Source: an uncultured Sulfolobales archaeon
GTDB lineage: Archaea > Thermoproteota > Thermoprotei_A > Sulfolobales > NBVN01
Reading direction: 5' to 3'
NCBI GenBank assembly: GCA_938045815.1
Contig: CALIBI010000007.1
Span: forward strand, 19,864 to 83,863
DNA length: 64,000 nucleotides
Shown: piece after piece, positions 1-64,000 of the stretch
Numbering within the stretch: the stretch's first letter is position 1
Layout: the number at the start of each line of letters is the position of its first letter
Notes under the pieces: generated by a model
Database searches by the model: none
Told to the model about the DNA's origin: nothing
The model's input: only the letters and a program-made list of their open reading frames with translations
Translations under genes and position numbers: made by a program

Positions 1-818
1 AAAGCTTCTATATAACCCTTAGTTAGCTTTGAGGACAGTCTCGATAAGTAATTCCTAAGTAAAACGTACGCTAATATTATCGACACTAACAAAGTAACGA
101 ATGATATAGGCAATGCTCTACGGAGAAATTCACTCACAGTTAATTGAGCTCTGAAAAACACGTATATCCCTATAGGATTACCTACCGGTAGTCCCATACT
201 GCCGGTATTAGTAGCTATGATAGCGAGCATTATTAGAGGTCTCACATCATATCTTGTTATTTTTCTTATGTCGAGAATTAACATGATAACGTAAACTATG
301 CTAGTTACTTCATCTATTACTAGAGACAAAAACCAAGCAAAGAAAGACAAGTATACTAGTAGTAGGTAAGGCGAGCCCTCACTTAAACTTAACATATTAA
401 TTGCTATATACTCGAATACTCTTAGCTTACGTAGTATGTAAGCGAAAGTCATGCTACCTATTAAGAAGAGAATTAGCCTCCATTCAATACCAGATATGAG
501 TTCTTGAGGAGGAACCACACCAGCAAAGATCAGTAAGACTACCGAAAGGAGAACAGCAAAATACCGCAACTTTACAGAAATTATTGTGAGACTCACTACT
601 AGCAAGAAAAGACCAAGTGATAAGACCTGATAATAGATACTGCTTGAGGAATTCAGCATCTCCTCACATGCAGTTAAAGTATAATTACCTCTTACACTAC
701 ACCAGAACCTAATTACTTCTTCTCCTAAGAAGGTGTGAGGTATTGATATTCTCATAAGTACGTACGAGAAGAGAAATAAACCAATAATAAGTATAAGCAC
801 CTTAAAAGAGAGCCTCAT
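1..818 (-). CDS. ArsB/NhaD-superfamily (CitMHS-like) ion permease, C-terminal part cut by left window edge
   Basis: Own minus-strand translation from ATG 818 (alt. ATG 659), open to base 1: MRLSFKVLILIIGLFLF...MLNSSSSIYYQVLSLGLFLLVV...IIATNTGSMGLPVGNPIGIYVFF. Multi-TM; the TNxGSxxxPxGNP loop is typical of this superfamily. Absent from the supplied track because it is truncated. Confidence 0.55.
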   Translation of the reverse strand, partial: MRLSFKVLILIIGLFLFSYVLMRISIPHTFLGEEVIRFWCSVRGNYTLTACEEMLNSSSSIYYQVLSLGLFLLVVSLTIISVKLRYFAVLLSVVLLIFAGVVPPQELISGIEWRLILFLIGSMTFAYILRKLRVFEYIAINMLSLSEGSPYLLLVYLSFFAWFLSLVIDEVTSIVYVIMLILDIRKITRYDVRPLIMLAIIATNTGSMGLPVGNPIGIYVFFRAQLTVSEFLRRALPISFVTLLVSIILAYVLLRNYLSRLSSKLTKGYIEA

Positions 819-841
819 TAAAGACACCACAGTATTCTGGT

Positions 842-1351
842 TTACTTAGGTGGAGGCCATCTCCTATCAAAATATATGTTTTTAGACGTAGCTGAGAGAG
901 GTACTCCGAAAGCATAGTCAGCTTTAATTAGACCTAATTCTTGCGCGGCTACACCAACTGTAAACATTACTCTATTATCTACGTTGTGTAGTGATGATGT
1001 TTTAACAGCTGATCCTATTGCTATACCTAAGTTTACTAGGGAACATACTACGTTAGCATCAATCCCCCAATTCCTGGGGTTCTTGAGTCCTAGATCCACT
1101 ATCTTACTACCTATTAACACTACCGCAATACTGTTTCTCACGTTCTGAGAGTCTCTAAGGAAGAAATCACCAAATTCTTTCGAGAGTTCTTCCATTTTGC
1201 TAGCTAGTAACTCGAGTTCTTCCCTAGTATCAAGAATCTTAACCTCAATGTTATCTACGCCTCTAGCCTTTGGAGCTGTTCTAGCAGAGAGTGCCATCAT
1301 CTTGGCAACCTCGAGAACGCTTTCTCTTAAGGCCTCCTCAAACCCCATCAT
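842..1351 (-). CDS. DUF2148-family protein (function unknown)
   Basis: 169 aa. Blocks ARTAPKARGVDN, FLRDSQNV..AVVLIG, LGIAIGSAV, DNRVMFTVG and GVPLS..KNIYFDR match my recollection of DUF2148. Confidence 0.6.
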   Translation of the reverse strand: MMGFEEALRESVLEVAKMMALSARTAPKARGVDNIEVKILDTREELELLASKMEELSKEFGDFFLRDSQNVRNSIAVVLIGSKIVDLGLKNPRNWGIDANVVCSLVNLGIAIGSAVKTSSLHNVDNRVMFTVGVAAQELGLIKADYAFGVPLSATSKNIYFDRRWPPPK

Positions 1352-1532
1352 TTGATCACACCGTATCTAGTTCGATAATCATATTTTAAATTATTTAATC
1401 TATACTTAGTCAGTATCTTCGTAGTAGTTACGTATTGTTTTCGCTTCTCTTATCTTAACTAGAGTAGTAACTAACTATTGTAAGTTAAAAAGATTCCTTA
1501 CTATTTCTCTTACGGGGTCTTGATTTAAGGCT

Positions 1533-2561
1533 ATGATTGAAGGTAGATTATACCAATCGTGTGTTGACCGAGAATCTATCATATGCTTAGTGTGCGAGAG
1601 AAGATGTTTGTTAAGAAAAAATATGAGAGGTCTTTGCGGGAATTACGTTAACGTAAACGGCAAACTATACTCGATAGGTTATGGGAGATTAAGCGCTGTT
1701 GAGAGCAGACCTATAGAAATAAAACCTTTCTTTCATTACTGGCCTAATAGTACAGCACTAACGTTTTCCGGTCTTGGATGTAATTTCTACTGTCCTTGGT
1801 GCCAGAATTACTTCCTGAGTTTCAGACATCCTAGTGACGAACCCCTAATAGAGCCTTCATACTTAGTTAGATTAGCTAAATCTTTAGGTGATGAGGGGCT
1901 CTCAGCAAGTTTTAATGAACCTACGATTAATTACGAATACTTACTAGATGTTGCTGCGCTAGCTAGGCGTGAAGGACTCTACTTAACCATAGTATCTAAC
2001 GGCTACCAGACCCCTGAAGCCCTGAAAGAATTAGTGGAAGCCGGGTTTGATGGTTGGAGCATAGACATAAAAGGATGTCCTAACATGAAGAGAGCACTGC
2101 CTAACATAGATCACGGCAAGATCTTCAGGAACGCGAAACTAGTTCTTAATACTGGAGGGCATGTAGAGATGGTTTACTTAGTAGTAACTAGGACTAACGA
2201 TAGTGATGAATGTGTGGAATGGATTATAAACAAGCATATAAGTGAGTTAGGGTTCTATACCCCTCTACACGTGAATAGATACTACCCAGCACATAGATGG
2301 AAAGAAGAACAAACCCCCTTAAAGAAGCTTCTAGAGATACGTGATAAAGCTAGGAAAGAAGGGATAGAGTACGTGTACGTAGGTAACACCGGAATCCCCG
2401 AACTTGAGGCAACTAAATGCCCTAAATGCGGCAAAACCCTCATAACACGCTACAACTACAGAGTAATTGAGTTTAAACTACTGAGGAACGGAGATATTTA
2501 TAAGTGTCCTCGATGTGGTACCCGAATACCGATTAAAGGTAACTACATAGCAGGTAAATAG
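1533..2561 (+). CDS. AmmeMemoRadiSam-type radical SAM enzyme (PflA-like activase fold)
   Basis: 342 aa. Radical-SAM CX3CX2C in GCNFYCPWC, N-terminal Cys cluster CLVCERRC..C, C-terminal zinc ribbon CPKCG...CPRCG. Confidence 0.75.
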   Translation: MIEGRLYQSCVDRESIICLVCERRCLLRKNMRGLCGNYVNVNGKLYSIGYGRLSAVESRPIEIKPFFHYWPNSTALTFSGLGCNFYCPWCQNYFLSFRHPSDEPLIEPSYLVRLAKSLGDEGLSASFNEPTINYEYLLDVAALARREGLYLTIVSNGYQTPEALKELVEAGFDGWSIDIKGCPNMKRALPNIDHGKIFRNAKLVLNTGGHVEMVYLVVTRTNDSDECVEWIINKHISELGFYTPLHVNRYYPAHRWKEEQTPLKKLLEIRDKARKEGIEYVYVGNTGIPELEATKCPKCGKTLITRYNYRVIEFKLLRNGDIYKCPRCGTRIPIKGNYIAGK

Positions 2562-2718
2562 CGGGTGTAGTTCTCCTAACGTAATATAAGATTAGTAGCT
2601 GTTATTTAGATAAGGTGGTGAAGAAGTAATTGATGTAGTAGTTTTAGATAAGAGATTTTCTTTCGGATCAGCCCCAACCAATACCGAGCTTGGAAGACTG
2701 AGTAAGGAGTATACGCAT

Positions 2719-3591
2719 GTGGTTGCTCTAACGTATCCTCACGAAGTTAAGTATGATGTAAATTCGTTAAAAAACTTTGGTGTCGAGGTGTTAGAAGTTC
2801 CAGTTCCTGACTTCAGGTCTCCGCCATTACTAGACTTAATACTTATAGTTGAGTGGATTTTAGACAAGATTAGCTCAGGAGGTAGAGTATATGTTCACTG
2901 TGTTGGAGGTTACGGGAGATCCGCGACAGCAGCCGCCGCATACCTTATTCGCAAGTATGGAAAAGACTGGTTAGAATCTGTTGATCGGGTAAGGAAACTT
3001 AGGAAGGGGTCTCTAGAGTCTGTTGAGCAACTCTCTGTGTTGAAGGCCTACGACACCTTACTAAGGTTTTTGGGTCCCGCTGAATTTCTGAATTCACTTG
3101 AATGCTCAGATAAACAAATTAGAAACCATGTATCGAAGATACTGCAAGTAGCTCTCAAAAATTCTGACGTCATAGCGTCACTCGCTAAGATACCTCAGAA
3201 CGTACTTATTCAGGAATTACTAAATAATGTTAATAATTACCTTAATTCTCGGAAACTAGGGTGTGTTTTTACGAGACTCCCGATATTGAGTAACGTAAGC
3301 TTATCTATGAGTTATGAGTTAGTGAGTCTAATCAAAATATATGCTGAGTTATCCATAGCTGTTGATGAGTTAAGAAACCAGTGTGTTGAGGATCTAGAGA
3401 TAGATGTCAGAGAAAACAATTTAGTTGAAGCAGTGCTTTACTGTAGTACTGACTCTATTTCTTCATGCGGCTTGATTAAAGAGCGTGTAGAGAGCTTACT
3501 TTCTAGAATGTGTGAGATGCTTAACTGCAGAGTTAAGACCGTAAAAATAGACTTCCCGAATATCCTACCGAGATCCCTTGAACTAAGGTGA
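2719..3591 (+). CDS. Dual-specificity/tyrosine protein phosphatase (CX5R) with unassigned ~150-aa C-terminal domain; 5' end uncertain
   Basis: P-loop VHCVGGYGRS. The track starts at GTG 2719, but the frame stays open back to 2614 and encodes a conserved-looking N-terminus (see finding). Confidence 0.75.
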   Translation: MVALTYPHEVKYDVNSLKNFGVEVLEVPVPDFRSPPLLDLILIVEWILDKISSGGRVYVHCVGGYGRSATAAAAYLIRKYGKDWLESVDRVRKLRKGSLESVEQLSVLKAYDTLLRFLGPAEFLNSLECSDKQIRNHVSKILQVALKNSDVIASLAKIPQNVLIQELLNNVNNYLNSRKLGCVFTRLPILSNVSLSMSYELVSLIKIYAELSIAVDELRNQCVEDLEIDVRENNLVEAVLYCSTDSISSCGLIKERVESLLSRMCEMLNCRVKTVKIDFPNILPRSLELR

Positions 3592-5019
3592 GTATTTTCT
3601 AAGACCTTCAGCTCCGTTAATGAATGAGTACGCTCTAAATCCTTTCTGACGCATTTTTAAAGCCTCAACATAGCTTCTATTTCCTTTATCACAATATAGA
3701 ACTAAAGTCTTATCTTTTAATTCTTCTAAGTTGACCTCTTCGTGATGTAGAGCTCCCGGATAATGCCACTCAAGATACGCGTCTAAATCGCGAAGATCTA
3801 TTACTACCGAGTTCTCAGGTATGTGATCAATAACAACAGTCTTATCAGGTATTACGTCATCAAGACTGGAAGTCCTAACCTCAAGAATCTTGAGCGTGCT
3901 CAGTATCTTGGTTATTAGGTCTTCAGGAATTTTCGTGAATTCATCACGTAATTCCTCAACAGACATCTTAGTTCTGACACGTGAGGGAGCTATTGAACAA
4001 GGCTCACCCACCATAGATGATATCTCGTAAGTACCTATCCTCCTAGCAAGGATTATTATCTCTTCTTTATCGAGACCTATGAGTGGTCTCAGGACGGGGA
4101 GCTGTAAGCCAGACACTACATGAGCAGCGCTCAAGTTAGCTAGTGTCTGACTTGATGTCTGACCGATAGACTCACCCGTTATTACGGCGTCATAACTCCT
4201 TGTAGCTATTTTAGACGCTAGATAATACATTAACGTTTTCAGAACTACCTGCCTAAACTCACACTTCACGTTGGTTTTGATGTAGTCTAGTGCTTGTGTT
4301 AAGTCGATTACGTAGAATCTTGGGTTATGGCCGTAGAACCAGTTATAGGTGAGTGTCTTAGCTACTGTGAAAGCTAGGCGAGTTGCGCTGGGAGAACCCA
4401 TAAAGAAGTGAAGAAAATCGATTCTAACCCCCCTCTTAGCAGCGAGCCACGCAGCAACAGGTGAATCCATCCCACCAGAAAACAATGAGAGCGCACGCCC
4501 TTCAGTACCTATGGGTAGACCTCCTACCCCAGCAATCAATTTCTTGTAGAAGTATGCTGTGGGACCCCTAATCTCCACGTGAATCTCGACTTCAGGATTT
4601 TCGAGATCAACTCCTGCTGAGTAAGGTTTCAGGAAAGCACCTAATTCCCTAGCCACATCAAGTGATGTAAACTCATGAGTACCGAATCTCTTAACTCTAA
4701 CAGCAAACTTCTTATTAGTAACTAGGCCTATTGCTTTTTCACCAACCTTACTAACTAGGTCTTTTAAGTCACTAAAGTTTATTAAATCAACCTCACCTAT
4801 CTTCATCACACCGAAAACTTTACTCAGGTCTTCTAATACGTCTATATTAGACTCCAGGAATATTTTAGCGTTGATGATTTTGAAACTATAGTTGGTAGAA
4901 CCATACTCTCGAAGAACCTCGCTTATGTTCTTAATTAAGACTCTATAGAATTTTGGTCTACTACGCCAAGACTTAATAGGGAGTTCCCCGGAAACAGTTA
5001 TTAAGTATTTGTATGTCAC
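3583..5019 (-). CDS. thiI: tRNA 4-thiouridine synthase ThiI with C-terminal rhodanese domain
   Basis: 478 aa, GTG start. THUMP-type N-terminus, PP-loop SGGMDS, rhodanese active-site loop YCDKGNRS. Convergent 9-nt overlap with the phosphatase gene. Confidence 0.85.
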   Translation of the reverse strand: MTYKYLITVSGELPIKSWRSRPKFYRVLIKNISEVLREYGSTNYSFKIINAKIFLESNIDVLEDLSKVFGVMKIGEVDLINFSDLKDLVSKVGEKAIGLVTNKKFAVRVKRFGTHEFTSLDVARELGAFLKPYSAGVDLENPEVEIHVEIRGPTAYFYKKLIAGVGGLPIGTEGRALSLFSGGMDSPVAAWLAAKRGVRIDFLHFFMGSPSATRLAFTVAKTLTYNWFYGHNPRFYVIDLTQALDYIKTNVKCEFRQVVLKTLMYYLASKIATRSYDAVITGESIGQTSSQTLANLSAAHVVSGLQLPVLRPLIGLDKEEIIILARRIGTYEISSMVGEPCSIAPSRVRTKMSVEELRDEFTKIPEDLITKILSTLKILEVRTSSLDDVIPDKTVVIDHIPENSVVIDLRDLDAYLEWHYPGALHHEEVNLEELKDKTLVLYCDKGNRSYVEALKMRQKGFRAYSFINGAEGLRKYSP

Positions 5020-5046
5020 TTGTTTTATTCCCGACTAAGTAGTAGA

Positions 5047-5973
5047 TTAAACACCTAAAACTTCTTTAAGTAGTGCTGCTCTGACATACATGCCGTTCTG
5101 AGCTTGCTCAAAATACTTAGCTTGCGGTAACGCGTCAACGTCAGTCGTTATTTCCCATACTCTAGGCAGGGGATGCATTATTATCGGGATCTTCCTATGT
5201 TTTTCTAGTAAGTTTCTCGTGATTACGTAAGAGCCCTTAAGTCTCTCGTACTCTTGCGGGTCTTCAAACCTCTCTTTCTGTAGTCTAGTAACGTAGAGTA
5301 CATCGAGCTTCTCCATCACTTCCTCAACGTTCTCGACTAAGTAGTAGTTAAGCTTCCCCTCAATCTTCTTAGTTATTTCTTCCCTAACCTGAAGTTGTTT
5401 CGGTGCTATGTAGTAAATCGTTATGTCGTTAAATCTTGTAAGCATGTAGGAGAGTGATGGTATTGTTCTACCGTACTTTAAGTCCCCCATGATCCCTACG
5501 GTAAGACCGTCCACCCTACCGAATTCTCTCCATATAGTGTAGACGTCGAGCAACGCTTGCGTTGGGTGCTCGTTTGTTCCATCACCACCGCTTATTATTG
5601 GAGCTTTAACGAAGTCTTTGACATTATGCGGGAAGAAGGGTTTGCTATGTCTTATTATTATGACGTCAGGTCCGTAACCATCTAGTATCCGCATAGTGTC
5701 TTCTTCGGTCTCTCCTTTCCTGAGGCTAGAGACTTCCTCTATAAAGTCTATCACTAATCCTCCTAACCTAGTCATAGCGAACTGAAAACTTATTTTGGTT
5801 CTCGTGCTAGGCTCAAAGAATGCTGTAATCATTACCTTACCTCTAGCGTAGTCTAAGGTACCCTTACTATCTATTTCTTTCCTAAGTTCCTCCGCAAGCT
5901 CGAATAACCTGAAAAGATCACTCCTCTCGAAATCGAAAGCTGAAACTATGTCCTTTCCTCTCAAGGAACTCAT
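5047..5973 (-). CDS. pyrB: Aspartate carbamoyltransferase catalytic subunit
   Basis: 308 aa. STRTK, HPTQALLD and the ATCase-type HPLPR motifs. Confidence 0.9.
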   Translation of the reverse strand: MSSLRGKDIVSAFDFERSDLFRLFELAEELRKEIDSKGTLDYARGKVMITAFFEPSTRTKISFQFAMTRLGGLVIDFIEEVSSLRKGETEEDTMRILDGYGPDVIIIRHSKPFFPHNVKDFVKAPIISGGDGTNEHPTQALLDVYTIWREFGRVDGLTVGIMGDLKYGRTIPSLSYMLTRFNDITIYYIAPKQLQVREEITKKIEGKLNYYLVENVEEVMEKLDVLYVTRLQKERFEDPQEYERLKGSYVITRNLLEKHRKIPIIMHPLPRVWEITTDVDALPQAKYFEQAQNGMYVRAALLKEVLGV

Positions 5974-6204
5974 GACTCACCACACATAGATCTTGGTTCA
6001 GAATTAAATAACCTTTACTAAACCGTTACTTAACCAAATCCTCAAACCCTAAATATTCTGACTAGTCATTGGAAAGATGTCACGACTGAAGAATGACCTT
6101 TCAGGCAGCTTTAGAACCCTACAGAGAAGTTCAGTGATTTTCACAGCGATGTGTTGGGTGAGGCTGGGTGAAAGCCTTAGATTTATAAGATTATTACGAC
6201 TACA

Positions 6205-6708
6205 ATGGTGTTATTAATGATTCTTGAGAAAGCCATCGCCAAGCTCTTCAGGATGAATGAGAAGAAGTTCAAGAAGCACTCGAACCTATGGAGCAGGTGT
6301 ACCCGCCTTCCTCTCCTAGTGCCACTCACACCTGCTGTGTGAAGCAGAGCTTGAATAGGATGGCGGGCAGTAGTTCTTGTGGCAGTAGTCCTCACGTGGG
6401 TGTGGGTCAATCCCTACATCTTCCCGGAACCTAAGAAGATTGATACATGGTTCTTTAGAAGAGTTCTTGGCGAGTGGGTGTGGATTAAACGAGACAAATG
6501 AAATACCTAAACACCATCGCAGAACACCAAAGATCTTGAGGACAGTCACGGCAGTCAGGATCGCGCCGTACATGTGGGTCTCGTGTTTTTAGATCCTTGG
6601 CCCACAATATCGGCTGGTTCTGATGGTCCTTGGTAAGCTCTAGTTCGTTGATAGGATGGTATGACTCTACGAAGACGTGAAAGATAAAGTGCAGTTTTGA
6701 ATCCCTTG
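6205..6708 (+). pseudogene. Multi-frameshift relic of a small membrane protein (resembles the family I recall as DUF6653)
   Basis: Own translation gives consecutive fragments in shifting frames: LEKAIAKLFRMNEKKFKKHSNLWSRCTRLPLLVPLTPAV* / WRAVVLVAVVLTWVWVNPYIFPEPKKIDTWFFRRVLGEWVWIKRDK* / IPKHHRRTPKILRTVTAVRIAPYMWVSCF* / ILGPQYRLVLMVLGKL* / FVDRMV* / LYEDVKDKVQF*. Visibly GC-richer than the flanks. Confidence 0.6.
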
Positions 6709-7018
6709 AAAATCTAAATAAAGCTTAGGTATTATTACGTAGCCGTGTGCAGTGATCTTAGTGAGTGTCGTGACGGATGGGTTGGTAGGGAGGGGCTTAT
6801 TTAGAAGAGCTTTAACGTTAGGAGGTTAGAGATCCACCTACTCTTCAAGATTCCGCGGGATTTCGACATCCTCACTCAGCCACCACTTAATATATGCCTG
6901 AAGATCTTCAGGCCTGAGACGTAGGTACATCCACCTATCAGGAGTTGCTGTAACGCCCGGACAAGAAGAAGTTAAGGGGATTGAGGACGTGAAAGGCCCT
7001 AACCAGGGGGTATTCTGT

Positions 7019-8332
7019 CTAAGGTATGTGGAAGTACTTCGTGTAGGATATGTAGTAGCCGGCAACTATGGCTGTCCCTATCACTCCGGCAACATTTGGT
7101 GCTAACGCGTGAAAGAGCACGTAGGTGGATGGGTCTACTGACTGAGCTTCTCTTTGAGCTACTCTAGCGGATATGGGTACGGCGGAAACACCTGCACAAC
7201 CTATAACAGGGTTTACTTTACCTTTAGTTACTATGTTGAGTAACCACGCAAAAGCTATACCACCAACCGTGGATACCGCGAAAGCTACTAAACCGAGACC
7301 GAGAATAATGAATGCCTTACCTATGAAGGCTAAGTACGCTTCAGCTGTCTGAACCTCCACGAATTGACCTAAGAAATCGTAGGAGAGAGTTGACCCGACA
7401 CCAATCATTGTTAATATGGTTGCTGTGTCTAGGAGGGGGTCTGCTATAGTCTTACCATACCTTGCAACAACCTCGCTAATTCCTGATTCCTTCACGATAT
7501 TACCTAGAGCTAGAGCAGCTACTAGAGGTAACGCTGCCGGCACTAAGAACGTAATTACTAGGAGCACTATGATCCAGAAAATTATTATCTCGTTTGAAGA
7601 CACTTCCCTAGGCTTAGGCATCTTCAGGCCTCTAACTCTACGAGGTACGAGTGCTCTAACTATGGGTGGCTGTATTATGGGTACTAAAGCTATGTAGCTG
7701 TAAACAGCTATGGTTAGGGGTCCTATAAGGTTGGGAGCTATGTTTGTTGCAGTGTATATGGTTGTTGGGCCGTCAGCACCACCCACGACACCGATAGCCA
7801 TAGATTCCGGTAACGTGAAAAGACCTGTAGTCAGAGCTATTAAGGTCACTACAGTAATACCTAACTGTGCAGCTGAACCTATTAAAGCACCTACTGGGTA
7901 GGAGAGCAAAGGTCTAAAATCCGACAGAGCTCCTATACCAACGAAGATGAGTATAGGTCCTATCTCCGTTCTAATGATCAGGTGGTAAATCCACGCTAGA
8001 AGAGCTGTTGATTCGGGCGCGCAAACCCTAATCACGGAACCCGCACTCGTTGAGATATTGAATACTTGAACTAGTCCTGAAAAACTGCTTAAGCCGCTAC
8101 TCACGAACTCGTCAGTTGTGAAAGATTCACACACGTACTTAGCTAAATGTAGGGCTGGGGCGTTAGCTAGGATCATTCCAATACCTAGTGGAATCATTAG
8201 TAGGGGCTCCACTTTCTTAAGACCTAAAATAAGTAGGACAAACCCCCACACCATGAATAACAATCTAATAAAGAGCTCTACAGGGTTTCCTAACTGAAGA
8301 CCTGGCAGGATGAGTGAGAGATCTATGCTCAT
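7019..8332 (-). CDS. Na+-translocating decarboxylase beta subunit (OadB/MmdB/GcdB family)
   Basis: 437 aa, polytopic. Colinear blocks as in Klebsiella OadB: KKVEPLLMIPLGIG, GGADGPT, YSYIALVPIIQPP, GCAGVSAVP, APNVAGVIG. Confidence 0.88.
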   Translation of the reverse strand: MSIDLSLILPGLQLGNPVELFIRLLFMVWGFVLLILGLKKVEPLLMIPLGIGMILANAPALHLAKYVCESFTTDEFVSSGLSSFSGLVQVFNISTSAGSVIRVCAPESTALLAWIYHLIIRTEIGPILIFVGIGALSDFRPLLSYPVGALIGSAAQLGITVVTLIALTTGLFTLPESMAIGVVGGADGPTTIYTATNIAPNLIGPLTIAVYSYIALVPIIQPPIVRALVPRRVRGLKMPKPREVSSNEIIIFWIIVLLVITFLVPAALPLVAALALGNIVKESGISEVVARYGKTIADPLLDTATILTMIGVGSTLSYDFLGQFVEVQTAEAYLAFIGKAFIILGLGLVAFAVSTVGGIAFAWLLNIVTKGKVNPVIGCAGVSAVPISARVAQREAQSVDPSTYVLFHALAPNVAGVIGTAIVAGYYISYTKYFHIP

Positions 8333-8449
8333 ATCGCCTCACTATGTAGAAGTTAATGTTAAGCTTATAAAAACGTAGGTTCTTATACGGGACAAGAGTT
8401 GAAGACTCTTCTACGTGTGATAAGCTATCTTAGTAATAGTCCTCTATAC

Positions 8450-9646
8450 TCATGAGCTAGTCTTAATTACAGCTCTCGAAGAAACTAGAGTTGTTACTAA
8501 TATGGAAGCTAGAGTTGTTGGTAAGCCTCCTAAAGCTATTAAATAACCAGATGTTAAAGCACCCACCATGCTTGAGAACTCAGATACTATAGAGTAAGTT
8601 GACGGGTTACTAGCTAGTGATGCTTCTATATATAGAGAGTAAAGCTTAGCGTCTAGAACTACGTTGAATAAGTAAGTTAATGCTAAAGCGATTATTAATT
8701 CATGATTACGTGTTAGGAGAGAACTCACAAAGAAAGCCATAACTAAGAGTCTCAACATTAACACTGTTACTGCTAGTCTCCTACTAAAGTAGCTAGGAAA
8801 GAAATACAAAGAAATAGAAGCCGCTATCTTCGCGAGGCCGTAAATAGCTAGTACAGACTCACTACTCAATCCTAAGATTCTGAGAAGTATGAATGCTAAT
8901 GGAGTGAAAAAGAAAGAATTGCTTAATCTGAAACCAGCAACAGACATTAGAACCTCACCAACAGTAAGAGTGTGTCGAGTCTCTAACATGTACGAAAGTA
9001 TTCTCGCTTTAGAAGGAACGTAAAGTGGTTCATAACCTATAGACGAAAGAATACTGACTGATGAAAGCGATGAGTTGAGGTTTTTCTCTATCCTAAATAT
9101 GTCTCTAGAGAAAGATAACTTGCCAGACGGCATGAACAGAAATAAAAGAGTGCCTGTCGCGAGGAAGACAACCGAAAAAACAGTTCTTGAGTTAATCAGG
9201 GATGCTAACGTAAATAAGGAAGTTCCGTAAAGAAAAATCCCATCAAAAAACATGGAGAATTGGAAGAACACCCTGTTAGTGTCATTCCATTCCTCGCTCT
9301 CCAAACTATTAAGAATGGTTACTGAGATACTATTCCTAATCAAGGCAACACTAAGTGAGTGGAGTATTTGAGAAATAACAAGATAGTAGAAGTTCTCAGG
9401 CGTGAATAAGAAAGTGAAGAGCAGTAACGTAGCTAATATCGAGAGAACTACTAGAGGTCTAGAACCTTTGTTCTCGGCAACTCTTGAAGCAATTCTTGAA
9501 GCTACTATATACACAAAAATCCACAAACCATTAAGTAGTCCTAAAGTAATAGCATCGACTCTGTAATAATTAATAGCTATTAAATCAATAACTACATCAG
9601 TAAGCCCTAAAAACGCAACAAACATTGATGAGAGCAGTAACCACAC
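8450..9646 (-). CDS. MFS-type transporter (family call by topology)
   Basis: 398 aa, about 12 hydrophobic segments in two halves. No diagnostic motif recognised. Confidence 0.5.
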   Translation of the reverse strand: MWLLLSSMFVAFLGLTDVVIDLIAINYYRVDAITLGLLNGLWIFVYIVASRIASRVAENKGSRPLVVLSILATLLLFTFLFTPENFYYLVISQILHSLSVALIRNSISVTILNSLESEEWNDTNRVFFQFSMFFDGIFLYGTSLFTLASLINSRTVFSVVFLATGTLLFLFMPSGKLSFSRDIFRIEKNLNSSLSSVSILSSIGYEPLYVPSKARILSYMLETRHTLTVGEVLMSVAGFRLSNSFFFTPLAFILLRILGLSSESVLAIYGLAKIAASISLYFFPSYFSRRLAVTVLMLRLLVMAFFVSSLLTRNHELIIALALTYLFNVVLDAKLYSLYIEASLASNPSTYSIVSEFSSMVGALTSGYLIALGGLPTTLASILVTTLVSSRAVIKTSS

Positions 9647-9738
9647 TGGTTATTACTCCTCCTTAATAGATCTGGAAATCCTAAACCTTTTAAGAGTTTT
9701 TCCCTGACGGGGATCTTTTACCTAGCGAATAATGTAGG

Positions 9739-10002
9739 TCAACCGCCCTCGTATAATGGCGGCATTAACGTGACTTTATCATTATCCTTTAAGATTTTAC
9801 TTAATGAAGCTTCCTCATCATTCACGAAGACCTGAATTAGGGGAACAGAACCAGCGAGTTCTTTGAGGGATGGTCTCGTAGAACTTAAGAACTTGATTAG
9901 TTCCTCTACGGTAGCATTATCTGAAGGCACATCAACAACTTCCGTGTGAAGACCGATTAAGTCAGCTAAAAACCCTATATAAGTTACTCTCACCTTAACC
10001 AT
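9739..10002 (-). CDS. MoaD/ThiS-family ubiquitin-like beta-grasp protein with C-terminal Gly-Gly
   Basis: 87 aa, ends ...LMPPLYEGG. TTTAAGAATAT element about 25 nt upstream of the ATG (leaderless-type). Confidence 0.75.
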   Translation of the reverse strand: MVKVRVTYIGFLADLIGLHTEVVDVPSDNATVEELIKFLSSTRPSLKELAGSVPLIQVFVNDEEASLSKILKDNDKVTLMPPLYEGG

Positions 10003-10225
10003 TTTAATCCCTCAGCAGATATTCTTAAATTGTGCTTCTCATACGTTGTTTTTTGCTGGTTTTCGTGCTTAACGACTCCAGTCACGTGACTTGAGATGTT
10101 GCTTACGTCGATACACAGAACTACCGCGAAAATCGGCTCTCACCACCTAAAACTAAAAACAAGTCAAAACTTATAAAATCGCGATATGACATTAAGCTCG
10201 CGTTTATGCGAATTAGTGAGTTTTA

Positions 10226-10284
10226 CACGCTCAGTGCTCGAGTCCCCAATCATTTTTCAGCGGAGTTCAACTCATCATAGCATG
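10226..10284 (-). ncRNA. C/D box sRNA (2'-O-methylation guide)
   Basis: Minus-strand read: CAUGC-U-[AUGAUGA]-GUUGAACUCCG-[CUGA]-AAA-[AUGAUUG]-GGGACUCGAGCA-[CUGA]-GCGUG. Boxes C, D', C' (degenerate) and D; spacers of 11 and 12 nt; pairing termini CAUGC/GCGUG. Confidence 0.75.
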
Positions 10285-10304
10285 AAGTTATTTCTTTGAA
10301 AACT

Positions 10305-10313
10305 AATATTTAT
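10305..10313 (-). promoter_or_regulatory. TATA-like box for the C/D sRNA
   Basis: ATAAATATT on the minus strand, centred about 25 nt upstream of the predicted sRNA 5' end (10284). Confidence 0.5.
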
Positions 10314-10335
10314 GTTAAGCTAACTTATGCTGAGT

Positions 10336-11670
10336 TCACGCTCCGGCTATCTTAACTTCCCTGAACTTCAGGGAAGGTGCTGAGACTCCGTATTCTATCC
10401 TTAGATCTTTTCCTACAGCTTCTATGCGGTGCTTAAGTAACTCATAAATATTTGCAGTGATCACCGCGCCCTTAATAGGTTTGATTATCCTCCCTTCACG
10501 TATTAAGTAAGCGTGTGTTATAGTAGCGTTTAAGTGACCGCTTACTGGGTTGGAGAGCCACTCACCTATAGTATCCATCACTAATATACCTTTCTTCGTT
10601 TCACCAATTAACTCGTCTAGTAGTGCCTCACGAGGCATTAAGCGTAGGTGATGTGGTTGTGGTGTAGGAACTGTTGAGAACGTTCTTGAAGCGTTGCCTG
10701 TAGATTTCTTACCTTCTTTTAGGGCTGTGTAGGTATCGTAGAGATACGTTTTAAGAACACCCTTCTCGAAAATAACGGTGTCTCTTGTTGGATGACCTTC
10801 ATCATCAAAAGGTTTAGAACCTAGTGCTTCAGGCGAAGTACCTAAATCTACTATGCTCACGAACTCAGAGACTAATTCTTCTCCTAGTTTCCCACTAAGT
10901 GGAGATCTACCTTGCTGAACATTCAGAGCCGAAATCGCGGGAGCGATCATGACAGGCAGTATGGAACTCACTACACGATTGAGTAAGATTAGTTCGTAAG
11001 TACCGCTTGGAAGTCCCCCCGCATCAAGAAATTCCCTAGCTTTACTTCCCGCCTCAAAACCAACAACCCTAGCTTTTAGCTTCTTAAAGCTTCTCTGCAC
11101 ATCATGCTCGCTATATGTCCCTGTCTTACCCCCCTCATCAACCCTAGCATAAACGTAGAGACTTGATGTAGTTTCAGTTCTGGTTAGAGGACCACCATAG
11201 CAGTTCATGTAAGTGATCTCCACAGACCTGGCTGACACAGCACCCCTAACAGGTCTTGCATTCCTGTAGCCCTCCCTAACTGAGTCGAGAAGTTCCGTAG
11301 CTACCTGACCCAGATCCTCAGGTGTTGCGTACGCGGTGTCTTTATCAAATAGGTTGCCTAGCTGGGTCTGCGAAACATTCTTATTCATGCTAACCCAGCC
11401 AGGGTCTGGAGAACTAACTCTCGCGATAGATATAGCTGAATTTAATGTTTTCTCAATACCTTCGTTACTTAGGTCTTGAGTACCCACGACAGCGACAGAC
11501 TTGTTAATAGTTACTCTCAAACCTAGTGAGGAAAGCTTAGTGGATTTAGAAGCTTCAATTACGTCTGATAAAGTGAGTGTGGTTTCAGAAACTCTCGCTA
11601 GGTATACTTCTACCTCAGAAACGCCTAAGCTAATAGCTCTCTTAATTATTTTTTCTAGGTCCATAATCAA
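10336..11670 (-). CDS. pmbA: PmbA/TldE metalloprotease partner (pair A)
   Basis: 444 aa, TldD/PmbA-fold length and C-terminal GxxxxAPS..F.E block. Start (TTG 11670 or ATG 11664) overlaps or abuts the tldD stop. Confidence 0.8.
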   Translation of the reverse strand: MIMDLEKIIKRAISLGVSEVEVYLARVSETTLTLSDVIEASKSTKLSSLGLRVTINKSVAVVGTQDLSNEGIEKTLNSAISIARVSSPDPGWVSMNKNVSQTQLGNLFDKDTAYATPEDLGQVATELLDSVREGYRNARPVRGAVSARSVEITYMNCYGGPLTRTETTSSLYVYARVDEGGKTGTYSEHDVQRSFKKLKARVVGFEAGSKAREFLDAGGLPSGTYELILLNRVVSSILPVMIAPAISALNVQQGRSPLSGKLGEELVSEFVSIVDLGTSPEALGSKPFDDEGHPTRDTVIFEKGVLKTYLYDTYTALKEGKKSTGNASRTFSTVPTPQPHHLRLMPREALLDELIGETKKGILVMDTIGEWLSNPVSGHLNATITHAYLIREGRIIKPIKGAVITANIYELLKHRIEAVGKDLRIEYGVSAPSLKFREVKIAGA

Positions 11671-13055
11671 TCACCACCTACTATCAACTCCTTAATAAGG
11701 ATATGGGGTCCCCCGTCACCCACCCTCACCATTTGAGAGTCTTTGCCGCACCCACCGAAAACTGACGTAGTTATTCTTAGGGCTTTACCTACAGCCTCTA
11801 CACCCCTTAAAGTATCAAGTATAGAGCCAGAAACAACAACTCCTCTTACAAGTCCCCCTAACTCACCACCCCTTATGATCCTCGAAGGTCCTGCAGAGAA
11901 AGTGAAAGTTCCTGCACCAGTATCCACCTGACCTCCACTGCTCCCCCTACCAACTAGGTATAAGCCCTCCTTAACTTCCTTGATCATCTCCTCAAGACTC
12001 CAGTCACCCGGCATCATGAAGAAGTTTGTTTGTCTCACTATAGGCATGTGTGAGAAGTCTTGTGCTCTCCCATTACCCGACACCGGCAGGTTAAGTCGTG
12101 CTGCACTCTCCCTGTTAGTTAAGAAAGACTTGAGCAATCCGTTCTCAACTACAACGGTCCTCGTCTTAAAGCTACCCTCATCATCAAAGGGAACATAATA
12201 ACCTCCTTCAACAACTCCGTCATCAACTATGGTTACTAGTGATGAAGCTACCTCCTCACCGAGCCTGTTCTTAAGTATTGAAGTACCTGAAGCTACTAAG
12301 TCACCTTCTGTTGCATGCCCGAAAGCTTCGTGAAGTATCAGCCCAACCATCTCAGGATCAGCAATAACTTTCATTTTCCCCGCAGGCGGTAATGGGGCTT
12401 TAACTGCTTCTTTAGCGAGTTTACTGACCTCCCGTGCGAATTCTTCCCAGTCTTTCTTCTCAACGAACTCCCATCCTGATACTAGGGATTCCTGGTTAGA
12501 AACTCTCTCCATAGAACCTGACTCAACAGCAATACTGAGGTGTGCTACCCCGATCAAGTAGGACTCATACTCTAGCTCCGCACCATCAGTACTTACTACA
12601 TATCTCCAGTCGTGCTGAATACCAAGCCTACTCACAGAAGATTTTATTCCCTCTATACTTAATCCTGCCTTATTAGCTCTACTCACTAACTCTCTTTTTA
12701 TTTCATCCGAGACTTCCTCCGGTCTAATCTTCCACGAGGACGTATACCTACCCTTACCAGGCTTTCTCTCACCTAGAGTTCCTACCTTCTTAGAAACACG
12801 TGCAGCCGCGATAGCTCTAGAAACTGTCTCTCTAATACTGTCTTTACCTAACTCGTTAGTGGAGGAAAAACCGAAACTACCGTTATAGAGAACCCTAACA
12901 CCTAATCCTGCTCTGTAAGCTTTCGAGAACTCTCTTAAAACACCATTATCAACAGTAACTAACTCGTACGAGACTAGCTGCGTCCTAACTTCAGCATATG
13001 AAACTCCCAGAATCTCGGCTATTCTCAACGCCTCCAGAGCTAAGTCCCTCAACAA
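11667..13055 (-). CDS. tldD: TldD metalloprotease (pair A)
   Basis: 462 aa. HEAFGHATEGD (HExxxH) motif; FDDEG and GGQV blocks. Confidence 0.85.
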   Translation of the reverse strand: MLRDLALEALRIAEILGVSYAEVRTQLVSYELVTVDNGVLREFSKAYRAGLGVRVLYNGSFGFSSTNELGKDSIRETVSRAIAAARVSKKVGTLGERKPGKGRYTSSWKIRPEEVSDEIKRELVSRANKAGLSIEGIKSSVSRLGIQHDWRYVVSTDGAELEYESYLIGVAHLSIAVESGSMERVSNQESLVSGWEFVEKKDWEEFAREVSKLAKEAVKAPLPPAGKMKVIADPEMVGLILHEAFGHATEGDLVASGTSILKNRLGEEVASSLVTIVDDGVVEGGYYVPFDDEGSFKTRTVVVENGLLKSFLTNRESAARLNLPVSGNGRAQDFSHMPIVRQTNFFMMPGDWSLEEMIKEVKEGLYLVGRGSSGGQVDTGAGTFTFSAGPSRIIRGGELGGLVRGVVVSGSILDTLRGVEAVGKALRITTSVFGGCGKDSQMVRVGDGGPHILIKELIVGGD

Positions 13056-13117
13056 CTAATTACACCATAAAAACTATATTACTTAACTCAAATAAATTTA
13101 ACTTCAACGTAAAAAAA

Positions 13118-13573
13118 TTATATAGAGAAACCATAATTGCTAATGTACACGTAGTACGCCACAATACCTAAAACAAGAAACAACATGTTAACCGCGTTAC
13201 TACTAGACCTAAACAACCTGAGAGCTACTGGTGTCTTGATGATTGGGTATAAAGGTCTGAAAGGCATCTTAGTTAGTAAATCACATAGTAGGTGTGTTGT
13301 GAAAGCAATCAAAAACGAAAAAGTTACTACCCTAAAACTAAAACCTAAGTAACTTGCTAGGTAGCCAGCCGCTAAAGAGATTACTAAGCCGAAGAAAATA
13401 TTGTGAGTTATTTTTCTGTGTGGTAATTCAAGCCTTAAATCTATGTCTGGTAGGGAAGAAAGAACTGATGATATAATCAAGATTCTGTTAATTTCTACTC
13501 CTGATAAACCCATCAAGTAAAAGAGGGTTGACGTAATGAGAAGATTAAAACCTAGGTGACCTCTCCAATCCAA
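13118..13573 (-). CDS. Membrane-bound metal-dependent hydrolase, DUF457/YdjM family
   Basis: 151 aa, 4-5 TM. His/Asp pattern PDIDL..H..THN and THLLCD. Confidence 0.55.
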   Translation of the reverse strand: MDWRGHLGFNLLITSTLFYLMGLSGVEINRILIISSVLSSLPDIDLRLELPHRKITHNIFFGLVISLAAGYLASYLGFSFRVVTFSFLIAFTTHLLCDLLTKMPFRPLYPIIKTPVALRLFRSSSNAVNMLFLVLGIVAYYVYISNYGFSI

Positions 13574-13576
13574 TCC

Positions 13577-13930
13577 TCATACCTCGTCTTCCTGATATTC
13601 AGGGGAGGAAGAAACCAACTCACCTCTCAAATATTTTTCGAGTCCTTCCTTGATGGTGCCCTTAAACCCCTGAATAACCTCAATACCTAGAACCAGCAGA
13701 TATGCTTTGCTGAAGTAATCGATCAAATCACAAATCACTACGTTCCCACTCTTCCTTCTTACTACGGATGCAGGAGACTCGTACTCCTTTACGTAGACGT
13801 AACTTGACTCGTTAATACTCCCATCATCAGTTACTTCAACAAAAACCAGATAATGCGCGTCTTTGAAGTTCTCACTAACTAATGATTGAAGACCTTCATA
13901 CTTACTAACCGGGAATGCTATCTTCATCAA
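13577..13930 (-). CDS. NifX/NifB-C-like (dinitrogenase FeMo-cofactor-binding fold) small protein
   Basis: 117 aa. MKIAFP...VSENF.DA.Y.VFVEV...GIEVIQG..GTI.EGL.KYLRGEL pattern. Confidence 0.5.
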   Translation of the reverse strand: MMKIAFPVSKYEGLQSLVSENFKDAHYLVFVEVTDDGSINESSYVYVKEYESPASVVRRKSGNVVICDLIDYFSKAYLLVLGIEVIQGFKGTIKEGLEKYLRGELVSSSPEYQEDEV

Positions 13931-14033
13931 TTCTCCTAACCTCTAATATAGGTGTTAGGTAGTAGATTTTAATTTAAACTACCACGTACTAGGTGTTTTT
14001 AATTTCTTACCCCCTACATGCTTAGGGATGTGA

Positions 14034-14804
14034 GTGAAGATATTAGTGTCAAACGATGACGGGTATTTAAGTCCTGGACTCTATATCCTTGCAGAATCTG
14101 TTAAGGATTTAGGTGAGGTTGTCATAACGTCTACGGAGTTTCCTAGGTCAGCTACTGGTCGAGAAATAACTTTTAATAGACCGCTCCGCTTATTAAAGAA
14201 GAAATGGCTTAACTGGTATGTTTACGTGTGTGACGGAACACCTATAGATTCGCTTCACTTAGTTATTGAGATACTTAGGTTCAAGCCTGACATAGTTTTA
14301 TCAGGTATTAACGTTGGTGATAATTTATCGCTTCAACACATATTCTATAGTGGTACCGTAGCCATAGCTATTGAAGCAGCACTCATGGGCATACCTGCAA
14401 TGGCTTTCTCGTCAGACGTGGAAAGTTTTGAAGACTTTGAGCAGGAAGCTTTCAGAAAGACAAGCACAGTAATAGTTAGAAAAATTGTTGAGTATGTTGC
14501 TAGGAAGGGATTACCTACCGGTGTAGACGTGTTATCAATCAATATCCCGGTTAAGTTCAGGAACTGCATACACGTAACGAAAGCTACTAAAATTAGGTGG
14601 GAAGCCTCGTACAAGAAGAGCGTGGATCCGAGAGGTAGAGAATACTATTGGCTAGCTGGTATAAGAAGCGTTGCAGAACCTGAAAGTGATGTAAGCTTGT
14701 TCGAAAGAGGTTGCGTCACGATAACCCCCCTAAAAATAAATCTAAACGTAGATCAGGGAACCCTAGAAAAACTGAGTGAACTCGAAAACTTATTCGAGAC
14801 TTAA
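14034..14804 (+). CDS. surE: 5'/3'-nucleotidase SurE
   Basis: 256 aa, GTG start. MKILVSNDDG signature, GINVG, YSGTV. Confidence 0.88.
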   Translation: MKILVSNDDGYLSPGLYILAESVKDLGEVVITSTEFPRSATGREITFNRPLRLLKKKWLNWYVYVCDGTPIDSLHLVIEILRFKPDIVLSGINVGDNLSLQHIFYSGTVAIAIEAALMGIPAMAFSSDVESFEDFEQEAFRKTSTVIVRKIVEYVARKGLPTGVDVLSINIPVKFRNCIHVTKATKIRWEASYKKSVDPRGREYYWLAGIRSVAEPESDVSLFERGCVTITPLKINLNVDQGTLEKLSELENLFET

Positions 14805-14921
14805 TAATTACAACACTACTAGCATACTACAAGCTCCTACCCCCTGTAAGTAGTGAACCTGCTGTGTAGTAAGTCACGTTAAATATTTGGGTTAGTCACT
14901 ATAGTAATAGGGGTTTCATAA

Positions 14922-15827
14922 ATGTTTAGAGGAATAATAACCCCGATGATAACACCCTTCAATAAGAACTACGAGATAGATTACGTGGCTGTTGAGTGGT
15001 TGATTAATCACTTAATTAAGGGCGGCGTAAACGGTGTTTTCCCGAACTCAACTACTGGGGAATCAGCTAGTCTTTCATTGGAGGAGAAGAAAGAGTTGAT
15101 AAAGAAAGTGATTGAGTTAGTTGATGGGAGAGTTAAGGTTCTGCCAGGTATTGGTGGCAACACTACGTTAGAAGTGGTAATGCTCGGTAAGTTCGCTAAA
15201 GACTTGGGTGCTGATGGCGGCATAGTAATAACGCCTTACTTCTTTAAGCCGACGCCGGAAGAACTCAAGAAACATTATGGTAAGATTGCTGAGTCACTAG
15301 ACTTTCCACTCTTCGTGTATCACTTCCCAGCACTAACAGGGGTTTCTCTCCCAGTACAGGTAGTTAAGGAGCTAGCTCGCGAGTACAGCAATTTAGTAGG
15401 GATTAAGATAACTCATGATAGCCTTACCTACCTCAAGCAAATGATATGGGAGGTTAAGGAAGTTAGGAAAGACTTCTCAGTGTTTTCAGGTCTAGATCAG
15501 TATCTCTTAATTAACTTAATGATTGGTGGTGACGGAGGTGTTGTAGCGTTATCCAACCTAGCTCCCAAGCTCCATAAGAGTATCTACGATGCTTGGGTTT
15601 CAGGGGATTTAGCTAAATCATATAGTCTCTACCTGAAGCTCCTGAAACTTTCTAAGCTAATAGAATCAGGAACCTCAACCATAGCAGCTATTAAAGCAGC
15701 ACTCTCAATAGTGGGAGCACCTATAGAACCCGTTCTCAGACCCCCATTAAGTGAGGAGAAAGCAGATTTTATAATGTTTGCGAAAGAATTATTAGGTGAT
15801 TTCATTAACTATATTTTTAGAGCCTAA
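14922..15827 (+). CDS. DapA-family lyase (dihydrodipicolinate synthase / KD(P)G aldolase-like)
   Basis: 301 aa. ITPMITPF, NSTTGE, Schiff-base Lys context VGIKITHDS. Confidence 0.8.
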   Translation: MFRGIITPMITPFNKNYEIDYVAVEWLINHLIKGGVNGVFPNSTTGESASLSLEEKKELIKKVIELVDGRVKVLPGIGGNTTLEVVMLGKFAKDLGADGGIVITPYFFKPTPEELKKHYGKIAESLDFPLFVYHFPALTGVSLPVQVVKELAREYSNLVGIKITHDSLTYLKQMIWEVKEVRKDFSVFSGLDQYLLINLMIGGDGGVVALSNLAPKLHKSIYDAWVSGDLAKSYSLYLKLLKLSKLIESGTSTIAAIKAALSIVGAPIEPVLRPPLSEEKADFIMFAKELLGDFINYIFRA

Positions 15828-15832
15828 ACTAC

Positions 15833-16756
15833 TTACTTAGTTTCGACTTTCCTAACATATAGCTCGTTGTCCAAGACAATTAACTCTATAAGGTCCTCGT
15901 TAATTAGCCACGCTATATAGGACTTAAGAGCTGAAACAATCAAAAGATAGTTAATCGTTGTTTGGGTAGCTAAAGCTAATTCTTTAAAAACACGCTTAAT
16001 TAACTCGTTTAAGGAGAGCGTACCATCAGCACTCCTTAAAATCACACTCTTTATATCGGTTATCGTTTTAATGTTTTTACTTACTAGCTGTTGAGCTTCT
16101 TCTCTCTTAAGTATCTTTCCGTGAGAAGGAACTACTACCTCATAATTCTTTAGTACATCAACGTTAAGTTTCTCAAGAGTCTTTAAAGCTTCTTGAACGT
16201 TAAAGTGGTACGGAATCACATACTTCCCTATAACTTCATCAGGAAAGAATGCGTCAGCAGAGAATAACACATTACCAACACCTACACCTATCATCCCAAT
16301 ACTGTGACCCGGTAACTCCTCAATCCTCAAGAAAGGATATTCTTTAATTAACTTACTCACATCATCAACTGGAACACCCTCAGCTTCAATTAAGTGCTTC
16401 CTTAAGATTTCTGGGGGATACGCTCCGTAGAGATATATTGCCTCAGTTAAAGGTAATTCGATGAAAGGTTTCTCGAGAATTGATGAGTAGAAAACCACAT
16501 TACTCCTCTCTAGAATTATTTTATTACCACCTATGTGGTCTGCGTGGGAATGCGTATTTACTACAGCTCTAATCTTCAAACCCATATTTTTGAGTATATT
16601 GAATAATCTTCTTCCATGATCTCTACTAACTCCGGTATCAATAACGAGGCATTCCTCACCTTCAGTCATGATTACGCCTACGTTAGTGCGTCCTTCTAAA
16701 ACATATACATTCGCAGAAACTCGGGCAAGGCTCATAAGCATACCTCCACCTAACAT
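15833..16756 (-). CDS. MBL-fold metallo-hydrolase
   Basis: 307 aa. HSHADHIGG (HxHxDH). TTTATAG box about 25 nt upstream of the ATG. Confidence 0.8.
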   Translation of the reverse strand: MLGGGMLMSLARVSANVYVLEGRTNVGVIMTEGEECLVIDTGVSRDHGRRLFNILKNMGLKIRAVVNTHSHADHIGGNKIILERSNVVFYSSILEKPFIELPLTEAIYLYGAYPPEILRKHLIEAEGVPVDDVSKLIKEYPFLRIEELPGHSIGMIGVGVGNVLFSADAFFPDEVIGKYVIPYHFNVQEALKTLEKLNVDVLKNYEVVVPSHGKILKREEAQQLVSKNIKTITDIKSVILRSADGTLSLNELIKRVFKELALATQTTINYLLIVSALKSYIAWLINEDLIELIVLDNELYVRKVETK

Positions 16757-16867
16757 TATGGAATAGGACTATAAATAGAGCGTTAGGACTTGAAGAAAAT
16801 CTGCGTGATGGGTCAAGTCTTAATAGTTAAGAATCACGTATAGAGTCTTATTTAATAAAAAATTAAT

Positions 16868-18244
16868 TTAGCAGGTTGTGGTACTTAAGTACGTATTAAT
16901 GTCGTTCAGCAAGTTATTGAGTCTGGCTCTAAGCATGTACATTGTTTGAGGAACAGCATCCAATAATTCCTCTACGAACGCTTTCATGGCTTTTAGTATG
17001 TTTAGGTATGTCTGGCAGGGTATTCTTCCGCTATTGTACAACGTATTTAGGGTGATTAAAGATTCTTCAAGAATCGCTATTCTCCAGCTAAGTTTGGCCG
17101 AAGTCGCTACGTAGGTTCCGATTAATCTTCGTACACGTTCTCTGACACGCTCTCTGAGTCTCAAAGCTATTTCTTTAACTTCCTCTAACTCTCTTGATCT
17201 CCACTTAGCTAGACTTTTTAGCTGTTCGAAGAGGGGCTGCACTTCCTCTAACGCGTTGGAGAGTATTAAGAGAGCAGTATCTGGGTCGTTATTTTCTAGA
17301 GCTGTTCTGGCATCGTTAACACTATTCTTCAGTATTGTGGTGATCTCCTCACTCAGGTTCAGGATTTGAGAGTAGGTTGTGTCATTAGTTACATAAGGTC
17401 TCAAACGCTCAATCAAAGCTAGTATGGTTCCCGCCTTCTTAGAAGCAGCGTTGAGATGTTCTATCGCGTTTTCGTAATCTGATGCTTCTATTGATTCAGC
17501 GGATTCGCTAACTATGCGTATTAACGCATTAACTTGACCTACTAAAGATATTAAAACTCTTTCAGTACATACTACGACAACCCACTTAGTTTTTAATTCT
17601 ATTTTTAGTGCTTTATTAACGTTCTTTATAATATTATCGATCTCTACAATGATCTCCTTAGCTCTTGTTATATTGCCTTCAGCAAGTGCTTGCTTGCCTT
17701 CCTTAATTAGCTCGAGTGCTCTAGATATGTTGCTTGAAATCCACTCAGGAACTTCTACTCCTCTCTCAATCAACCAACTCACTGTAGCGTTTAACGACAG
17801 TAAAACTCTTTCTCTCACACGAAACTGAGCCTCAGTTCTCCTTACAGCAAAATCGTCCTTAACTGTCGGAGGTAGGTTCTGAATTACGTAAACATATATG
17901 GGAGTCACTAGTCTGGCAGCCTGAAGAACTTTACTTAAAGCTTCGGTTAGGTTAGTGTTCTTGAGTTCTTTCGCTTCATTTACCAGATTCTCTGCTTCTT
18001 CGAGAAGTGATGTCATGTTATTATCCAGAGATATGTTGTAGGTCTGGACGAAGCTCCTAATTCTAATAATTAGTAACTCAACCCTGGATATCAAGACTTC
18101 TACAGCGTGTTCAGGACCTCTACGAGTTTCTCCAACTGTTTGCGGAGCTTGAGCACTCACTACTATCGAGAAGACTGGAATAACTGAAGCTCCGATAGCT
18201 ACTAACAGAGCGAGAGCCAAGATCTTGTTCTTATAGGTATTCAC
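16868..18244 (-). CDS. Secreted all-alpha/coiled-coil protein, uncharacterised
   Basis: 458 aa. Signal peptide MNTYKNKILALALLVAIGASVIPVFSIVVSAQA. Many N-x-S/T sequons. Recurrent helical motif of the type AL..GN...A about every 60-110 aa. RERVRERVRR tract. Confidence 0.6.
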   Translation of the reverse strand: MNTYKNKILALALLVAIGASVIPVFSIVVSAQAPQTVGETRRGPEHAVEVLISRVELLIIRIRSFVQTYNISLDNNMTSLLEEAENLVNEAKELKNTNLTEALSKVLQAARLVTPIYVYVIQNLPPTVKDDFAVRRTEAQFRVRERVLLSLNATVSWLIERGVEVPEWISSNISRALELIKEGKQALAEGNITRAKEIIVEIDNIIKNVNKALKIELKTKWVVVVCTERVLISLVGQVNALIRIVSESAESIEASDYENAIEHLNAASKKAGTILALIERLRPYVTNDTTYSQILNLSEEITTILKNSVNDARTALENNDPDTALLILSNALEEVQPLFEQLKSLAKWRSRELEEVKEIALRLRERVRERVRRLIGTYVATSAKLSWRIAILEESLITLNTLYNSGRIPCQTYLNILKAMKAFVEELLDAVPQTMYMLRARLNNLLNDINTYLSTTTC

Positions 18245-18330
18245 CAGGTCTCACCTCACTAAAGTTCTCTACGTTATTTAATATTAGTAATACTGTGAAA
18301 CACTACTGCAACACGTTGCAAAACACTGCT

Positions 18331-18615
18331 TCAACTCTTAGAACACCTTAACTCATTAATTCTTTCTTCTATCTTCTTTATTCGTTGGCGGAGAGAAGTC
18401 AAGAGTTCCTCGAGATATCTTATCTCCTCCTCCTTACTCGGAAATTCAGGTACTTTAGGAGTTAGCCACCTCCAGTAGCAGCCTCTGAAAACCCATTCTG
18501 ATTTTTCGTAAGGAAACCTCCGAGCTGAAGTAAGAGTTTTAGGCCAGTAACTATATTTCCTCCAACTCAAAACACCCACCCCTACTAAAACACTCATTGA
18601 AGTGTTCTGAAACAC
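18331..18615 (-). CDS. Small protein with C-terminal coiled coil (DUF5320-like?)
   Basis: 94 aa from GTG 18615 (alt. ATG 18597). The tail SKEEEIRYLEELLTSLRQRIKKIEERINEL resembles the DUF5320 C-terminus. Weak call. Confidence 0.4.
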   Translation of the reverse strand: MFQNTSMSVLVGVGVLSWRKYSYWPKTLTSARRFPYEKSEWVFRGCYWRWLTPKVPEFPSKEEEIRYLEELLTSLRQRIKKIEERINELRCSKS

Positions 18616-18923
18616 GCATTACTAACAGAGACCTCTACTTCTGTATTGTGAGAGCCTTTTTATATGTTGCAGTAGTGATGAGGTGCGAAACACTTTACTT
18701 AAAAGAAATACTTGATCAGTAAATATGATGGGTGTAGTAAAATGAGTACTAGTCTTAAAGTGTGTTTCCTCATGTTTTTCTTGTTGGTTAAGTTAATCTC
18801 TTATTAGCTAGTACCTACTACGCTATCGCGCAACCAAGCACAATTAATTACTACCTGAATCCAGACGGGTCAGTACTAGTTGAGTTAACTTTCTTAAATG
18901 TTTCGCAGCAAACGATAGAAGTC

Positions 18924-19424
18924 TTGTTGGAGCAGGGTTTTGACGCGTCAACTCTTCACGCTGTAGACTCGCGGGGTGTGTTCCTACCAGTTGTTGTGGT
19001 AGGGGATAAAGCTCTCGTTAGTGTTATGAGTGATGTTGAGTGGGTTAAGCTCACGTACATAATTCCTGAGAACGCTGAAGTAAGTGATGACGTTGTTTTT
19101 AAGTTTGTGTTGAGACCTCAAGGAGATTGCACCATACACGTGCACAGTGATTTCCTACTACTGACTTTCACTGGTAGTCCAGCGATAGACTTAGTTGATG
19201 AGACTTTATTGTTGGAGTATAGAGGAGTTGATGTAGTGGAGATTACGGTCATACTTCTTCAACCAACTACACAGATTACTACTAGCACACAGACTACTAC
19301 CAGCTTACCTCCAAGTCAGCCCGGAATTGAAAGTAATCTTATGTTAGGTTCGGCAGTTATAGCAACAATTATTTTGGTCTCGGTTATAGCTCTCCTTTAC
19401 TTGAGGGGTAGGAAGCATAGTTAA
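18924..19424 (+). CDS. Thr-rich-stalk, C-terminally membrane-anchored surface protein; signal peptide separated by a frameshift (possible pseudogene)
   Basis: 166 aa from TTG 18924. The frame is open from 18792. An upstream ATG at 18742 encodes MSTSLKVCFLMFFLLVKLISY* in another frame. The C-terminus is TTSTQTTTSLPPSQPG + TM + RGRKHS. Confidence 0.55.
   Translation: MLEQGFDASTLHAVDSRGVFLPVVVVGDKALVSVMSDVEWVKLTYIIPENAEVSDDVVFKFVLRPQGDCTIHVHSDFLLLTFTGSPAIDLVDETLLLEYRGVDVVEITVILLQPTTQITTSTQTTTSLPPSQPGIESNLMLGSAVIATIILVSVIALLYLRGRKHS
19269..19304 (+). repeat. Imperfect 18-nt tandem duplication inside the Thr-rich stalk
   Basis: ACACAGATTACTACTAGC / ACACAGACTACTACCAGC (3 mismatches) encoding TQITTS/TQTTTS. 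Confidence 0.7.
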
Positions 19425-19485
19425 GGATTTTATTTGAGGAAATCATAATTCTAAACCTTCCTGTTCTTGATGGTAGGGTCCTGGG

Positions 19486-19911
19486 TCAGGAGGTCTTGAG
19501 TTTAGATCTCATGTTCAATCCCTCAAGAAAGAAGAGAGTAAAAGCTACCACACCAAGAATCAGCAATAACAACTTATCTGAGGTTACGGACCTACTAATG
19601 ATGATCATGTATGCTTGACTCAAGCTAACACCCAAGAAAAATAATGAGTATATCAAGAGTCTAGGTGTTAGTTTTCCTCCCAGAAAAACGTAGCCCTCTA
19701 AATGGATTATTTTGGCGGCTGTGTAGCCGTCCCCCCTCCTACTAATAATACCTAAATCTTCTAGCCTCTTAAGATGATAATACACACTACTTACAGGCAT
19801 GTCTAGCGCTCTAGCAATATCTCTAACTCCCTTAGGTTCTTTAGATTCCAGGAGATACACGTATATCTTAAGAGCAGCTCTACTTAAGTCTTCAGCTTGA
19901 GTCACCATCAA
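19486..19911 (-). CDS. Membrane-tethered winged-helix (ArsR/TrmB-like) transcription regulator
   Basis: 141 aa. wHTH segment GVRDIARALDMPVSSVYYHLKRLEDLGII followed by two TM helices. Confidence 0.6.
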   Translation of the reverse strand: MMVTQAEDLSRAALKIYVYLLESKEPKGVRDIARALDMPVSSVYYHLKRLEDLGIISRRGDGYTAAKIIHLEGYVFLGGKLTPRLLIYSLFFLGVSLSQAYMIIISRSVTSDKLLLLILGVVAFTLFFLEGLNMRSKLKTS

Positions 19912-19961
19912 CTACGCCACTAATACTGTTACGTGACTCTCACTAAAAAACAAAAAGAGTT

Positions 19962-19998
19962 TCTCTAGTGTTCTAGTATTCGAACAATACTGTTCTAG
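19962..19998. promoter_or_regulatory. Candidate operator in divergent promoter region
   Basis: TCTCTAG-t-GTTCTAG-TATTCGAACAATACT-GTTCTAG. GTTCTAG is repeated 22 bp apart around the AGTATT/AATACT inverted repeat. Confidence 0.3.
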
Positions 19999-20046
19999 GT
20001 ACAGAGTTATCTAAGATTAAATCAAGAGGTTTAGTGAGGTGATTCG

Positions 20047-22212
20047 ATGAAGCGTGAAGTCTTCATAACACTAGCTATTATGTCTCTAGTTGTTGGTGCG
20101 TCAATACCACTAATTATGAGTGGTATTCTTAAAGAAACTTACGGACCTGTGGGAACTAGTACTACACCGACGTACGGATTGAGTAGTCCTTATGGGGGAC
20201 AGCAAGTAAATATTTCTTTAACTAACTTAGGTGATTTGAGGAGGTTTAGTAGTTATGAGGAGCTAGCTCAGTATTTGAGGTCTTTAATGAGTCTCAATAC
20301 GTTGGTTAATCAGTTAGTTCATCAGCATAACTTACGGCTCACCGTACTTAAAGGGATTGCGGGGGAGGGTTACGTCACCACGCAACAGGAAATAATCACC
20401 TCAATCTCTAAAACTAACGTTCAGGTTGAGGGTATTGATGAGCCAGACATAGTGAAGAATAATGCTGAGTTAATAGTTGTTGCTTCAGACAGTAAGGTAT
20501 TCGTTGTGAGTGTTCAGAGAAAAACAGTCTTGAGTGTGCTTATTCTAGACGAGTACGTGAGAGGCTTATTCCTCCACGAAAACAAGCTAGTAGTTATTAC
20601 TGAAACATACGTTAGGTACCCGATAACGCCTGACTTAGAGTGTAGGTGTTTCGTAGTACCTCCCGGAACTCCCAACGTGAATACGTACGTTTACGACATC
20701 AGCAACGCTAGCAACCCAGTCTTACTAAGCAGGATTTCCGTGACTGGTAGTATGCTGAGTTCTAGACTTTCAGGGAATTACCTCTACGTAGTAACTAATA
20801 CGCTACTTAACGAGTCCATAATACCTCTAATTAATGAGGAACCCGCACCACTAGAAACTCTAGTAGTAGTGGATGTTGTTCCTAACTCATACACTCTGAT
20901 ACTGGCGTTGAGTCTTGATGAACTAAACTACACTACCTACACTTTCTTGACTGGTGGTGGTAGCTGGCTTTACATGTCCCTCAATAACCTCTACGTAGCT
21001 CGCGAAACTAGATTTGGTTTTCTTGACGCGTACGTACGCACACTAAAAACCTTCACTAACTACCTACCTAACGAAACAGCAAACAAAATAATTGAGTTGA
21101 TTCATAAGGGTTGGTTAGACGTAGCTCGCGAGAAAATTGAAGACTACCTCCTAAGAATGGATGAGGAGAGTCGTAGAGAGTTGCTTAGTAAGGTTATTAA
21201 TGAAGTTAATAAAGAACCTAAATATGACTCAACGACGTTTTACGTATTCTCTGTTGAGGGACTCACGATAAGTTTGAGAGGCTCCTTCAACGTCTCAGGA
21301 CATCTCCTCGATCAGTTTGCTATGGAGGAAGCAGGCAATTACTTCATAACTGCTACAACAGGAAGCAACTACTCAGTAGTAATTTTGTTTGAGCCTCTAA
21401 TCAAGACATACACTACCGTAAGTAAGGAGATAGAGACACACGAGATAGTTATTCAGGAATGCTCTGTTAGTGAGTGTGTGATGAAGAAAGTCCCAGTAGT
21501 GATTAACTTGAGTGTACCGCAAGCCCCCTACGAGTATACGAGACCCACACTAATAGTATACGTGTCCGTCGTTGGCGAGACTAGCAATAACGTATTCGTG
21601 ATTGACTTAACAAGTCTTCAGGTAGTAGGTTCCTTAATAGGTCTTGCTCGTGGGGAGAGAATATATTCAGCTAGACTAATAGGAAACATATTCTTCTTAG
21701 TTACTTTCAGGCAGGTGGATCCTTTATTCGCTATAGATGTCTCAGACCCGAGCAATCCTCACGTTCTAGGATTTCTCAAAATACCTGGTTTTAGTGAGTA
21801 CCTGCACCCATTACCTAAGAACACGTTGTTAGGTATAGGTGTTGAGGGACCTAACCTAAAAATATCGTTATTTAACGTTTCAGACCCGACCAACATGAGT
21901 GAAGTCTCGAAAGTTATGGTATACTCAGCGTGGTCTCAAGCTCTCCACGATTATCACGCAGTAACAGTATATTTAGAGAAAGAAATTGTCATGATTCCTC
22001 TCACGAGTTACGTAACGTATCACGTACCTAACGGAGCACTAGTAGTAAGCTACAGAAACAACACACTAAGAGTTGAGACAATACTTCCTCACGAGTACTG
22101 CTTACGGATAGCCTACGTAGGTAACGAACTCTTCACGATCTCACTAAACCTCATAAAGATATTCGATGCTAATACTTACGAGGAATTAGGTCAGATAATT
22201 CTTGAAAAATAA
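20047..22212 (+). CDS. Secreted beta-propeller domain protein (COG4880/Beta_propel family)
   Basis: 721 aa, N-terminal TM/signal. Block FRQVDPLFAIDVSDPSNPHVLGFLKIPGFSEYLHP. GAGGTGAT SD upstream. Confidence 0.65.
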   Translation: MKREVFITLAIMSLVVGASIPLIMSGILKETYGPVGTSTTPTYGLSSPYGGQQVNISLTNLGDLRRFSSYEELAQYLRSLMSLNTLVNQLVHQHNLRLTVLKGIAGEGYVTTQQEIITSISKTNVQVEGIDEPDIVKNNAELIVVASDSKVFVVSVQRKTVLSVLILDEYVRGLFLHENKLVVITETYVRYPITPDLECRCFVVPPGTPNVNTYVYDISNASNPVLLSRISVTGSMLSSRLSGNYLYVVTNTLLNESIIPLINEEPAPLETLVVVDVVPNSYTLILALSLDELNYTTYTFLTGGGSWLYMSLNNLYVARETRFGFLDAYVRTLKTFTNYLPNETANKIIELIHKGWLDVAREKIEDYLLRMDEESRRELLSKVINEVNKEPKYDSTTFYVFSVEGLTISLRGSFNVSGHLLDQFAMEEAGNYFITATTGSNYSVVILFEPLIKTYTTVSKEIETHEIVIQECSVSECVMKKVPVVINLSVPQAPYEYTRPTLIVYVSVVGETSNNVFVIDLTSLQVVGSLIGLARGERIYSARLIGNIFFLVTFRQVDPLFAIDVSDPSNPHVLGFLKIPGFSEYLHPLPKNTLLGIGVEGPNLKISLFNVSDPTNMSEVSKVMVYSAWSQALHDYHAVTVYLEKEIVMIPLTSYVTYHVPNGALVVSYRNNTLRVETILPHEYCLRIAYVGNELFTISLNLIKIFDANTYEELGQIILEK

Positions 22213-22241
22213 GTTATGTTTTTAATTTAAGGTATTTCTCT

Positions 22242-23996
22242 TCAAGGATAATTAGGTACTGCGGGAGGCAACTTACTCATTTTTGAGTAGATCCTACTTA
22301 GTATGAAGTGAACTATTATTAGTAGTATTATTCCGGCAGGTAGTAGTATTAGTGGGCTTGTCACTCCTAAAGCTAGGAGAGCGTAGAGTACCGCACCTAT
22401 AAGTCCTGCTGTCAACGCGTAAGGTAGTTGTGTTGAGACGTGATCTATATGGTCTGAAGCAGAGAACATTGATGACATTATGGTCGTGTCGCTTATTGGT
22501 GAGCAATGATCTCCGAAGATACTGCCTCCGAATACAGCTCCTATAGATGCGAAAGTAACTAAATACGCTATACCTATGTTATCCGGGTATTGAAGTAGAG
22601 CTAGTTGCCAAGCCATGGGTACGGCTATAGGCATCATGACACCAAAAGTCCCCCAGCTAGTGCCTGTATTGAACGATATGAACATTGAGACTAGATATAT
22701 TACTAACGGAACAAGAAATACTGAAAGCCCTGCTACTACTGCTCCGTGAATCACGTACTCAGCAGTACCTACAGCATCTGTTGCTGACTTGATGGACCAA
22801 GCATGAAGCAAGATAGTGTTGGGCAGAACCATTAAGTACATGCCCTTAATTGTGTGCTTCATTACATCCCTGAAACTCATTATCCGCCCTAACAATACCC
22901 AAGCAAATGTGACTAGGTATGTCGCCATACCTGCCCAGAAGAGTGCTTTAGCCGTGTCGGCATTCATTAAAGCGTCTGTGAATGGTGTTTCCCAAAATCT
23001 GCTGATTTCTTCAGCACCTGTGGCCCACATACCTAGTAGAGTGACAAGCACTAAAACTATCATGGCTATCGCGAATAACCATCCAGAGGCTTGCTTCCTA
23101 GACGTTGGCTCCGCACCCAAGATTTCCTCTGTAGGTAGTAGAGGGGTTGCGCCATCCCTGATTACTTTACCTTCCCTTACTGCTCTCCATTCTGCCTGAA
23201 GCATGGGTCCGTAGTGTCTTCTAGTAAGCACTACTACAAACACTAGTAGTATAGCTAGTATCGAGTAGAAGTGGTAAGGAACAGAGTTTAGCCACATCAG
23301 GTATGCTTCATACGCAGGTGCAGCACTTATTTCTCCTTTCCCAGCCAGTTCTCTTAAGGTATCTATTGATTCCTTTATTAGTCCTACCTCATACCCTATC
23401 CAAGATGAGACTAGTGCTATACCAGCTATTGGTGCAGCAGTAGAGTCTACTATGTAGCTTAGTAACTCTCTACTAACTCTGAGTTTATCTGTTACGGGCC
23501 TCATAGAATTACCTACTATGACTGTGTTACCGTAGTCGTCAAAGAATACCGCTACACCTAGGAGTGAAGCTCCGAAAGTAGCTCCCTTAGCACTCCTAAT
23601 TCTCCTAGATATAGACCTAGCAGCTGAGTGTACTGCTCCTGACGTGTAGAGTAGCCCCATGAATGCTCCTAAGATGAAATCATATAAGAGTATCGATGCG
23701 TTCCAAGAATCTGTCGCGTTCTCTATGTACCAATCAATTAATTGTGTCGTAGCCCCTACTGGATTATATCCAGCAATCATCAAAGCACCTATCCATACAC
23801 CAGCAAATAATGCAGGAACGATTTCTCCAGTAGCTATTGCTAAAGCTATTGCTAGTAATGGTGGTAGTAGCGGGAAAGTCACGTAAGGAAACCTCTTATC
23901 TTCAGGCATGAACTCTGCTTGAGGCGGCGTATAAGCTACTAAAGCTATCGCTATTATTACTAAAACTATAACTAACTTAATAATTTTTTTACTCAT
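22242..23996 (-). CDS. Na+/H+ antiporter, NhaC family
   Basis: 584 aa, polytopic. FFDDYGNTVIVGNSMRPVTDKLRVSRELLSYIVDSTAAP block. Confidence 0.7.
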   Translation of the reverse strand: MSKKIIKLVIVLVIIAIALVAYTPPQAEFMPEDKRFPYVTFPLLPPLLAIALAIATGEIVPALFAGVWIGALMIAGYNPVGATTQLIDWYIENATDSWNASILLYDFILGAFMGLLYTSGAVHSAARSISRRIRSAKGATFGASLLGVAVFFDDYGNTVIVGNSMRPVTDKLRVSRELLSYIVDSTAAPIAGIALVSSWIGYEVGLIKESIDTLRELAGKGEISAAPAYEAYLMWLNSVPYHFYSILAILLVFVVVLTRRHYGPMLQAEWRAVREGKVIRDGATPLLPTEEILGAEPTSRKQASGWLFAIAMIVLVLVTLLGMWATGAEEISRFWETPFTDALMNADTAKALFWAGMATYLVTFAWVLLGRIMSFRDVMKHTIKGMYLMVLPNTILLHAWSIKSATDAVGTAEYVIHGAVVAGLSVFLVPLVIYLVSMFISFNTGTSWGTFGVMMPIAVPMAWQLALLQYPDNIGIAYLVTFASIGAVFGGSIFGDHCSPISDTTIMSSMFSASDHIDHVSTQLPYALTAGLIGAVLYALLALGVTSPLILLPAGIILLIIVHFILSRIYSKMSKLPPAVPNYP

Positions 23997-24061
23997 TGCG
24001 TAACACCTGATTCTGCTTACATAATTATATATAAGGTGTGTTTAAAAAGTTTACGATTGGT

Positions 24062-24859
24062 CTATACTTCATAGATTGGGAGACTTAAGCACGTTACCCC
24101 GCCATCACATTTCTCGAACTCGGAAATATCTACCTCAATAACTCTGTAGCCTTCACTCCTCATCCTCTCAACTGTTTTAGGGTGTCCCTCAGGAATAAGC
24201 ACTTTATTATCACCCAAGTACAACATGTTTGCTGCGTAAGCCTCCTCCAGAACCACGCGGATGAGTCTGAAACCACTAAAGTATGAGGAATCAACGTACT
24301 CAGGCACTATAACTAAAGTTTTGTTGCCTACATAATTAACAGCTGAGAGTAAGTGAAATACCTTATCATTAGGTATCGGGACTACTTTTAAGTCTTTGAA
24401 GAAATTCCTTAAAAACTCAGCACCATTCGCGTTCGTCCTGCTAGTAATCCCAACAAATACGACGCCTTCACCAGTAACTAGGACATCCCCACCCTCTAGT
24501 GTGGCTGGTTCTACAACGTCTGTGATGACGAATCCCATCCTACTTAAGAACTCACGAATACTTGATTCCTCCCCTCTCCTACTAGGTGCTCCAAACCTAG
24601 AAATCAAAGCACGCTTAACAGGAGACCTCACAACAGCAGTATCTTGAATAAACACGGAGTCCGGGAAACCCTCAAGTTGCGGTAATTTGAAAACCTCAAT
24701 ACCTTCTTCTTGAAGAATCCTCACGTAATTCTCATGCTGCTTAAGTGCTAATCTATAATCTACGGTATCTCTCAACGGATGTGATGACACGCACTTCACG
24801 AGCTCCTTAACGGGAGGTCTCACCACGACAGAGTTATACAATCTACCCTTACTACTCAC
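24062..24859 (-). CDS. Amidinotransferase-fold enzyme, dimethylarginine dimethylaminohydrolase (DDAH)-like
   Basis: 265 aa, GTG start. C-terminal catalytic Cys context EFEKCDGGVTCLSLPI (compare DDAH ELEKVDGLLTCCSVLI). Confidence 0.7.
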   Translation of the reverse strand: MSSKGRLYNSVVVRPPVKELVKCVSSHPLRDTVDYRLALKQHENYVRILQEEGIEVFKLPQLEGFPDSVFIQDTAVVRSPVKRALISRFGAPSRRGEESSIREFLSRMGFVITDVVEPATLEGGDVLVTGEGVVFVGITSRTNANGAEFLRNFFKDLKVVPIPNDKVFHLLSAVNYVGNKTLVIVPEYVDSSYFSGFRLIRVVLEEAYAANMLYLGDNKVLIPEGHPKTVERMRSEGYRVIEVDISEFEKCDGGVTCLSLPIYEV

Positions 24860-25023
24860 GTTCTCGCCTCGAGAGCATACTTACCGAGAACTTTATAAAG
24901 ATGCGTAATCGAAAATCGTGACATGCTGATCCCTACCTTACTATTTTGGGTGCTTGTGGGAGAATTCGGTAGTGTACCTCCCAACGAAACCTGGTAGCTC
25001 GTATGGAGGCTATTGTTAAATAT

Positions 25024-25581
25024 CTACTTGATGTCTACGCTTATACTTCTTAACACGTTTCTTAATACGTGGTTGCAATCCTTAGGTAGTCCGGAATTAA
25101 CTATCTCTTCTATGGTGTTTCTAACGTTTAGTACTATTTCTCTCACATCCTCATAGCCTGCTTTGAGGTAGCGTATGCCTTGAAGATATGTTGCTACAGC
25201 GTCCGAAAGCCTTACTAGTTTTGCTTCGTTGGTAAAACCTTTATTTAGGTCTTCCAGCAAGTCCGCATACTTACTTAGGTTGAGTTGATTCATAGCTTCT
25301 AACTCTGCCTCAGCAAAAAGTTCGGGGGCTTTAGTCTTAACTAATCTCACGACATCCCCTATAACTGCTTCAGGTACGTCGTGCAGCAAGCTCATTTTCA
25401 GAACTTTCTCTACGTTAACTTCAAGACAACTACCTCTCAGCACGTCTGCTAAGTACATACTAACCATCATTACCTCGAAGGTATGACTAGCTACTGTTTC
25501 AGCGACAGAGTTTGGTATCCCTCTTATCACCCACCCACTCCTAACAACGTATTTTAGATTTGAGATTCTCTCTAGGTTCAT
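25024..25581 (-). CDS. HD-domain phosphohydrolase (YfbR-like 5'-nucleotidase type)
   Basis: 185 aa. H..(SHTFEV) ... LLHDVPEAVIGD HD motif. Confidence 0.7.
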   Translation of the reverse strand: MNLERISNLKYVVRSGWVIRGIPNSVAETVASHTFEVMMVSMYLADVLRGSCLEVNVEKVLKMSLLHDVPEAVIGDVVRLVKTKAPELFAEAELEAMNQLNLSKYADLLEDLNKGFTNEAKLVRLSDAVATYLQGIRYLKAGYEDVREIVLNVRNTIEEIVNSGLPKDCNHVLRNVLRSISVDIK

Positions 25582-25773
25582 TCACTCACCTATACAGAAT
25601 ACCTAGATATTAATTAAAGCTAAGCTCTTAAGCGAGAGGCATGAAGCACGAATGAAATAAGTATGGTTAGCGTGAGGTAGGTACGTGCCACGGCAAACAC
25701 TTCCTTAAGTGTTGTTGGTATTTCCTCACCTATAAGGATTCTGGCAGGACACGTAATCAAGTCTCTCAGGATT

Positions 25774-26500
25774 TTAGGAATTAAGATTATGAAGAGTGTG
25801 TTCCGCGTAACTAATACATGCATCACCTAATCTATTCCTTAACTCGATCTCCTCAACTAACGCAACACTCAGAACGACTTAACTACTATTAGCCAGAACA
25901 ACCCCGGTGCTGGTGGCGACCACCCCTACCTCCCTCAACCACGCTGGCCAGAGATAAGAAACCGTAACTCCATACTATGAATCTTAAGTACTGAGGATGT
26001 CTTGAAAACTCATACACACCTCTAGTACTTGGGGTCCTTCCCCGTATCCTATCGTATACCCAAGTCATCATACCTAGGAAAAAGATTGTTAGTCCAGCCA
26101 CCATGAACACGAAACATGCTGGAGCGAGAAATCACCACTTAATTCAGATACTACCAACTTAGCGATCCAAGTAACTACTGCGTTAATCATATGTATAGGA
26201 ACGTAAGTAATTGAACGAGCCTCACGAAGATTTCTGAATCCGTAAAAGAGAACCACAGTAGCCTCAAAACCCTACTCCTGCTAAGAAAACATCGTGAACG
26301 CGAAATACCCTAATTATTAATAAGTAAAGAAGTAGTGAACCAAATAAAGATGGCCTAATCTCGTTAAGCAGAAACCCAGTACCTATGATGATAAAAACTA
26401 TTACTAACCCACGTAGCCGAAGACTCTTAAACTTGACTCTAGCTCTTGACGCCTCGGAAATCCGTCAAGATAACGCAGTCAGTGACGAAGCCGAGCACTC
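25774..26500 (-). pseudogene. Multi-frameshift relic of an ICMT/PEMT-type membrane methyltransferase
   Basis: Own minus-strand translation gives fragments in different frames: SLRLRGLVIVFIIIGTGFLLNEIRPSLFGSLLLYLLIIRVFRVHDVFLAGVGF* ... MFMVAGLTIFFLGMMTWVYDRIRGRTPSTRGVYEFSRHPQYLRFIVWSYGFLSLASVV ... VVLSVALVEEIELRNRLGDACISYAEHT. These carry the G.Y..SRHP.Y and EE..L...FGD.Y..Y signatures. The 5' boundary is approximate. Confidence 0.6.
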
Positions 26501-26705
26501 AATCATTAACCATTTTTAACGATCTCTGTTGATTAGCATATTAGTGCTGATGAGAAAAACGCTGAGAAACCTATAGACACTAGTAGCCGTACCTATTCAA
26601 ATAACCACCAAAACCAAGACACGTAAACTAAAATAAAAGTGATGAGTACTCAGAACTCACATTTTTAACTATATTCCTCGTAAATATATATGAGAGGTGT
26701 CTTGA

Positions 26706-28148
26706 TTGAGCTTTAGTGAGGAACTCTTAACTAGGTTAATTGATGAGGGAAGTTCTGCTGGAGCTTCTTACGTGGAGGTGCGTTATCAGAACGATTACGG
26801 CATCTTAGTTTCTATGAGGAATGGTAAGGTGTTAGGGGTTGGGTCATTCAAAGAAGAGGGTGTTGGAATTAGAGTCTTAGTTAACGGGTCTCTAGGGTTT
26901 GCAGCAACAAACGACTTAAGTAGGGAGGGTCTTAGTAAGGCACTCGAGAATGCTATTAGTAGAGCTAGGTCGGTAGCTCAACTGAGGAAGAACCCTATAC
27001 AATTTACTGAGGAGAAGGTTGGTAGAGCTTCTTACGAGGTCGTACCGAAAATTAAGTTAGAGGACGTGAGTATAGAGGGTTTGATGAGTTTAGGTAAGGA
27101 AGTATTTAGAGTTTTAACAGAGTCTGTTAGTCAGGTCAAGCTTCCGGTCTGCGTATTCAGTGCTGAGACCCACGTTCAAGAAAAACTAATTATTACATCG
27201 GACGGCGCTTACGTCAGGTCTAGAGTTCCTAGGATGTATGTCTCAGCTAATCTAGTACTCTTCCACCCGCAGAAAGGCACCCTACAAAGAATGAAGGAAT
27301 TCGGTAGTTCTGGTGGTGGTGAATTGCTTGATATGTGGAGACCTGTCGATGTTTTAGTAGATGAAGCTAAGAAGCTTGAGGTAGTTTTGGTGAACGGTGT
27401 TGAGCCTCCTAAAGAACCTGTTGACGTAGTTGTAGGGTCTGAGATAGTAGGGTTGTTAGTTCATGAATCGGCCGGACACCCTATGGAGGCTGACAGAATA
27501 TTAGGGCGTGAAGCTGCGCAAGCCGGAGAATCGTATGTTAAGCAGGAAATGATCGGTAGATTTAGGGTAGGTAATGAGTTAGCTACAGTGATTGAGGACC
27601 CCACAATACCTGGTAGTAACGGCTTCTACTTATACGATGATGAGGGAGTGCCTGCAAGACCTAGGTATCTCTATAAGGAAGGAATGATAAACGAGGCTCT
27701 CCATAACAGGCACACAGCAAATATCTTCGGTGTAAAAAGCAACGCTGCAGCCAGAGCAATGAATTACGCGTCGGAACCAATAATACGTATGAGTAACACT
27801 TACCTCAAACCAGGAACGATGAGTTTCGACGAACTTATTGAGGACATTAGTGCTGGAGTCTTCATTAAGTCCTACATGGAGTGGAACATTGACGACATAA
27901 GATGGAATCAAAGATATGTGGGTTTAGAAGCTTACGTAATAAGAGGTGGTGAGTTGGCTGAACCTGTTAGAAATCCAGCACTAGAAATAACTACTCAGGG
28001 GTTCTACAGCAACATAGTAGCTACCGATAAAGAACTAAAGTTCTATCCCGGTACTTGCGGTAAGGGAGAGCCTTCTCAGGGAATTCCTGTATGGTTTGGT
28101 GGTCCGAATGTTAGGATCTCCAAAATTAGGTTGGGGGTGACGGTGTGA
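26706..28148 (+). CDS. tldD: TldD metalloprotease (pair B)
   Basis: 480 aa, TTG start with GAGGTG 8 nt upstream. HESAGHPMEAD (HExxxH). Confidence 0.85.
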   Translation: MSFSEELLTRLIDEGSSAGASYVEVRYQNDYGILVSMRNGKVLGVGSFKEEGVGIRVLVNGSLGFAATNDLSREGLSKALENAISRARSVAQLRKNPIQFTEEKVGRASYEVVPKIKLEDVSIEGLMSLGKEVFRVLTESVSQVKLPVCVFSAETHVQEKLIITSDGAYVRSRVPRMYVSANLVLFHPQKGTLQRMKEFGSSGGGELLDMWRPVDVLVDEAKKLEVVLVNGVEPPKEPVDVVVGSEIVGLLVHESAGHPMEADRILGREAAQAGESYVKQEMIGRFRVGNELATVIEDPTIPGSNGFYLYDDEGVPARPRYLYKEGMINEALHNRHTANIFGVKSNAAARAMNYASEPIIRMSNTYLKPGTMSFDELIEDISAGVFIKSYMEWNIDDIRWNQRYVGLEAYVIRGGELAEPVRNPALEITTQGFYSNIVATDKELKFYPGTCGKGEPSQGIPVWFGGPNVRISKIRLGVTV

Positions 28149-29479
28149 TGACTGAGATTATTGAGTTAGGGAGGAAAGTAGTTGATAGGCTGAGGAAGAG
28201 CTACGATGATGTTGCTGTAGCTATGAGGGTTCGTGACAGAGTTATGGTTAAGCTCTGGAATACTGAGCCATCAGTAACTCAGAGCTGGTTGACTACGAGC
28301 GTGGCTTTACTGCTAACTAAAGCAAGGAAGGTTTTAACACTAGAATTTTCTGTTGGTAGGCCTGAGGAAGTTCTTGAAGCCATCGAGAAGATATCGAGTG
28401 TTGTTGAGAGGGTTGAGGAGTCAGAGCTTTACGCTCCCTTACCGGAGCCGCAGGAAGTGAAGCTGGTTGAGGGTTCTTTCGACACGAAAGTAATCAACGC
28501 GATGAAGGACCCGAGCGTATTGACTAAATTAATGGTTGACGCAGCTCTATCTGAAGGAGCTGAGAGAGTTGCGGGTACACTAACTTTAAGCAGTGATGAG
28601 AGAGTCTTAATCACTAGTAAGGGGTTTGAGGGTAGTGAGAAGAAAACACTGGTTGAAGCATACTTGAGAGCGTTTAAGAATGAGTTTAGCGGTCACTGGG
28701 CTTACGGATCAACGCACGTGAGGGATGAAGAGATTAAGGAGGTTGGTAAGAAGGCTGGTATGTATGCTTCAATAACTAGTAATAAGGTAGACCTACAACC
28801 AGGCAAATACGATGTAGTCCTCTCACCACTCGTGGTAGGTAATCTGATGAATTACGTGTCTTTCATGTCTTCAGCACTAGCAGTATTAGTAGGTTACTCG
28901 ATGTTTATGAAGTTCAAACCTGGAGATAGGGTGGCTTCAGAGAAACTCACGTTAATAGACGCGCCAAGAGATCCTACACTACCTAACGTAGCGTCTTTCG
29001 ATGATGAGGGAGTACCTACATACAATAAACCTATAATAGAGAAAGGAGTGTTCCGTAACCTACTCCACAATTCTGGTACAGCAACCAAACTCGGGGTTAA
29101 ATCAACAGGTAATGCTGGTTGGATAATGCCTAGTCCTTGGAACCTCCATATGGAGCCTGGAGACCTAAGAGAAGAAGAATTGATTAGTGAGTTAAGAAAT
29201 GGGGTAGTAATAACGAACAATTGGTATACTAGGTTGCAGAATTACGTTGAGGGGGTCTTCTCTACGGTCGCACGCGATGCTACACTACTAGTTAAAGAAG
29301 GTGAGATAGTAGGTAATGTTGGTAGGGTAAGAATAGCAACGAGTTTTCCGGAACTACTCAATAGTATTGAGGGGTTAACTAGACAAACATACGATATCAC
29401 GTGGTGGGAGGTCCAAACACCTATTAGAGCGCCCTACGTGCTGGCGAGGAATATCAACTTAACTAAACCTTACATATAA
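28145..29479 (+). CDS. pmbA: PmbA/TldE metalloprotease partner (pair B)
   Basis: 444 aa. GTGATG start overlaps the tldD stop. FDDEG block. Confidence 0.8.
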   Translation: MMTEIIELGRKVVDRLRKSYDDVAVAMRVRDRVMVKLWNTEPSVTQSWLTTSVALLLTKARKVLTLEFSVGRPEEVLEAIEKISSVVERVEESELYAPLPEPQEVKLVEGSFDTKVINAMKDPSVLTKLMVDAALSEGAERVAGTLTLSSDERVLITSKGFEGSEKKTLVEAYLRAFKNEFSGHWAYGSTHVRDEEIKEVGKKAGMYASITSNKVDLQPGKYDVVLSPLVVGNLMNYVSFMSSALAVLVGYSMFMKFKPGDRVASEKLTLIDAPRDPTLPNVASFDDEGVPTYNKPIIEKGVFRNLLHNSGTATKLGVKSTGNAGWIMPSPWNLHMEPGDLREEELISELRNGVVITNNWYTRLQNYVEGVFSTVARDATLLVKEGEIVGNVGRVRIATSFPELLNSIEGLTRQTYDITWWEVQTPIRAPYVLARNINLTKPYI

Positions 29480-29485
29480 TTTTTC

Positions 29486-30559
29486 TTAGAACTCGGTTGC
29501 TCCATACTCGCCCGAGAATTCATCACCTACTTCTTCAGTTTTCCAAGCTTCAGGGCATCCTTTACCGTACCTTATCACAGGACCCGCAAGTCTCGTCAGT
29601 AACGCGACTCTTGACGGCACGGAATATGACGCTACCTTATAGCTTGTCTCAGCAGCTAGCTTCTCCGCGAAGTCCAAGACTTCACTCATCGAGGGCATGT
29701 TATCCCTGCTTAATCTCCCGGTAGAGCCGCCCACATGCATGTAGGCTTTCGGTTCTATGTAGGTTGGTGAAGCTTTATCTATTAGTTTAGCGAAACCTCT
29801 GATATCCTTATCATTCATGTTAAACCCTCTGATTAACGTTATTCTTAAGACTGTAGGCGATGAGAAAGACGGCAACATCTCCAGAGTCTCCAGAGTCTTT
29901 TCCCAGCCCCTACTTACTAGAGGTCTGTCGAAGAAATTATACATTTCTTCACTCCAAGCTTCTAAAGACACGTATAGTTGAGTAGGTTCTTCCTCAAGTG
30001 ATGCTAGAACTTCAGGTCTTATTCCTCTAGTCACTAAGAACGTGGTTAGTCCCCTACCATGAAACACTTTGATTAACTCACCTAATCTAGGATACAGCGT
30101 TGGCTCACCAGTAAGCGAGATAGCTACGTGTACTGGGTTCATCGCTTCTTCCCACATCAATCTAGGAGCTACGTTTCTGTAACCACTGACTGTTCTTCGA
30201 TGTTCTTCTATAGCTAAATCAGCTATTACTTCAGGATCGTCCACACTAGGTAACCTCATCAAGTCTTCATCTCTTAACCCAAGATCTTGCGGCCTCATTC
30301 TCCAGCAGTGGAGGCACGCGTTCCAGCACCAGAGAGTAGCTGGAGTAAACTGTATACACCTATGTGATTCAATCCCGTAAAACTTACACTTATAACAAAA
30401 CCTGCCCTGAGTTAAGGCGTTATGAACCCACAAACACTTCTTAACAGCTGAGTGAGAACCTACTAGGTGGTATTTCTGTTTTTTCAATCTACTCATAACT
30501 AGGGTGAGAGGCTCTACTTTCTCAGCATCGATAGGCAGTCTTACGGTCCTCCTTATCAC
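29486..30559 (-). CDS. taw1: tRNA 4-demethylwyosine synthase Taw1 (TYW1 homologue), radical SAM
   Basis: 357 aa. CYKCKFYGIESHRCIQFTP...CWNACLHCWR closely parallels M. jannaschii Taw1. ISLTGEPTLYP. Confidence 0.85.
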   Translation of the reverse strand: MIRRTVRLPIDAEKVEPLTLVMSRLKKQKYHLVGSHSAVKKCLWVHNALTQGRFCYKCKFYGIESHRCIQFTPATLWCWNACLHCWRMRPQDLGLRDEDLMRLPSVDDPEVIADLAIEEHRRTVSGYRNVAPRLMWEEAMNPVHVAISLTGEPTLYPRLGELIKVFHGRGLTTFLVTRGIRPEVLASLEEEPTQLYVSLEAWSEEMYNFFDRPLVSRGWEKTLETLEMLPSFSSPTVLRITLIRGFNMNDKDIRGFAKLIDKASPTYIEPKAYMHVGGSTGRLSRDNMPSMSEVLDFAEKLAAETSYKVASYSVPSRVALLTRLAGPVIRYGKGCPEAWKTEEVGDEFSGEYGATEF

Positions 30560-30601
30560 TACTCACCAAAAACTTCGTGACTAAGTAACTAATATTTTGT
30601 T

Positions 30602-32789
<2,188 letters not shown>

Positions 32790-32934
32790 ACTAATCCCTC
32801 AAATACTTTAATCACACACAATAATAAATGTTCCGCATCACCACGTATAATAGCTCCCGTAAATTAACATGATTAAATTAATTAGTATGTACGAGAATAC
32901 GCCAGCTTTCTTAACAAAACTCAGTAAAATATTC

Positions 32935-34359
32935 CTAGAAGCTCTGCAGGATGGATCTACCAGCAATGACTCCTGTAGCCGCAGCTATGTTCAGGCCTCT
33001 TGAGAGTCCTGCTCCATCACCAGCTACGAAAACACCTTCAACGTTAGTCTGCAGGTTCTTGTCGGTCTTAACTCTTAAACTGTAGTACTTAATTTCAGGC
33101 GCGTATAGTATTGTTTGCGGTGAGTAAAGTCCTGGGTAGATGATGTTAAGTCTTTTAATAGCTTCAAGTAAGTTAATCACGACTCTATATGGGAGAACAA
33201 CCCCTATGTCTCCAGGCACTACATTCCTTAAGGTAGGTGTTACGATACTCTTCTCTATCCTTTCCCAAGTACTCCTCCTACCTTTTTCTAAGTCACCTAA
33301 CCTCTGAATTATTGGCTTACCTACACCTACTCGAGTAGCTATCCTAGCTATAGACTTACCTAACTCCGTAGCGTCAGAGTACGGATCAGTAAGTTTTAGC
33401 GTGACTAGTAAGGCGAAGTTAGTATTCCTGGATTTTAGGTTCCTATAACTAACTCCGTTAACCCCGATAGTACCGTCTTCATATCTTTCCTGCACTACGA
33501 ACCCTTGCGGGTTAGTGCAGAAAGTTCTGACTTTATCGTCGTAAAACTTCGTGTAGAGTACTATCTTGGGGTCTGGATTTATGGTTGTGACGTCTTCAGT
33601 CACGTATGACGGAACCTCCACTCTAACACCAACGTCCAGAGGTCCTGGTTCATACTCTATGTTCAGGCTCTTAAGTATTCCCTGAAACCATGTGGTTCCT
33701 CCCCTACCTGGTGCTAAGAGAATCCTGCTTGCCGTGAACTCTCCCTGACTAGTACTTAACTTGAAGCCACCATCACACCTCACTATATTAATAACGCTTG
33801 TTTCCGTGAGTATTCGTACACCCTTCTTTTCTAGGTAGGTACTTAAGTTGTCGATAACCTTAACCATGACGTCGGTTCCTACGATCCTCTGAGGTGTTGG
33901 TATGTACTTGGCGCCAGCCTTAGCAGCGAGCCTCTCAAGAAAAGTTATTTTTTCTTTGTCCGGCACGTAGAGAGTGTCTTCCGGTATGCCGAAAGACACG
34001 AATACTCTGTCAACGTACTTCACTAATTCTTCAGCATAATTCCAGTCATTAACTAGTTTGTCTAAATCTCCCCCCACGTCAGGTCTTAAGTTAAGTGTTC
34101 CACTACTTAACGCGCCAGCACCCCCTATTCCGTAGGTCACGTTGCATACTTTGCAGTTAAGACATTCTGCTTTATTGTTTGATATGTGTGAGTTCCAGTT
34201 GTTTGTTTTAATAGCTAGTGGGCATATTCTATCAGTCACCTTCTTCCCTTTATCGAAGATCACTACCCTCGAATTACTTCCTTCACTACTCACTATTTCT
34301 AGAGCAGCCATAAGTCCCGCAGGTCCTCCACCAACTATCGCTACATCGAAGTTTCTCAT
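32935..34359 (-). CDS. FAD-dependent oxidoreductase of unknown role (COG2509-like)
   Basis: 474 aa. N-terminal GGGPAG dinucleotide fold, CLNCKVC cysteine motif, C-terminal GDGAG. Confidence 0.6.
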   Translation of the reverse strand: MRNFDVAIVGGGPAGLMAALEIVSSEGSNSRVVIFDKGKKVTDRICPLAIKTNNWNSHISNNKAECLNCKVCNVTYGIGGAGALSSGTLNLRPDVGGDLDKLVNDWNYAEELVKYVDRVFVSFGIPEDTLYVPDKEKITFLERLAAKAGAKYIPTPQRIVGTDVMVKVIDNLSTYLEKKGVRILTETSVINIVRCDGGFKLSTSQGEFTASRILLAPGRGGTTWFQGILKSLNIEYEPGPLDVGVRVEVPSYVTEDVTTINPDPKIVLYTKFYDDKVRTFCTNPQGFVVQERYEDGTIGVNGVSYRNLKSRNTNFALLVTLKLTDPYSDATELGKSIARIATRVGVGKPIIQRLGDLEKGRRSTWERIEKSIVTPTLRNVVPGDIGVVLPYRVVINLLEAIKRLNIIYPGLYSPQTILYAPEIKYYSLRVKTDKNLQTNVEGVFVAGDGAGLSRGLNIAAATGVIAGRSILQSF

Positions 34360-35372
34360 GTCATAACACCTAAATCTTTCCTCCTATCTATCATGTGAGT
34401 GACGTCGTCTCCCGTACCTATGAGTGTTACCGGCGTCCTCAGCACATCCTCTAAATCCTCTACCCACCTCTTAGCTTCTGGAGGCAACTTACCCCATTCC
34501 TTGACTCTAGCTGATGTCGGAAAGATTTTATCGAGGCATGTGAGCGCTACTTGAGTAGCTGAATTAAGCATTACAGCTCTCTTAGCTAGATTGTAGTCGA
34601 AGGGAGCAGCTCTCCTTATCCTCCCAGTAACGGAAGCTTTCTCTATCCAACCTCTATTAATAACTTCATCAATAGGTAACTCACCAGGTAGGGGGCCGCC
34701 CCCAACTCTAGTAACGTAAGCCTTGAAAACTATAATTACTTCATCTACGTACTTAGGTCCTAAACCAACCTCTGATAAAATGCCTGAGGCAGTAGTGTCT
34801 TTGCTGGTTACGTATGGGTACGTGCCGTGATATAGTGATAAGTAAGTACCTTGAGTCCCCTCAATCAGTATATTACCTCCTGAACTAGTGATTCTCCACA
34901 CCTCATCAACCAAGTCTACTAGGTATGTCCTTAATTCAGGGAAATCTTGAGCAAGTTTTAGCCTACGCATCACTCTATCAACCATAGCTGCCCCAACACC
35001 CTGAAGAGTAGAGCCTATAGAATTCCTAAGATACTCATCCCTCGCTTCAATCTCCACATGCTTATCTTCTATGATTCCAGCATTCTTGTCAACGAAAACC
35101 CTCCCAGCAACACCTAAAGTAGAAATCTCCCTGAAGAACACGTCAAGCCTGACTAAAGACCCTGCAGCTATATAAAGCCTACAACTACCGTTAACAAAAG
35201 CTGAAGGAATTATCCTTAACTTAAACTCCCTACCACCCCAAAATACCGTGTGACCCGCATTAACAGAACCTACTCTCACAGCCGCGCTCACTTCATCGTT
35301 AAGAGCTAGGTAAGCAACTACCTTGCCCTTACCTTCATCACCGAAGAACCCTCCAACAACCACACTTAACAT
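34356..35372 (-). CDS. purA: Adenylosuccinate synthetase (short archaeal form)
   Basis: 338 aa. GFFGDEGKGK P-loop. Its stop overlaps the start of the downstream FAD protein by 4 nt. Confidence 0.85.
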   Translation of the reverse strand: MLSVVVGGFFGDEGKGKVVAYLALNDEVSAAVRVGSVNAGHTVFWGGREFKLRIIPSAFVNGSCRLYIAAGSLVRLDVFFREISTLGVAGRVFVDKNAGIIEDKHVEIEARDEYLRNSIGSTLQGVGAAMVDRVMRRLKLAQDFPELRTYLVDLVDEVWRITSSGGNILIEGTQGTYLSLYHGTYPYVTSKDTTASGILSEVGLGPKYVDEVIIVFKAYVTRVGGGPLPGELPIDEVINRGWIEKASVTGRIRRAAPFDYNLAKRAVMLNSATQVALTCLDKIFPTSARVKEWGKLPPEAKRWVEDLEDVLRTPVTLIGTGDDVTHMIDRRKDLGVMT

Positions 35373-35542
35373 ATTATCCCTATACTAATTTATATCAAAC
35401 AATATAAATATTATCACTAATCACACTGAAGCAACTTAAAAGATTTTTAATAAATAATATAAAAACGAGACTGTCGTAAAGAAAAGAATTCTCACTGCTA
35501 AGTTAAAAACCCATACCATACTAAAGTCTAGGATAGACAATA

Positions 35543-37279
35543 ATGAGTGTCGAGCGAATAACCAGAAGATACTACAAGCGTTTGAGTCTACTGCCTCGGA
35601 GGAGATTTCTAGTAGTCATATATGTATTCCTGGTTTCTCTAATCGGTATCATTAATTCGGAAAGCCTCACCGTAAGAGACATACTTGCTTCTATAGGTAC
35701 TTATTTTCTTTTAGGGGTTGTACTGACTCTTATGTACCTACCTCTAATGCTCACCAAATTATTCAATACTAAGAGGGTTCTCGGACTTTCTCTAGTCACC
35801 TTCGCTGTGTCTTTCATCGCAGAACTAATTTTCTATAGGCTTACCGGGCTGAGAGGGTTAGGTCTGGTAGTCACTTCAGGTTTCGTACTCGTAGTTTTAT
35901 CTGCTTTCACTACGGTACTTCTGGCTCTGGCAATCTCTCTCACAATACCGATCCTGACACTTGTTTTGTTTAATACTGTTCTACTCGGACACACGCTAAG
36001 TCACGCTCAATTAATTAGTGCTTTAGCAATCTCACTGATTTCTGTAGTTTTAGGGTTTCTGCTTATTCGTTACGTTGACAGTATGGGTAGGCAGCTAAGC
36101 GGTGTCTCACCTATAGTAGCCTTGAGAGCATTCCTTAACACGTGGTTTACTGGCGAATCTGAAAGTCTTGAAACACTCTTTACTCACATAGGGTCTCAAG
36201 AAAGTATAGAAGTCAAGACCATAATCATTAAACGTGAGTCAAGACCCGGTATAATATTGGTGTTCCCGCGAATTCATTTCGGACCATTCAACAACATAGG
36301 TTCTTCTAGCTTCATACACTACGTTGATAACTTCTCAAAACCTGAGTTCAGAACATTCACTTTCCATACGGCAGGATCACACGAACACAATCTAGTCAGC
36401 AGTAAAGACGCTGAGAGAATCGCTTACGAGATACTTACTAAGGTAAGAAGTTCTTTAGATTCTTCATTTGAGGAACGCTTGTGCGAGCCCTACAGGATTA
36501 GGTTAAGTAATGGTTGGGAAGCTCTCACTCTACAGGGTAAGGACTTCATAGCTCCACTCATACTAAACAAGCAGCTAGGTAACGACGACATACCGTACGA
36601 CGCGTGGGACTACTTAAGCAAGCACCCTAAAACCCCACCAAACACTATGATAGTTGACGCGCACTCCTGCAAAGGAGACAAAATCAGGGAACTCAATAGA
36701 CTTAAAGACTTGCTAGATAAGGTGGCTGAAGCTTACGAGTGCCTAGAACCTAGCGAGTTTTTAGTAGGTTATGGAGAAGATAGGGTTCCTAATGCTTGCG
36801 TAGAATTATGCGATACAACGATAAAAACGTTGATTATACGAGTAAGGAATAAGAAATATGGAATTATTTATCTCTACGGAAACAACGTTGATAAGGAGTT
36901 TCGAGCTAAGCTAGACAACATAATTAAAGAAAAAGCAGGTCTAACAGATTTTGAGATAGTAACACCGGATGATCATTCGTGTGCTGCCTCATTAAAAGAA
37001 TCTCCTTACGAGGTAGTTAAGGAGTGCAACGGGCTTACTGAAGCAATACTTCACTCACTTAATGAGGCTTTAAGGGATGAAGCACCTGCTTCCTACAAGG
37101 TAGTAAATCTCAAACTAGATAATGTGAGAGTAGTGGGAGATAAGGTTTTCACTTTAATCGAGAGTCTCCACGTGCTTGCTAAAAAAACAGAAGTAGGTCT
37201 GCTTCTAATCTTTACAGTTATCAACACTTTGCTGCCTTTAATATACGTAATCTTATCATCATATTCTGTTCTATTTTAA
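35543..37279 (+). CDS. Large polytopic membrane protein, DUF2070-like
   Basis: 578 aa. N-terminal half about 6-7 TM, soluble middle, C-terminal TM. Family name from memory. Confidence 0.45.
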   Translation: MSVERITRRYYKRLSLLPRRRFLVVIYVFLVSLIGIINSESLTVRDILASIGTYFLLGVVLTLMYLPLMLTKLFNTKRVLGLSLVTFAVSFIAELIFYRLTGLRGLGLVVTSGFVLVVLSAFTTVLLALAISLTIPILTLVLFNTVLLGHTLSHAQLISALAISLISVVLGFLLIRYVDSMGRQLSGVSPIVALRAFLNTWFTGESESLETLFTHIGSQESIEVKTIIIKRESRPGIILVFPRIHFGPFNNIGSSSFIHYVDNFSKPEFRTFTFHTAGSHEHNLVSSKDAERIAYEILTKVRSSLDSSFEERLCEPYRIRLSNGWEALTLQGKDFIAPLILNKQLGNDDIPYDAWDYLSKHPKTPPNTMIVDAHSCKGDKIRELNRLKDLLDKVAEAYECLEPSEFLVGYGEDRVPNACVELCDTTIKTLIIRVRNKKYGIIYLYGNNVDKEFRAKLDNIIKEKAGLTDFEIVTPDDHSCAASLKESPYEVVKECNGLTEAILHSLNEALRDEAPASYKVVNLKLDNVRVVGDKVFTLIESLHVLAKKTEVGLLLIFTVINTLLPLIYVILSSYSVLF

Positions 37280-37296
37280 GAGAATCGTGACGTACT

Positions 37297-38049
37297 TTAA
37301 TCAGTTTCTAAAGTAATGATTTCTCTCCTTCTAACCATTTTATCCGGATATATTACTATTCCTCTGTCCGATATCTCGAAAGGATGTCTTCTCATATCAT
37401 GCTTAGTTCCTCGCATCTTCCATATCAGTATTGACCTGGTTAAAACACCATCTAACTCATCAAGATCTAGTCTTATTATTCCGTCAACCGCGTGCTCAAC
37501 TCCCGGACCTCCGAACCCTCTATCCGTGACACTCACCTGAGATACTAGGAAAGTTGTTACGCCAAGTCCTGACAGAACTCTCTTCAGCTGGATTAACACG
37601 CTCCTAGCTATAGAAGGCTTAGTTAGGTATAGCGTTGAGACAGAATCTACTGCTGCTCTCTGAGCTTTCGTATCCTTCAAAGCCTGCCTAACTACGTCCA
37701 GAAACTCACCCAGATCATCAACACTCTTAACCACGTATTTCTCTCTCTTAGCAGCCTCACCTATCCCGCCAGTAAAAGCGTCTACTATAGCGAAAAGCCC
37801 TTCATCCTCATACTTCCTCACGTCCCAGCCAAACTCACTCATTTCTCTCCTGACCTGAACAGGATGTTCCTCCAAGGTCACTAGAACTCCGGGCTCGCCG
37901 TAAGTTAGTCCGGAATAAAGGAATTGATGACTCATGATGGTCTTCCCAGTTCCTGGACCTCCCGAAATCAAAACTATGTTTCTTTTCGGGATCCCCCCAA
38001 AGAGCAACTCATCTAGACCTGGAATACCACTCTTTATCTTCTCAACCAT
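37297..38049 (-). CDS. KaiC/RecA-superfamily single-domain ATPase
   Basis: 250 aa. [14 protein letters not shown], Walker A GGPGTGKT. Confidence 0.75.
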
Positions 38050-38132
38050 ATTTATTCCCTGATATAAGTGGTGCTGAATATTTATTTGTTACTTAGAAAC
38101 TGCTGTGTGAGTGGTGGGAAATCAGGATAATT

Positions 38133-39512
38133 TTACTTTATTACCGGCTTCGCCCATTTCCCGAACTTTATCCATGCAACACTTCCCAGCCCGCCTACCG
38201 CGTTGCTTAAGGCCATGGCTAGCCACACCCCGTAAGACTGTAGACCGATCATGTAAGCGAGAAAGTAACCCAAACCTATTCTAAACCCCCACAACCTGAT
38301 TGCGCCCAGGATTGTAGGTATAGTTGTGTGGCCTGACCCTCTCCCTACAGACATACCTACGAAGAACATCGTAAAGAACGGTAAGCTAAAAACGAAAGTC
38401 TCAAGAAATACTAAAGCTTCATTAAAGATCGCTGCATCAGACGTGAATAGGGAGATTAGCTGAGTTCTCACCAGGAAAACTAATAATGCGCCGAGAGCTG
38501 TAAGTGAAGCTATCGTCAGTAGTGATTTGTAAGCTACCTCACGAGACCTCCTAATATTGCCAGCACCTAGGTTCTGCCCAACCATTATAGCTACCGGCAT
38601 GGTCAGTCCCCATATGATAGCGTCAGCAAGATCCATTACTATAAACCCTATAGCGAAAGCAGCTGCTACTATCACGCCAAACGAGTTTATGAGAGCATTC
38701 TGTAGCATGAAAGCCAAGCTATTAGAAGAGTAAAACACAAACACAGGACCCCCTATACGAATATTTCTTAACACCCACAATTTATTAATATTCTTTGTAG
38801 GAAGTATTCTCAACTCAGGAAACTTACGCTTAGTTAAGTAAATTAGCGCAACCACACCACTAAGTCTTGATATCACTGTAGCGAGAGCAGCGCCAGCCGC
38901 TCCCATCCTAGGGAAGGGAGGTATACCGAGTATTAGGAAGGGGTCCCAAATAATATTTAGAAGAGCTGAGAAACCTTCTACTACTGCTGGGGTTCTAGTA
39001 TCTCCCACAGACTGAAGTATTGTTGAGTAAGTTATTGTGAGACCTGAAAGCATCAAATCAACTGATATTATACCTGAGTAACTCATCACATCATCAAATA
39101 TTTCTGGTGGGGTCCTAATAACGTAGTAAAACAGTAGATGCCTCAGCGAGAAGTATGTTAAGCCGAAAGCAAAACTAGTTGTTAAAGCTACGGTAAAAAA
39201 CTTAGAGGCGACATTGCTAGCTTCCTCATACCTTCTAGCACCCACGTACTGAGAGAGGAGTGCCATGTTGGCGGTTGAGATAGCCATGTTGAAAGCGTTA
39301 AAAAGCATGTAGGGGGGCCATGCCTGCCTAGGCACTGCCATAGCAACATCACTATACCTGCTTAACCAGAACGCGTCAGCTACGTTGTAAGACACATTCA
39401 CTAACTGAACTAGCATGAGAGGGAATCCTAACCACAGTAAAGTCTTAATTATGGGTCCCTTAACTATCTCGTTCCTATACCTGTCTACGGCCGTCACCGT
39501 AGAGCGAACCAA
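38133..39512 (-). CDS. MATE-family multidrug/toxin efflux transporter
   Basis: 459 aa, 12 TM, two-fold repeat. N-terminal GPIIKTLLWLGFPLML. Confidence 0.8.
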   Translation of the reverse strand: MVRSTVTAVDRYRNEIVKGPIIKTLLWLGFPLMLVQLVNVSYNVADAFWLSRYSDVAMAVPRQAWPPYMLFNAFNMAISTANMALLSQYVGARRYEEASNVASKFFTVALTTSFAFGLTYFSLRHLLFYYVIRTPPEIFDDVMSYSGIISVDLMLSGLTITYSTILQSVGDTRTPAVVEGFSALLNIIWDPFLILGIPPFPRMGAAGAALATVISRLSGVVALIYLTKRKFPELRILPTKNINKLWVLRNIRIGGPVFVFYSSNSLAFMLQNALINSFGVIVAAAFAIGFIVMDLADAIIWGLTMPVAIMVGQNLGAGNIRRSREVAYKSLLTIASLTALGALLVFLVRTQLISLFTSDAAIFNEALVFLETFVFSLPFFTMFFVGMSVGRGSGHTTIPTILGAIRLWGFRIGLGYFLAYMIGLQSYGVWLAMALSNAVGGLGSVAWIKFGKWAKPVIK

Positions 39513-39539
39513 TCACGACACCCGTTATTCGCGATACTA

Positions 39540-39576
39540 CTATATTCTTTAGAAATATAGTTATAAGCTTATAAGC
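39540..39576. promoter_or_regulatory. Candidate PadR operator / divergent promoter elements
   Basis: CTATATT-n7-AATATAG inverted repeat followed by the tandem TTATAAGC-TTATAAGC (contains the palindrome TATAAGCTTATA), between the MATE and PadR genes. Confidence 0.3.
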
Positions 39577-39648
39577 AAGAACTGTTGAGGATATCTTACC
39601 ACATAAATACTTAAGCTTCAGAATTATTTAATGTAGAGAGGTGCTAGT

Positions 39649-40062
39649 GTGCGTAGGAGGAGAACACAAGTACTTAGGCATCTGATTCTAGCAGTCTTAG
39701 CTACTAACCCAAAACTTCATGGTTACGGTATCTACAAGAGGATAGTATATGTCACGCAGTCTGTGTGGAAGCCCTCGATCGGGACTCTCTACAGAACACT
39801 GAATGAAATGGTTAATGAAGGTCTCGTTAGAAGAGAGAGTAGCGATTATAGGAGATTAGAGTACGAAATAACTAGTACAGGTCTTGAGATCTTTGTTAAG
39901 GAAACACTACCCCACGCTACAAAAGCCGCAGGAATACTAACAGAGTTTCTGGAAGCTTACAGAGAAATACGTAAGAGAGGTAATCTTCCTGAACTACCTG
40001 GCGAGTTAGTAGAGAAGTTACACCGCCTACGTAAAGCGTTAGAAGAATTAGCGAGTAGCTAG
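39649..40062 (+). CDS. PadR-family transcription regulator
   Basis: 137 aa, GTG start. LILAVLATNPKLHGYGIYKRI...W.PSIGTLYRTLNEMVNEGLV. Confidence 0.78.
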   Translation: MRRRRTQVLRHLILAVLATNPKLHGYGIYKRIVYVTQSVWKPSIGTLYRTLNEMVNEGLVRRESSDYRRLEYEITSTGLEIFVKETLPHATKAAGILTEFLEAYREIRKRGNLPELPGELVEKLHRLRKALEELASS

Positions 40063-40099
40063 TCATTAAAAATAAAAATTAAGGTTAAGGATTTAGAAA

Positions 40100-41071
40100 T
40101 TAAAGCTCTAGCTCAATACCTATACCCTTACTTTTGGCGAGTCTATAAGCTAGTGCTGCAGCAGCTGCGTCCTGTATAGCTAGACCTACACTCTTAAATA
40201 ATGTTAACTCGTCACTTTCCCTACCTTTCCTGTATCCGGCGGAAACCTCCCCCAGCTCGGCTATGTCTTCCTGCTTAATTAAGCCTTTCTCAAGCGGTAT
40301 TCTTATGTCACCCGTCTCATCAAGCACTGCTTTTCTAGAATCAACTACTATTTTGCTAAACCTAGTTATTGCCTCATTATCTAGGGCTCTATAGTCTTTA
40401 GCGTGAGCACCTATGCTTATTACGTGCTGATCCCTACTCAACCACTTACCCAGAATCACGGGTTCCTTAGTAGTTGATGCTTCTATCACTATCTTAGACT
40501 TCTTAACTAGGTCTTCGCTTGACGCAGCCTCAATAACTCTGAAGCCCGCATTTTCCGCCCAAGCTCTGAACGTTTTCATTTGATCAGACCTTACATCGTA
40601 TATTACGACCTCATCAGACCTATACACGGAGGATACAAACCTTAACTGATACCTTGCTTGATAGCCAGTCCCTATAATGCCTATAGGACCTATGTCTTTG
40701 GGAGCTAAGTACTTAGCTGACACAGCGCTAGCAGCACCTGTCCTCAAAGCTGTTAGAACACCACCCTCCATAACCGCGAGAGGAGACCCGTTCAATCCAT
40801 CAAACAATGTTACCAAAGCTTGAATAGTCGGGAGACCTCTGCTAGGATTCTGAGGTATTAAGCTAACTACCTTCACACCAACCCCACAATCAGGTACGTA
40901 AGACTGCATAACACCCCACCAATTACCCTCAACCCACATAACGGTTCTCGGCGGTGTTACGGTCTCGTTCCTAGAATACTTTATGAACGCGTTCTCGATC
41001 TCAGGTATTAAGACTTCAGGTTTCAATAACTCTTCTAATTCCTTACTACCGAGGATAAGAATCTTGGGCAT
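40100..41071 (-). CDS. Ornithine cyclodeaminase/mu-crystallin family dehydrogenase
   Basis: 323 aa. Rossmann motif GIIGTGYQARYQL. Family includes archaeal alanine dehydrogenase. Confidence 0.78.
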   Translation of the reverse strand: MPKILILGSKELEELLKPEVLIPEIENAFIKYSRNETVTPPRTVMWVEGNWWGVMQSYVPDCGVGVKVVSLIPQNPSRGLPTIQALVTLFDGLNGSPLAVMEGGVLTALRTGAASAVSAKYLAPKDIGPIGIIGTGYQARYQLRFVSSVYRSDEVVIYDVRSDQMKTFRAWAENAGFRVIEAASSEDLVKKSKIVIEASTTKEPVILGKWLSRDQHVISIGAHAKDYRALDNEAITRFSKIVVDSRKAVLDETGDIRIPLEKGLIKQEDIAELGEVSAGYRKGRESDELTLFKSVGLAIQDAAAAALAYRLAKSKGIGIELEL

Positions 41072-41154
41072 TCTGTTAAATCCCTTTAAATTAACTTACT
41101 AGAATTATTTAAGCACAAACTAACAACTTTCCTGCAGCTCTACACTAACTAATG

Positions 41155-42207
41155 CTAGTAGTGCAGTATATTCAGTAACTTCCTAGGATTGGTTGGGTAA
41201 GCTTCTATTACCTTAATTAGAATGCCTGCATGGATTACGTTCTTTAATTTCCTGGATAGTTTTATGCTCGAATATATTACTTCACCTCTCTTTAAGGCGA
41301 GACCAGATAACACTAAATAATTGATTAGCTGGTCATCCTTGTAGGGTGCTTCAACCCATTTTACTACGCCTTCTCTACCCAGAGTCTCGTAAGGTAGTCT
41401 TGTTCTCTTAAATCTCTTTATGAGTCTCCTCCTATACTGGTATTTATCCTTGAATCTTGCTGGGCAGTAATGAATATTTACTGCGAGACCCTCTTCTAAC
41501 ACCCAGTGCATCGCCTGCAAGGCTGCTTCTCTCGAACCATGAACTGTGAGCCCGTCAGGATTCACTTTAAACCCTTTACTCAAGATTCCCGCATAATTAG
41601 ATTCACTAACCTCCATCTCGTTTAAGTTTATGAAACGAACACCAAGCCTGTACCCCTCCTCAATAAGGTCTCTTAATTTGCTGAAGTCCGGTATCGCCGG
41701 GTTCTCTATGCCTACATCAAAACTGTAATCTAACGCATACTTTAAAGCAATCCATGAGTGAGGTCCCGTCACGTGTATTCTCAGTTCATCAAGTCCTGCG
41801 TCACTCAACCTATCCAGGTGTTCTGTCCTGAGATTTCTCCCAGTAGTATACATGTGTGCGTGGAAATTCTTTCCTAAGATCTCCTTCAGAGTTCTTAGAA
41901 CCTCGATTACTTTATCTATAACGAGGAGAGGATCACCACCAGTTATGCCGACGCCTCTAGATCCAGAAGCCAGTACTTCTAAAACAATATCGTTCTTCTC
42001 ACTCACGGGAACCTCGTTAATATATGCGTTAGTCCTACCTCTCCTATAGCTCGATATAGGGCAATAGAAGCACTTCTCGTTACATACTCCGGTCACGAAA
42101 AATACGCTTTTTAAACCTTTAATACACAGATCACACCCTCTTGAGAGCTTGCCTATCCAGCAACCTAAGTCGTCACATTTACTTGTTTCCAGCACGTAAC
42201 TCATCAA
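41155..42207 (-). CDS. Radical SAM protein (COG2108-like, function unknown)
   Basis: 350 aa. CX3CX2C in GVCNEKCFYCP; GITGGDPL. Confidence 0.7.
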   Translation of the reverse strand: MMSYVLETSKCDDLGCWIGKLSRGCDLCIKGLKSVFFVTGVCNEKCFYCPISSYRRGRTNAYINEVPVSEKNDIVLEVLASGSRGVGITGGDPLLVIDKVIEVLRTLKEILGKNFHAHMYTTGRNLRTEHLDRLSDAGLDELRIHVTGPHSWIALKYALDYSFDVGIENPAIPDFSKLRDLIEEGYRLGVRFINLNEMEVSESNYAGILSKGFKVNPDGLTVHGSREAALQAMHWVLEEGLAVNIHYCPARFKDKYQYRRRLIKRFKRTRLPYETLGREGVVKWVEAPYKDDQLINYLVLSGLALKRGEVIYSSIKLSRKLKNVIHAGILIKVIEAYPTNPRKLLNILHY

Positions 42208-42233
42208 CTAGACCCTACAGCACGGGTTCTCCT

Positions 42234-44675
42234 CTAAATAACTAGGAAGATACCTTCAGCCAGCTTCACAGCACTAGCTACGTCGGTGGGAGCACCTATA
42301 ACGACTGACTTAATTTTATGGAGGTCCTTAATGTCGTGCGCTATCGCCTTATACTCTTCCGAGAGATACAACGTACCTTCTAGTGGTTCAGTAAACGATA
42401 TATTCTTTTCTTTCTTATACTTCCATATTGCTGAGTTAGCTGTTATTAGGTACTCTATTAGCTTCTCATCACCGCCTAAATCTCTTAAGTCTTCCTCAGT
42501 TATCGTAACTCTCCTTAACCCGTCACCAGAATACATATTCCTCCACAGATAATCCGTGACGAAAGGCATTACTGGATGTAGAGTCTTTAGTATGAGCTTG
42601 AAGACTCTGTGTAGAACGTACCTAGCGCCGTTCACGTACCTCATGTCGTAATCACCTAAACCGTAAGCTCTCAGCTTAACACTCTCAAGATAGTTTGAAG
42701 CGAAAACATCCCACGCTAGTGCGTATAACTCGTTTATCGGTCTGAAAACATCGAGTTCCTCATAGTGCTTGAGTACCTTCTTGATTACTGAGACAGCGTA
42801 CTTAAGCATAGCTCTATCTAGATCCTTTAAAACGGAATCTCTTAGAGGAGGTTCTTCAAAGAATGAGATAAATCTCCCTATATTGACTAACTTAGTTGCG
42901 AAAGCTAGCCCACTCCTAACTAAGTCCTCCGACCACCTGTAATCACTACCAAGCATGCCGGAGATCGCTGCCCAATACCTGAACGCGTCAGCACCGTACT
43001 TCTCGATATACGGCAATGGCGGGACGATATTGCCGAGAGACTTATGCATTGCCCTACCCTTAGGGTCTAAACCCATACCAGAAATCCTAACCCACCTAAA
43101 AGGAGGTTTGCCAGTAAGCAGCCAGACACGTAGTGTGGAGTAGTAGAGCCAGGTTCTTATTATGTCGTATCCCTGAGGTCTGAGCGAGTGATCCAGTGCT
43201 TTGAGAGCAGCTTCCTTATTTTCGAGCCATCTAGTCACGTACAAAACACTTATTGAAGAATCAAACCACGTATCGAAGGTTCTGGTCTCACCTACTAGTT
43301 CTTCTCTTGGAGCCCCGCAGTTAGGGCATTTCTCGTGGGGTGGCGGGTCTATCCAAGGTCTCACATACTCACCATACTTACCGAAAACTATGTGTCCGCA
43401 CTTCCTACATCTCCAGATAGGTATTTCAGTTCCGTAGAATCTAGTCCTAGAGATAGGCCAGTCCATCTTTAATGAAGTCACCCAACTATCAAACTTTACC
43501 TTATGCTCAACAGGTTTGAAGATCATCATGTTACCTATCCTTAGTACATCGTCCTTGAAATCTAGCTGCTTCAGAAAGAACTCTCTGACGTGAATATACT
43601 CTACCGGTGTTTTACACCTCCAGCAAACAGGAACCTCGTGCTTTAGGTCTTCCTCCCTGACCAGGAAATTATTCTTACGTAACTCCTCCACCATGACTTT
43701 CCTAGCCTCCCTAACGCTCAACCCCTTAAGAATCCCTGCATTCTCGTTCATGGTTCCGTCTAAATTGATAAGTATTCTGGGGGTAAGTCCCTGCTCCTTA
43801 AAGAACCAGATATCTCTGGTGTCTCCGTAAGAACACATCATCGCTAGCCCGGTCCCGAACTCAGGATTAGCGTAAGTGCTAGGCATCACAGGTATTACGT
43901 TATTATATAGGGGGATGATCGCGTGCTTTCCTTCAAGATACTTATACCTAGTATCATCGGGGTGAAAAATAACAGCACCACACCCGTTAAGTAATTCAGG
44001 TCGGGTAGTAGCTATCACTACATCTTCGTTAGTCTCGAGAACCCTAAACCTAATGTAGTATAACTTACCTTCCTCCTCCTTCATCTCTATTTCTGCTTCA
44101 GCAAGTGACGTCCTACATCTAGGGCACCACATTACTGGTCTCTCAGCTTCGTATATTAGGCCCTTACTCCATAAATCGATGAAGGTAGCTTGAGTTAGTC
44201 TCCTATACTTCGGGGAGTCTGTTCCGTCAGTCCAATACTGGAATGAGCACCCTAACCTCTTCCACACCTTAACTAAGGAAGCCTCATACTCATCTAAAAC
44301 CTCACTAACCAGCTTAAGAAACTTGAGCCTCCCTTCAGGAGTATTAGCTATCTCGTGTGCTGAAATCCCGTACCGTTTCTCTACCGTTACCTCACCAGGC
44401 AAGCCGTTCCTATCTGCGTAGAAAGGCAGCAGAACCTTATATCCAAGTAACCTCAACGCGCGAGCCACCATATCTATCTGGGCGTAGTGAGCTGCCTGAC
44501 CAACACCCCATTCTCCGGAGGGGTAGGGTGGTGGTGTGTCTATAACTACGTACTTATCCTCGCTTAGAAAATCTATTAAAGGCTCCTCAAATTTTTCTTC
44601 CTCCCACTTCCTGAGTAGTTCCTCCTCTAGAGAGGAACCCCACCTCTTAATTTTTATTTTCGGTTCTAGTACCAC
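42234..44675 (-). CDS. valS: Valyl-tRNA synthetase-like class Ia aaRS with degenerate HIGH and KMSKS signatures
   Basis: 813 aa. Archaeal ValRS-like blocks IDTPPPYPSG, TTRPELL, EFGTG..MCSYGD (editing), WPISRTRFYG, zinc knuckles. The HIGH position reads GVGQ and the KMSKS position reads AMHKS. Confidence 0.75.
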   Translation of the reverse strand: MVLEPKIKIKRWGSSLEEELLRKWEEEKFEEPLIDFLSEDKYVVIDTPPPYPSGEWGVGQAAHYAQIDMVARALRLLGYKVLLPFYADRNGLPGEVTVEKRYGISAHEIANTPEGRLKFLKLVSEVLDEYEASLVKVWKRLGCSFQYWTDGTDSPKYRRLTQATFIDLWSKGLIYEAERPVMWCPRCRTSLAEAEIEMKEEEGKLYYIRFRVLETNEDVVIATTRPELLNGCGAVIFHPDDTRYKYLEGKHAIIPLYNNVIPVMPSTYANPEFGTGLAMMCSYGDTRDIWFFKEQGLTPRILINLDGTMNENAGILKGLSVREARKVMVEELRKNNFLVREEDLKHEVPVCWRCKTPVEYIHVREFFLKQLDFKDDVLRIGNMMIFKPVEHKVKFDSWVTSLKMDWPISRTRFYGTEIPIWRCRKCGHIVFGKYGEYVRPWIDPPPHEKCPNCGAPREELVGETRTFDTWFDSSISVLYVTRWLENKEAALKALDHSLRPQGYDIIRTWLYYSTLRVWLLTGKPPFRWVRISGMGLDPKGRAMHKSLGNIVPPLPYIEKYGADAFRYWAAISGMLGSDYRWSEDLVRSGLAFATKLVNIGRFISFFEEPPLRDSVLKDLDRAMLKYAVSVIKKVLKHYEELDVFRPINELYALAWDVFASNYLESVKLRAYGLGDYDMRYVNGARYVLHRVFKLILKTLHPVMPFVTDYLWRNMYSGDGLRRVTITEEDLRDLGGDEKLIEYLITANSAIWKYKKEKNISFTEPLEGTLYLSEEYKAIAHDIKDLHKIKSVVIGAPTDVASAVKLAEGIFLVI

Positions 44676-44817
44676 TTAATCACCTATACCATTAACGAGC
44701 TAAGTTTATTAATTTATACTCTACTTACTCCTAACACTAGGTGCTTTATTTAGTTGAGAAGCTAGTACAGCGAGTGAAAACTTTATTTATGCTGATATAA
44801 TATTTATTGGGATAAAT

Positions 44818-45960
44818 ATGTCGATCAAAGTAGTGATGCTTGGTGCTGGGTACGTCACCGCACACCTAGCTACAGGCTTGGAAAGACTTAAGAAAGGACT
44901 TATCGAGCCTTACGGGATACCCTTAGCTAAGTACGCGCTCCCATATAGTTTGAGAGATATAGAGATAGTAGGGGTCTACGACGTCGATGAGAGTAAGGTT
45001 GGTAAGACTCTATATGACGTAGCTAAAGAAGTTATGGGTAGTGAGTACCCGGTCCCGGAAGAACTAAAAACAGTAATTATCAGGAGAGGAATAAGAAGAA
45101 AATCTACTGACGGGCTAGATATGCGAGCTAAGGGATTAGATGATCTGATGAGTTACGAGGATAGCTTAAAGACGTTATTGAATGAGTGGCTAGATTTAAG
45201 ACCTGACGTCATAGTTAACGTAATAACTACGGAGTATGGTGAGGAGTATCCCGATGAGTCAGTAGCTCTCGGCAAGATCTTGAGGGGGGATGTACCAGCC
45301 ACTCATTCTTACGCTTACGTAGCATCCATGTACGCTAAGATTAAGGGCGGTGTAGCTTTCGTTAACGCGATACCAACACCTGTAGCGAATAATCCCGGAC
45401 TACTCAAGCTTCTTGAGGAATCAGGCGTCGTAGTTTTCGGCGATGATGGAGCTACTGGAGCAACTCCATTAACAGCTGATTTAATAGAGCATTTAACAGA
45501 GAGAAACAGACTGATAGAATTCATAGTGCAGTTCAACATAGGAGGCAACACAGATTTCTACGCTCTAACAAGACAAGACAGAAACCACATGAAGGAACTT
45601 ACTAAAACTAGCATGATAAAAGATATTACGGGTTATGAAGTCCCTGCATTCATAAAACCCACAGGATACCTAGAACCCCTAGGAGATAAGAAATACGTCG
45701 CTATGCACATAGAGTACATAAGCTTTAACGGATTCAGAGATTCCATATACATAAACGCAAGAATAAATGACTCCCCAGCTCTAGCAGGAATCTTATGCGA
45801 CCTAATAAGACTAGGTAAGATATCCCTAGATAGAGGATGGAAAGGAACAATCTACGAGGTTAACGCTTTCTACATGAAAAAACCAGGACCTCAAGGAGCC
45901 CCCAACATAGCTAAAAACAAAGCATACGAACTACTACTCAGTAAGTTCGGATTAAAATGA
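44818..45960 (+). CDS. myo-Inositol-1-phosphate synthase, archaeal type
   Basis: 380 aa. N-terminal Rossmann MLGAGYV, NAIPTP...GDDGATGATP, NIGGNTDF. Confidence 0.78.
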   Translation: MSIKVVMLGAGYVTAHLATGLERLKKGLIEPYGIPLAKYALPYSLRDIEIVGVYDVDESKVGKTLYDVAKEVMGSEYPVPEELKTVIIRRGIRRKSTDGLDMRAKGLDDLMSYEDSLKTLLNEWLDLRPDVIVNVITTEYGEEYPDESVALGKILRGDVPATHSYAYVASMYAKIKGGVAFVNAIPTPVANNPGLLKLLEESGVVVFGDDGATGATPLTADLIEHLTERNRLIEFIVQFNIGGNTDFYALTRQDRNHMKELTKTSMIKDITGYEVPAFIKPTGYLEPLGDKKYVAMHIEYISFNGFRDSIYINARINDSPALAGILCDLIRLGKISLDRGWKGTIYEVNAFYMKKPGPQGAPNIAKNKAYELLLSKFGLK

Positions 45961-46078
45961 TAAACCCATATTTAGTAAAGCACCTGCTTACGTACTGAAA
46001 GCTATGCTTCTTTAAGCAGGGAGAACGTCAGTAACTAGAGCTTATTTAGTAGTCACGAAAATATTTCGGGATTCGTGA

Positions 46079-47005
46079 ATGAAGGGTGTTTTAGTAATTC
46101 ATTGTGGGGCTGGAACTTGGAGAGGTGTTGATGAGGAAACCATAAAGAAAGTGATAGTGGATACTCTAAGGAGAGGGATTGACGTATTAGTGGGTGGGGG
46201 TACAGCTTTAGACGCGGTTGTTGAGGCTACTATGTCGTTGGAGGATTCAGGGGTTTTGAATGCTGGTCTTGGTTCAGTGCCTGACTTAAGAGGTAATGTG
46301 TGGATGGATGCTGGTGTGATGGATGGTTGGAGCGGTCGCGCGGGAGCTGCTGCCGCGGTCACATATCCTAAAAACCCAGTACTCTTGGCTCGCAAGATTC
46401 TCGAATTAACAGATCATATTATGTTGGCTGGTAGCGCTGCTGACGAGTTAGCGATTAAATTAGGTCTTCCTAAACATCCAGGACCTTCCGAAAGAGTTAA
46501 GAAGCGTTATGAGGAAGTACTCAAGAAAGCGTCTTCAGGTGATGCGGTATTTAAGAAGAGTTTCGAGTTAGCTCAGAAATTAGGTTACTTCGATACTGTT
46601 GGTGCGGTTGCTTTAGATAATGAGGGTAAGCTAGCTGCAGCAGTATCTACTGGCGGCGTAATCTTGAAGTTCCCGGGACGTGTTGGTGACTCAGCAATCC
46701 CTGGCGCGGGATTCTACGCTAATAAGTACGGAGCTGCTGTAGCTACGGGGATAGGTGAGACAATAATGATGAGTATGTTATCGCTCAGAGCAGTAAACCT
46801 GATTAGTGAGGGGTATTTAGCTGATACTGCCGCTCGCTTAGCTATTCAGTACCATACGTCTCTGTACGGCAAAGATACTGCAGGACTCATAACACTCGAT
46901 TATAGAGGTAATGCGTACGGTGCTTACAACACGCAGGCGATGCCATGGGGTTACGCGAAAACAGAAACGAGAGAAGTCGTGATTTCAGGGCTTAAGAAAC
47001 CATAA
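46079..47005 (+). CDS. Isoaspartyl peptidase/L-asparaginase (Ntn hydrolase, plant type)
   Basis: 308 aa. IHCGAG, autoprocessing/nucleophile context FDTVGAVALD, GIGE. Confidence 0.85.
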   Translation: MKGVLVIHCGAGTWRGVDEETIKKVIVDTLRRGIDVLVGGGTALDAVVEATMSLEDSGVLNAGLGSVPDLRGNVWMDAGVMDGWSGRAGAAAAVTYPKNPVLLARKILELTDHIMLAGSAADELAIKLGLPKHPGPSERVKKRYEEVLKKASSGDAVFKKSFELAQKLGYFDTVGAVALDNEGKLAAAVSTGGVILKFPGRVGDSAIPGAGFYANKYGAAVATGIGETIMMSMLSLRAVNLISEGYLADTAARLAIQYHTSLYGKDTAGLITLDYRGNAYGAYNTQAMPWGYAKTETREVVISGLKKP

Positions 47006-47623
47006 ACTTTTTCGCGGCTTTCTAGTTCTTATTATTCTTAATGCCTCCTCACGTAGCTTAATGTCTGTGCTTAACTCACCTCTCGTTGTGAGAGTAACCA
47101 TACTTAAAGGTTCTTCTACCCCCCGTATTAGGGCGCACGTATGTATAGCTTCTATCATTACTAAGAGCCCCTCAGTTTTGAGTTTCTCGAACAAGTAGTC
47201 AGCTACTTCTTCTGTGAGTCTCTCCTGGAGCTGCAACCTCCTAGCAAAAACATCAACAACCCTAGCAAACTTACTTAACCCGAACACTTCATTGCTTGGA
47301 ACGTAAACTATGTAGGCATTCCCATAGAACGGTAGTAGGTGGTGTTCGCATATAGACCTAACAGGTATGTTTAGTATAGCAACGAGTCTGTTAGTACTTA
47401 TGTAGTTTGCTGAGTTAACGTAGAAATACTTCAGGTGCTCGTCCGGGTCTTTCCCGTACCCTGAAGCTAGCTCCCAGAGCCACATCCTAGCTACTCGTTC
47501 TGGTGTGTCCTTGAGTTCAGGTCTATCGGGATTATCACCGATGAGTTTTATAAAGTCTCTCACAACATTCTTGAGTTTCTCAAACCTATCACTTAAGTCT
47601 TCCTCACTCACCATACTCAGCAC
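46985..47623 (-). CDS. folE: GTP cyclohydrolase I (FolE type)
   Basis: 212 aa. CEHHLLPF motif. Convergent 21-nt overlap with the asparaginase gene. Confidence 0.85.
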   Translation of the reverse strand: MLSMVSEEDLSDRFEKLKNVVRDFIKLIGDNPDRPELKDTPERVARMWLWELASGYGKDPDEHLKYFYVNSANYISTNRLVAILNIPVRSICEHHLLPFYGNAYIVYVPSNEVFGLSKFARVVDVFARRLQLQERLTEEVADYLFEKLKTEGLLVMIEAIHTCALIRGVEEPLSMVTLTTRGELSTDIKLREEALRIIRTRKPRKSLWFLKP

Positions 47624-48332
47624 CTACCTCCGAAGTACGTAGCTTAAATTCGATCACTAAGTCAATTCCGAGACCACGTAACGTTTCCTTAATCTTATCG
47701 ACTTTCTTACTTAAGACTAATATATCGTCTTCAGGGTTAACCAAGACTATCGCAGCTCCTTGATAGTGCACGCCATCAACATTTCTTACACGTAGATTGC
47801 TCAGACTTAAAGCATTTTTTCTGAATTCCTCCTTAATGAGTCTCGTTACGTCTAGTGAGGGGGCTGCGTCACCAACATACTTCATGATCTCGGAAAAAAC
47901 TTCTCTTAACTCGTAGAAAATATATAACGCCAGAATTAAAGCACCAACATAGTCTATGAAGTAACTAAGTAGTGCGCCAGCAAGAGAGGAGGTAATGACT
48001 ACCACACCCTCTATTAATTCGCTGGCCGTAAACTTAGAGTAGTGTGTGAAGACCCCGTTTAACTTCCTGGAAACAGATACAGCAATCAAATAACACGAGA
48101 CTCCCAGGAAAGCCATCAAAGGAGCTTCTAGAGATACCGTATACGCTCTGAACTCGATTAACCTGAGTGTTATTATGCCGGCAACGAATGAGTAGATCAT
48201 TAAGGTGGATATAGAGCCCCCGAACGCTAGCTTGTAGTGGCCGAAGTGATGATCTTCGTCCGGGGGCTTAAGACTGCTTCTCCAGTATCTTATAGCTAGT
48301 AGTAAAGCTAGCAGGTTCGCTATAGAGGTCAT
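47604..48332 (-). CDS. Cation diffusion facilitator (CDF) family transporter, 5'-disrupted (possible pseudogene)
   Basis: 242 aa from ATG 48332. HFGHYK loop and C-terminal cytoplasmic domain present. TM1 is encoded upstream in frame (48446-48333) but has no start codon and follows an in-frame TAG. Confidence 0.6.
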   Translation of the reverse strand: MTSIANLLALLLAIRYWRSSLKPPDEDHHFGHYKLAFGGSISTLMIYSFVAGIITLRLIEFRAYTVSLEAPLMAFLGVSCYLIAVSVSRKLNGVFTHYSKFTASELIEGVVVITSSLAGALLSYFIDYVGALILALYIFYELREVFSEIMKYVGDAAPSLDVTRLIKEEFRKNALSLSNLRVRNVDGVHYQGAAIVLVNPEDDILVLSKKVDKIKETLRGLGIDLVIEFKLRTSEVGAEYGE

Positions 48333-48496
48333 AGCGTCAACGAAAACAGCTCTAGAACCGTAAAGAATACCTCCTAAGATCTTGAAGAGTCCTCCTAAAC
48401 TCGAGAAAAAGATGATTATTGTTAATGCGCTTCCAGTACCCAGTAGCTACCCACCCTTGAATAGAGAAACTAAAACACCTTTAAGCTTTTCACGAC

Positions 48497-51172
48497 CTAA
48501 ATCTTTATTTTAAGGGTTTTCCTAAGCTCATCAACCACCATTATTGGTATTGAGGTCAGGAGCGCTAGGAAAATAAGCTCTAGAGGCAACTCTACAGTCT
48601 TGAATGCTGACGAGAGCTGCGGCACGTATACCGTGATCAGCAACAGGATTAATGAGGCAATTATTGAGGGGATAAGCCACTTATTAAATGGTTTGAACCA
48701 GAAATGCATGCTCTCAGATCTCGAAACTAACGCTCTCCCGAACTCGCTCATCCCGATAGCTATGAAGACTAGCGTTCTGGCTAAGTCTTTATTAATGTAG
48801 GTATTGAGGGTAAACAAATATATAGCTAAGTTAATCAGCCCTATGAGAGAACCTAGCAACACGAAATACGCTATCTTCCTGTTAGTTAAGAAGTGTGTTT
48901 GCCTTTTTCTTGGAGGCCTCCTCATTAAGTCAGGTTCCGGAGGCTCGGTACTGAGAGCTAGAGCAGGTAGAGCGTCCGTCGTAACGTTTATCCACAATAA
49001 TTGTGCTGGGGTTAAGGGTGACGGAAGCATGAGTAGTTCAGCTGATAATATAGTTGCTATCTCACCTAGGTTAGCAGGTAGAAGATAGTTTATCGGCTTC
49101 TTAAGATTCTCAAATATTACTCTCCCCTCCCTAACAGCTGCCGCTATAGTAACGAAATTATCGTCTTTGATGACTAGCTTAGATACTTCCTTAGCTACGT
49201 CAGTTCCTTTAATACCCATAGCTACGCCTAAGTCAGCTTCTTTAAGTGCTAACGCGTCATTCACTCCGTCTCCTGTCATAGCAACCACGTGACCTCTTGC
49301 TTGAAGAGCCTTAACAACTCTCCTCTTATGTTCCGGCGTTACTCTAGCTAGTATAACCACGTCATCTATTACTTTCTCTAATTCTGCGTCACTCATGCTG
49401 TCTAGGTCTTTACCTTCAAGCACTAAGCCTTCGTCAAGCCCTATTAAACGACCTATCGCCTCAGCGGTTAATTTATGATCGCCAGTAATCATCACTGTTT
49501 TTATTCCTGCTCTACGTAACTCCTCCACAGCCTCCCTAACACCTTCCCTCGGAGGATCAATAATCCCCATAATCGATAAGAAAGTAAATTCTTTCTCTAC
49601 TTCCTCAATACTTTGTTCAAGAATATCGTGCTTAACTAACTTGTAAGCAATACCGAACGTTCTGAAGCCTTGGGAAGCTATTGACTCTATATAATTATTT
49701 ATTTCTTCCCTCAACTCATCATTGAGTGGTTCAGGAGATCCGTTAACCATAACGTGACTTGAGAGACTGAGGAGTAATTCAGGAGCTCCAGAGGATATAA
49801 CTAAATATTCGTTGTTGTCGAGCTTATGTATCGTAGTTTTTCTTTTTCTAAACCTATCGAACGGGATGACCTTAATTAGGTTAGTGTTTTTCTTCAAGTC
49901 TTCAACTCTCTCCTTACCCAAGACTTTATAAGAGAATACTAGAGCAGCTCCCTCAGTAGGAGATCCCTTAATTCTCCATACGCCGTTGTCATAGAATAAG
50001 CTGGCGTCCTCACCAACGTGAGTGACTAAGTACTCTGCTAGTTTCTCGAGTTCTCTAGTCATAGTTACTTCGTCTTCAGAGTCGTTAAGAAATACACTAC
50101 CTACTGGCTCAAAACCCTCACCACTTACCTCAAGCTCCGCACCACCGACCCAGACCTTCTTGACAGTCATCTCACCCTTAGTTATGGTTCCTGTCTTGTC
50201 TGACGCTACGACGTCGCAAGCACCTAAGGTTTCTATAGCTCCTAGTTCTCTCACTATTACGTTCTTCTTCGTCATTCTGTATGCTCCTAAAGCGAGTACT
50301 GACGTAACTATAGCAGGCAAGCCCTCCGGTATAGCTGCTACTGCTAAAGCAACAGCAAGAAGTAGTGACTCAATTACCGGTTCTTTGACTACTAAATACG
50401 AGATAACGAATATCAAGACACTTATACCGAGTATTACGGCTCCAAGCTTCTTGCCGAGCTTGTCAAGCTCTTCCTCAAGTAACGTCTTTTTTTCTTTTAT
50501 CTCACCGAGCTTCTCAGCTATCTTACCTAACTCGGTTCTAGAGCCTGTCGCAACTACTACCCCCCTACACTTACCAGAATATATGTAGGTACCCATAAAC
50601 AGCATATTACTTCTTGAGTGAATACTTGTTTCCTCAGATAGTATTAGGGAATGATCTTTCAGAACAGGCTCAGACTCCCCCGTAAGGGGGGACTCATCAA
50701 CCTTCAAGTCTACGGAATCTATGAGTCGAATATCAGCGGGTACTTTATCGCCCTCACTCAGGAGAACAATATCACCCGGCACTAACTCTGTTGAGGGAAT
50801 CACGACAATTTTCCCGTCCCTAACGACCTTAACCTCGGAAACAACGAGTTTCTTTAAAGCTTCTATAGCTTTCTCAGCTCTAAACTCCTGGAGAAAACCT
50901 GAAACACCCATTATGAGAACTATGAGTAGTATAGCTAACGCGTCAGTTAACTCGCCTAGAAACCCCGCGACTAGCGTAGCTATCAACAAAATCAGTATTA
51001 GGAAATTAGTGAACTGCTTAAGAAAAAGCTTAGCTAGAGATTTAGGCTTACCTCTCAACTCGTTAAAACCATATATACCAAGTCTTTTCTCAGCTTCACT
51101 TGATGTAAGTCCTTCTAAGGTAGTGCCGAGCTCTCTAAGGATTTCCTGAGCCTCTCTCGAGTGCCACGCCAT
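48497..51172 (-). CDS. P-type ATPase, type II (Ca2+-transporting-like)
   Basis: 891 aa. TGES, phosphorylation site SDKTGTIT, TGDGVNDA, 10 TM layout. Confidence 0.9.
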   Translation of the reverse strand: MAWHSREAQEILRELGTTLEGLTSSEAEKRLGIYGFNELRGKPKSLAKLFLKQFTNFLILILLIATLVAGFLGELTDALAILLIVLIMGVSGFLQEFRAEKAIEALKKLVVSEVKVVRDGKIVVIPSTELVPGDIVLLSEGDKVPADIRLIDSVDLKVDESPLTGESEPVLKDHSLILSEETSIHSRSNMLFMGTYIYSGKCRGVVVATGSRTELGKIAEKLGEIKEKKTLLEEELDKLGKKLGAVILGISVLIFVISYLVVKEPVIESLLLAVALAVAAIPEGLPAIVTSVLALGAYRMTKKNVIVRELGAIETLGACDVVASDKTGTITKGEMTVKKVWVGGAELEVSGEGFEPVGSVFLNDSEDEVTMTRELEKLAEYLVTHVGEDASLFYDNGVWRIKGSPTEGAALVFSYKVLGKERVEDLKKNTNLIKVIPFDRFRKRKTTIHKLDNNEYLVISSGAPELLLSLSSHVMVNGSPEPLNDELREEINNYIESIASQGFRTFGIAYKLVKHDILEQSIEEVEKEFTFLSIMGIIDPPREGVREAVEELRRAGIKTVMITGDHKLTAEAIGRLIGLDEGLVLEGKDLDSMSDAELEKVIDDVVILARVTPEHKRRVVKALQARGHVVAMTGDGVNDALALKEADLGVAMGIKGTDVAKEVSKLVIKDDNFVTIAAAVREGRVIFENLKKPINYLLPANLGEIATILSAELLMLPSPLTPAQLLWINVTTDALPALALSTEPPEPDLMRRPPRKRQTHFLTNRKIAYFVLLGSLIGLINLAIYLFTLNTYINKDLARTLVFIAIGMSEFGRALVSRSESMHFWFKPFNKWLIPSIIASLILLLITVYVPQLSSAFKTVELPLELIFLALLTSIPIMVVDELRKTLKIKI

Positions 51173-51240
51173 TCACTCGCTTCCCAAACTCTTATGTAGT
51201 TGAGGCACGCTTAAAAATTACGATCTGTATTTAGACTTGA

Positions 51241-52062
51241 GTGAACAACTTGAAAGAGATGCTCGTGGCTGTGGCCAGAGAAGTTGCTGACTACTTAACC
51301 GAGACCCGCAGACCCTCTACGATAGTTAGAGTCAACTCTAGCGGAGACACTAGTAAGGTTTTCGATGTAGAAGCAGAAAACATTATCTTTGAGGAGTTGA
51401 GAAGAAGAATTAAAGAATGTTTTCTCTTCGTTAGTGAGGAGTCAGGCGTTCGTCGCTTCTGCGATGAGCCTAGATGGGTTGTTGTGGTAGACCCGGTAGA
51501 CGGGTCTATGAATTATGATGCTCAAATACCTTGGGTATCTATCTCTTTAGCCGTAGCTCCGCTAGAAGGTAGGGAACCAACGATAGGAGATGTTTCTTAC
51601 GCGGTAGTTTATGATGTTTTTCGTAAGATAGACTATAGCTTCGATCAAACGGAGGGAGTAACTATTGCTGGCACTCCAGCAAAAAGAAGACTTAAACCCT
51701 CGAGTGTTGTGTTAGGGTATTTTGAATCACCTGACTCCTACAAGGTAATTCCGTATTACTGGGCTGAGAGAGGTTCTCGAGCTAGCTTGAGATCATTAGG
51801 TAGTGCAGCACTAGACATAATATATGTTGGGTTAGGTAATGCTGAAGTATTCGTTGATACGAGAGCTAAGCTAAGAAACGTTGACGTAGCGGCAGCTTTA
51901 AGGATAGCCTTAGTTCTCGGAGCTAAAGCTAAGTTATGTAGCGATATAAGCGCGTCATCAGTTACGTTAAGAGACATTAAAAAGATTGAGTGCTTGCTAG
52001 TAGGGTATGACGAGAATTATTTAAACAAGCTTAGTAAAGCATACTTTAAGAGTCAGACCTAG
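51241..52062 (+). CDS. Inositol monophosphatase / fructose-1,6-bisphosphatase family
   Basis: 273 aa, GTG start. FVSEESG and VVVDPVDGSMNY metal-binding motifs. Confidence 0.8.
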   Translation: MNNLKEMLVAVAREVADYLTETRRPSTIVRVNSSGDTSKVFDVEAENIIFEELRRRIKECFLFVSEESGVRRFCDEPRWVVVVDPVDGSMNYDAQIPWVSISLAVAPLEGREPTIGDVSYAVVYDVFRKIDYSFDQTEGVTIAGTPAKRRLKPSSVVLGYFESPDSYKVIPYYWAERGSRASLRSLGSAALDIIYVGLGNAEVFVDTRAKLRNVDVAAALRIALVLGAKAKLCSDISASSVTLRDIKKIECLLVGYDENYLNKLSKAYFKSQT

Positions 52063-52092
52063 ATTAAGTTTTCTTAAAAAAAGTACTTGATC

Positions 52093-52587
52093 TTAAGGTA
52101 CTGGCTTATAGATCAACTTCTTCAGAGCTCTAACCCTTAATTCTTTAGCTACCTCAGCTGTAGTGCCCCACACTATAGCTCTGGTCGGACACATAGATAC
52201 ACATCCAGGCGTTAATCCTTCAGATCTTAGTGGGTTACATAAGTCACACTTAGTAGCAAATCCAGGCGGTATTATCTCGGGGATCCCGAAAGGACAGGCA
52301 GCTAAGCACGCAGAACATCCTATACACTTAGAAATATCTACTAAGACAGCGCCGTCCTTATCCCTATGCATAGCTCCAGTAGGGCATGCCGTAACGCAGG
52401 GTGCCTTAGCGCAGTGGAAGCACGATATAGGTTTGTTAAGTCCTCCCCCTATATCATACAACACTATGTAGCCCTTACCCTCGTGTATGAAGGAGCATAC
52501 TTCCTCACAGGTATAGCAACCTATACATACGTCATAATTTATTACTCGATTCACTCCCCCGTACTTACTAAAGGTTTCTAAATCCAT
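52093..52587 (-). CDS. HycB/NrfC-type 4x[4Fe-4S] electron-transfer protein
   Basis: 164 aa. Four Cys clusters: CIGCYTCEEVC, CFHCAKAPCVTACP, CIGCSACLAACP, CDLC...CVSMCP. Starts 1 nt after the stop of the flavoprotein gene. Confidence 0.85.
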   Translation of the reverse strand: MDLETFSKYGGVNRVINYDVCIGCYTCEEVCSFIHEGKGYIVLYDIGGGLNKPISCFHCAKAPCVTACPTGAMHRDKDGAVLVDISKCIGCSACLAACPFGIPEIIPPGFATKCDLCNPLRSEGLTPGCVSMCPTRAIVWGTTAEVAKELRVRALKKLIYKPVP

Positions 52588-52588
52588 C

Positions 52589-53644
52589 TCACACCACCTT
52601 CTTAGCTCTTAAGAAATGATCTAGGTGTGTAGCAGCCCTTAATCCACTCCCGATGGCTTTACCAATCATTGAAGGACCTGTGACTACATCTCCCGCAGCA
52701 AAGACTTTCTCAATCCCTGTCTGCATTCTCTCATTAACTATTATTGTCTTCCTCTTCGGGTCTACTTTAACGCCATCGCATTCGGTGTTTAGTGGCGGGG
52801 TCGGTATCTCTCCTACAGCCGCTAGAACCATATCCGCTTCTATGACGTGTTCTGTGCCAGGCATAGGTACTGGTCTGGGTCTTCCGGTTTCGTCAGGCTC
52901 TCCTAGCCTCATTTTAACGAATTCTACCCCAACTGCTTTATCGTTTGACACAACAACTTTAGTTGGTTGGATAAGTTCTACCCACTTAACACCCTCGGAA
53001 ACCACCCTACGTACCTCATACTCCCCTGCAGGTGCTTCTCTGATGGTTCTTCTGTAGGTTAGGTAGACTTCCTTAGCGCCCTTCATTAAGGCTACTTCTG
53101 CAGCGTCTATCGCGCTATACCCCCCGCCAATAACAACGACTTTATTACCTACTGGCGGTTTGTGTGTCGTGTATCCTAACTCATATGTCCACCAACTATA
53201 GACGTATTCTAGAGCTGAGAAAACCCCCTTAGCGTTATCTCCTGGCACACCTAATCTCCTCGAAGACCATATACCAGTCGTTAGTAACACGGCATCATAC
53301 TCGTTTACGATTTTCTTCAGGTCAATCAAGTTATTAATAAACTCGTCACCCTCATCGTGTCTAGGTTCGCCGCAGAAAACCTTAGTCCTATAACTAAACT
53401 TAACGCCGAAGTTCTTTTCAAGGTCTTCAATCCCTTCGGTGATGCTGTCTCTATGTATTCTGTATGGGGGTATACCGAACATCATCATGCCTCCTGCGAG
53501 AGGTAATTTCTCGTAAACGTCTACTTCATACCCATAACATACTAGGTAGCCCGTAGCTGCTAGACCCGCTGGACCACCACCCACAACAGCTACTTTACCT
53601 CTACCGCCCGCCTGCCCTTTCTTGCACATGAAAGCAAATTTCAT
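52589..53644 (-). CDS. GltD/SudA/NfnB-like NAD(P)H:FAD oxidoreductase lacking the N-terminal Fe-S domain
   Basis: 351 aa. Two dinucleotide folds VVGGGPAG and VIGGGYSAIDAA; AAGDVVTG. GAGGTGAT (53653-53660) lies 8 nt upstream of the ATG. Confidence 0.82.
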   Translation of the reverse strand: MKFAFMCKKGQAGGRGKVAVVGGGPAGLAATGYLVCYGYEVDVYEKLPLAGGMMMFGIPPYRIHRDSITEGIEDLEKNFGVKFSYRTKVFCGEPRHDEGDEFINNLIDLKKIVNEYDAVLLTTGIWSSRRLGVPGDNAKGVFSALEYVYSWWTYELGYTTHKPPVGNKVVVIGGGYSAIDAAEVALMKGAKEVYLTYRRTIREAPAGEYEVRRVVSEGVKWVELIQPTKVVVSNDKAVGVEFVKMRLGEPDETGRPRPVPMPGTEHVIEADMVLAAVGEIPTPPLNTECDGVKVDPKRKTIIVNERMQTGIEKVFAAGDVVTGPSMIGKAIGSGLRAATHLDHFLRAKKVV

Positions 53645-53665
53645 CTTGCTTCATCACCTCATAAA

Positions 53666-53923
53666 TCAATCTGAAGCAATTATTAATTTGATGTAGGAGT
53701 TCTCAACTCTTTTCCCAGAAAGCTTCTCAATCACTTCCACATCACTAATTCTGACTTCCCCTCTCTTAAGTAGTTGATCTAATTCTTGAGCTGATAAAGC
53801 ATTTCTCACGTAGTCCAGCTCCACCACTTCTACATCCTCACAGACAGAGTACGGTGCTACATGATGCCTCGGAATAACAGCACCTGAACCATGTTCAACG
53901 CAGTAGTAGATCCTAACTCTCAA
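53666..53923 (-). CDS. Hypothetical 85-aa protein inside the hydrogenase operon
   Basis: Soluble, no motif recognised. Overlaps the upstream gene end by 11 nt. Confidence 0.5.
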   Translation of the reverse strand: MRVRIYYCVEHGSGAVIPRHHVAPYSVCEDVEVVELDYVRNALSAQELDQLLKRGEVRISDVEVIEKLSGKRVENSYIKLIIASD

Positions 53924-54461
53924 CAGCCGTCACCCTCCTGTGTTTTGATTTAGGCTGAAGAAGACCTAGCAACACTGCGGCACCATAAATAATTGCTTCA
54001 GGTCTTACAGGACATCCAGGAACGTAAACTACCTTATCTACCTCCACACCAGCTTCCTTAAGAATTTTTTCTAGGTTGGGATATCCTCCTAAGGTAGCGT
54101 AAGTATTGAACCATATCCCACCCCCAACACCGCAGGAGCCTAGAGCTAGCACGAGTCTAGGTCTCGGCATAGCCTTAATAGCCCTGACTACCTTACTTAT
54201 AGTCTTGATGGTGACAGGTCCTGTCAGCAGTATCAGGTCAGCGTGCCTTGGAGAACCAACCAACTTAATACCGAATCTCTCGACATCGAAGTAAGGTGTT
54301 AAAACGTCTAAGACCTCAATATCACACCCGTTACAGCTACCAGTATTTAAGTGGAAAACCCATATGCTTCTCTTAAGCTTACTAAAAGCTTCTTCAAGAA
54401 CATTAAGATTAAACTCCAGAGGCTCTAAGTTGGGTCTCCCTCCGTTACTCACCACTAACAC
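53913..54461 (-). CDS. [NiFe] hydrogenase small subunit, HycG/NuoB-like
   Basis: 182 aa. SCNGCDIEV, ERFGIKLVGSPRHADLILLTGPVT, LGSCGVGGG, VPGCPVRPE. Colinear with E. coli HycG. Confidence 0.88.
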   Translation of the reverse strand: MLVVSNGGRPNLEPLEFNLNVLEEAFSKLKRSIWVFHLNTGSCNGCDIEVLDVLTPYFDVERFGIKLVGSPRHADLILLTGPVTIKTISKVVRAIKAMPRPRLVLALGSCGVGGGIWFNTYATLGGYPNLEKILKEAGVEVDKVVYVPGCPVRPEAIIYGAAVLLGLLQPKSKHRRVTAVES

Positions 54462-54963
54462 CCACCACCTTACTCCCTATCTTACGTGCGGTTAGTTTCT
54501 TCCTACACTCAGGACATACCTCGAGGAGGTCCTCAGGAACTTTATTCTCTATCCTCCTCTCAACCTCCTTAATAAGCTTCACTGTAGTAAAAGACTTACC
54601 GCAAATCCCGCACTTAACGGTTGTGTGAACCACCTCGTTATAAAGATCTCCTAACTCCCACGTAGCTAGCTCGAATTCCCTAGAAACCGTTATGGCTTTC
54701 TGAGGACACACGTAAGCACACATACCGCAGAAAATACACTTGCCTACGAAATACTTAAGTGTTGCTTCATCACCTTCGTAACTTATGGTCAGTGCTTTAG
54801 GAGGGCATATCCTCGTGCAGGCACCACACCCAACACACTTAACCGGGTCTACCTCAATTTTTCCTCTAAACTCAGGAGTAACTAATGGTGACTCGAAGGG
54901 GTACTTCCTTGTTGCGGTTCCTTCACGAACCGAGATAGAAAGCATCTTCAGGAATTTAACCAT
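54445..54963 (-). CDS. HycF/NuoI-like 2x[4Fe-4S] subunit with HycF-type C-terminal Cys ribbon
   Basis: 172 aa. TATRKYPFE, CVGCGACTRICP, CIFCGMCAYVCP, then KCGICGKSF...VCPECRKK (E. coli HycF has CNCRVCNRPF...CPECKR). Confidence 0.85.
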   Translation of the reverse strand: MVKFLKMLSISVREGTATRKYPFESPLVTPEFRGKIEVDPVKCVGCGACTRICPPKALTISYEGDEATLKYFVGKCIFCGMCAYVCPQKAITVSREFELATWELGDLYNEVVHTTVKCGICGKSFTTVKLIKEVERRIENKVPEDLLEVCPECRKKLTARKIGSKVVGVSGE

Positions 54964-56668
54964 CCTTCCACCTCCTCCTAGAAATAACCTCTAGAGGTAG
55001 TGTCTTAATATTACCTGATTTCAAGTTTATGATTAATGCTCTGTCAGTACATGAGAAGCATGGGTCTATGCTGGCTATAGTTAGTGGTGCGTCAGCTAAG
55101 TCAACTCCTTTAAGCATTATTGGGACTGCCTGGAGGTTCTGGTACGTCGGGGCTCTAACTCTCCACCTGTACGGCCCATAAAGATCTGTTATGACTACGT
55201 GTATTACCTCACCCCTAGGAGCTTCTACTGAGCCGATCCCTAACCTCATTGGTTGGGGTTCCCATCTCTCAGCTTTTATAGGACCGCTCGGCAGCATATC
55301 AATAAGTTGCTCAATTATGCTTATACTCTCAAAAACCTCGTCTATCCTAACCAGAGTTCTTGCTAAGTTATCGCCTTCAGTGTAAACAGGTACTTTGAAG
55401 TTGACGTAGTGATAAGCTGCGTAAGTGTAATCTTTTCTCACATCTCTCGCTAACCCGGAGCCCCTGGCAGTCGGGCCTACTAGAGAGTATGCTCTAGCCT
55501 CACCCCTAGGGAGTATGCCTGTACCTGTGAGTCTTGCCCTAACTTGCGGCACGCTGGTTGCAACATCTACGAACTCCTTAAATTCTTTCTTTAGCTGGTT
55601 TAACGTTTCTCTGATTTTAGGTATTTTATCCTTATCAATATCTTTCTTAACACCCCCAACTAAATCTATGCCGTAAGTCTTCCTACTACCCGTTAGTAGT
55701 TCTGCTAGCACCATGACTTTCTCTCTGATCCTCCAAGCATGCATGAAGCCTGTATCATAACCTAGCAAATGAAGAGCTACACCAAGCCATAGGAGGTGAC
55801 TATGCAGTCTCTCCACCTCAAGAACTATAGATCTTATGAAGTGTGCTCTCTCAGGTACTTCTATCCCTAGCGCGTCCTCAACCGCCTGAACGTAGCTAGT
55901 TGAGTGAACGAATCCGCAGATCCCGCAAATACGTTCAGCCAAGAAAGGAACTTGGTCATACTTCATGCTCTCCGCGAGTTTCTCAATACCTCTGTGAACC
56001 ATGAAACCAACATACCTCGCATCAACTACTTTCTCTCCTCTAACATACAGCTCGAAATACTCGGGCTCGTGAAGTGCTGGGTGGTAAGGACCAACAGGTA
56101 TTCTCACAACCTCCTCCACACCTAATTCAGAAATACGAGACACTACTTGAGGCTGGTACAACTTCTTTATTTCATCCATGCTAACATCCTTTCTTAGCGG
56201 GTAAAGCTCTTCCGGCCAGTCATCAGGCAGAACTAATCTCCTCAAAGCCCTGCCGTTGAATTCCACTCCTACGAGGTCGTGTGCTTCCAGCTCGTACCAG
56301 TCAGAAGCTCTGAAAAGATCACTTATGGTGTCTACCTTAACCCCGTCCGTTACAGGTACTTCAAAAACAATATTTGTTCCTTCACTATCAATCCCGAACA
56401 CGTAATAAAGCTTAATAAGACCCTCCCTAAGTCTCTCGTCTGAAGCACTCATAGTCCTGAAGTATAGGTCATGTTCTTTATAGATGTTCTCGAGAGCAGT
56501 TCGTAAGCAATTAGCTTTAATCTTTACTCTGATAGTAACACCACTCCTACTCAAACCTAGTAATGAATCCTTGCAAACACTAAGTGCTTTTGATAATATA
56601 GCGTGACTTCTAGGACCCCTAGATAATTCTTCTATCATTTCATTAAGCTCATTAAGATCATAACTCAC
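54956..56668 (-). CDS. Group-4 [NiFe] hydrogenase large subunit, HycE-like NuoC-NuoD fusion
   Basis: 570 aa, GTG start. NuoC-like N-domain (DWYELEAHDLVGVEF). L1 motif RICGICGFVH (55904-55933). C-terminal DPCFSCTDR (55040-55066) followed by a 27-aa extension. Confidence 0.9.
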   Translation of the reverse strand: MSYDLNELNEMIEELSRGPRSHAILSKALSVCKDSLLGLSRSGVTIRVKIKANCLRTALENIYKEHDLYFRTMSASDERLREGLIKLYYVFGIDSEGTNIVFEVPVTDGVKVDTISDLFRASDWYELEAHDLVGVEFNGRALRRLVLPDDWPEELYPLRKDVSMDEIKKLYQPQVVSRISELGVEEVVRIPVGPYHPALHEPEYFELYVRGEKVVDARYVGFMVHRGIEKLAESMKYDQVPFLAERICGICGFVHSTSYVQAVEDALGIEVPERAHFIRSIVLEVERLHSHLLWLGVALHLLGYDTGFMHAWRIREKVMVLAELLTGSRKTYGIDLVGGVKKDIDKDKIPKIRETLNQLKKEFKEFVDVATSVPQVRARLTGTGILPRGEARAYSLVGPTARGSGLARDVRKDYTYAAYHYVNFKVPVYTEGDNLARTLVRIDEVFESISIIEQLIDMLPSGPIKAERWEPQPMRLGIGSVEAPRGEVIHVVITDLYGPYRWRVRAPTYQNLQAVPIMLKGVDLADAPLTIASIDPCFSCTDRALIINLKSGNIKTLPLEVISRRRWKDG

Positions 56669-56704
56669 TTCTTCCTACCCCCTCTATTACTATGTTATTT
56701 ACGT

Positions 56705-57616
56705 TTAAATACCAATCCAAGTAAAAATCACCAAAACAATTAAAACAAGTAAGTAGTATGTGAACAAAGTCCTCACACCTATATCTACGCGTGTCCTCCC
56801 TAAGAGAGCAGCTACTACACCGTAAGCCAGGTAGAAACACATCGAAAGCAGTAAGGACATTGGGAAAACTACTAGTAGGGTGGGGAGGGAAGTTATGAAT
56901 GGGGTTGCTAAAGCTATAGCTACTAGAAGAGATAGAACGTACCTCATTAATAGGTGTGTGTATATGTAGAAGCCAAGTAGCTTACCACTAAACTCTATGA
57001 GAATTCCTGAAGCTAGCTCAGGTTCTGCTTCATGAATATCGAATGGTAAGCGACCACTACTAACGTACGTAGCGATTAGCAAGATCGCTAGGCTCGACAA
57101 ATAAATAATAAGTGTTGAGATCGAGTAATTAGTCACTAGCCTAAGACCTGAAAGAATAGAGAAGAAACTACCCACAACTAACCCGAGCTCGTTAAGTACT
57201 GTTAAGAGTATGCTTCTGTAGCTACCTATTAAAGCGAATGGGTTGGAAGTCGTAGCTGAAGCTACTAAACCTAAACTATGTGAAGCAGCAACGAGAACCA
57301 AAAACATAGCTAAGACTATTAAGTCTACGTTAGTAGTTAGTGTTAGAACTACGTAAACCACAGCATAAAGAGACATTAAAGTTACTAGTAGTGAGAGTAT
57401 GATCAGGAACGCCGCGGACTCCCCGCTAATAGGTATCTTGAGCTCCTTAACACCTAGCTTAAGTAAGTCGTACCATGTCTGAAAAAGAGTTGGTGGTCCA
57501 ATCCTGCTCTGTATTTTAGCTCGAACTTTCCTCTCAATACCGTCTAGTAGTGGGGGTAGGAAAGAAAGTATGGACATAAGCAAGAGAGAAAGTAAGGCTA
57601 TCGCTAAGGCCTCCAT
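56705..57616 (-). CDS. HycD/NuoH-like membrane subunit
   Basis: 303 aa, about 8 TM. ERKVRAKIQSRIGP, LPFDIHEAEPEL blocks. Confidence 0.85.
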   Translation of the reverse strand: MEALAIALLSLLLMSILSFLPPLLDGIERKVRAKIQSRIGPPTLFQTWYDLLKLGVKELKIPISGESAAFLIILSLLVTLMSLYAVVYVVLTLTTNVDLIVLAMFLVLVAASHSLGLVASATTSNPFALIGSYRSILLTVLNELGLVVGSFFSILSGLRLVTNYSISTLIIYLSSLAILLIATYVSSGRLPFDIHEAEPELASGILIEFSGKLLGFYIYTHLLMRYVLSLLVAIALATPFITSLPTLLVVFPMSLLLSMCFYLAYGVVAALLGRTRVDIGVRTLFTYYLLVLIVLVIFTWIGI

Positions 57617-57975
57617 GCTAGAAACACCATGAATAACATCGTAAAAACTACTAGCAAGTTCATGTATAGGGAGGTAAAGGATAGAGCGTCCTCAACAAAC
57701 GAGGTTAAATCTATCAGATCCTTAGCGAACGCTTTATAGTACCTGTAGAGCGAAGACTCACCAACACTAAATATCTTGTATATACGGCTAGCAGCATCAA
57801 GTATGTGGTACGCGAACGATCTCTCTCCTCTCTCAAACTCCTGCCCCACATCATAGTAGAAACTCATCTTGACTGCTGAAGGAGCTAACTTCTTTAAGTA
57901 CTTACGTAGTATGTCACTAAGTCTACTCATGATTGACGCGGACTCAGAACTCAAGGCAGCATTCCCCCCAACCAA
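57604..57975 (-). CDS. Hypothetical 123-aa protein with single C-terminal TM, inside the hydrogenase operon
   Basis: No motif recognised. Overlaps both neighbours (25 and 13 nt). The true start may be an internal Met. Confidence 0.45.
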   Translation of the reverse strand: MVGGNAALSSESASIMSRLSDILRKYLKKLAPSAVKMSFYYDVGQEFERGERSFAYHILDAASRIYKIFSVGESSLYRYYKAFAKDLIDLTSFVEDALSFTSLYMNLLVVFTMLFMVFLAWRP

Positions 57976-59477
57976 GATTCTTCTCTAGCACTCCTTTTTA
58001 TGTAAGAGTAAGTATAGAATATGAGTACAGACATCATTGCTGTAGCTAGACTTATCGGAACCACGTAGATCAAGTCTAGCGAGATTACACCGGTGATCGC
58101 TACAACAACATAGATAGGTATCGTTAACACGATGTTGAGTATTGAGAGTCCTAGTTCTGAAGCTTCAGTACCGGTGCTCGGATTTAGTTCTTTAAGTTTG
58201 CTGGTGGATGTCGCCCCCCAGTAAACAGTTATGTATCTTAAGCCGTAAGCAACAGCTAAAGCAGCACCTAGAGCAGCAACTACTAGGAGTAACGCTGATG
58301 CTGTTGCTGATACCTGGTATACTGATACTAGTCCTGCCAGGAGTAGTATCTTTCCTAGGAATCCTAGTGTTGGTGGCGTGCCTATTAAGGAGAGGATGGA
58401 AAGTAATGCTGTCATGGTGGGTTTACTAGCTACTTTGGCTAGGTATCCTAGCTTGCTTAAGTCTCTGGTGTGCGTTATTATTTCAACAGTGCCTGAATTC
58501 ATGAAGAGAGTAGCTTTAAAAATTCCGTGAGCTACTGAGTAAACTAGTGCTGCAGTGAGGAGTAGGTCTATCTTGTAAGCGCCGTAGGATGCTAGCGCTA
58601 TCGCTATTAAGCTAGTATTCTCGATAGTGCTGTAAGCTAAGATCCTCTTAATATCTGCTTGTATGAGAGCTTGCAAACCACCGTAGATGACCGTTAGTGA
58701 CGCGAGAACTAGTAGTGCTTGATACACGTAAGCAGACTCAATAGCAGGTAACACTAGGTAGAATCCATAAATACCCATCTTAACCATCACTCCAGACAAG
58801 ATTGCTGAGGCCGGGGCTGGTGCTAGCGAGTGCGCGTCAGGCAGCCAGAAATGAAATGGTGCTACGGCGGCTTTCGCGAGCAACCCAACAGCTACTATTA
58901 AGTGCAGTACTGGATTAATGCCTAGTAAGTTAGTGCTTAGTTCGTTAAGAGGTAACTGAAAAGCTTCCGCGAAGCCTAGCCTTATAGCTGTGGATCCAAG
59001 TATCGTGAGAAGAGCTACGTCTGCCGGAACCATAGAAACAAGTAAGTACCTGAGTCCAGCTATTAAAGTCCTTCTCTCCACCTCAAAAACTATTGCAAAG
59101 AAACCTACTATCTCAGCGAAAAGCCAGAACATCACGAAGCCTACTAAATTCTCTGATATGAACACTAAGTAAATACTTAAAGCGAATAGGTCTATCAATA
59201 TCGTTAAGTTTCTTCCCGGGTATTTGTGATGCTCGTAACGCGCAGTATATGGTGTTACGAACAACGCTACTATCGAAGCTAGTAAAGCAAACAAACCTCT
59301 AACAAGACTTAAAGGTTGACTAATTATTACTACAGAGTAGAGTAACATCACTGTGGGAGAACCATACCTCAGGATTAGTGATGCTCGCGGGTGTCTAGTC
59401 TTAACTACGTTACCTACAACGTAGAGCAGGAAAGAGACGAAAGCAATAACGTAAGGATATAACCACCTATCCATCAT
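57951..59477 (-). CDS. Antiporter-like membrane subunit, HycC/HyfB/NuoL-M-N family
   Basis: 508 aa, about 14 TM. WLPDAHSLAPAPASAILSGVMVKMG block. Confidence 0.85.
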   Translation of the reverse strand: MMDRWLYPYVIAFVSFLLYVVGNVVKTRHPRASLILRYGSPTVMLLYSVVIISQPLSLVRGLFALLASIVALFVTPYTARYEHHKYPGRNLTILIDLFALSIYLVFISENLVGFVMFWLFAEIVGFFAIVFEVERRTLIAGLRYLLVSMVPADVALLTILGSTAIRLGFAEAFQLPLNELSTNLLGINPVLHLIVAVGLLAKAAVAPFHFWLPDAHSLAPAPASAILSGVMVKMGIYGFYLVLPAIESAYVYQALLVLASLTVIYGGLQALIQADIKRILAYSTIENTSLIAIALASYGAYKIDLLLTAALVYSVAHGIFKATLFMNSGTVEIITHTRDLSKLGYLAKVASKPTMTALLSILSLIGTPPTLGFLGKILLLAGLVSVYQVSATASALLLVVAALGAALAVAYGLRYITVYWGATSTSKLKELNPSTGTEASELGLSILNIVLTIPIYVVVAITGVISLDLIYVVPISLATAMMSVLIFYTYSYIKRSAREESWLGGMLP

Positions 59478-59504
59478 TTACTACCCCTACTAATACTCTA
59501 GTCT

Positions 59505-59546
59505 CACTACTTAAAAATACATAAATATTTACCCCATTATATAAAG
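59505..59546 (-). promoter_or_regulatory. Candidate internal promoter between Mrp and hydrogenase modules
   Basis: The only sizeable gap (95 nt) in the cluster. Minus strand carries CTTTATATAATGG, AAATATTTATG and TTTTTAAG TATA-like elements 28-69 nt upstream of ATG 59477. Confidence 0.35.
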
Positions 59547-59572
59547 ATCTCCTCAAATCATTTAAATCCATT

Positions 59573-61246
59573 CTAACCACCTCCGAGAACCTTACTTAAC
59601 TCACTCACTGAGTTAACATACTTACTTAAACCTTCAATACTTAACAAATTCTCAGCGTAACTCATAAACACATTAATTACGGCTCCCTGGATGATCATAA
59701 TCCCCAAAACAACTAGTGAGGCCGTTAAGACTAAGAGTATTAGTGTCGGGATGAGTAAGCGGTCTTGCTTTACCTCTTCTTCTTTAGAGCTCCTGCTCAC
59801 GACTAAGGTATAGATGACTTTGAAGTAACCGAGAGCTGAGATTCCCGAAATAAGAATTACGGATATAGCGTGAATAGGTAAACCAGCGTTCATTAATGCG
59901 GTGAACATTATGAACTTACTGAAGAATCCTGCCAGAGGCATAAGACCTAGTAGACTCAGGAAACTTAAAACTATGGAGGCTGTGAGTAGTGGGTATCTAC
60001 TACCTAAGCCCTGCATTTTAGTCAGGTTCGTGGAACCTACTACTACTGAGAGTGTTCCTAAGCCTATAAACAACGCAAACTCACCGATAGCGTGAGTTAT
60101 CATATGGAGTAAGATACCGCTTAGAGCTTCGGCTGAAGCACTTAAGGGAATCTTAGAAACCAGCGCACCAAAAGAAGTAAATATTATCCCGATATGGCTT
60201 ATCGTCGAGTAGGTAAGCAATCTTTTCACGTTTTTCTGGGGGAACATGAGTAAGGCTCCTAAGTAACCCGTAACTAAGCCGAGGAAACTCAGTATCATGA
60301 GGATGAGGTCCCTGAAAGCAATACCCCATAAAGGAAACGCTAATACCGCGCCGTAAGCCGTAAACAGTGTTACGAAGAGTCTGATAACGCCGTAAGTACC
60401 GACCTTATCAACAATTCCCGCGAACAGGGCTGAGGCAGGGGTTGGTGATTCTGTGTAAGCACTAGGCATCCAGTAGTTGTTAGGGAATAAGCCGGCCTCA
60501 AAATTCAGCGCCCATAACATTAGGGCTACTGCTAACGCGGAACTTATGAATACGTTACCATAACACCACTCACCAACACACCTACCAGACCAACTCTCTA
60601 GATACTTAGATATTAACTGAGGGTCTTGGTGTGTCTTAACTACTAAATCCGCGATATTCACTGTTCCGAAGGACGCGTAAATAAAAATAACACCGAAAAA
60701 GAAGAGCATAGTAGCTAGGGCTCCTATAAAGCTGTACGCCACAGAAGCTTCAACAGCCCACTTCCTCCTCCTGAAAAACGCTACTAACGCGTAGGAAGAG
60801 ATGCTGAGTACCTCAAGCATCACGAAAAAATTGAAAAGATCTCCTGTGTAGAGGCAGCCAAGAACACCAGCTAACAGTATGAGGGTTAGTGTTGAGAGCC
60901 ACTCATACCCTGACTCAATCTTACCAAAGTACCAGTACATGTAGAGTGACGAGAAAAAGAATAAGGTAGCTGCTAGGAAGCCTAGAACCCCATTAAGAAA
61001 ATCAACAACGTAAACAATGCCTAGAGGTGGTGGCCACCCACCGAAAGAGTATGTCAGGACATTGCCTTTAACTACTTCTACTAAGTTAATTAATGTCAGA
61101 ACTGCAACTGAGAAGGTAGTTACGGTGGTTATGGTAGCGTAGAGAAAACGAGACCTGAACTTAAGTGTTAGAATAGGCATTATGAAAGCAACTAAGACAG
61201 GCACCACGGTCACTAAACCAACTGAGGGCTCGTTCATTCTGCTCAC
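59573..61246 (-). CDS. MrpD/MbhH/NuoN-like antiporter subunit
   Basis: 557 aa, about 15 TM. WMPSAYTESPTPASALFAGIVDKVG block. Confidence 0.85.
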   Translation of the reverse strand: MSRMNEPSVGLVTVVPVLVAFIMPILTLKFRSRFLYATITTVTTFSVAVLTLINLVEVVKGNVLTYSFGGWPPPLGIVYVVDFLNGVLGFLAATLFFFSSLYMYWYFGKIESGYEWLSTLTLILLAGVLGCLYTGDLFNFFVMLEVLSISSYALVAFFRRRKWAVEASVAYSFIGALATMLFFFGVIFIYASFGTVNIADLVVKTHQDPQLISKYLESWSGRCVGEWCYGNVFISSALAVALMLWALNFEAGLFPNNYWMPSAYTESPTPASALFAGIVDKVGTYGVIRLFVTLFTAYGAVLAFPLWGIAFRDLILMILSFLGLVTGYLGALLMFPQKNVKRLLTYSTISHIGIIFTSFGALVSKIPLSASAEALSGILLHMITHAIGEFALFIGLGTLSVVVGSTNLTKMQGLGSRYPLLTASIVLSFLSLLGLMPLAGFFSKFIMFTALMNAGLPIHAISVILISGISALGYFKVIYTLVVSRSSKEEEVKQDRLLIPTLILLVLTASLVVLGIMIIQGAVINVFMSYAENLLSIEGLSKYVNSVSELSKVLGGG

Positions 61247-61753
61247 CTAATCAAAAATTTTTAAGGCGTATTCGTCAAAAACCTTACTTACCTCCTTATA
61301 GGACTCCTCAGGTTCCGTTGTCTTCGCGTATATCCAGTGAACGTAGATATTCCCTTTCTCCTTATTAAGATCAATAACGACAGTACCTGGAGTATTAGTT
61401 ATGGAGAGAGAAACTAGAGTTATTCCGTAATCGTCCCTAGTTTTTATGGGAATCTTAACTATAGCAGGCCTTAAATCTAGTTTAGGACTTAAACTCAATC
61501 TAATTAGGAGTAAGTGAGCCTTAACTTCGTCTATGAAGAAATACCTAAGAGCAAACCTAACTAAGTTGCTAAACCTCCTCAAACTTATACTCTTCCTCCA
61601 GTCTTCTACTAGCAAGCTTGAGGTGAGTATCCCTACGATGAGAGCTACTAAAACGCCTGTGAAGATATCGTAGAGTCTTAAAGACCCTGTGTACGTCACG
61701 TAGATAATGAATGAGAGTATTACCGGAACTATAGACTTATACAGCCTCTTCAT
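61247..61753 (-). CDS. MrpE/MnhE-like subunit
   Basis: 168 aa. Two N-terminal TM plus soluble domain with SLSITNTPGTVVID. Confidence 0.7.
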   Translation of the reverse strand: MKRLYKSIVPVILSFIIYVTYTGSLRLYDIFTGVLVALIVGILTSSLLVEDWRKSISLRRFSNLVRFALRYFFIDEVKAHLLLIRLSLSPKLDLRPAIVKIPIKTRDDYGITLVSLSITNTPGTVVIDLNKEKGNIYVHWIYAKTTEPEESYKEVSKVFDEYALKIFD

Positions 61754-62183
61754 GTATGTACACCCTCTTGCTTCTGCCTATTTCGTCTACGTTCACTGTC
61801 TTAAAGTGATAACTTACGTGGAGTACTATAGTGGTTAGGAAGAGAGTTACGGCTAGACCTATGACTATGGCTGTCAAAACAAAGGCTTGTGGTAGTGGGT
61901 CAACAGACCTCTCCACAAACTCTCTGAGAGTCTCTGAAGTAGGGCTTAGGTCTGTCAAGACTGGTGGTTGCAGCAGGAGTCCAGGTCTCCAGAGCTTATA
62001 ACCAACTAAGATCGTGAACATATTTACTGTATCCTGAAATATCGTTAGAGCTATGAGTTTCTTCACTAAGTTAGCTTTAGCTACCACGCCGTAAAGCGAT
62101 ATAGCTATGTTGAAGTAGAGCGATATCACAGTAAGCATAAACATAAACTTAATTAACTCAATATCCACGTTCCTCACCCTCAA
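61737..62183 (-). CDS. MrpC/MnhC (NuoK-like) subunit
   Basis: 148 aa (an internal Met at about 62144 may be the true start). LIALTIFQDTVNMFTILVGY. Confidence 0.72.
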   Translation of the reverse strand: MRVRNVDIELIKFMFMLTVISLYFNIAISLYGVVAKANLVKKLIALTIFQDTVNMFTILVGYKLWRPGLLLQPPVLTDLSPTSETLREFVERSVDPLPQAFVLTAIVIGLAVTLFLTTIVLHVSYHFKTVNVDEIGRSKRVYIHEEAV

Positions 62184-62970
62184 GCTCCCGACGTAGCGTG
62201 TCGTCTCTGCTTAGCAGTATAGTGAAGACTAGAGTAAACCCACTAGCAACAGCTAAGAACTCAAAGAGATTAAAGAAGATCAGAGAACCTCCTAAAGGAA
62301 CGTCTAGGAAGTGTGTTGGGTAGGAGAGATTTGATACTGTTTTAGCTTGGTTCTGGAAAATATAGCCTTCTACACCGATTAAGAAACCTAAGACTAAGAG
62401 AGCTACGGAAGTGAAGCCCAGTAGTGTTAGGGATATATTCCTCACGGAAAGCATCTTACTGTAGGTTATTTTTCTCCCAATAAAGAACTGCTTACCGAAA
62501 ACTACCAGTAATAGTAGGGGGGCTACTGAAGCTATTGCTCCGCCCTGGAAGCCCCCGCCAGGTGTTAGGTGTCCGTGAAGAGCTGTTGAAGCAGCTACGG
62601 TCAGTATTGCTAGGGTCACTATGGCGGTAACTCTCTTAACAATAAGGCTTAACCCAGTACTACTAACGAACTCAGGTGCTTTAGCGATGCTTCGGAATAA
62701 GGTTAGAGCAGCGAGTATCGCGCCATAAAAGACTACAGTTTCGAATAGTGTATCAAGACCTCTATAATCCCAGACTATCGCAGCGACTGCCTCAGGTGAC
62801 GCTGTCCACAACCAAGAAACTTCCTGATTGTAGGTTAGGTTTAAGTAATTCTTAGCTATAGTTCTGATGTCTTGAGGCGGTAGATCTCCTAACCCGCCAG
62901 AATAAGTAAGGTATGTGAGGGCTAATATGATCAACACAAGCAACGACATGAAGACAAAATCTCTCAACAC
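62158..62970 (-). CDS. MrpB/MnhB-like subunit (MbhE+MbhF-like fusion)
   Basis: 270 aa. MnhB signatures VWDYRGLDTLFET and HLTPGGGFQGGAI. Confidence 0.8.
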   Translation of the reverse strand: MLRDFVFMSLLVLIILALTYLTYSGGLGDLPPQDIRTIAKNYLNLTYNQEVSWLWTASPEAVAAIVWDYRGLDTLFETVVFYGAILAALTLFRSIAKAPEFVSSTGLSLIVKRVTAIVTLAILTVAASTALHGHLTPGGGFQGGAIASVAPLLLLVVFGKQFFIGRKITYSKMLSVRNISLTLLGFTSVALLVLGFLIGVEGYIFQNQAKTVSNLSYPTHFLDVPLGGSLIFFNLFEFLAVASGFTLVFTILLSRDDTLRRELEGEERGY

Positions 62971-63236
62971 TACGCTACCACCTCGTGCCTGCCGACCTTC
63001 TTAACCAGAAGTATCGCTACCAAGGGATAAATCCCTACAGCTACCGCTACGTACACCAAAACTATGTCAGGAGCTAGTAACAAGAAGTAAATAAGTGCGT
63101 AAGCAACACTCTGAACCGACGAGAAAACTACAGCTAACATTAAATCCTTAGTCCTGATAGCAAGGGAAGTAAATAAAACTGAGGAGAGAGCCGAGATACC
63201 CATAATCAGGAAAATCAGGTCGACATAATCCATCAT
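62970..63236 (-). CDS. MbhD-like small membrane subunit (DUF4040/MrpA C-terminal-like)
   Basis: 88 aa, 3 TM. Position and size as MbhD in Mbh-type clusters. Confidence 0.55.
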   Translation of the reverse strand: MMDYVDLIFLIMGISALSSVLFTSLAIRTKDLMLAVVFSSVQSVAYALIYFLLLAPDIVLVYVAVAVGIYPLVAILLVKKVGRHEVVA

Positions 63237-63619
63237 ACCTCACCCTTACTCCTATCTTCTTCCAGCTGATCCGTGATGACGGGTTTCACGGGCGCGGCTT
63301 TAGCCCTGTGCGTAGCTCTAGCTAGCGCGTGGCTACCTGCGCCAGCAAGCAGCAACTCTATGAAAGCAACAACTAGTGAAGCGCCGCACAAAAACCATCT
63401 GTAAGGCCCTAAGAAATCAGCACCCGCAGCTACTAAAGCAACACCTATTATGGGTAGGAAAGCACCCCCTATACTACCTACGGTAGCAGCATGTAATCTC
63501 GTGTAAAAGTTTGGGAATCTTATCATAGCTATTGAAGCAACTAAGTCGAAGAAAACTCCCGCAGTTATGAAGACCTGACCCAATATAACTAAGAACCACT
63601 CGATTAGTGTAGTCATCAT
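63233..63619 (-). CDS. MrpG/MnhG-like subunit
   Basis: 128 aa. IAMIRFPNFYTRLHAATVGSIGG (R.PD.Y.R.HA pattern). Confidence 0.8.
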   Translation of the reverse strand: MMTTLIEWFLVILGQVFITAGVFFDLVASIAMIRFPNFYTRLHAATVGSIGGAFLPIIGVALVAAGADFLGPYRWFLCGASLVVAFIELLLAGAGSHALARATHRAKAAPVKPVITDQLEEDRSKGEV

Positions 63620-63906
63620 TAATCACCTAACTCTTTAGCTTCGAGGTATTTAGCTACGTAAATATCTAGAGAAAATATCCATAAAATCAAGGCAACCCCG
63701 CAAACAATTAGTAGAGGAGATCTTAAAATGATTGTTAAGATGATCATGAAAGCCGCCAAATCATAACCTAGTGCGTCAACAGCTAAGACCCTGTCAGATA
63801 GTGTAGGACCCTTAATTATTCTAACCATGTATAGAAGAAATGCAGTAAAGTAAGGAATCATAAGAGCGGTAAGGTATGTAGTCACCAGCCATTCCAGATC
63901 GGGCAT
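63619..63906 (-). CDS. MrpF/MnhF-like subunit
   Basis: 95 aa, 3 TM. RIIKGPTLSDRVLAVDAL motif. TTAAATAT element about 15-20 nt upstream of the ATG. Confidence 0.8.
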   Translation of the reverse strand: MPDLEWLVTTYLTALMIPYFTAFLLYMVRIIKGPTLSDRVLAVDALGYDLAAFMIILTIILRSPLLIVCGVALILWIFSLDIYVAKYLEAKELGD

Positions 63907-64000
63907 GAAATCCGACCCATATTTAAGGATTAAGACGCCTTTTTAAGCATTATTTTAACGGTTTAGTAAGCTTCCAAAACCACATTTCTTTTGATGATCT

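Follow-up and report, generated by a model that had tools for sequence, protein, structure and literature searches.

The valyl-tRNA synthetase (ValRS) encoded by a 64,000-nucleotide stretch of DNA from an uncultured Sulfolobales archaeon (referred to as the window) harbors GVGQ in place of the HIGH motif and AMHKS in place of the KMSKS motif, and is probably the sole housekeeping ValRS of its host, with a remodelled active site in which other residues would compensate for the lost side chains. HIGH and KMSKS are the defining motifs of class I aminoacyl-tRNA synthetases. The protein comes from an archaeal lineage of hot springs that comprises Zestosphaera, Zestomicrobium, and relatives, and appears to be orthologous to its counterparts in Desulfurococcus, Pyrodictium, and Acidilobus. 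It very probably activates valine, charges tRNAVal, and edits through its CP1 domain.

Results

The gene encodes a full-length archaeal-type ValRS

An ORF of 813 codons with a GTG start was present where a previous reading of the sequence alone (the sequence-only reading) had located it, and inspection of the DNA and of the ORF list confirmed the positions of both motifs (Table 1). The product matched the NCBIfam model NF009687/PRK13208 over residues 6 to 794 with a score of 839 bits, above the cut-off of 738, and contained the Pfam domains tRNA-synt_1 and Anticodon_1. The score obtained with the general valS model TIGR00422 (546 bits) was under the cut-off of 612. The best sequence match identified by phmmer was the ValRS of T. 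thermophilus, 1GAX (E=1.4e-96), and 1gax_A was also the top Foldseek match (TM 0.86, 30% identity) of the AF2 model (pLDDT 92.2). The query is fully colinear with canonical ValRS (1GAX, PRK13208), with the same domain order (CP1-split Rossmann fold, zinc knuckles, anticodon-binding helical domain) and agreement at the valine-pocket and editing residues; it differs from 1GAX by the presence of GVGQ for HMGH and AMHKS for KMSKS.

The ValRS editing-domain chains 1WKA and 1WK9 aligned to residues 202–343. Invariant CP1 columns in a 28-sequence family alignment comprised A222, T223, R225, P226, E227, G274, G276, G284, D285, and D288. All the landmarks named by the sequence-only reading (PPPY, TTRPE, GTG, SYGD, WPISR, and four Cys pairs) were found, and none of them varied across the family alignment. 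The pocket and adenylate ligands of 1GAX, reported to be Pro41, Pro42, Asp81, Trp456, Asp490, Ile491, and Trp495 (Fukai et al., 2000), have as equivalents P48, P49, D88, W470, I505, and W509, all invariant in the 28 sequences, and D504, conserved in at least 90% of them; G502, R507, and T508 were also invariant. Upstream from the start codon, TATAAATT and GGTGAT might act as expression signals for valS. Scanning of the 64-kb window for tRNAs and with Rfam gave zero matches.

Table 1. Position of valS and of its features in the window.
Feature	Position	Strand	Basis
valS, archaeal-type valine--tRNA ligase, full-length	42234..44675	-	ORF, NCBIfam, Pfam, 1GAX, AF2, Foldseek
Putative expression signal TATAAATT	44718-44711	-	Upstream of valS GTG, read from sequence
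Putative Shine-Dalgarno-like GGTGAT	44684-44679	-	Upstream of valS GTG, read from sequence
P48-P49-P50, valine pocket (= Pro41/Pro42 of T. thermophilus ValRS)	44526..44534	-	Gap-free 1GAX alignment; invariant
HIGH-position tetrapeptide G57-V58-G59-Q60 (canonical H-x-G-H)	44496..44507	-	DNA reading; = H50-M-G-H53 of 1GAX
His63, 3 residues past GVGQ ('AAH')	44487..44489	-	Invariant in GVxQ and HVGx groups
Asp88 (= Asp81 of 1GAX, substrate alpha-amino group)	44412..44414	-	Alignment; D88-R89-N90-G91 invariant
CP1 editing domain with TTRPE, GTG, SYGD..D, ~residues 201-345	43641..44075	-	1WKA/1WK9 match
W470-F-D-S-S474 (= Trp456 of 1GAX, valine pocket)	43254..43268	-	Alignment; F467 to S474 invariant
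G502-Y-D504-I505-I-R-T-W509 (= D490/I491/W495 of 1GAX, ribose and valine pocket)	43149..43172	-	Alignment
KMSKS-position pentapeptide A542-M543-H544-K545-S546	43038..43052	-	= K528-MSKS532 of 1GAX
Anticodon-binding helical domain, residues 620-766	42378..42818	-	Pfam PF08264, E=1.3e-23

GVGQ and AMHKS occupy the positions of HIGH and KMSKS

Reading of the DNA from 44507 to 44496 gave GGT GTT GGT CAG, specifying G57-V58-G59-Q60. In the phmmer alignment with 1GAX, PPPNVTGSLHMGHA was paired with PPPYPSGEWGVGQA in the absence of any gap, and GQKMSKSKGN of 1GAX was paired with GRAMHKSLGN of the query. Most of 110 diverse ValRS representatives (clusters at 50% identity) have H-x-G-H and K-M-S-K-S in the corresponding columns. 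In the AF2 model, G57 caps the N-terminus of helix 58–76, after strand 42–45, which is the site of the canonical first His. Mis-registration of the motifs was ruled out by the gap-free alignment to 1GAX from PPP to Asp88, the matching columns of the 110 representatives, and the AF2 helix starting at residue 58, in support of the register proposed by the sequence-only reading. The same alignment and AF2 evidence ruled out a register shift making Q60-A-A-H63 the real HIGH motif, His63 being at most a possible helper. A His residue occupies position 63 in 4 of the 12 representatives devoid of the fourth His, compared with 2 of the 98 harboring it; His63 might be a compensating residue.

Only position 3 (Gly) of the HIGH signature (HxGH) retains the canonical residue. 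In the KMSKS loop, the first Lys is absent and the Ser at position 3 is replaced by His, whereas the Met and the final Lys-Ser pair are kept; M543, H544, K545, and S546 were invariant in the 28-sequence alignment. The initial description of both motifs as degenerate is overstated for AMHKS, and the retention of the second Lys and of the Ser, as originally pointed out, was confirmed. Of the 110 representatives, 108 have this second Lys. Overall, K545 is the only canonical catalytic side chain left in the query, the other three of the four being missing.

The motif states are distributed along a lineage

The sequence xMHKS was detected in all 120 nearest homologues, with AMHKS in 113 of them and EMHKS or PMHKS in the remaining seven. 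The bearers include the cultured Desulfurococcus (D. amylolyticus and D. mucosus), Thermogladius, and Pyrodictium, as well as Hyperthermus, and complete genomes are available for cultured species among them. At the HIGH position, the consensus G.LH[LM]GHA given by the sequence-only reading for archaeal ValRS is valid for most ValRS but not for the closest relatives, which read W-H-[VI]-G-[GA]-A-A-H, indicating that the fourth His was lost before the GVxQ lineage arose. Many ValRS of TACK and Asgard archaea lack the fourth His (HxGA/G), this state occurring in Hodarchaeales, Nitrososphaeria, some Thermoplasmatota, and Thermoprotei. Position 1, by comparison, is a His in 109 of the 110 diverse representatives.

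The GVxQ clade comprises at least 47 protein clusters at 90% identity. All 47 members have Gly at position 1 and Gln at position 4, position 3 being Ala in most of them and Gly in the query (GV[A/G]Q). The substitutions H57G and G60Q were perfectly coupled, and the GVxQ and HVGx groups did not overlap. Among the best 80 of at least 567 matches, the GVxQ carriers were 27 GTDB species representatives, and the question of whether the motifs are clade-wide, raised by the sequence-only reading, was answered by the ubiquity of xMHKS and by this coherent GV[A/G]Q clade of species-level genomes. Carriers include the cultured Zestosphaera tikiterensis NZ3 and Ca. Zestomicrobium tamdykulense. Ca. Z. tamdykulense, whose MAG reaches 98.7% completeness (PMC11467010), encodes a ValRS with 94% identity to the query.

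The stem of the GVxQ clade was short, its branches were of ordinary length, and the clade was nested within the HVGx radiation. In a neighbor-joining (NJ) tree, monophyly of GVxQ was recovered in 65 of 100 bootstraps and the HVGA protein P0056 was its sister in 63 of 100, providing only moderate NJ support for a single origin of GVxQ. The HVGQ of Ignisphaera was not supported by the NJ tree as a direct intermediate (GVxQ and HVGQ monophyletic in 0 of 100 bootstraps; sister HVGA P0056). The ValRS of Desulfurococcus, Thermogladius, Pyrodictium, and Acidilobus (HVG[G/A] and AMHKS) are 52–57% identical to the query and share with it the A/E/PMHKS loop, the absence of the fourth His, and His63 of 'AAH'. 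In contrast to the query, they keep the first His and have Gly or Ala, rather than Gln, at position 4.

On this distribution, GVGQ and AMHKS are lineage traits acquired in steps rather than private defects. The first step would be loss of the fourth His of HxGH, leading to HxGA/G. The first Lys of KMSKS would then have been replaced by Ala (AMSKS), followed by replacement of the Ser at loop position 3 by His, leading to AMHKS, a form that occurs throughout the Desulfurococcales/'Sulfolobales' radiation. Finally, replacement of the first His by Gly together with that of Gly or Ala by Gln at position 4 would have generated GV[A/G]Q in the clade of Zestosphaera, Zestomicrobium, and the window. 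Every state of the resulting series (HIGH/KMSKS, HxGA/KMSKS, HVGA/AMSKS, HVGG/AMHKS, and GVAQ/AMHKS) appears to survive in living archaea. A literature search on AMHKS, MHKS, or HVGG motifs in ValRS retrieved no relevant paper, and AARS Online and a review of aaRS duplications (PMC9437257) are silent on these motifs in ValRS.

The catalytic core is under strong selection

Comparison of the query with its 94%-identical orthologue gave an overall dN/dS of 0.055, with values of 0.013 for the N half of the Rossmann fold, 0.034 for its C half including the KMSKS loop, 0.055 for CP1, and 0.105 for the anticodon domain. Constraint on the gene is thus tightest in the catalytic Rossmann halves. At matched divergence, the per-domain identities of the GVxQ clade equalled those of the HVGx group, and the catalytic halves contained 75+108 invariant sites in the former and 75+94 in the latter. 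None of these comparisons (dN/dS by region, domain identities, and invariant sites) revealed any sign of relaxed constraint in GVxQ ValRS. Within the GVxQ clade, G57 is specified by each of the four Gly codons and Q60 by each of the two Gln codons, indicating that both residues were maintained through synonymous turnover. H57G and G60Q each involve at least two nucleotide substitutions in the codon. Q60 and H544 were strictly kept over ~40% sequence divergence which, together with the coupling of H57G to G60Q, argues for selection on these residues.

These data bear on the possibility that the query is a sole ValRS that has undergone uncompensated decay tolerated by slow growth, or that operates with changed kinetics as a markedly slower activator, Gln60 and His544 being no true replacements. 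Activation might then depend on tRNA, as it does in GluRS, GlnRS, and ArgRS, which require tRNA for amino-acid activation and of which GluRS naturally harbors HVGG. The survival of K545 as the only one of the canonical four side chains is in line with this explanation, as is the association of altered-motif IleRS2-type enzymes with slower-growing bacteria. We nonetheless consider it unlikely since the perfect coupling of H57G and G60Q, the strict conservation of Q60 and H544, and the unrelaxed constraint all stand against it.

No second copy of the ValRS family was detected

No second valS was found within the 64-kb window. Genomes were scanned with the patterns [KR][VT]FDTWFD and DWPIS[RK][TSD]R[YF], which are specific to the ValRS family of the query and to which a foreign valS, of bacterial or euryarchaeal type and acquired by transfer, would be invisible. 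The best 80 of at least 567 matches were 80 ValRS-family loci in 80 different assemblies; with these family-specific patterns and among these matches, no assembly contained a second family copy, and none of the 27 GVxQ genomes contained a locus of the HVGx type. Gene order did not bridge the GVxQ/HVGx boundary: pairing of valS with a radical SAM gene was conserved solely inside the subclade of the query, another GVAQ subclade had the order aS21-EF1beta-valS-RsmB, and the Desulfurococcus group the order radical SAM-x-valS-PHP. Synteny was therefore uninformative, and orthology is deduced from the tree and from the mutual exclusivity of the two types.

If a canonical ValRS were encoded elsewhere in the genome, most plausibly following horizontal transfer, the query could be a paralogue or pseudo-synthetase with lost or changed aminoacylation, acting as an editing-only trans-factor, a producer of Val-AMP, or a regulator in the manner of LeuRS-I. 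The sequence-only reading had left the choice open between such a paralogue and a lineage-specific catalytic solution. The loss of three of the four canonical side chains, including a first His otherwise kept in nearly all representatives, could be explained in this way, a scan limited to same-family copies would overlook the canonical partner, and LeuRS-I sets a precedent in Crenarchaeota for class Ia duplicates that do not charge tRNA (PMC9437257). However, no second family copy was found in the window or in the 27 GVxQ assemblies of the matches scanned, and the GVxQ clade takes the place of the HVGx type instead of co-occurring with it. Moreover, constraint on the protein peaks in the Rossmann halves, the ligands of valine, of the ribose, and of the amino group are invariant, and both CP1 and the C-terminal domain are intact, in contrast to those of LeuRS-I. 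Finally, AMHKS and the missing fourth His are common to cultured species with complete genomes, and the duplication review contains no ValRS case (PMC9437257). We therefore regard the paralogue as very unlikely and favor the lineage-specific solution. The occurrence of the same substitutions in relatives, by which the sequence-only reading would have recognized a lineage trait, was largely observed, the sole-copy status applying to the ValRS family of the query.

Selection of GVxQ for weaker binding of an aminoacyl-adenylate or ATP-site mimic produced by competitors in hot-spring communities, the query still being an active housekeeping ValRS, has a parallel in the mupirocin hyper-resistance of IleRS2 G/AXHH, whose altered motif increases the mupirocin Ki by as much as 1000-fold at little catalytic cost, and in the His-to-Gln substitution at position 4 of S. 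aureus IleRS1 arising under mupirocin in the laboratory. The two or more nucleotide substitutions in each of two codons, followed by strict maintenance, fit directional selection. This explanation is, however, highly improbable, as the IleRS2 mechanism needs a bulky His at position 3 that clashes with the drug, where Gly or Ala is present here, and as a resistance-gene context of valS was looked for and none was found. We know of no ValRS-targeting natural product from hot-spring habitats and of no antibiotic link for GVxQ ValRS.

Discussion

For the preferred reading, a sole and active ValRS with a remodelled active site, we propose that stabilization of the transition state at the ATP phosphates would involve K545 and the backbone amides at the N-terminus of helix 58–76. 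The amide of Gln60 would contact the phosphates, in the manner of the Asn of TrpRS TIGN, and His544 of the mobile loop possibly also contributes to their stabilization. Whereas the sequence states, their phylogenetic distribution, and the strength of selection are shown by the data, both the enzymatic activity and the identity of Gln60 and His544 as the residues compensating for the lost side chains are inferences. A bolder version, which we consider possible but doubtful, is that a sole essential class Ia synthetase operates on K545 alone among the canonical side chains, the imidazole having moved from the HIGH helix to loop residue His544 and the amide of Gln60 being positioned on the phosphate. 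If this shift is real, the surviving stepwise series would be a natural mutational path, and would show how far the stabilization of the class I transition state can be redistributed and which share is provided by the backbone and by domain motion.

A whole archaeal clade, one cultured species included, appears to rely on a His-free HIGH motif and an altered KMSKS loop. With the graded intermediates of related lineages, its thermostable natural variants offer a test set for the side chains needed in adenylate formation by subclass Ia enzymes, and for ideas on backbone-driven catalysis. Annotation pipelines or quality filters based on motifs would wrongly call GVxQ valS genes defective, the score of the query with TIGR00422 being already under the cut-off.

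Among known systems, LeuRS-I of the Sulfolobaceae (Weitzel et al., 2020, as reviewed in PMC9437257) is a non-charging LeuRS duplicate with a disrupted CP1 and a divergent C-terminus, present alongside a canonical LeuRS. Both are crenarchaeal homologues of class Ia synthetases in which the active site or the function is unusual. It differs from LeuRS-I in that its domains are intact, that no partner copy was detected by the family-specific scan, and that its catalytic core is tightly constrained.

Mutation of the first His has a ~1000-fold cost in several class I enzymes, and the 2023 report of a natural G/AXHH motif in IleRS2, which is active with a kcat of 45 per s, came as a major surprise (Brkic et al., 2023, PMC10485003). 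In IleRS2, the His at position 3 structurally takes the place of the first one, and the fourth is still present. The query, probably a housekeeping enzyme as well, shares with this fully active enzyme membership of class Ia, the clade-wide distribution, and a first HIGH residue that is Gly or Ala. It departs from the G/AXHH signature at position 3 (Gly, or Ala in most of the clade) and at position 4 (Gln), and its KMSKS motif is also altered. The GVGQ tetrapeptide, unlike that of IleRS2, contains no His to replace the first one, an observation that counts against the main reading.

Active class I enzymes devoid of canonical HIGH residues are also known outside subclass Ia. E. coli GluRS (PDB 8I9I) harbors HVGG and is active without the fourth His. 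This tetrapeptide is the same as that of the sister ValRS group, although GluRS is of another subclass and still has the first His. The KMSKS motif of TrpRS is canonical. TrpRS of G. stearothermophilus (TIGN; PDB 1D2R/1I6K) is an active class I enzyme with neither His of the HIGH motif. It resembles the query by the absence of these residues and by an amide side chain at position 4 (Asn in TrpRS, Gln in the query), but is a subclass Ic enzyme with Thr at position 1, whereas the query belongs to subclass Ia and has Gly.

Identity of the valS product and register of its signature motifs

The window protein is a member of the valyl-tRNA synthetase (ValRS) family by all tests but the canonical signature strings. 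It scored 839 bits against the NCBIfam model NF009687/PRK13208 (cut-off 738), matched the Pfam families tRNA-synt_1 and Anticodon_1, and had as its closest solved relative the ValRS of T. thermophilus (1GAX, E=1.4e-96). An AlphaFold2 model built from a 28-sequence alignment (mean pLDDT 92.2) retrieved 1gax_A as its top Foldseek match in the PDB (TM 0.86). The protein itself is present in public collections, where others of its 90% cluster are annotated as valine--tRNA ligase of Zestosphaera sp. The score against the general valS equivalog model, TIGR00422, was under the cut-off (546 versus 612); annotation relying on this model alone could miss or down-rank this ValRS, although it passes PRK13208.

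The sequence-only reading had placed GVGQ at the HIGH position and AMHKS at the KMSKS position, a register borne out by the DNA, by the alignment with 1GAX and by the AlphaFold2 model. In the phmmer alignment with 1GAX, PPPYPSGEWGVGQA of the window ValRS pairs without gaps with PPPNVTGSLHMGHA, and GRAMHKSLGN pairs with GQKMSKSKGN of 1GAX. In the model, a strand (residues 42-45) is followed by Gly57 directly before the helix 58-76, which is the canonical site of the first His of HIGH.

Features of the window
Feature	Position	Strand	Remarks
TldD/PmbA-family metallopeptidase genes, adjacent pair	10336-13055	-	
ORF, 458 aa	16868-18244	-	no Pfam match at E<=1e-5
TldD/PmbA-family metallopeptidase genes, separate adjacent pair	26706-29479	+	
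Radical-SAM gene, 350 aa	41155-42207	-	directly downstream of valS
valS, archaeal-type ValRS, full-length, 813 aa	42234..44675	-	GTG start; ORF confirmed
AMHKS, KMSKS position, residues 542-546	43052..43038	-	DNA reading and 1GAX alignment
GVGQ, HIGH position	44507..44496	-	codons GGT GTT GGT CAG in DNA
GTP cyclohydrolase I gene	46985-47623	-	
Cation-efflux-family ORF	47604-48332	-	3' end overlaps GTP cyclohydrolase I gene start by 20 nt
Polyferredoxin and pyridine-nucleotide disulphide oxidoreductase	52093-53644		
Mrp-antiporter-like and NiFe-hydrogenase/complex I-like subunit genes	54956-62970	-	fused 30-kDa/49-kDa/NiFe large-subunit protein, NADHdh, two Proton_antipo_M, MnhB

The last cluster resembles a membrane-bound hydrogenase (Mbh/Mbx-type) module. 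The match of the cation-efflux-family ORF covers only profile positions 33-192 of 198, and its N-terminus may be truncated or its start mis-called. Over positions 1-64000, ARAGORN detected no tRNA gene, and no Rfam family reached its gathering score.

Distribution and order of the substitutions

All 120 nearest homologues (52-89% identity), including those of Desulfurococcus amylolyticus, D. mucosus, Thermogladius, and Hyperthermus, contain AMHKS or E/PMHKS. The HIGH position splits them cleanly into GVAQ or GVGQ (47 clusters, the GVxQ clade) and HVGG, HVGA, HVAG or HVGQ (68 clusters, the HVGx group, which keeps the first His). One check proposed in the sequence-only reading was whether GVGQ/AMHKS is clade-wide: AMHKS or E/PMHKS runs through both groups, and GV[A/G]Q through one. 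H57G and G60Q were coupled without exception and maintained in the GVxQ clade; beyond these positions, just three columns (494, 552, and 581) distinguish the two groups. The change from His to Gly takes at least two nucleotide substitutions, as does that from Gly/Ala to Gln, and across the clade position 57 uses all four Gly codons and position 60 both Gln codons.

In neighbor-joining trees, the GVxQ group nests inside the HVGx/AMHKS radiation; the stem leading to it is short, and its branches are of ordinary length. Its monophyly was recovered in 65/100 bootstrap replicates, and an HVGA protein (P0056) was its sister in 63/100. The outgroups set the order of the steps: HLGG/KMSKS (Hodarchaeales), then HIGA/KMSKS (a cluster labelled Thermoplasmatota), HVGA/AMSKS (Nitrososphaeria), HVGG/AMHKS, and finally GV[A/G]Q/AMHKS. 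The HVGQ proteins of Ignisphaera did not group with the GVxQ clade in the ValRS tree, and Gln at position 4 may have had two separate origins. The ValRSs of two Ignisphaera MAGs (loci L078 and L082) and of P0101 read P-H-V-G-Q; the combination of the first His with Gln at position 4 therefore exists in nature.

We aligned 110 full-length ValRS representatives of 50% identity clusters, obtained by searching 1.84 billion proteins. The first position of HIGH was His in 109/110, with one Thr, the third was Gly in 108/110, and the fourth was His in 98/110, with A, G, N, Q, R or T in the rest, each of them an archaeal-type protein. The first Lys of KMSKS was present in 99/110 and the second in 108/110. 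Archaeal ValRS has therefore lost the fourth His and the first Lys more than once; what is exceptional, on this sampling, is to lose the first His. The sole other representative lacking it, the bacterial-type P0247, reads L-T-M-G-H with a canonical KMSKS. The third loop residue was His (xMHKS) in 5 of the 11 representatives devoid of the first Lys versus 0/99 of those retaining it. This His is found in Desulfurococcales-type AMHKS, Methanomethylicota/Culexmicrobium MMHKS, Marsarchaeota EMHKS, and further PMHKS and PMHTS proteins, the PMHTS representative having also lost the second Lys. Its presence in several separate lineages suggests a recurrent functional swap of Lys1 for His3.

Selective constraint

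The dN/dS ratio against a 94%-identical orthologue was 0.055 for the whole gene, 0.013 for the N-terminal Rossmann half containing the GVGQ site, 0.034 for the C-terminal half with AMHKS, 0.055 for the CP1 editing domain, and 0.105 for the anticodon-binding domain. An 89%-identical orthologue gave the same regional picture. At matched overall divergence, per-domain identities were the same in the GVxQ clade and the HVGx group, and the catalytic halves contained 75+108 and 75+94 invariant sites, respectively. In the 28-sequence family alignment, P48, P49, D88, W470, I505, and W509 were invariant and D504 was at least 90% conserved; we take these residues to be the equivalents of the valine-pocket and adenylate ligands of 1GAX. 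Also invariant were M543, H544, K545, and S546, the editing motifs TTRPE, GTG, and SYGD..D, and four Cys pairs. As far as sequence can tell, such a pattern marks a functioning synthetic site, and neither an editing-only nor a decaying protein.

Copy number in carrier genomes

The family alignment was used to scan one genome per GTDB species with patterns specific to this ValRS family, and the best 80 of at least 567 matches were kept. They originated from 80 different assemblies; 27 were of the GVxQ type. Carriers include Zestosphaera tikiterensis NZ3, described in a reference cited in PMC11467010 as the cultured host of Nanoclepta. The closest match among these 80 (94% identity) was Ca. Zestomicrobium tamdykulense TW002, a MAG of 1.3 Mb with 41.3% GC and 98.7% completeness (PMC11467010).

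The sequence-only reading had proposed a search for a second valS. None was found elsewhere in the 64-kb window, and no assembly contributed two loci to the best 80 matches, an answer that holds for family-type copies, which are what the patterns reach. A horizontally acquired second valS of foreign type could have escaped these family-specific patterns and the cut at 80 of at least 567 matches, and may, with low probability, accompany the GVxQ copy. A duplication that left the ancestral copy in place should show as a copy close to the HVGx proteins (51-57% identity) present in every sister lineage, and such a copy should match the patterns; no GVxQ genome had an HVGx locus among these 80. Synteny does not help on this question because none of the three distinct conserved valS contexts spans the GVxQ/HVGx boundary. 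The radical-SAM gene beside valS is kept in the subclade of the window ValRS (loci L004-L019, 46-88% identity) and is absent from the remaining GVAQ and HVGx genomes; in another GVAQ subclade the context is aS21-EF1beta-valS-RsmB-like methyltransferase.

Between the two readings offered initially, clade-wide motifs, constraint, and the lack of a second family copy among the loci seen favor a lineage-specific catalytic solution over a paralogue with altered or lost activity, and we consider GVGQ/AMHKS to be, with good probability, such a solution.

Proposed mechanism and comparison with known systems

By residue-to-residue comparison, the window ValRS keeps all known valine- and adenosine-moiety-binding residues and all known editing residues, together with the second Lys of the loop (K545). 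K545 and the backbone of the helix N-terminus would supply stabilization of the phosphate and transition state, to which the amide of Gln60 could contribute by analogy with the Asn of TrpRS TIGN. His544 may add to this stabilization; restriction of the xMHKS His to backgrounds lacking the first Lys suggests that it is a functional replacement. His63, invariant in the family, may also help; His occupies this position in 4/12 representatives without the fourth His versus 2/98 with it. So far at the level of sequence, the GVxQ proteins and their relatives form a clean natural series, amenable to testing, in which the signature motifs of a class Ia synthetase erode.

The TrpRS of G. stearothermophilus has Asn at position 4 of TIGN (checked in PDB chain 1D2R), where the window ValRS has Gln60, and E. 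coli GluRS (HVGG) is active without the fourth His. IleRS2 with G/AXHH is an active class Ia enzyme without the first His (kcat of 45 per s in D. radiodurans; Brkic et al., 2023, PMC10485003). In IleRS2, the His at position 3 replaces the first His, whereas GVGQ contains no His; membership in that class is therefore rejected, and the ValRS would be the more radical solution. The window ValRS does not look like the non-charging duplicate LeuRS-I, in which CP1 is disrupted and which occurs beside a canonical copy (PMC9437257). Our literature search found no paper on AMHKS, or on a HIGH motif without His, in ValRS. Housekeeping synthetases of class I with non-canonical signature motifs are already known, and the GVGQ/AMHKS ValRS would be a further, different case.
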